DNA of 32,000 nt. It comes from an uncultured Lentisphaeria bacterium. GTDB taxonomy: Bacteria; Verrucomicrobiota; Lentisphaeria; JABSQK01; JAJFLO01. The notes under the pieces are model-generated. The model had not been told where the DNA came from, did no database searches, and saw only the letters and a list, made by a program, of their open reading frames with translations. The position numbers were made by a program, and so were the translations under genes. Below, piece after piece: positions 1 to 32,000 of this stretch. The stretch is from assembly GCA_951812855.1 (NCBI GenBank), contig CATOSW010000001.1, positions 1 to 32,000 on the forward strand, given 5' to 3'. Numbering within the stretch: position 1 is the stretch's first letter; every line of letters begins with the position of its first letter.

Positions 1-2216
1 AGAAACTATCGGAGGAAGTGGGGCCTGACGCGGTTATTTTTCCCAGCCTGCGTGAGCAACCTCTGTTCGACCTCCATTGGAGATCCGATCTCTGGAGTCG
101 GGTTTCCATCGGAAACGACGGCAAGAAAAATGTCTGGGATACTCTCGATTGGAAAGACGACGATTTACTAACCCCTAACTTGCCCAATGTGTTTCTCGCC
201 GTTGTACCCCGAGAGCGGGCGGAGGCACTCGCCAAAACGACGTGTGAAGCTATTCAGTCAGAGTGGCGGCGTATCGCCGATGCTGTTTGGGATGCGTGTG
301 TGAAACACCGGTTGACCAGGGATGAGGAAGGGCTGACCGAGGAAACCCGCAAGAGGCGCTACGACGCTCAGGTCGGGAGTTTCCTCTCGCTTTCCTGGCA
401 ATGCACCCCTTGGCCCGACACAATGACTGACGCCGTGAGGCTTGCGGAAGATGACGCTGCCGAGATGCCAATTGTAAAAGCAAGCAAGCGGGTTCAAAAG
501 ATCATTCATATGGCGACCAATGAAATGCCGGTGGGACATCGGGACGGGCGTTTTTATGAGGGAGGCAAAGATGGCCCGAAGGACGAACTCAACAACATCG
601 GCTTGGGCTGGTCGGTGATTCTGGCACTGAACGGTTGGCAACTGGACGCCGTGCGCCAGACCAGAACTTTTTCAGCGGCCAACGAAGGCGGTTGGAATGT
701 CGGAAGGGGCCATAACAAAGATTCCCTCACCGGAAAAGAAGAGGCCGTGGGGGGCGGTGAGGAATGGGTTAAGCGATCTGGAGAATTGGGAAAACCTTGG
801 GCGTATCTGTTCGACAAAACCGATTGGGTCGGGGCACCGACGCTCATTAAACGCGTTTGGCACGACGCTTACCTCGATAAAATCTGGGGGATCAAAACAA
901 GTGATTTTCCCATGCCAAATACCCGAGGAATCGCGGCCCATGACCCGTTCAAAGACTGCGGCGATGATGAAATTGCGGAAAACACCTCTTCGTTGGATAA
1001 ATACTTCGCTGTGATCGCTTTTGACGGTGACGAAATAGGGAAGTGGGTCAGTGGAGAAAAGACGCCGGAGTTTAAGGACCAATTAGCCGATTACAAAGAC
1101 CCGGAACAGGTTCGGCAAGGAACCGTGAAATATTTTGAACAGGAGAAATGCCTGAAAGAGTTTCTCGCAACCCAGCGACCGCTGTCGCCGAGCTACCATC
1201 TGCAGTTCAGCGAGGCGTTGGGTCATTTCGCATTGCGTTGCGCTCGGCCCATCGTCGAAGTGTTCGATGGTCGTTTGATCTATGCCGGAGGGGACGACGT
1301 TTTGGCAATGGTTCCCGCCGCCACCGCTTTGGCTTGCGCCTACGCTCTGCGGAAAGCTTTCCGCGGGGAAACCGATATCGGCGATTTTTTGGAAGCCCAC
1401 GCAAAAAAACTACGGGATGTGAAGCGGGAAAACCACCCTTCCAGGTATCAGGGAATGGCGGCGAAAAAGGAACTGCTGCAAGGGACCGGTCCCGGGTTTT
1501 TAGCGAGGTGGGACTCAAAGGACGACCAAGAACATCCGATTTTGTTCGTCGTTCCCGGGCCTAAGGCCGATGCGTCAGTTGGTATCGCAATCGCACATTT
1601 CAAGGCGCCGTTGCAGGATGTCGTCCGAGAGGCTCAGGCGGCAGAGAAACAAGCCAAGAGTAAATGCAAAGAAGGAGGCCAAGGCCGGAGTGCTTTTGCT
1701 GTAACGCTGATGAAGCGAAGTGGGGAAGTCCATCATTGGGGTGGCAAGTGGGGAGACGACAAGATTGAGGCAGGGGGTCTCTGTCTCTACAACAAGATCT
1801 TGGATCTCTTAGAAAGAAAGACCATCAGCGCCAAATTTCCACATCGGCTGGTCGAAGTGATTGAACCCTACTTATCCACTGATAGCGGGAACAGTCATGT
1901 GCTCCAGGGCGCCGAAACGTTTTCGGAGGAGATCGCCCGAAAGATTTTGCTGCGTGAGGTCGAGTGGGTCGCCGATAGACAGCGAGGGCCGAATTACACG
2001 CATGAAATCGTCGAGGAACTAAATTTTGAGGCTCAAAGATATTTGGAGCTCGTTTCTAGTGGCTTGCGTGACTCGTGTAAGACTCAATGCGAAAAAGCGC
2101 GAGCGGAGACACCATTGAAACACAAAGCTCCACAAAAGATGGTTTCAGCCTTAATTGGGCTCTGCCAAACCGTCGCCTTCGCTCACCGCACTCGAGCGGA
2201 AACGGTCGAACGTTGA
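1..2216 (+). CDS. cas10: Cas10/Cmr2 large subunit of a type III-B effector; 5' end lies outside the window
   Basis: 732-aa ORF whose frame stays open back to nt 3. Cyclase palm motif IYAGGDDVLAMVP, with GGDD encoded at 1287-1298. Directly followed by cmr3-cmr6. The HD/N-terminal part is not in the window. Confidence 0.9.
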   Translation, partial: KLSEEVGPDAVIFPSLREQPLFDLHWRSDLWSRVSIGNDGKKNVWDTLDWKDDDLLTPNLPNVFLAVVPRERAEALAKTTCEAIQSEWRRIADAVWDACVKHRLTRDEEGLTEETRKRRYDAQVGSFLSLSWQCTPWPDTMTDAVRLAEDDAAEMPIVKASKRVQKIIHMATNEMPVGHRDGRFYEGGKDGPKDELNNIGLGWSVILALNGWQLDAVRQTRTFSAANEGGWNVGRGHNKDSLTGKEEAVGGGEEWVKRSGELGKPWAYLFDKTDWVGAPTLIKRVWHDAYLDKIWGIKTSDFPMPNTRGIAAHDPFKDCGDDEIAENTSSLDKYFAVIAFDGDEIGKWVSGEKTPEFKDQLADYKDPEQVRQGTVKYFEQEKCLKEFLATQRPLSPSYHLQFSEALGHFALRCARPIVEVFDGRLIYAGGDDVLAMVPAATALACAYALRKAFRGETDIGDFLEAHAKKLRDVKRENHPSRYQGMAAKKELLQGTGPGFLARWDSKDDQEHPILFVVPGPKADASVGIAIAHFKAPLQDVVREAQAAEKQAKSKCKEGGQGRSAFAVTLMKRSGEVHHWGGKWGDDKIEAGGLCLYNKILDLLERKTISAKFPHRLVEVIEPYLSTDSGNSHVLQGAETFSEEIARKILLREVEWVADRQRGPNYTHEIVEELNFEAQRYLELVSSGLRDSCKTQCEKARAETPLKHKAPQKMVSALIGLCQTVAFAHRTRAETVER

Positions 2217-2233
2217 GTTCGGTGATACGTATT

Positions 2234-3655
2234 ATGGATGTTATCAAAATCCTTCTTCATCCGACTGACGTGCTGTTTTTCAGAGACGGACGGCCCATCG
2301 AAGGGTCCCTGGCGGGACATGGAGCGGCGTGGCCGTTGCCAAACGTGATCAATACGGCCTTGCACGCTGCGTTGCACCGAGCGTTTCCGGTTGATGACAT
2401 CGCCCCCGATAAGCATGAAAATTTCGGCGACCATTTTCACCGGGTCGCATTCGGCGGTGCCATCCATAATGAACGGCGGCATTGCCGCTTCGGTTCGTTG
2501 ACCACGGCAGGTCCGTTTCCCGTAGAAAAGGGAGAGGAAAAATGGTATTTTCCGCGCCCGCAGGACCTTACCGATAAAACGCTTTGCCCTAAGCTCGTCC
2601 CCACAGTTAGCACTAATGGGAGTAAGAGCAGTCTGCCTCTTCCGTTGAAATACCCAGTGGCGAGCCGAGTGCCTCCCTCCAAGGATAGTCCCGCCAACGA
2701 TTGGCTTTCCCGCGAAGCGTTCGAACAATACTTAGAGGAGAATGAGTGTTCGCTGGAAGGTGTCGGCAACTCGGATATTTTTGATGCTGAACACTCCATA
2801 GGAATCGCCATTGATCCAGTGAAGCGAACCGCCGTGGAAAAGAAATTCTATTCTGCCCAGTATTTAAGACTCCGGGATCAATACTGTTTGGGGCAACTCG
2901 CCGCTGCCCGGAATGACGAGTCGGTCTTACTGCGCGAGATGTTCGGCAATAGCCAACCCTTTATCGTCGCGGGAGGTCAGCGACGGGTTTGCACAGTTGA
3001 ACAAAAAGAGCTTGAACAACTGCCGCTGCCTATGGGGAAAACGACCGAATTTCCCGACCATAACGGAAAACATCTCGTAAAGTGGGTGCTGCTCAGCCCG
3101 GCTATTTGGCCGCGAATTCCCGCAGGCAAGGCTCGGCGACGAGAGAGCGCTTCGGCGTGTCGAGAACATCCCGGGGGGTGGCTGCCGAATTGGATCGATT
3201 CCGAGACCGGGGAGGTTCTGTTGCGTGTGGTCACTCCCGATGAGCGGGAGCGACGGCGCAAGCTCAATCACAATGGAAAAGGGTACGACACCAATGAAGG
3301 AGGTGCATTGCGGATTAACGCGCACCTTGTGGCCGCGTTGGTACCGAAGAAGGCGATTGTCGTGACTGGTTGGTCCCTGGGAAAAATCTCTACCGAGGAG
3401 GAAGGCATTCGGCTGCCTGGAGCCAAGTCCACTCACCTCGCAGTGCCAGCGGGAGCGGTTTATTACTTCCAATCCGAAAGTAAAGATGAAGCCGAAAAGC
3501 TCGCGGCGGCACTCAATTGGCACGGCAAAGACAAGAATCCCTCAATCATCACAAATCGGCGGAGCACCTTGATGGGGGAGAAAGGATTTGGCCTTGGGGT
3601 ATGCGGCGGATGGAATTCGTATCCCGAATTAGATCAGCAAATAACAACCCGATGA
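2234..3655 (+). CDS. cmr3: Cmr3 (type III-B RAMP subunit)
   Basis: ATG at 2234 gives MDVIKILLHPTDVLFFRDGRPIEG, the typical Cmr3 N-terminus (FRDGRP). C-terminal GAKSTHLAVPAGAVYYFQ motif. The track ORF start at 2087 overlaps cas10 and is unlikely. Confidence 0.88.
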   Translation: MDVIKILLHPTDVLFFRDGRPIEGSLAGHGAAWPLPNVINTALHAALHRAFPVDDIAPDKHENFGDHFHRVAFGGAIHNERRHCRFGSLTTAGPFPVEKGEEKWYFPRPQDLTDKTLCPKLVPTVSTNGSKSSLPLPLKYPVASRVPPSKDSPANDWLSREAFEQYLEENECSLEGVGNSDIFDAEHSIGIAIDPVKRTAVEKKFYSAQYLRLRDQYCLGQLAAARNDESVLLREMFGNSQPFIVAGGQRRVCTVEQKELEQLPLPMGKTTEFPDHNGKHLVKWVLLSPAIWPRIPAGKARRRESASACREHPGGWLPNWIDSETGEVLLRVVTPDERERRRKLNHNGKGYDTNEGGALRINAHLVAALVPKKAIVVTGWSLGKISTEEEGIRLPGAKSTHLAVPAGAVYYFQSESKDEAEKLAAALNWHGKDKNPSIITNRRSTLMGEKGFGLGVCGGWNSYPELDQQITTR

Positions 3656-3680
3656 ATTTAAGGAATCGACCACTTACTGC

Positions 3681-4661
3681 ATGGTTATGAGCGCGACAAG
3701 AATACTCTATATCTTTACCCGAACGCCCCTGCATGTCGGTGCGGGCGCCAGCGTGGGAGCGATCGACCAGCCCGTTGTCCGAGAGAGGCATACGAATTAT
3801 CCGGTCATTCCAGCTTCGAGCCTCAAAGGTAGTTTTGCGGACGAATGGGGTTTGCTTGACAATGGCAAGAGGGTGAAAGTCACCAAAGCTGAAGGCGGGA
3901 ACATCCTCTCAACGACTAGCGAAGCAGCCTGGCTCTTTGGGTCCGACCACGTCGACTACGCAGCGGCTGGTGCCCTACAATTTTCGGAAGCCAAGCTTTT
4001 GGCCTTACCCGTCCGTTCCGCCAGGGGCAGCTTCGCATGGGTTACCAGTCTCCTCATTCTTCGGCGAGCCGAACGAGACGGGGTTCTGAAGGCAGGTCTG
4101 ATCCAAGGGCTCTCCGAGCCAAGTGACGAGAAAGCTCTATTTATTTCAGGAAAGGACTCGAAGATCGCTCTGGAAAACAAACTGGTTCTGGAGGATTACA
4201 CATTTTCACGTGAGAGTGAGGGGCTGGAACAAGATTCGCAAGGTGTCGCCCTCGGTGAACATCTTGCGGGTTTGATGCCTGATGAGAGAGTTTGGGAAGA
4301 AGTAGGAAGCAGGCTTGTTATTCTGAGCAACGGCATAATGAGTTTTTTCGCTCGAACCGCCTGCGAGGTGGCGCAGCACGTTCGGATTGACGATAAGACC
4401 GGAACTGCCGTAACTGGCGGACTGTTTAACCAAGAAAATGTTCCCAGCGAATCCCTTTTTTACACTGTGGTCCGAGGGTTCGAAGAACGGACACCGAAAG
4501 ACCAGAAGCGCCCCGCTGAAGAGGCGCTTGAAGCACTTAAAGATAAGATCAAAAATAAACCGATGTTCCAGTTCGGTGGGGACGCCTCCACCGGGCTAGG
4601 CTATTGCACCGTGCAATTCCAAGAGAACGGAAAAGAAAGGTCGCCTGATGAAAAATCTTGA
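3681..4661 (+). CDS. cmr4: Cmr4 (backbone RAMP, target-RNA cleaving subunit)
   Basis: N-terminus TRTPLHVGAGASVGAIDQPVVRE...IPASSLKGSFAD. The conserved Asp in AIDQP is encoded at 3765-3767. C-terminal FGGDASTGLGY G-rich loop. Confidence 0.9.
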   Translation: MVMSATRILYIFTRTPLHVGAGASVGAIDQPVVRERHTNYPVIPASSLKGSFADEWGLLDNGKRVKVTKAEGGNILSTTSEAAWLFGSDHVDYAAAGALQFSEAKLLALPVRSARGSFAWVTSLLILRRAERDGVLKAGLIQGLSEPSDEKALFISGKDSKIALENKLVLEDYTFSRESEGLEQDSQGVALGEHLAGLMPDERVWEEVGSRLVILSNGIMSFFARTACEVAQHVRIDDKTGTAVTGGLFNQENVPSESLFYTVVRGFEERTPKDQKRPAEEALEALKDKIKNKPMFQFGGDASTGLGYCTVQFQENGKERSPDEKS

Positions 4662-5013
4662 ACAAATCCGAGCCGCTGCAGCGATCGAAGCGTACAAGGG
4701 GTTGGATAAAGCAGCTGTCAACAAACTGCCTGCGCTGATCCTAACCAATGGTTTGCTTGCGACAGTCGCTTTCTGTAAATCCGCGAGTGGAGCGGACAGT
4801 CGCTCGCACATGAAAAAGGCACTGGAGGCAACTGCTGAGCACTTGGTATCGCAAAGGCTGCTCACAGGAGCGTGTAAAGATCTTGAGGGTTTAAGCAAGG
4901 CCCTCAGTGATTGTGATTCGATTCATTTACAGCGGGCCACAGAGGAATCCTTGGCGTTTGTTGGATATCTGCGTCGGTTCGCGGAAAAAAGGGCGACTAA
5001 CCCCGAAAAATAA
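4648..5013 (+). CDS. cmr5: Cmr5 (type III-B small subunit)
   Basis: 121-aa all-helical protein sitting between cmr4 and cmr6. Motifs LPALILTNGLLATVAF and AFVGYLRRFA are typical of Cmr5. The start overlaps the cmr4 stop by 14 nt. Confidence 0.85.
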   Translation: MKNLEQIRAAAAIEAYKGLDKAAVNKLPALILTNGLLATVAFCKSASGADSRSHMKKALEATAEHLVSQRLLTGACKDLEGLSKALSDCDSIHLQRATEESLAFVGYLRRFAEKRATNPEK

Positions 5014-5016
5014 ACG

Positions 5017-6336
5017 ATGCGAATCGACATGCCCGCAGACACTCGGGAGGCACTTGGCGATCATGCGGGCAAGTGCGAATCCCGGTCGCTCTACATGGAT
5101 CGTTTTTCCTGTCCCCAAACCAAGGACGACGACCGACGGAAATGGTTTGAAAGACTCATTGGAAAGAAGCCCGAGAAACTCCCGCGATGGAAATGGTGCG
5201 CCGCATTGGGTCCGGGTCCTATTTATGCCCAGCTTCAATCCCGACTGATGGTCAACATGGCAGGCGGGGTCATGGAAAACGCCGGGCTGTACCTGGACCG
5301 TTTTGGGGTGCCAATGATTCCTGGAAGCGCGGTCAAAGGTTGCGCTCGGCGTATGGCTATTGAGATACTGCTAGAATGTCGGGAAGGCGGTGCCAGCAAT
5401 GAAACTCTCGCGGAAGCGCTCGTGGAGGTTGCCTTGGTTTTTGGGTGGACGGAGCAAGACTGGCGACCGGAGTCGGATTTCGCCTATGCCCTCGGCGAGA
5501 AATGGGAAGGGGTGAGCGGTGTCGCTCGTAGCCGACTGCCCCACGCCGATTCCTTTGCCGGTTCGGTCTGCTTTCTCCCTGCGTATCCTGTGGATGGCCT
5601 GGCGAACGCTTCCTGGCCCGCTTCATTCCTGAAGCCGCCGGCGGTCGGTAAACTGGAACTCGATATCGTCACCAGCCATCATCCAAAATACTATAAAAAG
5701 GCGCAACCTACGGCCACCGATGACGAGGATCCGGTCCCCGTCATTTTTCCGGCGGTTGCCGCTGGGCATATGTTCGCTTTTCACGTCTGGCCCCTGCGAA
5801 AAAGCGGGCTTGTGGGACGTGCGCAAGACTGGCTGAAAAAAGGACTGGAGATGTTCGGCTTGGGTGCCAAGACGAACGCGGGCTATGGGTGGTTCGATTG
5901 TTCGGATACCCTGCAGTCCACTGTTTGTGAAACGCTTGAAAGGCAAAAGGAGCGTGAGCGACAACAAACCCAAGAACGAAAAGAGGCAGCGGAAAAGAAA
6001 CAGCGAGAAGAAGAGGCACATCGCAAGAGAGAAGAGGAAAAACGAATTCTTGAAAACATGACTGAAGAGCAGCGCGAAGACCACGACCTAGCCCGAAAAA
6101 ACGACCAACAGTTTCAAACGCTGTTAGATAAATTTCTCAAGCAGCCAAGTGAGACTCAAAAAGCGGTCATTCGAGCCCTTCGAAAAGATCCGTCAATACA
6201 GGGTAGCCGTCGAGAGTTCTGGGATGTTCTCAAGAAAAGGTCCGGGAAGAAAGGGGGCAGACATGCCCGGGTCGAACAGGAAATCCGGAGGTTGAGCAAA
6301 CAGATTTATCCGGGAACGGAAGGGAAAATGCCATGA
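5017..6336 (+). CDS. cmr6: Cmr6 (RAMP) with a non-canonical ~140-aa charged C-terminal extension
   Basis: GVPMIPGSAVKGCARR and FGLGAKTNAGYGWF motifs. The RAMP core ends near nt 5902. The remainder (5905-6336) is an E/K/R-rich coiled-coil-like stretch plus a helical segment. Confidence 0.88.
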   Translation: MRIDMPADTREALGDHAGKCESRSLYMDRFSCPQTKDDDRRKWFERLIGKKPEKLPRWKWCAALGPGPIYAQLQSRLMVNMAGGVMENAGLYLDRFGVPMIPGSAVKGCARRMAIEILLECREGGASNETLAEALVEVALVFGWTEQDWRPESDFAYALGEKWEGVSGVARSRLPHADSFAGSVCFLPAYPVDGLANASWPASFLKPPAVGKLELDIVTSHHPKYYKKAQPTATDDEDPVPVIFPAVAAGHMFAFHVWPLRKSGLVGRAQDWLKKGLEMFGLGAKTNAGYGWFDCSDTLQSTVCETLERQKERERQQTQERKEAAEKKQREEEAHRKREEEKRILENMTEEQREDHDLARKNDQQFQTLLDKFLKQPSETQKAVIRALRKDPSIQGSRREFWDVLKKRSGKKGGRHARVEQEIRRLSKQIYPGTEGKMP

Positions 6337-7178
6337 CAACCGAGACTTACCGTCTTGAGCTCATAACACCCTGTTTCTGTGCGGGAGCGGATCAGTCCAC
6401 TGCGGAAATTCGGGCGGCGGCAATTCGCGGAAAACTCCGTTGGTGGTTTCGGGTTCTCGGTGGAACCTGGGACCAAGAATCCGAAGTGTTCGGCTCGGTC
6501 GGCAGGAATTCCTGCGTCTCCAGTTCGGTGGCCATCCGAGTAAAAGAATTCGCGGCGAATGGACCATGGACTCCCGTTCAATTTGATGGACGCTCCAACA
6601 CCGGATACCTCCTTTATTTCGCGAAAGCTTCCGGCGACGGATGCCGCTGGAATTCCAAGGGAGCCTTCCCTGCCGGAAGTCGTTTCGAGATTCAAATTAT
6701 GTGGCACCGGCGGCTATCGGAAGAAAACCGAAAGCTTTTTGACCTGGCCTGCCAATGTTTTCTGATGCTGGGGAGTCTTGGGTTGCGGAGCACTCGCGGA
6801 ATGGGCTGTTTCCAGTGCGACGAGATTCCCTTTTCGGAGGGTGAATTCAATCGGTACAAAGCGATGATTAAAAGGCGTGCGCCTGAGTTCCTGGCCGATA
6901 TGGCACAGTTTCACGGACCTGAGCCCAAGTTGTTCGACGCATTGGGAGCGCAGTTGCGGGGTTTGCGAACGGGCTATCCCCCCGGATTCGGCAGTTCCTT
7001 AGGTTCGAGCAATCCTCGCCAAGCAAGCGCGGTCTATTTGCGTCCGGTTGTGGAGGCCGACGGTTGCTATGGAATCGTGGTTTTCGAAGCACCGAAGAAA
7101 AAGGTCTTGGCAAGTAACTCATGGCGGGCCGCTCCTCGGCTGGGGGAAGGCATTCCGGCTCCGGCCTATGGAAAGTAA
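6333..7178 (+). CDS. cmr1: Cmr1-like RAMP protein
   Basis: N-terminus YRLELITPCFCAGADQSTAEIRAAAIRGKLRWWFRVLGG and a G-rich loop GLRSTRGMGCF. ATGA overlap with the cmr6 stop. It sits last in the effector operon rather than first. Confidence 0.75.
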   Translation: MTTETYRLELITPCFCAGADQSTAEIRAAAIRGKLRWWFRVLGGTWDQESEVFGSVGRNSCVSSSVAIRVKEFAANGPWTPVQFDGRSNTGYLLYFAKASGDGCRWNSKGAFPAGSRFEIQIMWHRRLSEENRKLFDLACQCFLMLGSLGLRSTRGMGCFQCDEIPFSEGEFNRYKAMIKRRAPEFLADMAQFHGPEPKLFDALGAQLRGLRTGYPPGFGSSLGSSNPRQASAVYLRPVVEADGCYGIVVFEAPKKKVLASNSWRAAPRLGEGIPAPAYGK

Positions 7179-7419
7179 GGAAGGCATGTCCTTAGACTTT
7201 GAATTCCCCCAGTCTGTTCGTTTCCTTGGGACCAGCGGAGACGGTCGAACCAGAAGTGTTTCTGTTGACGGGTGTCGAATTCGGCACTTGCCCCCATTGG
7301 CGTCTTCTTGGAGGGTTTGTCACGTTGGGAGGCGGGAACCCGAAAGCATTGATGGGTGCCAACTCGGTGAGGCAGCGCTTTGAACTCTGTTCCCGCCCGG
7401 CGAAGCAATTCCTCGAATC

Positions 7420-8547
7420 ATGAAATCGCCCCTTACCCTTTTGTCGTTCACCTCCCGGCAGATCTGGCCTCAAGTTCTCAGCGTTTTGCAGTCGCGACCT
7501 GATCGGCTGGTTCTGTTTCAGACCGCCGACGATTCAGAATCCAAACGCCCCGCAGAGCGATTGAAACGTTTTTTTGAAACCCAGAAAATCCTTTCCTCTC
7601 ACGCGATCACCCTCCGAACGGTCCCTCATGATTCGTTTTCAGGGTTGGTGGAGGCCATCGCCGACACCGCCTCCGAACTTTCATTGGACGAGCCTAACTG
7701 CCTGATGAATCTGACCGGAGGCGACAAACTGATGACCGTGGCAGCCGTCGACTGGTGCCGGCGGGCTGGAGTCTCCTCTTTCTATCTGACGCGGGATTTC
7801 CGAATCTTCCGCTTTCAAGTGGTAAACATGGAGTTTGTGGCTCACTTCGAAGACCGAGTTGATCCCCATCTGGCCAAGTCGCTCGACCCAGTGGGATTAT
7901 TGGAGTGCCAGTTAGCCAGCGCTAATATCGTGGCTGCGGGACAACGTCTGTCGTTGAACGAGAAGGGAGATAAACTGCCGGAGCGAGAGTTTCAGCATTT
8001 GCTGAAGAAACAGCACACCTTTGAGAAGTATCTCGACCGAGATGTACCGCCTGCCGAACAGCGTGCAGGCGACCACCTGGAAATTGCCGTGGCTTTCGCG
8101 CTTCTTAAACTTGGCGTTCCCGTGGTCCAGCTTGGTGTTTGTTTGGCACCGAAGGTGAACGGAGATCATCTGCGCGAGGAGGGCGAACTGGATTTGGTTT
8201 TCAATTGGTCAGGCAAGCTTTGGCTGGTGGATTGCAAGGACCGTCGTTCTTCGGACGACCGCATGGAAAAGTTGAAAACGGCAATTCTCCGGCAAACGTC
8301 CATTTCTCCGGAGATGAGCAAGCGGATGGAAGAAATCTCCAGTCTGTTGCGGGAGAGCGAACTGAAACCGCTGAAAGAGGATCTGTTCGTGACCAGCGAA
8401 ATTGCTGGACTCCTGGGAAAAGCCTTATGCGTCCGTCGCGCTCAGTTGCCACAACAAGCCCGACAGTTTGCCCACAGTCGTGGTTTACGGGTTATCTTGA
8501 AGGAGAATCTTCTGCGAGAACTGCGGGCTGAGCTGTATCCTGATTGA
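7420..8547 (+). CDS. can2: CARF-domain + PD-(D/E)xK nuclease effector (Can2/Card1-like, cOA-activated)
   Basis: 375 aa. The N-terminal Rossmann-like CARF has NLTGGDKLMTVAA (GGxK-type ligand loop). The C-terminal restriction-endonuclease core is GDHLEIAVAF...GELDLVFNWSGKLWLVDCKDR (D...DxK). Size and architecture match Can2/Card1. Confidence 0.8.
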   Translation: MKSPLTLLSFTSRQIWPQVLSVLQSRPDRLVLFQTADDSESKRPAERLKRFFETQKILSSHAITLRTVPHDSFSGLVEAIADTASELSLDEPNCLMNLTGGDKLMTVAAVDWCRRAGVSSFYLTRDFRIFRFQVVNMEFVAHFEDRVDPHLAKSLDPVGLLECQLASANIVAAGQRLSLNEKGDKLPEREFQHLLKKQHTFEKYLDRDVPPAEQRAGDHLEIAVAFALLKLGVPVVQLGVCLAPKVNGDHLREEGELDLVFNWSGKLWLVDCKDRRSSDDRMEKLKTAILRQTSISPEMSKRMEEISSLLRESELKPLKEDLFVTSEIAGLLGKALCVRRAQLPQQARQFAHSRGLRVILKENLLRELRAELYPD

Positions 8548-8696
8548 CTGGAGCCCCACGGGATAAGGACATTGGACAAAACGCAAAACGCCATAAGCTC
8601 TCAGGTATTCTGGTTCCGATATTGCCGGGCAACCATTTATTGCCTACGGTTACTTTCTTCGGAGTTGAACTGATTCGTGATTCCGCGAGAAACTCT

Positions 8697-9875
8697 ATGA
8701 ACATTCCTGACGTTTCAACCGATCAGCAAACGGTGCTTCTGGCGGTTACTGGCACATCGCCTGCCGTTCTAACGGAGACGGTATGGGCTTTGTGTCAGCG
8801 CTCTGAGCCAATCATCCCTGACCGCGTGGTGACTGTGACCACCGCCGTCGGGCGCCGTGCATTGACCGACCATCTACTTAAACCTCTCGCCCGTTTCGAT
8901 GGCCTAACGCCCTGGGAAGCATTGCGGGAAAGATTGGCGGCGAAGGGAGTGCCCATTAGTGGCAAACTGAGGTTTGGAAACACCGGCGAGGACATTCGAA
9001 CGATCACCGGGATCAACTGCGTGAGTGGGCTCAGCGCCGAGCTGGAGGACATACGGGTGCCGGACGACAACGCCACAGCGGCAGACTATCTCTTATCCCA
9101 GGTTCGAGCCATCACTGAAAATCCCGATAGTCGCCTGGTGGCCAGTCTCGCCGGGGGTAGGAAGACAATGGGAGCACTTCTTTACGCCTGTATGACCTTG
9201 GCGGCACGCGAACGGGATCTTCTGACCCATGTCCTAGTCGGCGAACCTTATGACCGATTTGCCGACTTCTATTTTCCTGAACAACCCGGAGGGCCGCTTG
9301 CCGACTCCAGAGGCAAGCCTTTTGATCCAAAGAATGCGGTAATTCAGCTGGCCGAGGTGCCGTTTGTTGTCCTGAGAAATATCCTGTGGAAGGAACTCGG
9401 CCCGGACGCGGGTAGTTTTTCGAATTTGGTTCACCGGTGTCGCCAAGGGTTGCGGCACCAGACCGGCGAAACCATCCGCTTGATCGTCGAAGGTGGACGC
9501 TCGGAAATTGAGGTCAACGGACATCGATTGAAGCTTTCACCCCGGGAACACTTGCTCATGCTTTTCTTGGCAAAACGGGTCAAAGCCCGAGAACCGGAAG
9601 TGGGGGAGGAGTGGTTGGACTTGGTGAATGGATTCCGGGAAGATCTACTTGCCGGTAAATGGGGGTCCACGACGGCTGATTGGAGGCAATCCGCCCAACT
9701 AACGCAACCGCTTACGGCTGCGGACGTGATGCTATCGGTTTCGGCTTTGCGCCGGAAGGTGCAAGTGCTAGGCGGCGATGCCGCGTTACTCGCTGGGTGC
9801 CTGCCGGAAAGGGATAGATTTTCACTGGATGTGGAACCGTCGTTAATTGAAATTCGTTCTACCGGGGAGGAGTAG
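8697..9875 (+). CDS. Second CARF-domain protein (NE0113/TIGR02584-like) with a wHTH-like C-terminal region; putative cOA sensor/regulator or ring nuclease
   Basis: ATG at 8697 gives ...TVLLAVTGTSPAVLTETVWAL... and SLAGGRKTMGALLYAC, hallmarks I associate with the NE0113 cas family. The C-terminal LSPREHLLMLFLAKRVKAREP resembles a winged-helix recognition segment. The longer TTG start at 8544 is possible but adds an unconvincing N-terminus. Confidence 0.6.
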   Translation: MNIPDVSTDQQTVLLAVTGTSPAVLTETVWALCQRSEPIIPDRVVTVTTAVGRRALTDHLLKPLARFDGLTPWEALRERLAAKGVPISGKLRFGNTGEDIRTITGINCVSGLSAELEDIRVPDDNATAADYLLSQVRAITENPDSRLVASLAGGRKTMGALLYACMTLAARERDLLTHVLVGEPYDRFADFYFPEQPGGPLADSRGKPFDPKNAVIQLAEVPFVVLRNILWKELGPDAGSFSNLVHRCRQGLRHQTGETIRLIVEGGRSEIEVNGHRLKLSPREHLLMLFLAKRVKAREPEVGEEWLDLVNGFREDLLAGKWGSTTADWRQSAQLTQPLTAADVMLSVSALRRKVQVLGGDAALLAGCLPERDRFSLDVEPSLIEIRSTGEE

Positions 9876-9878
9876 TCC

Positions 9879-10925
9879 ATGGCGACCGCCTGCATTTTGC
9901 AACAAAACGCTTGTGTTCATTTAAAGTCCCAACATCTTGAGGTATCGCGGGCGGACCCGGAAACCGGGAGGCAGGAGGTACTGCGGTCCATTCCGCTTCA
10001 TGATCTCGACCGGCTCATCATCAGTGAGGACGCTCAAATGACATCACGGGCACTGGCCCGGATACTCCGGGAAAATATTCCGATATCGGTCCTTGGCTGG
10101 AATGACCGCTTTCTTGGCGGATTCCTGCCGGCAACCCCGGCTCAGGGAAGTTTCCGCCTTAATCAATACCGGCGGACTCTTGACCCGGAGTTCACCTTGG
10201 GGATGGCCCGCCAGTGGGTGGCGGCCAAGATCTACAACCAGCGACGAGTGCTTCAGCGACTGGCCGCAGCCCGGAGGCAGCACCGGGACGAGAATTCCGA
10301 GGAAAGTGAGAATGTAACCGGTCGAGAGACGGCCGAGAGTCTCGGCGGCTATATCAAGGCTGTCGAAGCCGTTGGGTCGATCGATGAAGTCCGAGGTTTG
10401 GAAGGCGCGTCCACTGCGCGTTACTTCAAAGCGTGGGCCACATTTTTGCCTCACGGAGCCGCCTTTGTAAGGCGCACGACACGGCCTCCGCTCAATGCGG
10501 TCAACGCTTGTATTTCGTTTGCTTCGACATTGCTTTATTATGAGGCGGTGGCGTTTCTGCATAGTCACGGTCTGGACCCTTCCCTCGGGGCATTGCACAC
10601 TACGGAAAATCGTCGGTGGTCTCTCGCCTTGGATTTGATTGAACCCTTTCGCCCGGCGGTGGGAGAGTCTTTGACTCTGGATCTGTTCAGCCGCTCGATA
10701 TTGAATTCCAAGGAGCATTTTGAACAGCGGGAGGGAGGTGTGTATTTAAACGAATCGGGCCGCAAGAAATTTCTGCTGCAATACGAACGCCGGGTGGAAC
10801 GTCAGTTTATGAGCGAACACGCAGGCCACCGAACAACACTGAGGCAACAGATGGAAAACGGAGCGGTAAGATACAAGGGTGCTTTGGACGCCCCAGAGAC
10901 ATTGAAGCCCTTTCGAATGAATTGA
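9879..10925 (+). CDS. cas1: Cas1 integrase
   Basis: 348 aa. RRTTRPPLNAVNACISFASTLLY...GLDPSLGALHTTENRRWSLALDLIEPFRP is the canonical Cas1 catalytic-domain signature. Confidence 0.95.
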   Translation: MATACILQQNACVHLKSQHLEVSRADPETGRQEVLRSIPLHDLDRLIISEDAQMTSRALARILRENIPISVLGWNDRFLGGFLPATPAQGSFRLNQYRRTLDPEFTLGMARQWVAAKIYNQRRVLQRLAAARRQHRDENSEESENVTGRETAESLGGYIKAVEAVGSIDEVRGLEGASTARYFKAWATFLPHGAAFVRRTTRPPLNAVNACISFASTLLYYEAVAFLHSHGLDPSLGALHTTENRRWSLALDLIEPFRPAVGESLTLDLFSRSILNSKEHFEQREGGVYLNESGRKKFLLQYERRVERQFMSEHAGHRTTLRQQMENGAVRYKGALDAPETLKPFRMN

Positions 10926-11031
10926 AGCCATGCCTTCTTCTGAGACCGGCCGCTTTAATTCCTTGGGCACGTGGTGGGAAGAGGCATTTCCTAAAACACA
11001 ATACGAGAAATCGCCGCCAGGCCAAAACCAA

Positions 11032-11307
11032 ATGCTCATTCTAATCGCATATGACGTGACCCAACCCAGGCGCTTGGCCCGAGTCGCTCGAGTTTGCGAG
11101 GATTACGGGGTAAGAGTTCAGTACAGCATCTTCGAATGCCATCTTGAAGCCGAACGGTTTCAAGAATTTTGGAAGCGCTTGCTCGCGGAAATCGACGAGG
11201 AGGAAGACCGGCTCGTCGCTTACAAACTGGATGCGAAAAACGCCCAACGTACGATGACAGCCGGATCAATGGTTTGCTCTGAAAAAGTCGTGTGCTATTT
11301 GGTTTGA
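11032..11307 (+). CDS. cas2: Cas2
   Basis: MLILIAYDVTQPRRLARVARVCEDYGVRVQYSIFECHL... is the canonical Cas2 ferredoxin fold start. The alternative upstream start at 10930 adds 34 non-conserved residues. Confidence 0.92.
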   Translation: MLILIAYDVTQPRRLARVARVCEDYGVRVQYSIFECHLEAERFQEFWKRLLAEIDEEEDRLVAYKLDAKNAQRTMTAGSMVCSEKVVCYLV

Positions 11308-11514
11308 GAGGGATTGATGAGTTTCAGGTAACGAAGTGGAAGCGCCGAATATGGGCCTTTCGCAACCTAAGTTGTAAGTCCTTGAAGACAAAGGCCATAT
11401 GTTGAATTTTCACACTAGTTTACCCCTTGGCAACCTGGCGGAAACTACATTTTTTGACCGTCGTTGCCTACTCGTGTCTTGCGCCCTTGATGATCAAGGG
11501 CTTACATACCCGGA
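11308..11514 (+). promoter_or_regulatory. CRISPR leader (cas2-proximal)
   Basis: 207-bp non-coding stretch between cas2 and repeat 1. The degenerate repeat sits at the opposite end of the array. A 17-bp palindrome CCCTTGATGATCAAGGG lies at 11484-11500. No promoter could be assigned confidently. Confidence 0.6.
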
Positions 11515-12387
11515 GCCGTGAACCGGCTGAACGCCGAAAGGCATTGGAGACCGCTGGACCTCCGACCGACGATCGACGAGCCATTCCCGGAAGCCGTGAA
11601 CCGGCTGAACGCCGAAAGGCATTGGAGACAGGATATCCCTGGATATCCTCCATGAGATCCAGCAGGGGCCGTGAACCGGCTGAACGCCGAAAGGCATTGG
11701 AGACGTCGACGTCCTCCCCGCCGCCGCCCTGGACGAGGCCGGGCCGTGAACCGGCTGAACGCCGAAAGGCATTGGAGACATGCCCCCGTAGGAGCCGACC
11801 CCGATGCCCCGGCCCCCGGAGGCCGTGAACCGGCTGAACGCCGAAAGGCATTGGAGACCGGCTGTTTCCGCGCCCTCCTTCACGAGATCGTCGACGGCCG
11901 TGAACCGGCTGAACGCCGAAAGGCATTGGAGACGGGAGGGGGTCTGCCCCCTCCCCGCCTGTCTCTTCCTCGCCGTGAACCGGCTGAACGCCGAAAGGCA
12001 TTGGAGACGACTCGACGAAGGATGAAATAGGAATCTTCATTCCGCGCCGTGAACCGGCTGAACGCCGAAAGGCATTGGAGACGACCGGGTAAGTCGACTC
12101 GACGAAGGATGAAATAGGAATGCCGTGAACCGGCTGAACGCCGAAAGGCATTGGAGACTGGCGTCTGAGCATTCCGACCTTACCATCGCGGCGGCTGGCC
12201 GTGAACCGGCTGAACGCCGAAAGGCATTGGAGACGACCGGGTAAGTCGACTCGACGAAGGATGAAATAGGAATGCCGTGAACCGGCTGAACGCCGAAAGG
12301 CATTGGAGACGAGAACCTCTCGTCCGCCGCCATCTGCTTGTGCTCCTCCTGCCGTGAACCGGCTGAACGCCGAAAAACAATCTGGAA
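11515..12387 (+). CRISPR. CRISPR array: 12 repeats of 37 nt (GCCGTGAACCGGCTGAACGCCGAAAGGCATTGGAGAC) and 11 spacers of 37-42 nt
   Basis: Repeat starts: 11515, 11593, 11668, 11743, 11822, 11897, 11972, 12046, 12122, 12198, 12274, 12351. Repeats 1-11 are identical. Repeat 12 keeps only the first 25 nt. The repeat has a GCC-GAAA-GGC mini-hairpin followed by an ATTGGAGAC 3' tag region, consistent with + strand transcription. Confidence 0.97.
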
Positions 12388-12429
12388 GGGCAAGCGGACA
12401 AACTATTTGACTAGTTGGAGAAGGAAGGC

Positions 12430-12748
12430 GGGATAAGGAATCTTTTATCGCCATCCCCCGGTTCAGGTTCCGCGCCAGCATCGATCAATTTTAAAGCGCG
12501 AGGGGTAAAAATTTAAGGAGCGAACGCGCAAACGCATCACCAAAAACACCGGTTTTACTGGTTTTTTTTCACGAAACGAGGAGATTTTGATTGCGGAGCG
12601 AACGTAGCGAACGCGCAAACGCATCGCCAAAACCAGCGATTTTACTGGGGTTTTTGCGAAATTGGCAGAAAAATGAGGCGCGCGAACGGAGCAAACCGAC
12701 GTAATCTTTGCGCTTGATGCTACTCCTCGTTCGGCTATTGCACAGGGG
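12430..12748 (+). promoter_or_regulatory. cos-like packaging region upstream of terS (conserved 91-bp block plus two ~50-bp direct repeats with dyad cores)
   Basis: Direct repeats at 12521-12570 and 12608-12657 share the core CCAAAAAC..CG.TTTTACTGG(GG)TTTT. The right arm has equivalent repeats at 21402-21444 and 21488-21530, with perfect dyads AAAAAC-N3-GTTTTT. Its position immediately 5' of a Nu1-like terS mirrors lambda cosN/cosB. Confidence 0.45.
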
Positions 12749-13222
12749 ATGAAGAGACGGAAATTAATGACGCCGAGCGAGCTCGCGGACGAATTCAAGC
12801 TGGCCTCGAGCACTGTCCGAAATAGGTTGAAGTCGGCGGGGGTCGCTCCCGTGTCACGCGGGTCCAATGGGCGCTGCTACCCCGCGAAAGCGGCCCGGAC
12901 GGCGTGTCGGGCGGTTCACCACAAGCGGCGCTCCCCAGCGAAAACTCCCGAAGAGAAGGACCTGCAGGAGCGCAAGCTTCTGAGGGAGTGCGAGAAACTC
13001 GAATTCGAACTGGCGGTCAAGCGGCGCGAGTATCTGCCGAAGGAGGAAACGCTGGAGTTCCTTGGACGCGCAATGGCCGAGTTGCGGGATCGACTGCTGA
13101 AAATCCCGGCGGAGTTGTCCGATCGACTGGACCCTCCACTCAAGGCCGAATTGGGCAAGGTCATTCGGCTGCAGCTCAACGATTTCGCGGCCAGAATGCA
13201 TGAGATCGCCGACGGACAGTGA
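12749..13222 (+). CDS. terS: Terminase small subunit, Nu1-like (HTH N-terminus)
   Basis: 157 aa. The N-terminal HTH is MTPSELADEFKLASSTVRNRLKSAGVAPVSRGSNG, followed by a coiled region LRECEKLEFELAVKRREYLPKEE and LLKIPAELSDRL. This is the same layout as lambda Nu1. It lies immediately upstream of a GpA-like terL. Confidence 0.72.
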   Translation: MKRRKLMTPSELADEFKLASSTVRNRLKSAGVAPVSRGSNGRCYPAKAARTACRAVHHKRRSPAKTPEEKDLQERKLLRECEKLEFELAVKRREYLPKEETLEFLGRAMAELRDRLLKIPAELSDRLDPPLKAELGKVIRLQLNDFAARMHEIADGQ

Positions 13223-14976
13223 ACCTGCCCAAGCCATCGCGAAGACGCTTGGGCGGATGGCCACAGTCGCGCATTGCGACGACATTCTCAGCTGGCTAGA
13301 TCAAACGCTGTATCTGCGCGACTCCCCCTACGGCAACCGGTTCAAGTCGGCGGTGTCGCCTTGGCTTCACGAGCCGTTGCGGGCCCTCACCGATCCGAAC
13401 GTGCGGGAGGTCTGGATTATGGCCTCGGCCCAGGGGGGCAAAACAATCGTCCTGCTCTCGCACCTGCTCTACTCATTGGTCCATGACCCGGGGCCCACAA
13501 TGGTGGTCCTGGACACCGACAAGGCGGCGGTCGCCTGGTGGGAGAGCAAGCTCGATCCGACGCTGAAGCATTGTCCGGCCTTGGTCGGCAGGCTGCCGCA
13601 AAACCCGGAGCGCTACAAGAAGTCGGCCATTCTGATGCCGGACGCGACCGTGCGGATCGGTCCGGCCAACAACTCGTTCCTACGCAGCCATTCGATTCGC
13701 TATCTCGCCTGCGACGAGGTATCGAAATGGCCGGTCGGCAACATCGCCAACGCCAAAGCTCGCTGTCGCCAGTTCGGGGATCGGAAGATGGTCTTTTGTT
13801 CGACGCCGCTGGACGTCGACAACGAGTTCACTGTCGGATGGGAATCCGGCAGCCGCGAGTATTGGGCCTTTGGTTGTTTGGGGTGCGGCGAGCCTTTCGC
13901 GCCAAAATTCCGCGAGCACATGCGCTGGGATTCAGGGCCGGAGGTCAAGCCCAACGGCGTCTGGGACATCGTGGGCGCGGCGGCCACGGCGCGCCTGGTT
14001 TGTCCTCGGTGTGGCCACGAACACCCCCACACAGCAGAAACCATCGCTCGGCTCAACGCGGGCGGTCGATACGTGAGCGACCGATCAATCGGAGCGGTGC
14101 GGTCGTTCCATTTCTCCTCACTCGTATTGAGCCCAAAAGTCTGTAGCTGGTCCGAGCTGGTCGCCGAATTCCTGTCCGCGAAGATCAGCGCGGAGATTCG
14201 TCCGCCGGCCCTGCTGAAGGAATTTGTCAACTTGCAGTTGGCCGAACCCTGGGACGACGTCGTCCCGACCGAGGAGAAAATCAGCGTCAGCGATACCCCA
14301 GTCCAGAGCCCTGCTGATTTTGACGGTCGATGTTCAGAAGGACCATTTTTGGGCGCTCGTTCGGGCCTGGTCCAAATCGGGAAACTCCACGCTCATACGC
14401 TTTGCACGGGTGGGGTCCTGGGACGAGGTGGCGTCGGTCGCGACGAGCGAGGGCGTTGAGAACAAATATGTCTTCGCGGACTCGCGATTCGACACCGCGA
14501 CGGTGGAGATGGAGTGCGCCCGGCGCGGATGGCGGACCTTGCAAGGCTCCAGTCGAGACTCGTTCAGGTGGACAGCGCCCAAGGGGAGTCCACGCGGGAA
14601 ATCCAGCGAACGCTATTACTCGCCTCTCCGCCGCTGCTACGTCGCCCGCTCGCGGGACCGGCGACAAACGGCGGTCATCACCCAGCGCATCGTGTTGGCG
14701 AGCAATCCCCTCAAAACGATGGCACATCGCCTAAGCGTGGGGCGGGGAGGCGTCCGTTGGGAAACCAGCAACCTCGCCTTGGGCCAGTGGCAGGATGACT
14801 ATCTGCATCAAATGAAGGGCGAACAGTTGCGGCGGGTGGGAACGGAGTATGTGTGGAAGAGGATCCACGACAACCACGCCTTCGATTTGGAATACTACCA
14901 AGTCGGCCTGGCTCTGGCGGCGGGCATTAGATTTGACAGCGGAACTCGTGCGGCCAAGGTGAGCGGCGATGGCTAG
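13200..14976 (+). pseudogene. terL: Terminase large subunit, GpA-like, split by one frameshift near 14296-14312
   Basis: The ORF 13200-14459 carries the Walker A-like IMASAQGGKTIVLL and ACDEVSKWP motifs. The ORF 14224-14976, in another frame, continues with LLILTVDVQKDHFWALVRAW (GpA nuclease-domain motif). The frame switch falls at a CCCC/CCC run, so a sequencing indel cannot be excluded. Confidence 0.8.
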
Positions 14977-15342
14977 AGCAAGACAGGCATGGTAGATCCG
15001 GCAAATGCTCGGGGGCTAAGTACGACTTGCTCTCCCAGGAGCACCAGCTCGTCGAGATTAGCGACATGGCCTTTGGTTTGATTACCCTTGGCTCCGGAGC
15101 CTTGCCTTTTTGTTTCTCCTTCTCCATTGGCGTCTCATGGAGAAAGCCGCTTGTTTATTAAATTCTTAATAATTAAAGACCCGCCCTCCTCAAGCCGTCA
15201 CAGAAGCGGTTTCCCTTTGTTTTAGGGCTTTTTTGCTCGAAACCGCCGCTTGAATCACCGCAACGACCACATGACAAAGGGGCTCCTTTGATAGAGGGTG
15301 GGGTTCGGAACGAGGCGGGTCCCCTAGGCCCCCCCTACGGCT

Positions 15343-16026
15343 TCAAAGGCTCGGGACCTTCCCTCGCTTCAGGATACGCCGCACAGAAGATCGCCCGATG
15401 TTCAGCTGGCGGGCGATCGCCGCTTGGCTGTGCCCTTCCTGGTGCAGGGCGGTGATTTGGTCGGCCACCAGAATCACGGTCGCCGGTCGGCCATGGGGAC
15501 GGCCCGCTTTTCGCGCCCGGGCGATGCCCGCCCTCACCCGTTCACGCAAAATCTCCCGCTCGAACTCCGCGAACACCGCCAGCAAGCCGGCCATGGCCCG
15601 CCCCCCAGGGGTCGTCAGATCCAAGGCTTCGGTCACCGAGATGAAACCGACCTCCAGGGCGGAGAGTTCCTGCAGCGTTCCCACCAAGTCAGGGAGGGAA
15701 CGGCCCCATCGGTCCAGGCGCCAGACCAAGATCGCGTCCACCTCCCGGCGCCGAGCGGCTTTCATCAGCGCTTCCCGTTCGGGCCGGTCAGTTGCTCCGG
15801 AGCCGATCTCCGCGATTTCGGTTACCGATTGCCACTCACGGCTCCGAACGTATCGCCGCAGGGCGTCCAACTGCAGGGGCAATGTCTGCTGGTCATGGGT
15901 GGAGACCCGGGCGTAGAGAGCGGCTCGAACGGGCCTTTGAGCCCCCTGGCCATAAACCTCCGGGCCGGAGGCCGCCAAAAGGGGCCGATTTCCGAGGGTT
16001 TCGAGGGCCGGGGAAGGCATGGCCAA
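15343..16026 (-). CDS. Small serine recombinase (resolvase/invertase family)
   Basis: AALYARVSTHDQ (catalytic Ser), VWRLDRWGRS, LAVFAEFEREILRERVRAGIARARKAGRPHGRP and a C-terminal HTH GHSQAAIARQLNIGRSSVRRIL. Confidence 0.92.
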   Translation of the reverse strand: MAMPSPALETLGNRPLLAASGPEVYGQGAQRPVRAALYARVSTHDQQTLPLQLDALRRYVRSREWQSVTEIAEIGSGATDRPEREALMKAARRREVDAILVWRLDRWGRSLPDLVGTLQELSALEVGFISVTEALDLTTPGGRAMAGLLAVFAEFEREILRERVRAGIARARKAGRPHGRPATVILVADQITALHQEGHSQAAIARQLNIGRSSVRRILKRGKVPSL

Positions 16027-16287
16027 AAACTAGTGTTTCAGGCCAGATCCGTCAAATCGACCGTCTCCCGGGAATGGCGATCAGGGATGACGCCCGTTTT
16101 CGCGCGAGAATGCCACTAGGAACGCGCTTGCTTTCAGCGTGATGGATCTTTCATCCATGTGGGGCTATTGCGTTCGCGGGAGATTCCGGAGCGGAGATTC
16201 GGCTCCTTTCCTTAGCTCGCAGGATGGTTGCGCAGGATAGTCGACATCCCATTATCGAGAAGAGCGCGCCGCTTTGCGGGTTACGCC

Positions 16288-16590
16288 CTAGTCTTTAGCA
16301 CCATTGGCACGCTTCTGTTCTTCTTCCTCCATCTCTAGTCTTTCAAAAATAAATTGCCGGACTTCTTTCGCCACCTCTCGGAGAACAGCACAGAGGTGCT
16401 CGTCCGTGGTGTAGCGTCGGACCTGGATTTCCACCTCAGAATCTGGCAAAACCGCCCATGACACAATTAGGCCACCGAGATCGCCGGGATCCATTGACAA
16501 CTCTCGTGCCGCTCCCTCGACAATCTCAGAAATGGCGACACACCCGCTCCGGGCCATCGACCGACCAATCGAACGAATTGAAGCTCCCAT
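16288..16590 (-). CDS. Hypothetical protein (100 aa)
   Basis: ORF co-oriented with the recombinase operon, with an acidic C-terminus. No recognisable motif. Confidence 0.4.
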   Translation of the reverse strand: MGASIRSIGRSMARSGCVAISEIVEGAARELSMDPGDLGGLIVSWAVLPDSEVEIQVRRYTTDEHLCAVLREVAKEVRQFIFERLEMEEEEQKRANGAKD

Positions 16591-16735
16591 CGCCCCACTA
16601 TCTCACAACTCTTCAAAAAATGCATGTTTTTGTGAAAGGACCTCACACGCCGCTCACGCGCCCCGTGAAACGAGAACGCCAAAATCACCTTTGGAAAGAT
16701 TCTAACTCCTCTGAAACGTGGCCCCGTAGCTCAAA

Positions 16736-17459
16736 TCAACCCTTCCACGGGGAGGCTCCGTTCTTCGGCGGACAGGCCTGCTTTCGCTCCATGCGCCCGG
16801 CTTGCCCGGCCGCCAGTTCCTCAAACCGCCGCAGAGCATCGGAAAGCGTTCTGCAAGTCCATCCATGGGTTCCCCAGTGGAGGGTCGTCGGCAGACGCTC
16901 ATCGCCCGTCCGCTGAACCGTGCCGTCGGGGAAGCGATAGTCTTTCTCGGTCCGACGTACGCGCATGACATCATAGCCCATAACCTCCGCATTCGAATGC
17001 ACCACCGAATACATCACCGCGTCCCCGGACCGAGCCACCAGGTTACGCTCCAATCCGTGGCGCCGGTAATGAATGGGAATGCGTTTCACGGATGTTATGA
17101 CGCCCGGTCGCGGGTTTTCCCACAAAGGGATGACCGAGAGTTTAAGGCGACTCCAAAAACGCTCACGCGCCGACTCACAAGCCTCGCCGCCGTCGGCGGC
17201 GATAAGCGGAGCGATTGACGGGCTCCCGGAATCGCCGTCGGACTCGGGAGGGCTTCTGGAACGTCTGGGGCGTGAGTTGGGGATTCTGTTGGGCGATGAC
17301 AATGAAGCCCTTGCCACAAGTGGGACATGTGACGCGCCAGCCCAGGCGGGACCCATCCAGGTAGAGGAGGGCTCCACAGCACCGACACCCGGTGCGATAG
17401 CTCAAGCCGTCTCCAGCGTGAGATGGGGCGGGATCAAGCGCTTGGTTCCTTTCTTTCAT
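16736..17459 (-). pseudogene. Zinc-ribbon protein fused (via an apparent frameshift) to an uncharacterised C-terminal domain
   Basis: ORF 17175-17459 starts with CRCCGALLYLDGSRLGWRVTCPTCG (CxxC...CxxC) and then turns low-complexity. ORF 16736-17377 in another frame has a low-complexity N-terminus followed by a protein-like domain (RFWSRLKLSVIPLWENP...MYSVVHSNAEVMGYDVMRV...). The 203-nt overlap suggests a single gene with a frameshift. Confidence 0.4.
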
Positions 17460-17615
17460 GGGAATAGCTTATCTGGAGAGAGCCACGCGCTCGATTTCAA
17501 AACGCCCTCAAAACGGGCCTGACCAAGTCCACTGACTAAGCAGTGAGGCTTGCCCATCCCCTCGCTTCCGAACAGGCTCCAGCGGATACCAGACCCCGCA
17601 ACAGACCTCACAATC

Positions 17616-17789
17616 ATGAAACGCGACAAAGCGACCACTCGGACTCTTGAGCGCCTCCGCCAACGAGCGGATCGGGATAAACAACGGGTCGAGGCATTGG
17701 AAGCGGGTGCAACCCAAGCGCTGGACTGTTTGAGTAGCGGACAGCCGCAAACCGCGATCCGGGTACTTCGGCACCTCTTGGATTCATGA
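17616..17789 (+). CDS. Small helical hypothetical protein
   Basis: MKRDKATTRTLERLRQRADRDKQRVEALEAG... Its stop overlaps the ssb start (ATGA at 17786), which suggests translational coupling. Confidence 0.45.
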   Translation: MKRDKATTRTLERLRQRADRDKQRVEALEAGATQALDCLSSGQPQTAIRVLRHLLDS

Positions 17790-18247
17790 ATTACAACAAA
17801 GTCGTTCTCGTGGGGCGTTTGACCCGCGACCCCGAAGTGCGCTACACCACCAAAGGCGTGGCGGTGGCCACTTTTGGCCTCGCCTGCAACCGGCGTTACC
17901 GGGCTCGGGACGGCCAGCCCGCCGAGGAAACCACCTTCGTCGATGTCACCGCCTTTGGCGACACGGCCGAAGAGATGAGACAATCGCTGTCCAAGGGCTC
18001 CCCCGTCCTTCTGGAAGGCCGTCTGCGTAACGAATCATGGGTGGATCGCAACGGGCACAAGCGCAGCTTCACCAAAGTCCTTTGCGAATCCTTCAACCTC
18101 CTCGCCTCCCGAAGGGGTGACACCTCGCCCCCATCCCAGAGCCCCTCCCCCTCAAGCCCGCCGAAGCCTCAGACCGAAGCGACGAGCCCGAGCCAACCCG
18201 AGACCAGAGCCCCAAAAGGGGGCGAAGAAGACGATGTGCCCTTTTAA
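17786..18247 (+). CDS. ssb: Single-stranded DNA-binding protein
   Basis: OB-fold start MNYNKVVLVGRLTRDPEVRYT, a Pro/Ser-rich linker and an acidic tip EEDDVPF (canonical DDDIPF-type tail). Confidence 0.93.
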   Translation: MNYNKVVLVGRLTRDPEVRYTTKGVAVATFGLACNRRYRARDGQPAEETTFVDVTAFGDTAEEMRQSLSKGSPVLLEGRLRNESWVDRNGHKRSFTKVLCESFNLLASRRGDTSPPSQSPSPSSPPKPQTEATSPSQPETRAPKGGEEDDVPF

Positions 18248-18861
18248 CGCGGTGGCTTGCACGAGCGGAGGGAGCTATCGGGACGTCGGGAGATGGTGCC
18301 GAGGAGATGCGTTCCGCAATCCAGCCAGGGACCCCTGAAGAACGGATATCGCGAGCGGGCCACGAAACACAGTCTCACGGCGTTTTGCACTGATTGCCGC
18401 CCGGCAAGGCGATAACGGCTCTAGGGAAGGGCGCCGAGACCGGACGGGATGACCGAGCTCAGGACGCCGCCACGCGCGGGTCCAACCCGCCGCCCAAGTG
18501 CATCACGGACTTGCTTTGAATAACGGGCCTTGCTACTCTCGCACTCATGTTAGCCCAGAATTAAAGCTGAAAACCTCCGCCCTTTTTCAAGAACGGAGGT
18601 TTTCGCAAAGCCGCTGCGAATACACAACGCCCTCTTTTTCGTAAAAAAGAGCGTAGTATCCGAGGGGGCCGAAGGCAACCGGAAAATGAGACTACGCGAA
18701 AAAATATTTTTAGAGACCGAGAGGGCGGGAACACCCCTTTTTCTTACCTCGCCTTCAGGTACGGTGCCTTTCTTTCGCGTTCCGAACCGTCTTTTCCCTG
18801 ATTTCCGCGGGTTTTTCGCCCTTGGTCCCACGACAAAACCCGTGAACCGGAAGGGGGACGT

Positions 18862-19521
18862 GTGAGCAAAGGCGCTCCCACCGGTCTGCCCTCCGACCCG
18901 AGGCAGCTGCGAACGAAACTGCACATCGTCCGGGTCGGTGACTGCTTTCAAAAGACCCGCACCATCGCCAAGAAGGTCCGGCTGGCCATTAAAACCGTGA
19001 CCGCCACTCTGTGCGCCCTCGTCCAAGGCGGTTGGGTCACCGCCACCCCTCGAGAAGGGAAAACCACCCTCTACCGCCAGCGGAATGCCAAGGAATACTA
19101 TTTCCCGGCCTGGATCGACGACCTGGGCATGACCGCCCTTCGGACCCTTGTCGTCGGCCTTTTCTTGGTCGCCCCTACCATCTCCCGACGTCAAATCGCT
19201 AAGACCCTCCACATTTCGGTCTCCACCGTCGACCGGGCCATCGCCGACCTCGTGGCGCGGGGGTATCTCCGCATCGAGCACACTCCCGGCAAGGCCAACC
19301 GGTATGTGCTGGTCTACAACGGGGAGGACTTCATTCGCAACACTGCGTTGGTCAAAACCGAGTGCTCGAAAAAGAAAAACCAGAAACGGAAGAACAAAGA
19401 AGAGCTAAAACCCCAGCATCACCCCATCCTTGACCGCCAGCCGGCTCCGACTGAAAAGGTCGAACAAGCCGTCTCTTTTCTAAGCGGTCTCAAAGGCCAA
19501 CTCAGCGCTCTTGGACCGTAG
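18862..19521 (+). CDS. Protein with two winged-helix/MarR-like HTH modules; possible replication initiator or regulator
   Basis: GTG start. KTRTIAKKVRLAIKTVTATLCALVQGGWV and SRRQIAKTLHISVSTVDRAIADLVARGYLRIEH. It is preceded by an AT-rich, hairpin-rich 600-bp non-coding region (18250-18860). Confidence 0.45.
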   Translation: MSKGAPTGLPSDPRQLRTKLHIVRVGDCFQKTRTIAKKVRLAIKTVTATLCALVQGGWVTATPREGKTTLYRQRNAKEYYFPAWIDDLGMTALRTLVVGLFLVAPTISRRQIAKTLHISVSTVDRAIADLVARGYLRIEHTPGKANRYVLVYNGEDFIRNTALVKTECSKKKNQKRKNKEELKPQHHPILDRQPAPTEKVEQAVSFLSGLKGQLSALGP

Positions 19522-19548
19522 GTCCGCCCCTTTTCGCCAGCCGCTTTA

Positions 19549-19585
19549 GCCGGTGCCGCAGTCCTGGGCGGTAACCGGTTTTTTG
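19549..19585 (+). terminator. Rho-independent terminator candidate after the wHTH gene
   Basis: GCCGGTGCCGC...GCGGTAACCGG stem followed by TTTTTT (19579-19584). Confidence 0.45.
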
Positions 19586-19907
19586 CGTTTGGAGAAGGCC
19601 ACACTCCCGTCCAAAGAGACTCAAAAGCGTCTTTTCCCCCTCTCCGGCTCCCTCTGAGCCCTGATTTCACGTTCCAGTCAGCCCACCCAAGCGACCCGAT
19701 CCTAAAGCGAAGGTGGTTTCAAGCCCTCTCAGGGCTAACCCTACCTCAAAAACGTTTTTACCCTGGCTCAAATAGAGTTCTAACCCTAGGTCAAAAAGGG
19801 GGTCCTAAGGGTTTATTATAAGTGTACACCCCTGGAAGACCGACTGATCCCACCCTTCACTCCCCCTCCAGGGCCTCGGAAATTTTTTTAAGGATTTTTT
19901 TTTAAGG

Positions 19908-19945
19908 GTCGGCGGGCCTGGGCGCTCCGCGCCCGCCGACTTTTT
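19908..19945 (+). terminator. Strong GC-stem terminator with no obvious upstream gene
   Basis: GTCGGCGGGC (19908-19917) pairs with GCCCGCCGAC (19931-19940), followed by TTTTT. The nearest + strand CDS ends about 390 nt upstream. Confidence 0.6.
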
Positions 19946-20318
19946 CCGGAGGGAAAGCGCTCGCGTTGGCGAGTGATTCAATCCCTTCCACAAGGGTTAG
20001 GAGACCCATGCGGAATTCCCAACGGGAATGACTGTCACAAATGCCTCCCTCCGAATGGTGTTTGAACGTCTGTGAGGCTCGTTGGAAAGGTTTCCAGGGT
20101 AAGGAATCTCTTTTCCGGGAACGGTCGATGGGTCCGAGCCAACCCCATCGCTCTCCTTTACACGCACCGAAAAAAATCGACCTATCCGAAATACCGTATA
20201 TCCGAAATCCGGAATTCGTGGATGCGCGACGGATGAAGAAAAGCGGCAGCGGGCTAGACAAAACCGGAGCCGTAAAAAAATACTGGCTCCGAAAATCCGG
20301 AAACCTGATAGGAGCAAA

Positions 20319-20504
20319 ATGCCCCAAAAAAGAAAATCCGGTAACTATCAGCTTTGCGTCGAACTCTATCCCGAATTGTACGACGCGCTTGGGCTAAAGG
20401 CCGCGCTACACCGCCGCTCCGTGAGCCAGGAGGTCCGGGTGGCTCTGGCCGATTATTGCCATCCTCCCTCCCGTCAACCCGATGCCAGCCAAGAAAAAAG
20501 CTAA
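20319..20504 (+). CDS. Ribbon-helix-helix (CopG/Arc-like) DNA-binding protein
   Basis: 61 aa. YQLCVELYPELYDALGLKAALHRRSVSQEVRVALADY fits the beta-strand/helix/helix RHH pattern. Confidence 0.5.
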   Translation: MPQKRKSGNYQLCVELYPELYDALGLKAALHRRSVSQEVRVALADYCHPPSRQPDASQEKS

Positions 20505-20692
20505 GGCCAAGGCTCGGGGGCGCCCCCGTAAGCTCGATCCGCTCGCGAAGATTCCAGAAGAAATCCAGGCGTGTGTGCTCTCGGACATCTCTTCCGACAA
20601 GCGGCTCCGTCTTGGGGGCGGCTATCCCAGACGGGGACGTCCAGAGCCATCCGCTCGCCTTCGCGACCAAGGCCATGGTCCAGCCGTCGCGG

Positions 20693-20792
20693 AGCCAAGG
20701 CGACACCGCCGACTTGAACCGGCTGCAATATGGCGAGTCGCGCATATTGCAGCGTTTGATTCAGTCAACATGAGAATGGCGTCACAATGCGA
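20693..20792 (-). pseudogene. terL 5' fragment (second copy), frameshifted and truncated
   Basis: SHCDAIL... and RDSPYCSRFKSAVSPWL match the left-copy AHCDDILSWL...RDSPYGNRFKSAVSPWL. The two pieces are in different frames. Homology ends at 20693. Confidence 0.7.
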
Positions 20793-20832
20793 GGTTTGGA
20801 GAGCGCGGGCGCAGGAAGCAAAAGAAGGAAGA

Positions 20833-21309
20833 CTAGCCCTCTTCTTCGATCCATTCGAGGCTGTCAGCGGCCTCGTTGATTCGCGTCCGGATCAGATCGT
20901 TGAGTTCAGCCTTGAGCGAGGGGTCGAGACGGTCTAAGAGTTCGGCGGGGATCTTCAAAAGCCGATCCCGCAAAGCGGTAATGACGCCACGCCGCCCTCG
21001 TGGATGACCGACCGCGGCAGATAATCGCGCCGCTTGACCGCCAGTTCGAACTCGAGTTTCTCACACTCCCTGGAGGAGCTTGCGCTCTTGTAGGTCCGTC
21101 TCTTCGTGGGTTTTGGCCGGGGAGCGCCGCTTGTGGTGAACCGCTCGACAGGCCGCCCATACCGTTTTCGCGGGGTAGTGTCAGGCCCCTTTGGCCCCAC
21201 GAGACAAAGGGGCAACGCCATTGCGCTTCAGGCGTCCGTGGATGGTTTTGATGGGCAATCCCAGAGCTTCAGCCAGCTGGTTCACGGTCACCGATTGTGG
21301 TCTCTTCAT
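20833..21309 (-). pseudogene. terS second copy, inactivated
   Basis: It starts MKRPQSVTVNQLAEALGLPIKTIHGRLKRNGVAPLSRGAKGA, then hits an in-frame TGA. Homology continues (YPAKTVWAACRAVHHKRRSPAKT..., ECEKLEFELAVKRRDYLP, ALRDRLLKIPAELLDRLDPSLKAEL) only if at least two frame changes are allowed. Confidence 0.75.
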
Positions 21310-21620
21310 CCCCAGTGGGATAGGACAACGAAGCGCACTCTCAAACAAAATCGTAGGAGTGGAACGCTCAGAATGGAACATTGGGCGAACCGGTTTTTTC
21401 GAGAAAACCCCAGCAAAAACGGCGTTTTTGACGGTTCAGGTTCTTAGAATGGAAGTCTTAAAAAAGCGGATTTCCACCTGGATTCTTCAAAATCCCCAGT
21501 AAAAACGCTGTTTTTGGCGCGTTAGGTTCTTAGCTTCTCCTTAAATTTTTACCCCTCGCGCTTTGAAATCGATCGGTGCTGGCGCGGAACCTGACCCGGG
21601 GGATGGCGATAAAAGATTCC

Positions 21621-21863
21621 TTATTCCCTAGGCTCCTGACCCTCGCTCAGATCCGGTCGGGAGTCTTTCAAGGTGGGCATCGCCTCCAGCCACTCTCGCA
21701 CCTTGCTAATGACGGGGTCTTTCAGGGGGCGAGCCTTGATGATACGAGCCACAGTGCTGGAGGCGACACCCACCTTGAAAGCGAATTCACGTTGCGAAAG
21801 GCCCAGTGTCTCCAGGGCTTCCTCAACTTGACGTCCCAATTGAATTCGTTCATCCCTGCGCAT
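21621..21863 (-). CDS. XRE/Cro-CI family HTH regulator
   Basis: LGLSQREFAFKVGVASSTVARIIKARP. The start is probably the internal Met at 21863 (the track ORF extends to 21959). Divergent from the ParB-like gene. Confidence 0.75.
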   Translation of the reverse strand: MRRDERIQLGRQVEEALETLGLSQREFAFKVGVASSTVARIIKARPLKDPVISKVREWLEAMPTLKDSRPDLSEGQEPRE

Positions 21864-22062
21864 AGCTTGCTTTCGGTTGTTTGGCTTTCTGACTTCGTGG
21901 TCCCGCCAGCTTTGTGACCTTGATCTCGGAGGCGGGTCAAGCGCAATAGGGTTTCGCAATCCGACAGCGTCTCTTCATCCCGAAAAGCCTTTTCAGCCTT
22001 CTGTGCTATCGTTAGTTTTCCCTGCGTAACCCACGCACTCAAACGAGAACCGACGCTCCATC

Positions 22063-22944
22063 ATGGCAAGGAAGAGGCCCGAAGACGAGTTTCCCTTTAA
22101 CGAGATCGTTCGAGTCTCTTTGAGCGAAATCTCCCCGGAAAGCAGCATCAACGTTCGGCGAACCGGAATCGAAGAAAACGTCGAACTGGTCAAATCATCG
22201 ATTCAGGCCCATGGCTACTGGCCGGATGCTCCCGTGGCGCTACGGCCCCATCCCGACCCGCAGTCAGCCTATGCCTATGAAAGCGTGACCGGTCAGTGCC
22301 GGATGAAGGCTTCGTTTGCGCTGAACCTCAAGGAAATTCCGGCCATCATCGTCGATTTGGACGACGACGCGGCCCTGAAACGCTCGTTCATGGAGAACTC
22401 CAAGCGTGGGGCCTTATCCTTTCCCGACTGTACTTACTGGGTGGAAAGAAAATACAACGAACTCATGACACAGGGAATGACGAGTCAGGAGGCGTTTGAG
22501 CAAACCGCGGCCTTTTGGGATCTCACGGTGCCAAAGGCTGAGCAATACTTCACCCTGCACGCACTGCCATCCGAACTCAAAGAGATGGTGGAGCGTAAGG
22601 AATTACCGCAGAACGCCGCCCTGGCCATCGTGGAGAGTTGTCGTAACCAGTTCGACCTCAAGCAAGGCGAAGAGGCCATGAAAGAACGGGCCGAATGGTT
22701 CTGCGCCCAGGACCGGGAGCAGCGAAAACTGGCCCGCAAGGCAATGCGCGCGAGCGGACACAACGCGAGTCCGGAGGACGTGAGCCGCAAATTCGAGGAG
22801 CTGACCAGCCGGGACCATAGCACCATCCCCGTCACCCTCCCCGCCGAATCCCAGGAAAAGCTGATCCAATACGGGCAGGATCGGGGCATCTACGAACCGG
22901 CGGCCATTATCAGTAACATCGTGGCCCAAACCCTAAGGGATTGA
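22063..22944 (+). CDS. ParB-like protein (ParB/Srx N-terminal domain + HTH)
   Basis: ISPESSINVRRTGIEENVELVKSSIQAHGYWPDAPVALRP (ParB box-like), then LPSELKEMVERKELPQNAALAIVES (ParB HTH-domain pattern). Confidence 0.68.
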   Translation: MARKRPEDEFPFNEIVRVSLSEISPESSINVRRTGIEENVELVKSSIQAHGYWPDAPVALRPHPDPQSAYAYESVTGQCRMKASFALNLKEIPAIIVDLDDDAALKRSFMENSKRGALSFPDCTYWVERKYNELMTQGMTSQEAFEQTAAFWDLTVPKAEQYFTLHALPSELKEMVERKELPQNAALAIVESCRNQFDLKQGEEAMKERAEWFCAQDREQRKLARKAMRASGHNASPEDVSRKFEELTSRDHSTIPVTLPAESQEKLIQYGQDRGIYEPAAIISNIVAQTLRD

Positions 22945-23687
22945 TCTCCCCCCTCTTGCTCGTGACAGAAACCCAGGCACGGGCCGTTCTGGGCGATGTG
23001 ACCGGTCATAACCCAACCGTGGTCCTCGAAGCCCTCGCCTGCCAGCCGCCTTGCGACACGTTTGAGGAACTACTCAAGCTCCTGGGCCAGGAGCGGGCAG
23101 ACTTGAAAAGCGCCCACGGGAAAAAACTGCGCCGATGCCACCGTCTGACCCGTTTACCCAAAGGGATCCAGTGGAAGCTGATTCAAGGACAGATCCCGGT
23201 GGCGCAGGGCGAGTGCATCAGCCGCCTTCCCAGTGAAACCGACCAGTATGTCCTGGCGCTGGCCATCGTCAGCAGCCGCGAAAAACTGACCCTAGCTGAA
23301 TGTAAAAAGATTGTTGGGCTGGTTCTCCAAAAGCCCAACGGGAACGATCATCCTCTCACCATCCGGGAAGCCCTCGAACGGGTGGCCAGCGTTCGCTTCG
23401 ACAAGCGGCCTTACATGATGGATATCCTCAGTGTCCAAGAGTGGCTTGAGGTGACTCGGGAGGCGTGGACCCGCCACTTGGAGTGGGAAAGCTTCTGCCA
23501 CCTCCTGATCACGAGGAAAGCGAGCCTTCTCTCCGACATTGAGGCGGCCGAAACCCGTCTGTCCAATCTCGGGAGCGGTTTTGAATCGTTAAGAACGAAG
23601 ATTCAATCCGACATCAAAGACGTTGAAAGGCAGTTGTGCGCCATGGCGAAGGATTTGCGAAAACTCTCCGAAACGTCCGGAGACTGA
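22941..23687 (+). CDS. Hypothetical protein with a ParB-HTH-like segment
   Basis: TTG start overlapping the previous stop. LTRLPKGIQWKLIQGQIPVAQGECISRL resembles the ParB central domain. The C-terminus is coiled-coil. Confidence 0.4.
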   Translation: MISPLLLVTETQARAVLGDVTGHNPTVVLEALACQPPCDTFEELLKLLGQERADLKSAHGKKLRRCHRLTRLPKGIQWKLIQGQIPVAQGECISRLPSETDQYVLALAIVSSREKLTLAECKKIVGLVLQKPNGNDHPLTIREALERVASVRFDKRPYMMDILSVQEWLEVTREAWTRHLEWESFCHLLITRKASLLSDIEAAETRLSNLGSGFESLRTKIQSDIKDVERQLCAMAKDLRKLSETSGD

Positions 23688-24204
23688 TCCGCTCCAACGG
23701 GTTTCCTTTCCCTCGCTCGGCCAATATCTCCTCTGGTATTCGTAGCCCTTTGGCTTATGCGCCAAAAAAACCGAGGTCTCCGATAAACCCTGATAGAGAA
23801 AAATAACACGCTTGTAAATGGCCGCTCCAATCCAGGGCCCGGCCGACCCCTGGTTGGGGCGGGCGGTGCCGGGAGTCGGTTTTTAAAACAGGGAGCGTAA
23901 TCGGCAGGCATCCAACTAAAAACGCTTTCCTAAGAATCATGGAATGACAGGGAATCCAGCCACTTCGATAGGCCAAACGTGAATCCCTATTTTCCAGTGG
24001 CTTCGATCTAATCGCTGGATTCGCATGAGAGATCATCCTCTGCCGCTCCCATTTCCATCATCCCTTCGGTTCAGGCCAACAGTCTCCCCAATCATTCGCC
24101 TAAGCTTTCGGGCATTCCCTCGCGGTTTGACCACTCGGACAGCGCTAGCGACAACGGCTCTGCACGGCGTTGACCACCCATCACCTAAAAGGTAACCTGT
24201 TCCC

Positions 24205-25338
24205 GTGCAAAAATATTTGCAGATGGTTCTCCTCGCATCGCTTAGCGCGACGCCCTTGCTATCGGCACAAACACAAGAGGGAACGCCGCCAACTGGACCA
24301 GAACCAACGCCTCCGCCGATCGAAGTTTCGGAAGAACCACCCGCTGTGCCTGAGTCGACTGAACCCGAAGTGCCCAGTGTTCCAACACGATCGGCCGAAA
24401 CACACCCTCCCAGTGACTCCGGAGTCTCAACTGCTTCAACATCCCATGACGAGACAACGATGGCAGCGGCGGTTCCACCCGCTATCCCCCCGGCGATGGC
24501 TCCTGTGGCATCAAATCCTTGGATTAAATGGGGGTCCATTGCCTACCGCGTTCTGGATGGAGGGGGACCCCTGATTACTTATGTCCAACTCTTGAACGAG
24601 ATCAACCGGCCAGCCGACACGTCCTCCAGACTGCAAGCCGCTCCGTCACTGACAACATTTGAAACAGAGGATCAAAGCAGTGTTTATCATGGGGCGGCAA
24701 ACCTAGAACGGCACCTTTCATCAAGCACCCTGGAAAACCCCAATCACAAGGGGAACTATTCTTATTGGAGAATGACTTGGCAACGTGTCGTCTATGACAC
24801 TGGTTTGGAAGAGTATGTCGTCGATCACGAGTCCGGGGGTGAAATTGCCCATAACGCGTATCGGGCGCGAGCCGATTGGGAGGGCATTCTTGATTCGCCG
24901 GGCGCGGCCCAAGCACAGACCGCCTGGCCTTGGGAAGATCCGTGGAAGCGGGGTGGAATTTGGATCATCACGGGCGAATCCAGGCAATTCAACTACCCGG
25001 ATCTCCGGGTGGGTTCCGATGTCTGGAACCCGGCCTGGTTCGGGGTCGGTTTGGATGGTGAACTGGTGAGCCGGTCGGACCGACGACCCGGCATGAAAAG
25101 GACAATCTCCAAAAGAATGTCGACTGGGTTCCCGATTCCTCAATCGACTAACGCAGAAGGTCAAAGGCGATATGAAATCCAATGTTCGAGCGGTCTCGGT
25201 TTTTGTTGCTTTGCTGGTGTTACTCGTCTGCGGGTGGTTCCTCCGACCCGGGAGAACACCGGCTACCGAGGTGGATTCATTGCGTCCACCCGTCCGACAA
25301 GCCAAGTCGGCCCCCAATGCCTCTCCCCAACCGCTTGA
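24205..25338 (+). CDS. Secreted protein with a Pro/Thr/Glu-rich N-terminal linker; 3' end uncertain
   Basis: Signal peptide MQKYLQMVLLASLSATPLLSAQT, then PPTGPEPTPPPIEVSEEPPAVPE. The last ~55 codons overlap the next gene in another frame and look non-protein-like. Confidence 0.5.
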   Translation: MQKYLQMVLLASLSATPLLSAQTQEGTPPTGPEPTPPPIEVSEEPPAVPESTEPEVPSVPTRSAETHPPSDSGVSTASTSHDETTMAAAVPPAIPPAMAPVASNPWIKWGSIAYRVLDGGGPLITYVQLLNEINRPADTSSRLQAAPSLTTFETEDQSSVYHGAANLERHLSSSTLENPNHKGNYSYWRMTWQRVVYDTGLEEYVVDHESGGEIAHNAYRARADWEGILDSPGAAQAQTAWPWEDPWKRGGIWIITGESRQFNYPDLRVGSDVWNPAWFGVGLDGELVSRSDRRPGMKRTISKRMSTGFPIPQSTNAEGQRRYEIQCSSGLGFCCFAGVTRLRVVPPTRENTGYRGGFIASTRPTSQVGPQCLSPTA

Positions 25339-26338
25339 CGCGACACCCGAAGCGGTTCCTCAATTGGCACTGGATGAGGAAGCCCAACGGCTGGCCCACT
25401 GGAGGGCTCATTTTCCTTAGAAACCAACGACGGATTCAAGAGTGCAATACGATCCTTCCAGACCCTATCAGTTTTTGACAACCGGCAAGGTGGTTCCTAG
25501 GGACCAGGCCGATGAGGAGTTTAAAAAAGTAAGGAAAGCATGGGCGAATAGAAGTGAAACAGATCGTCTAGCCGGGAACAACCACGCCTTGTTAAAGGCT
25601 TTCTACGAGGACGACGCGCGGTATAGTTCTCAATTTCAGCAATTCTACGAGGTGCTGAAGAAGTATGACCGATCACATAACCCCGCTTTGGCGGCGAAAG
25701 CGTTCCAAGCGTTCCGGAAATATCATCATTCCGCCTTCGAAACCGATTCTTTTTTTGGAGGCACGCGAAAGCGGGACTACTCCAGTTTGCGGGGGTGGCT
25801 TCGAGAGCGGAATTGGTTTAACCGAACATTTGGAAGCGAAGCGGGAAAAGCCGAAGCGGACCGATTGATTGAAGAACTGGTCGAGACTGTCCAAGGCATG
25901 GAAGAACTGCCCTTGGATGTGATGGCGTATCCAAACTCACTGGGACCAGACAGCGCAGGGTTTGACGCCATTAAGAATGGAGACGAGCCACTGCTTGTCG
26001 CCTACGAAGGGTGGTATGAGGAAAGCACCCGCTTCTATCGCGAGCGGCAGCTTCAAGTCAGTTACGAGGAAGGAGATCCGTCGTTAAAAACGGCAGCGCC
26101 TGAGTTGTTTCCCCCGGTCGGAGTCGTAGACGGGAGACTCGGTGACAAAGATGGAGATCCAATCAGGTGGCACAAGGGACTGGACGCACGCTTGGTCAAC
26201 GATCAAGGCGAAGAGATTCCGTTGATCGTTGAGGAAGACAACACGGTCCGTGTCCCCAACCCGGATGAAATCAATGGGATGCGTGAGAGTGGAGAGGTAC
26301 GACCGTTTTCTCTGGAACCAGAGCCTCGCAAGGAATAG
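25172..26338 (+). pseudogene. Membrane-anchored protein of unknown function (paralog of 30711-31721), interrupted by an in-frame TAG at 25418-25420
   Basis: ORFs 25172-25420 and 25442-26338 are in the same frame and separated only by the TAG. EAQRLAHWRAHFP*K aligns with EAQRLSNWKANFPYK of the paralog. Further shared motifs: F(Y/F)E(D/N)..R(Y/F)S, Y(E/H)(V/I)LK..DR..NP and GW(Y/H)EES. Confidence 0.65.
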
Positions 26339-26626
26339 GAGCGGCATACGCGGCACGCGGCTCCGGACCAGAGGCTGGCGGGCCATGGACGCCTTACAAC
26401 TTGGCTCAATGGGTTTCCAGAGCTTGACTTCGCCATCGGGGTGAATGTCTCATTGCACGTAAGCGACCTCTCCCCGACCCTTGGTCGGTTCAGAACCCCG
26501 CTCCGGTCCATCGGTGGCCCGCGACTCCCGGGCGGCACGGTTACGAACGCCTGATCCCCTGGCTTTTCTCTGACTGTGGGGTTTGGTTTTGCCGGGATCG
26601 AAGCGGTGTGGCATTCTCTCTTGGGT

Positions 26627-29554
26627 ATGAAAGATGGTCCTCTCTCCCGGTTCCTGAGCACGTTCCTCCTGAAAATGGTTCCCTTGATGTTCCTGCTCGC
26701 GACTGCCGAGCCTCTGGCACAGACGCCACCCTTTTGCGAGGGTAGCGGCATCGGGGTCGCCTTGCTGGCCAGCCCTTCCGTCGCCGAGGTGGGAGACCGG
26801 GTCGTCTACGACGTCGAGGTGACCAACACCGTGCCCGGGACTTGTGACGCCTCCGATGTCCGAGTCACCATTGAATTGCCCGACGGCCGGGCGCTCGAGA
26901 ACAAGACCCTGCGAGAGCTGGCCGCCTATTCGGCCTCCGTCCAATTTCGGGACGGCATTGGCGCCTCCCTCCGAGCCCTCCCCGAGTCGGTTTGGGACAC
27001 TCATCCTTCCTTAACCGAAAACCGCCTGGATTTCGGCACCGCGATCCGGTTTTCGGATATTCGCTTCAACCAAGAGTTGGAGCCTCCCTCCAACGAGGAA
27101 CGCCTGGCCAATCCACTGGTGGATTTGTATGTCATTCGCTCCGAGGATGTGCTCGAGGGAGAGGAGGACTCAAGGGGCACCGCCAGGGCCTTGGTGAACG
27201 CTCGCATCGAACACAGCGCCTCGGCAAGTCGAGGCGGCGGTCAGCAGCCGGTCTCCTTCACTGTTCGGGAACCCGGTTTGCGGGTGACCCTGGAATGTGT
27301 CGACACTCCGGAGGGACCGGAAACGGTCCGTTACACGGGCCGGGTGGAAAACACGGGAACGACTCCATTGAGCGAGGTGGGCGCCGTGGTCGAAGTCGCG
27401 GGACAGACCTTCCCGGTCCTTGAGGACCTGACCCTCGCCACAGGCCAAGGGGTGGCCTTCACGACGGACGTTCTGGCACGCAACCCGTGCGCCGAGTCCC
27501 AGGCCCTTGTCCGGGCGCGCGCCTCCGGCCCACCGAAGGAACCGGTTCACGTGATCGGTCAGGTGCAACCCGTCAACACACAAACCGTTCTCGAACGGAC
27601 GGCGAGCGCCCAATGCCCGGCGCAGGCCCAACCGGGGCTGGAATTGGAAGTCACCTGCGCCGACGGACCCGCGAGGGCGGATCGGATTTTGAGTTACACG
27701 GGCACGGTCATCAACACAGGGCAGATCGCTTTGACCCAGGTGCGGCTGATCAACCCCACCCTTCCCGGTCAAGTGAGGTTCGACGGGGGAGAGAATTCGG
27801 TGGCCCGCTTGGCGCCGGGGGACTCGGTCGCCTTCACCTACCTCGCCGCCGCCTCCAAAGCCGGGCCCGCCTGTGGCCTCCGAACCACGTTTTCAGCCCA
27901 AGGCCTCAGTCCTTGCACCGAAACGCCGGTGGCGTCGGCACCCAAAACCCTGGAGTGTCCCCTGCCATCCAACGCGGCGGTCTCCTTGAACGGCGCTTGC
28001 CCGGACCGTCCGGTGCCCCCAGGTTCTGTGCTGGTCACTCAAGGGAGCGTGACCAACACCGGCGGCACGGTCTTAACCCACGTGGTGGTCACGAGAACCG
28101 ACGTGTTGGTTTCGGGGACCTTCCCGCTCCTACCCTCGGGGCCGCCGCTGCTTCGAAGACCGCTGGATCCCACCGTGGTGGCCCAATTCCCAGTCTTACG
28201 CCCCGGTGAGACCCGTACCTTCACCGCCCGCTTGAAGGTGGAGCCCAATTGTTGCGCGACGCGGCAGACGCTGCGGGTGAAGGCCAAGGACACCTGCGGG
28301 GGCGAGATCCAGGATCACCGGACTCTGCTCTGCCCGGTGGCGACAAACCCAGCGTTACAGTTGACCCGGGAATGCCCAAAGGAACCGATCACTCTCGGGG
28401 AGCCGTTGCCTTATTCGGGAACGGTCAGAAACGCCGGCGATATCACTCTAACTGATGTCGTCGTGTACGACAGTGTCCAAGGGTTGGGGAAAGTGCTGCT
28501 GGGTCCGATCGCGCTGGCACCAGGAGAAACCCGGACCTTCGAAGCTTCCGACGAGGCGTCCGTGGTCCGCTGTGAGGGAACGCTCCTGGTGGCCCAAGGC
28601 CAGAGTCTGTGCGGCCAACAAAGGGCGCGAACCGAGTTGGCTTTAAACTGTCCGGTGTTGGCGACGCCGCGGATTGAATTGATGACCCTGTGCCCCAAGG
28701 ACCCTCTGGTTCCGGGAACCGAGGCGACCTTCTCGGGCTTGGTCCGAAACACGGGAGAGAGCCTGATTCGGGACTTTAAGGCGAGGAGCGAGTTTTTCCT
28801 GTTCACCACACTCTTGGGGAGCGTTCAGGTCGCCGACTCCGGTCCGGTGGACTTGCCGCCCGGCGCCGAACACCGGTTTGATTTCACGTTCACGCCCCCG
28901 GCCGAAGTCGGCGAGTGCTGTGAACTAGTGGTCCAACTGGTCGGGCAAGGCAAAGACACCTGTTCTGGGGCCAGTGTCTCGGCCAGCGCCACGGCGGTGT
29001 GTCCTCTGGAGAACCGGGCCGATATCGGGGTCCGTCTCGACTGTCCGAGCGAGCTCGCGCTCGCCGTGGGGGGAGAGATTCGTTACACGGGCGAACTCAT
29101 CAATTCGGGAAACCTGACGCTGACCGATGTCCGAGTGCGGGCCAATCGCGAGGATTCGGAACAGGAGGTGGTCGATTCGTTCACGCTCGCACCGGGGGAA
29201 GTCGAGCGGTTTGAGTTTTTCATGGCGGGAACCGACTCTTCGGCTCCGGTCGTGGTGACGGCCACGGGAACGGACAGCTGTGACCAAGCCACAGTCACGA
29301 CGACCGCCGAGTGCGAGGCTCGCCGTGAAACCGCGGGGCGCCGCGCATCGGTGTCGGTGGACGCGGGCTGGGTTCGCCTCCGCTGGAGCACCCAACCCGG
29401 AGGCGTTTACCGCGTGCAGGCTTGCGACCATCTCGGAGACAGTCGTTGGACCGATGTCGGGGAAGTGTTTGTGGCCGACGGGCCACAGTCGGAATGGTCG
29501 CAGGCGATGGATGGGGAGGATTGCCGCTTCTTTCGTCTGGTTCGGGTCCGCTGA
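26627..29554 (+). CDS. Large secreted repeat protein with about 7 DUF11-like (conserved repeat domain) beta-sandwich modules and a distinct C-terminal domain
   Basis: Signal-like start MKDGPLSRFLSTFLLKMVPLMFLLATAEPLAQT (Met at 26627; the track ORF starts at 26576). Recurrent Y(T/S)G.V.N.G...L..V motif: YTGRVENTGTTPLSEV, YTGTVINTGQIALTQV, GSVTNTGGTVLTHV, YSGTVRNAGDITLTDV, FSGLVRNTGESLIRDF, YTGELINSGNLTLTDV. The C-terminus reads WVRLRWSTQPGGVYRVQACDHLGDSRWTDV...CRFFRLVRVR. Confidence 0.8.
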   Translation: MKDGPLSRFLSTFLLKMVPLMFLLATAEPLAQTPPFCEGSGIGVALLASPSVAEVGDRVVYDVEVTNTVPGTCDASDVRVTIELPDGRALENKTLRELAAYSASVQFRDGIGASLRALPESVWDTHPSLTENRLDFGTAIRFSDIRFNQELEPPSNEERLANPLVDLYVIRSEDVLEGEEDSRGTARALVNARIEHSASASRGGGQQPVSFTVREPGLRVTLECVDTPEGPETVRYTGRVENTGTTPLSEVGAVVEVAGQTFPVLEDLTLATGQGVAFTTDVLARNPCAESQALVRARASGPPKEPVHVIGQVQPVNTQTVLERTASAQCPAQAQPGLELEVTCADGPARADRILSYTGTVINTGQIALTQVRLINPTLPGQVRFDGGENSVARLAPGDSVAFTYLAAASKAGPACGLRTTFSAQGLSPCTETPVASAPKTLECPLPSNAAVSLNGACPDRPVPPGSVLVTQGSVTNTGGTVLTHVVVTRTDVLVSGTFPLLPSGPPLLRRPLDPTVVAQFPVLRPGETRTFTARLKVEPNCCATRQTLRVKAKDTCGGEIQDHRTLLCPVATNPALQLTRECPKEPITLGEPLPYSGTVRNAGDITLTDVVVYDSVQGLGKVLLGPIALAPGETRTFEASDEASVVRCEGTLLVAQGQSLCGQQRARTELALNCPVLATPRIELMTLCPKDPLVPGTEATFSGLVRNTGESLIRDFKARSEFFLFTTLLGSVQVADSGPVDLPPGAEHRFDFTFTPPAEVGECCELVVQLVGQGKDTCSGASVSASATAVCPLENRADIGVRLDCPSELALAVGGEIRYTGELINSGNLTLTDVRVRANREDSEQEVVDSFTLAPGEVERFEFFMAGTDSSAPVVVTATGTDSCDQATVTTTAECEARRETAGRRASVSVDAGWVRLRWSTQPGGVYRVQACDHLGDSRWTDVGEVFVADGPQSEWSQAMDGEDCRFFRLVRVR

Positions 29555-29640
29555 CACGCGTGCCCCGGTTCGGGGAGTTGATACCCTCTGGGTGAAAACG
29601 CCGAAGGCCTCTGGAACGCGCCGAGGCGGGGAGGATGTGT

Positions 29641-29799
29641 TTACCCAAAAGTTTCGTCGACTTACCCAAAAGTCTCGTCGGCTTACCCAAAAGTCTCGCC
29701 GACTTACCCAAAAGTTTCGTCGACTTACCCAAAAGTCTCGTCGGCTTACCCAAAAGTCTCGCCGACTTACCCAAAAGTCTTGTCGGCTTACCCAAAAAC
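29641..29799. repeat. Tandem repeat: 21-bp unit TTACCCAAAAGTYTCGYCGRC x 7.5, organised as two identical 63-bp blocks plus a diverged tail
   Basis: Units start at 29641, 29662, 29683, 29704, 29725, 29746, 29767 and 29788 (partial). 29641-29703 is identical to 29704-29766. Confidence 0.97.
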
Positions 29800-30082
29800 C
29801 AAATTAATTCGCGAAAAAAAATGTGTGCCTAGCAGGGTCGGTGTACGAATAAACCGCCAGTCCTTTCCTCCCCCATACCCGTCCCCGGGTACGACGGGTC
29901 GAAGTGCTCCCTTACCTTCCGGGTTCCAGAGGATGGCCGATATCGCCTAGAAAGAGCGAAGATTTCCCTTCAGCCTTGCCATGGGGAACGGTCACGTTAC
30001 TCTCGCTGCCGACATCGATTGTGTCATCGCAACCGGTGCATGAAGTCCTCGGAGTTCATGTCATACAATTACAAATCAGAAA

Positions 30083-30118
30083 GGCCGGATACTGTGTGTG
30101 AGTCCGGCCTTTTCTTTT
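30083..30118 (+). terminator. Hairpin terminator (GGCCGGA...TCCGGCC + T-run), possibly bidirectional
   Basis: GGCCGGA 30083-30089 and TCCGGCC 30103-30109, followed by TTTTCTTTTT. The minus-strand side is followed by TTTCTGATTT. Confidence 0.55.
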
Positions 30119-30119
30119 T

Positions 30120-30700
30120 GGATTCGATTCCGAAACCAATCCGGTGACGACCACGGAATTCGCCATCCCCTGGCGTAGTGGCTTGATTCAGTGCTCCGAG
30201 GGCAAGGAAACGCTGATCCCTCAGGACGGCCAGGATCTGTCGTTCGGCAATCTGAACCCCTGTTTCCACCTTGCCTTGTCCCGGGGTTTGAGAGACCGTG
30301 CGGGAAGAAGGACGACGCAGTAATGATCGGCCATTTCCTGGTCACTGTGGTTGGGGCCCGGTTTGTAACGACAGGGCCGAATCACAGCCGTTTTGGGCTT
30401 GGCCGGCACAACTACCGCCGAAGAAGCGGAAAGCCTCGGTGTGGCCTTTGATCCAAGACGAAGACTGCTCATTGAAAATGGCTTCACCGCTAGTCTCGTT
30501 ACTCGCCCCAGAGCAGCGATGAACAATGATCTCTCTTCCCCGCACCAGACACTTGTGACACGGCCCTTTGCCCTACCTAATCGACGAACAGTTTGTCCCG
30601 GGGGTCGTGATGTTGGCGAATCACCGGCTCGACCTTGCTCGCCCTTTGCCGACAGAGATGGCTGAATTGGTTCAGACCATAACCCTCGGACTAGCGGACC
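30120..30700 (-). mobile_element. IS21-family transposase (istA) remnant, truncated at both ends with several frameshifts
   Basis: Fragments lie in three minus-strand frames: GQTV...CGEERSLFIAALG; CSGASNETSGEAIFNEQSSSWIKGHTEAFRFFGG; AVVVPAKPKTAVIRPCRYKPGPNHSDQEMADHYCVVLLPARSLKPRDKA; ETGVQIAERQILAVLRDQRFLALGALNQA. Together they follow the IstA DDE-domain order. No N-terminal HTH part and no istB are present. Confidence 0.6.
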
Positions 30701-30710
30701 TCCCGATTTG

Positions 30711-31721
30711 CTACGGCCCGCGACTAGGCAGCAATGGCCAGTTCGGGTTAGCTTCTTGTTGTTGCCGTATAGCTTCCTCAGCTTTGCGTTGCATAGCAGG
30801 TGCGATAATCTCGTCTTGGAACTTCCATACGGCTTCAACCCAGCCGTCCTTGGGAATCAAAAACGCCTCCCCAGGTTCCAATGACTCCTCGTGCCAGCCC
30901 TTGTAAGCAAAGGTTGACCCTTTTGGAATGTCCGACGGGTCGACCTCAGCGATGATGCGATCTCGCAAAGCCATAGCTGCCGCCTCAGGCATGTATTCTT
31001 TGGTAGGCCACTGCCGAGACGCATGCAGTTTGTAAACAATGCCTTCAGCGAGATCATGTGCTTTTTCTCCCCAAGTTTCAGGAGGCAACAATTCACCTTT
31101 TCCGTTATAGATTTTCACTGGCACCATTCTGGTGATATGCTGGCCAAATGCATCAAACTGCTCAGTGAATTCCTTTTCCATCCTGATTTCTTCAGGCGGA
31201 TGTTTCGCCGCTTCATGATAATCACCGAGAACCTGAAAAATCCCTGCCACGACGAGCGGATTGTCGTGTCGGTCGTGTTCTTTGAGGATGTGATACAGCT
31301 GCTCAAATCCTTTGCTGAAGCGCCGTTCATTCTCAAAGAACCCCTTCATGAAACCGTGTGCTTTGACGACCGGCCCAAACCTTCGACGGTTCATTCCCCG
31401 CCATGTGCTGGAGTCCTTCGGGTCGTAAAGAGAAGCATCGAACGTCAGGGTAGGATGACGGGTTTCTTTGTAAGGAAAGTTGGCTTTCCAATTGGACAGG
31501 CGCTGGGCTTCCTGCTTGTCATGCGGGCCCTTAATTTGCTCCTTCATCTCCCGCCAAGCCTCGTCGGTGCCCTCAATAGGGCTGGGAACTTCCCTTGCCG
31601 TTTTCTCAAGCGTCGCCACGGGAGCCTCCTTCGCCGGGCGTCTAGGAAACCAAAACCATGTCGAAAGGGCAAGGAGTGTCAGCAAAATGGAGCCCAGCCG
31701 GGAAAGAAATTTTTGTGTCAT
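30711..31721 (-). CDS. Membrane-anchored protein of unknown function (intact paralog of 25172-26338)
   Basis: 336 aa. N-terminal TM helix LGSILLTLLALSTWFWF. Shares the motifs listed for the paralog. The start overlaps the upstream ORF stop (TGATG). Confidence 0.7.
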   Translation of the reverse strand: MTQKFLSRLGSILLTLLALSTWFWFPRRPAKEAPVATLEKTAREVPSPIEGTDEAWREMKEQIKGPHDKQEAQRLSNWKANFPYKETRHPTLTFDASLYDPKDSSTWRGMNRRRFGPVVKAHGFMKGFFENERRFSKGFEQLYHILKEHDRHDNPLVVAGIFQVLGDYHEAAKHPPEEIRMEKEFTEQFDAFGQHITRMVPVKIYNGKGELLPPETWGEKAHDLAEGIVYKLHASRQWPTKEYMPEAAAMALRDRIIAEVDPSDIPKGSTFAYKGWHEESLEPGEAFLIPKDGWVEAVWKFQDEIIAPAMQRKAEEAIRQQQEANPNWPLLPSRGP

Positions 31722-31999
31722 CAGTCTTGGCCTCTCTTTTCTTCCGCCTCATAGGGTTTTCCCTTGGTCTTCGCTCTTAGCTTAGCGGTAAAGTCCGTAA
31801 CTAAAGCCAGTTCCGCCGCTGTGAGGTCACGGCGCGCCCAATAACGCCGCCAAAGACCCGAAGTTTCTGATTTAAGCATTTCCTCGCCGAACCCGAGGAT
31901 GTCTTGGTCTGTGTAATCGTCCTCTTGGGCGGAGAGATAGTAGTAAAAGTTGTCAGGGTTAGGACGCGGAGTGATTTGTAGCCCTTCGCCCTCGACGTA
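31721..31999 (-). CDS. 3' end of an unannotated ORF entering from the right window edge (92 codons + stop)
   Basis: Manual translation of the minus strand from 31999 gives YVEGEGLQITPRPNPDNFYYYLSAQEDDYTDQDILGFGEEMLKSETSGLWRRYWARRDLTAAELALVTDFTAKLRAKTKGKPYEAEEKRGQD*. It is open to the window edge, and its stop overlaps the next ATG. It is absent from the ORF track because it has no start in the window. Confidence 0.5.
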   Translation of the reverse strand, partial: YVEGEGLQITPRPNPDNFYYYLSAQEDDYTDQDILGFGEEMLKSETSGLWRRYWARRDLTAAELALVTDFTAKLRAKTKGKPYEAEEKRGQD

Positions 32000-32000
32000 A

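What the first reader, a model, noticed from the sequence alone, without database searches (positions are those of the whole stretch)
12430..21628. Two diverged ~936-bp inverted arms, each a cos-terS-terL' packaging module, bracket a 7.3-kb segment that encodes a small serine recombinase
The region 12430-13366 and the reverse complement of 20693-21628 are homologous end to end.
- Content of each arm: a 91-bp outer block, two dyad-containing direct repeats, a Nu1-like terS, and the first part of a GpA-like terL.
- Conservation: the outermost 91 bp are nearly identical (4 substitutions and 1 indel by manual alignment). The inner part is much more diverged.
- State of the copies: the right terS has a TGA nonsense codon and at least 2 frameshifts, and its terL stops at a sharp breakpoint (20693). 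The left copy is nearly intact.

A head-to-head pair of packaging modules is not a normal prophage layout. A resolvase/invertase-type recombinase (15343-16026) sits between the arms. Possible readings are:
- an invertible segment, flipped by the recombinase or by RecA;
- an inverted duplication;
- two related cos-type elements inserted head to head.

Stronger conservation of the outer 91 bp than of the coding part suggests that block is under selection as a site.
Basis: partly seen in the sequence, partly recalled or inferred. Interest (0 to 1): 0.7.

Follow-up and report, generated by a model that had tools for sequence, protein, structure and literature searches.

The report
Two inverted phage packaging-start modules
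Two diverged, head-to-head copies of a lambda-type DNA-packaging start region (cos-terS-terL) sit on a ~35-kb plasmid-like element; they do not look like a flip-switch, but the conserved 91-bp end of each copy marks the edge of a hotspot where otherwise near-identical elements from one microbial community carry completely different defence systems, including three types of CRISPR-Cas.

Summary
12430-13372 aligns with the reverse complement of 20687-21627. The outer 91 bp are 94.5% identical and the rest 53-70%. Each arm is a lambda-type packaging module: conserved block, direct repeats, Nu1-like terS, GpA-like terL.

The invertible-segment reading is not supported:
- All 19 contig positions spanning the right junction, and all spanning the left, are collinear with the window.
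- The recombinase is a Tn3-type resolvase (68% to a TnpR). It has its own res-like 28-bp dyad beside its gene.
- That enzyme class selects against inverted sites.

New findings:
- The window belongs to a ~35-kb plasmid-like element with ParB, SSB, an O-like initiator and iterons. No virion genes were recognised.
- It occurs in dozens of contigs from one HiFi metagenome.
- Backbones identical over up to 18 kb carry type III-B, I-C or I-U CRISPR-Cas, an Ssp-like system or an LRR gene. The join is always at the block's outer edge (TAA|GGAATCTTTTAT).
- The "intact" left terL is also broken, by an out-of-frame deletion.
- A third diverged block lies at 20100.

Best reading: the block is the cosQ/cosN-like core of two cos sites joined by an old rearrangement, bordering a cos-adjacent defence hotspot like those of P2/P4.

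The parts
11515..12390 (+). CRISPR array (12 repeats of 37 nt, last one degenerate) ending the type III-B cargo (Cmr2-3-4-5-6-1, two CARF effectors, Cas1, Cas2 at 18-11307). This is the variable 'cargo X' that abuts the left arm.
12434..12520 (+). Left conserved block. It has an invariant 15-mer TAAGGAATCTTTTAT (12434-12448), a 13-14-nt hypervariable patch (~12449-12462) and a conserved core ...CAGGTTCCGCGCCAGCATCGATCAATTTTAAAGCGCGAGGGGTAAAAATTTAAGGAG. Proposed cosQ/cosN-like core of cos.
   Evidence: homology to contigs with unrelated cargo starts at 12426-12434
12519..12655 (+). Two 50-nt direct repeats (12519-12568, 12606-12655), each with a dyad CCAAAAAC..GGTTTTACTGG. Copy number is 1 or 2 among variants. 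Proposed cosB-like TerS-binding repeats.
   Evidence: (D7)
12749..13222 (+). terS (Nu1-like small terminase, 157 aa), intact.
   Evidence: phrog_57 8.5e-13; DUF1441 weak
13200..14459 (+). terL part 1: GpA ATPase domain ORF (419 aa). It runs out of frame after ~14318.
14224..14976 (+). terL part 2: GpA nuclease domain in the +1 frame (LTVDVQKD... from ~14320). The break is a ~10-codon deletion, not a multiple of three, relative to intact homologues.
15343..16026 (-). Small serine recombinase (Resolvase + HTH_7). The real start is probably ~30 codons downstream of the ORF start, judged from the alignment with the TnpR relative.
15935..16056 (-). res-like region. It has a 28-bp dyad TGGCCTGAAAC-ACTA-GTTTTTGGCCA (~16018-16045) and a second GTTTATGGCCAGGG motif (~15940-15955). 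Both are shared with the res region of a Tn3-family transposon. The switch from 100% to ~82% identity between backbone alleles falls in the left half of the dyad (~16043).
16288..19797 (.). Replication module of backbone type a: two unknown ORFs (-), SSB 17786-18247(+), lambda-O/DnaD-like initiator 18862-19521(+), and 23-bp iteron-like repeats 19735-19797. Backbone type b replaces it with a 637-aa protein plus a DnaB-like helicase.
20100..20190 (+). Third, diverged member of the block family. It starts with TAAGGAATCT and is followed by variant-specific short tandem repeats and a 61-aa RHH ORF (20319-20504).
20655..20850 (-). Right-arm terL' relic (about the first 75 codons, with a 36-bp internal deletion at ~20693).
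20833..21309 (-). Right-arm terS' pseudogene (TGA at 21183-21181, two frame changes). The same arm type has an intact 182-aa TerS in a sister contig (L007 17729-18277).
21404..21533 (-). Right-arm direct repeats (21404-21447, 21490-21533) with dyads.
   Evidence: D8, I5, I6, I8
21537..21623 (-). Right conserved block (inverted copy). Outside it, variants carry either an HTH_3 gene and ParB (as here) or a cupin gene.
   Evidence: (I2)
21621..22944 (.). Outside flank 'Y': Xre-type HTH ORF (-), whose TAA stop is the first 3 nt of the block motif, and a ParB_N partition-like gene (22063-22944, +).

Best explanation
The two arms are two lineage variants of a lambda-type packaging-initiation region (cos core, TerS-binding repeats, Nu1-like terS, GpA-like terL). 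An old rearrangement, a fusion or inverted duplication between related cos-bearing elements, joined them head to head. This happened on a ~35-kb circular, plasmid-like and possibly satellite-like element that has replication and partition genes but no recognisable virion genes.

The 91-bp block is proposed to be the part of cos read by the large terminase (cosQ/cosN-like). It would be common to both variants, as cosQ and cosN are common to lambda and phage 21. The direct repeats plus the TerS N-terminal HTH would be the variable recognition pair (cosB/Nu1-like).

The block's outer edge is the border of a cos-adjacent cargo hotspot. Co-circulating, otherwise identical elements carry different defence loci there. 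Exchange is most simply explained by homologous recombination among relatives. It may be helped by terminase-cut ends at cos and by resolution at res.

The serine recombinase is an orphan Tn3-type resolvase that works at its own res next to its gene (multimer resolution). It does not invert the segment between the arms.

Shown: homology, anatomy, junction positions, lack of inversion isomers, homology of the res dyad. Inferred: that the block is cos, that the repeats bind TerS, helper dependence, and the exchange mechanism.
For: Arm anatomy and identities. Gene families.

Relatives and element type:
- Intact relatives of terL (40-47% identity) lie in lambda-like head modules: terS, terL, gpW-like, portal, S49 protease.
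- The element has ParB, SSB, an O-like initiator and iterons.
- No structural-gene family was found in the genes I scanned or in the precomputed Pfam lists of the reconstructed ~35-kb unit.

Block as a junction:
- Nine junction types all join at TAA|GGAATCT.
- TAAGGAATCT occurs exactly three times per element and nowhere else in the loci.
- 66 of 91 block positions are invariant across the nine types. The variable ones cluster in one 13-nt patch.

Repeats and TerS: the I-C variant's left arm carries the right-arm-type block, repeat and TerS N-terminus, joined at ~12877 to the left-type remainder. So repeats and the TerS HTH travel together.

Backbone identity with different cargo: 0 differences over 14000-32000 between the III-B and I-C elements. 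In the I-U and LRR variants, identity resumes right after the patch.

No inversion isomers.

Recombinase: 68% identical to a Tn3-family TnpR. It shares a 28-bp dyad, and an allele-identity switch falls inside that dyad.

[quoted passage not shown] Hotspots adjacent to cos occur in P2/P4, with cos-end recombination proposed (PMC9122126). Elements with identical cores carry different defences (PMC13586616). Resolvase selects against inverted sites (PMC9943657).
Against: - No physical evidence that the block is cut. No cohesive ends were determined, and no contig end maps to the block.
- The block has no sequence similarity to lambda cos, and no relative outside one sample was found.
- Both terL copies are broken, so any packaging would need a helper terminase. 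No close full-length TerL is in the protein collection.
- The dyad core of the repeats is similar in both arm types, so a specificity difference is not demonstrated.
- A coding patch (12983-13039) is as conserved between the arms (95%) as the block. Patchy recombination could therefore also explain the block's similarity.
- A third block precedes a regulator gene rather than a terS, which fits a regulatory-element reading at least as well.
- The res exchange point rests on a single allele pair.
Confidence: 0.6

Rival explanations
1. The block family is a set of co-regulated promoter/operator regions, not cos. TAAGGAATCT and the dyad GGAATCT-N21-AGGTTCC bind an element-encoded regulator (for example the adjacent Xre-type HTH or the RHH protein). 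The A-rich 3' part (TAAAAAT) is a -10 element. Cargo junctions lie at the block's outer edge simply because insertions are tolerated only upstream of the promoter. This is not exclusive of the cos reading.
For: All three blocks lie upstream of, and point towards, an ORF or operon: terS-terL, the RHH ORF, and terS'. The third block is a true paralogue, yet it is not followed by terS. The variable patch sits between two conserved half-sites, as in a spacer of a dimer-binding site.
Against: The sigma-70 consensus scan finds no promoter in either block. The position of the block relative to the repeats and terS is what a lambda-type cos predicts (PMC4669245). A promoter would not need to be kept on the right arm, where terS' is dead, although that decay is recent.
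Confidence: 0.22
2. The blocks are recombination sites for the serine recombinase. Either 12434-21623 is an invertible segment (Hin/Gin- or beta/six-like), or the blocks serve as joints for site-specific cassette exchange that swaps defence cargo.
For: A small serine recombinase lies between inverted, well-conserved ~90-bp blocks. Junctions with unrelated cargo are base-precise at the block edge on both arms. A conserved 15-mer island lies between the unrelated cargo and the variable patch.
Against: - Zero inverted isomers among all contigs spanning the junctions.
- The recombinase groups with Tn3 TnpR and no invertase model reaches its cut-off.
- It has its own res-like dyad, which bears no resemblance to the block.
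- Resolvases disfavour inverted sites (PMC9943657).
- The outside flanks show no second half-site. In the I-C variant the swapped tract ends inside terL (~13600), not at the block.
Confidence: 0.07
3. The head-to-head arrangement is a neutral scar of one past rearrangement, and the right arm has no present function. The block's conservation only reflects the short time since it stopped being used, or patchy gene conversion.
For: The right terS'/terL' are decaying in different ways in different variants: intact terS in L007, a pseudogene here, a 64-codon relic in backbone b. Between the right arms of the window and L007, the block (3 differences in 91) is no better conserved than the rest (97%). 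Other patches between the arms reach 95% (I3).
Against: The block plus at least one repeat is retained in all three decay states, and the 15-mer is invariant in every copy. Left-type and right-type blocks keep fixed type-specific differences, so the similarity is not recent homogenisation.
Confidence: 0.1
4. Assembly artefact (fold-back chimera).
For: All data come from one assembly. One circular contig looks like a concatemer of variants.
Against: The arms are only 67% identical overall. The same arrangement recurs in at least 19 independent primary and alternate contigs with different flanks.
Confidence: 0.01

Closest known systems
Lambda-type cos region (cosQ-cosN-cosB, Nu1/TerS, gpA/TerL) and the lambda versus phage 21 specificity pair
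   Same: GpA-family TerL and Nu1-like TerS sit directly downstream of a ~200-300-bp non-coding region. That region has a highly conserved distal part and proximal repeats. Two variants share the distal part but differ in the repeats and the TerS N-terminal HTH, as lambda and 21 share cosQ/cosN but differ in cosB/Nu1 (PMC4669245). Repeat number varies (1-2), as with 'simple' and 'complex' cosB.
   Different: There is no sequence similarity to lambda cos. Nicking and cohesive ends are unproven. Both terL copies are broken. No portal or head genes follow. Two copies face each other on one replicon.
[quoted passage not shown] 2022, PMC9122126; PMC13586616)
   Same: A hypervariable, defence-rich locus lies directly next to cos. 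Elements with identical cores carry entirely different systems. A satellite-like element carries a packaging signal but no virion genes.
   Different: The packaging family is unrelated (lambda GpA/Nu1 type). The carrier is ~35 kb and plasmid-like, with ParB and its own replication module and no integrase seen. The cargo is 9-14 kb and includes complete type III-B, I-C and I-U CRISPR-Cas loci, which P2/P4 hotspots are reported to lack. A second, inverted cos-like block also has alternative outside flanks.
Tn3-family res/TnpR resolution module, used as a plasmid multimer-resolution system
   Same: A small serine recombinase (68% identical to a TnpR next to a Tn3-family tnpA) has a homologous 28-bp dyad immediately upstream of its gene. 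An allele boundary lies within that dyad, as expected of a site I crossover.
   Different: No tnpA and no Tn3-type terminal repeats are present. The three res subsites are not delineated. Activity is untested.
Invertible DNA segments (Hin/Gin/Cin/Min; P1 C segment with 0.6-kb inverted repeats) and beta/six of pSM19035
   Same: A small serine recombinase is associated with long inverted repeats whose outer ends are the best conserved part.
   Different: No second orientation was found. The recombinase is resolvase-like with its own site elsewhere. No hix-like crossover sites were identified. (The comparison with P1 and pSM19035 rests on my own knowledge, not on a test here.)
Phage-inducible chromosomal islands / SaPI-type satellites carrying their own terS or a helper's cos
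   Same: The element keeps an intact terS and cos-like sites while lacking a working terL and structural genes.
   Different: It looks extrachromosomal (circular contigs, ParB, initiator plus iterons). No integrase, att sites, capsid-remodelling genes or Rpp-like gene were recognised. No helper is identified.

Membership tests
Lambda-type cos packaging module | Large terminase of the GpA family with ATPase and nuclease domains | tested here: met
   GpA_ATPase 3e-33, GpA_nuclease, phrog_15 5e-61. The gene is split by an out-of-frame deletion.
Lambda-type cos packaging module | Nu1-like small terminase with N-terminal HTH, immediately upstream of and overlapping terL | tested here: met
   phrog_57 8.5e-13; DUF1441 and HTH weak; 12749-13222 overlaps terL by 23 nt.
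Lambda-type cos packaging module | cos upstream of terS, with conserved cosQ/cosN and TerS-binding repeats (cosB) | tested here: inconclusive
   The layout fits: a conserved block plus 1-2 repeats within 230-315 bp of the terS start. The repeats co-inherit with the TerS N-terminus. No binding or cleavage data.
Lambda-type cos packaging module | Staggered nicks giving cohesive ends | not testable with these tools
   Needs reads or virion DNA. No contig end falls in the block.
Lambda-type cos packaging module | Portal and head genes downstream of terL | tested here: not met
   A recombinase on the opposite strand follows terL. Relatives do have portal and protease genes.
Invertase-driven invertible segment (Hin/Gin type) | Both orientations present in a population | tested here: not met
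   0 inverted among 19 right-junction places and all left-junction places. Assembled contigs, not raw reads.
Invertase-driven invertible segment (Hin/Gin type) | Recombinase of the DNA-invertase subfamily | tested here: not met
   The Mpi invertase model scores 44.5 bits against a cut-off of 272. The closest annotated relative is a Tn3-family TnpR.
Invertase-driven invertible segment (Hin/Gin type) | Short inverted crossover sites at the segment borders, plus an enhancer | tested here: inconclusive
   The dyads in the repeats loosely recall hix half-sites by eye only. No enhancer search was possible.
Tn3-type res/resolvase module | Small serine recombinase with an N-terminal catalytic domain and C-terminal HTH_7 | tested here: met
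   Resolvase 1e-41, HTH_7 1.6e-7.
Tn3-type res/resolvase module | res with dyad subsites directly upstream of the resolvase gene | tested here: inconclusive
   One 28-bp dyad and a second half-site-like motif are homologous to those of the TnpR relative. Three subsites are not delineated.
Tn3-type res/resolvase module | Tn3-family transposase and 38-bp terminal repeats | tested here: not met
   No tnpA in the window or in the reconstructed element. The module is therefore an orphan.
cos-adjacent defence hotspot (P2/P4 kind) | Variable gene content directly next to cos among elements with near-identical cores | tested here: met
   Five cargo types at the left block. Backbones differ by 0-7 nt over many kb.
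cos-adjacent defence hotspot (P2/P4 kind) | Cargo consists of anti-phage systems | tested here: met
   Type III-B, I-C and I-U CRISPR-Cas; SspD 9e-111 with helicase, HATPase and PLD proteins. The LRR protein is of unknown role.
cos-adjacent defence hotspot (P2/P4 kind) | Homology to P2/P4 elements | tested here: not met
   A different terminase family. No DNA match in the phage or plasmid collections.
Phage satellite | Packaging signal present, virion structural genes absent | tested here: met
   No capsid, portal or tail family in the window ORFs scanned against Pfam and PHROGs or in the precomputed Pfam lists of the ~35-kb unit. Several ORFs remain unknown, and the unknown ORFs seen only in sister contigs were not scanned against PHROGs.
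Phage satellite | Mobilisation by a helper phage | not testable with these tools
   No helper identified. The nearest full-length TerL in 5.8 billion proteins is 47% identical.

The most novel reading that the evidence does not exclude
The TAAGGAATCT block family marks programmed exchange joints of a previously undescribed family of ~35-kb plasmid-like phage satellites. Terminase cutting at cos would produce ends that join between co-resident variants. A Tn3-type resolvase would then resolve the heterodimers at res. Together these form a two-site 'cut and swap' system that moves whole defence loci, including complete CRISPR-Cas systems of three types, between identical backbones. The two inverted cos sites, with different TerS/repeat types, would let the element be packaged by two helper specificities or in either direction.
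Probability: 0.15. Interest if true: 0.8.

Novelty: new variant of a known kind. Interest (0 to 1): 0.55.

Why it matters
Defence hotspots next to cos are known from P2 phages and P4 satellites. How the cargo is swapped there is unresolved, and those small elements do not carry CRISPR-Cas.

Here an unrelated, lambda-type packaging region on a larger plasmid-like element shows the same behaviour at base-pair resolution:
- Backbones with zero differences over 18 kb carry type III-B versus type I-C CRISPR-Cas.
- Nine junction types all join at one 15-mer.
- An allele boundary falls inside a res dyad.

This gives a natural population, in a single long-read metagenome, where the exchange mechanism could be tested directly. 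The candidates are cos ends, res and homologous recombination. It also shows that whole adaptive-immunity loci can be traded like small defence cassettes.

For the original question, this is a caution. Long inverted repeats plus a serine recombinase do not by themselves make an invertible switch.

Tried and rejected
1. **Structured RNA in the block.** No Rfam hit in the window. RNAalifold on the nine block types gave 0 compensatory pairs.
2. **Sigma-70 promoter or terminator in the blocks.** None convincing.
3. **Recurrence of the block outside the sample.** Exact and degenerate patterns found nothing in IMG/VR. The hits in JGI metagenomes and GTDB genomes were chance matches without flanking similarity.
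4. **CRISPR spacers targeting sister elements.** None of 19 distinct spacers from the III-B, I-C and I-U arrays hits any fetched locus.
5. **Resemblance of the protospacer of spacers 7/8/10 to the block edge and to the 21-bp array.** Not better than shuffled controls. The protospacer is absent from IMG/VR.
6. **TAAGGAA upstream of the recombinase (16208) as a fourth block.** No similarity beyond the 7-mer (z = 0.5). Part of the genome-wide TAAGGAA excess is stop codon plus Shine-Dalgarno.
7. **The ~165-bp repeat near some junctions as a boundary element.** It is an ordinary MITE with terminal inverted repeats and a 9-bp target duplication.
8. **The terL frameshift as a homopolymer error.** Rejected; it is a deletion relative to homologues.
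9. **The third block as the start of a third terS relic.** No TerS similarity downstream.
10. **tRNA or att-like origin of the block.** No tRNA or tmRNA in the window.

Full report
**Observation.**
The repeat finder reports inverted patches linking 12430-13372 to 20687-21627. A gapped alignment joins them into one end-to-end homology.

| Sub-region | Identity |
|---|---|
| Outer 91 bp | 86/91, no indel |
| Direct-repeat/intergenic part | 53% |
| terS | 67% |
| First ~57 codons of terL | 70% |

Each arm has the same anatomy: a conserved block, two ~50-nt direct repeats 86-87 bp apart that each contain a dyad, a Nu1-like terS, and the start of a GpA-like terL.
- terS matches phrog_57 (8.5e-13).
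- terL matches GpA_ATPase (3e-33) and phrog_15 (5e-61).
- A small serine recombinase (Resolvase 1e-41 plus HTH_7) lies at 15343-16026 on the minus strand.
- The right terS' has TGA at 21183-21181 and two frame changes, judged against an intact copy of the same arm type in a sister contig.

So the description is correct.

Four corrections apply:
1. The block has five substitutions and no indel.
2. The left terL is itself broken. Relative to intact homologues (...SPAD-KWEHEARRYM-TVDCQKD...), about ten codons are missing in a deletion that is not a multiple of three, exactly at the ATPase/nuclease linker. The nuclease domain continues in another frame.
3. 20693 is a 36-bp internal deletion, and the terL' relic continues to ~20655.
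4. The left arm begins ~40 bp after the last, degenerate repeat of a CRISPR array. That array closes a complete type III-B locus: Cmr2-3-4-5-6-1, Card1-like and Csx1-like CARF proteins, Cas1 and Cas2.

**What the window belongs to.**
The exact 419-aa TerL fragment is encoded on at least 23 contigs, and a 95% variant of the same length on five more. All come from one ENA assembly (ERZ18545485), whose contig names look like hifiasm output.

In those contigs the same terS, split terL and recombinase module is preceded by five different cargoes:
- type III-B CRISPR-Cas (as in the window)
- type I-C CRISPR-Cas
- type I-U/I-G CRISPR-Cas
- an Ssp-like phosphorothioate system (SspD 9e-111, plus a helicase, HATPase and PLD protein)
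- an LRR protein

Two inner backbones exist:
- Type a, as here: SSB, a lambda-O/DnaD-like initiator (phrog_391) and 23-bp iteron-like repeats at 19735-19797.
- Type b: a 637-aa protein and a DnaB-like helicase.

Outside the right arm, variants carry either an Xre-type HTH gene and ParB, or a cupin gene.

Walking outwards with further look-ups reconstructs a unit of ~35 kb. No capsid, portal or tail family was recognised in it. Copies occur in a 45-kb circular contig and at least three times, ~35.6 kb apart, in a 142-kb circular contig.

More distant TerL relatives with intact genes (40-47% identity) sit in ordinary lambda-like head modules: terS, terL, gpW-like, portal, S49 protease. The arms are therefore phage packaging modules detached from their structural genes, on a plasmid-like and possibly satellite-like replicon. 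The setting is not a prophage.

No annotated plasmid or phage shares DNA with 12430-20100 except at the recombinase gene.

**The block is a recurrent junction.**
Homology between the window and contigs with unrelated cargo starts at 12426-12434 in every case. Nine distinct junction types, from left and right blocks, all join at ...TAA|GGAATCTTTTAT.

The aligned blocks show three parts:
- an invariant 15-mer
- a 13-14-nt hypervariable patch
- about 60 nearly invariant bases ending in GGGGTAAAAATTTAAGGAG

The 10-mer TAAGGAATCT occurs exactly three times per element in every variant and nowhere else in the loci. The third copy, at 20100 on the plus strand, heads a diverged but significantly related block (0 of 2000 shuffles reach its score). 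That block precedes variant-specific short repeats and a small RHH ORF.

**How recent the swaps are.**
SNP maps show discrete patches of difference in otherwise identical sequence:
- The III-B window and the circular I-C element have no difference from 14000 to 32000. All 118 differences lie in 12877-13600.
- Against the I-U variant, the only differences in the left arm are 7 nt in the patch.
- Against the LRR variant, there are 6 nt in the patch, plus a diverged allele of the recombinase-upstream region.

So in some swaps the identity resumes immediately after the patch. In the I-C case the cargo came with its own block, repeat, TerS N-terminus and 5' terL, and the exchange ended inside terL.

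The I-C left arm carries the right-arm-type block, repeat and TerS N-terminal HTH, joined at ~12877 to left-type sequence. The repeats and the TerS DNA-binding end therefore travel together. The number of repeats varies between one and two.

**Is it a flip-switch?**
All 19 distinct contig positions spanning the right junction, and all those spanning the left, are collinear with the window. The assembly resolves many near-identical variants, so an abundant inverted isomer should have appeared.

The recombinase points the same way:
- It reaches no invertase model cut-off.
- Its closest annotated relative (68%) is a TnpR divergently transcribed from a Tn3-family tnpA on an Acidibrevibacterium plasmid.
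- The 42 bp just upstream of the window's recombinase ORF are homologous to that transposon's res region. They contain a 28-bp dyad, TGGCCTGAAAC-ACTA-GTTTTTGGCCA, and a second shared motif lies ~70 nt further on.
- Between two backbone alleles, identity switches from ~82% to 100% inside the left half of that dyad. A crossover at res site I would leave that pattern, but this is a single case.
- Tn3-type resolvases act on directly repeated res sites in one supercoiled molecule and select about a thousand-fold against inverted sites (PMC9943657).

The recombinase thus has its own site. It is best read as a multimer resolvase, not as an invertase acting on the arms.

**What the block most likely is.**
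In lambda-like phages, cos comprises cosQ, cosN and cosB upstream of Nu1. [quoted passage not shown] The 7-bp cosQ is highly conserved, parts of the cohesive-end sequence vary freely, and cosB may be complex or simple (PMC4669245).

The arms reproduce this pattern:
- a distal part common to both arm types
- proximal repeats and a TerS N-terminus that differ and co-inherit
- variable repeat number
- a short unconstrained stretch inside the conserved part

I therefore read the block as the TerL-recognised core of cos and the repeats as cosB-like. This is an inference from layout and family knowledge. No nick or end has been seen, and the block has no sequence similarity to lambda cos.

A regulatory reading (promoter/operator family) explains the third block at least as well, and it is not exclusive of the cos reading. 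A consensus scan found no sigma-70 promoter in the blocks. No RNA structure is supported.

**Why cargo changes at the block edge.**
[quoted passage not shown] Their authors note that these lack large systems such as CRISPR-Cas. They speculate that terminase-cut ends plus a second recombination event drive the exchange (PMC9122126). A later survey stresses that elements with identical cores carry different defences (PMC13586616).

The present element shows the same phenomenon in an unrelated packaging family. Its cargoes are much larger and include whole CRISPR-Cas loci.

The data here fit homologous recombination among co-circulating relatives: discrete diverged patches within identical sequence, and an endpoint inside terL. 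A possible contribution from res is suggested by the allele boundary in the dyad. They do not require the blocks to be recombinase sites.

**Why two inverted copies?**
The inner breakpoint of the right arm is shared by backbone-a variants, so the head-to-head arrangement arose once. The right arm is decaying differently in different lineages: an intact TerS in L007, a pseudogene here, a 64-codon relic in backbone b. The block and at least one repeat are always kept.

That is compatible with a second functional cos, for another helper specificity or for the opposite packaging direction. It is equally compatible with a young scar. Between two right arms, the block is no better conserved than its surroundings. 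I cannot decide between these two.

**Verdict.**
The 'invertible segment' interpretation is not supported. 'Two related cos-type modules head to head' and 'the block is a selected site' are supported.

The more interesting result lies in the context: a cos-adjacent hotspot that trades complete defence loci between otherwise identical ~35-kb plasmid-like elements in one community. I rate this a new variant of a known kind. Interest is 0.55. I give 0.15 probability to the stronger claim that cos cutting and res resolution together form a dedicated cargo-swap system, with dual cos sites.

Noticed in passing
window 18-12390: A complete type III-B CRISPR-Cas locus (Cmr2-3-4-5-6-1, a Card1-like CARF nuclease, a Csx1/NE0113 CARF protein, Cas1, Cas2) with an 11-spacer array. 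Spacers 8 and 10 are identical, and spacer 7 overlaps them by 29 nt, so three of eleven spacers come from one ~50-nt protospacer of unknown source. A sister contig (L012) duplicates a different spacer.
   Followed up: partly
L020:4667-4835; L007:9159-9303, 19711-19850, 20672-20833; L010:17207-17372; L017:6628-6794: A ~165-bp MITE (terminal inverted repeats CAGGGCAAACGCATCTAA...TTAGATGCGTTTGCCCTG). A ~9-bp target duplication is visible by comparing a filled site with an empty one. It is scattered through the sister elements, once 22 bp from a left block.
   Followed up: yes
contig ptg000387c (L007, L008, L009, L029): A 141,948-bp 'circular' contig holds at least three ~35.6-kb units of the element, each with a different cargo (LRR, type I-U, Ssp-like). 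It is either a real heteromultimer or an assembler walk through variant bubbles.
   Followed up: no
contig ptg000571c (L002, L017, L030): The 45,405-bp circular I-C element contains a direct repeat of at least 1187 bp (IS21 end plus cas3 start) 37.3 kb apart, with a 755-aa versus 783-aa Cas3. This suggests a partial second cas operon or a circularisation overlap.
   Followed up: no
window 29641-29797: A tandem array of 7.5 copies of a 21-bp unit (TTACCCAAAAGTCTCGTCGAC) lies downstream of a 992-aa DUF11/CLIPPER surface-protein gene (26576-29554). Its flank recurs ~95 bp upstream of the left block in the LRR-cargo variants. It may be a centromere-like or iteron site.
   Followed up: partly
window 19735-19797: 23-bp repeats (2.8 copies), ~210 bp downstream of the lambda-O/DnaD-like initiator gene. 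This is a likely replication origin inside the segment between the arms.
   Followed up: no
window ~12449-12462 and ~21596-21608: A 13-14-nt patch inside the otherwise invariant block differs at most positions between variants whose flanks are identical. The patch type goes with the cargo, not with the inner backbone. Cause unknown; it could be a free spacer, a cohesive-end interior or diversifying selection.
   Followed up: partly
window 16045-16225: The ~170 bp upstream of the res-like dyad exist as two alleles ~82% identical, embedded in sequence that is 100% identical on the gene side and unrelated beyond ~16225. The allele is independent of the replication-module type.
   Followed up: partly
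L007:1-7509, L014: One cargo is an Ssp-like DNA phosphorothioation defence set: a 1151-aa protein, SspD (9e-111), a PbeA-like helicase, an MzaB-like HATPase and a DrmC-like PLD nuclease.
   Followed up: partly
window 30221-30838 and sister loci: IS21 copies and fragments (IstA/IstB), a DDE_Tnp_1_4 gene and a UPF0236 transposase lie at or near the left side of the cargo regions in several variants. They might contribute to cargo turnover.
   Followed up: no
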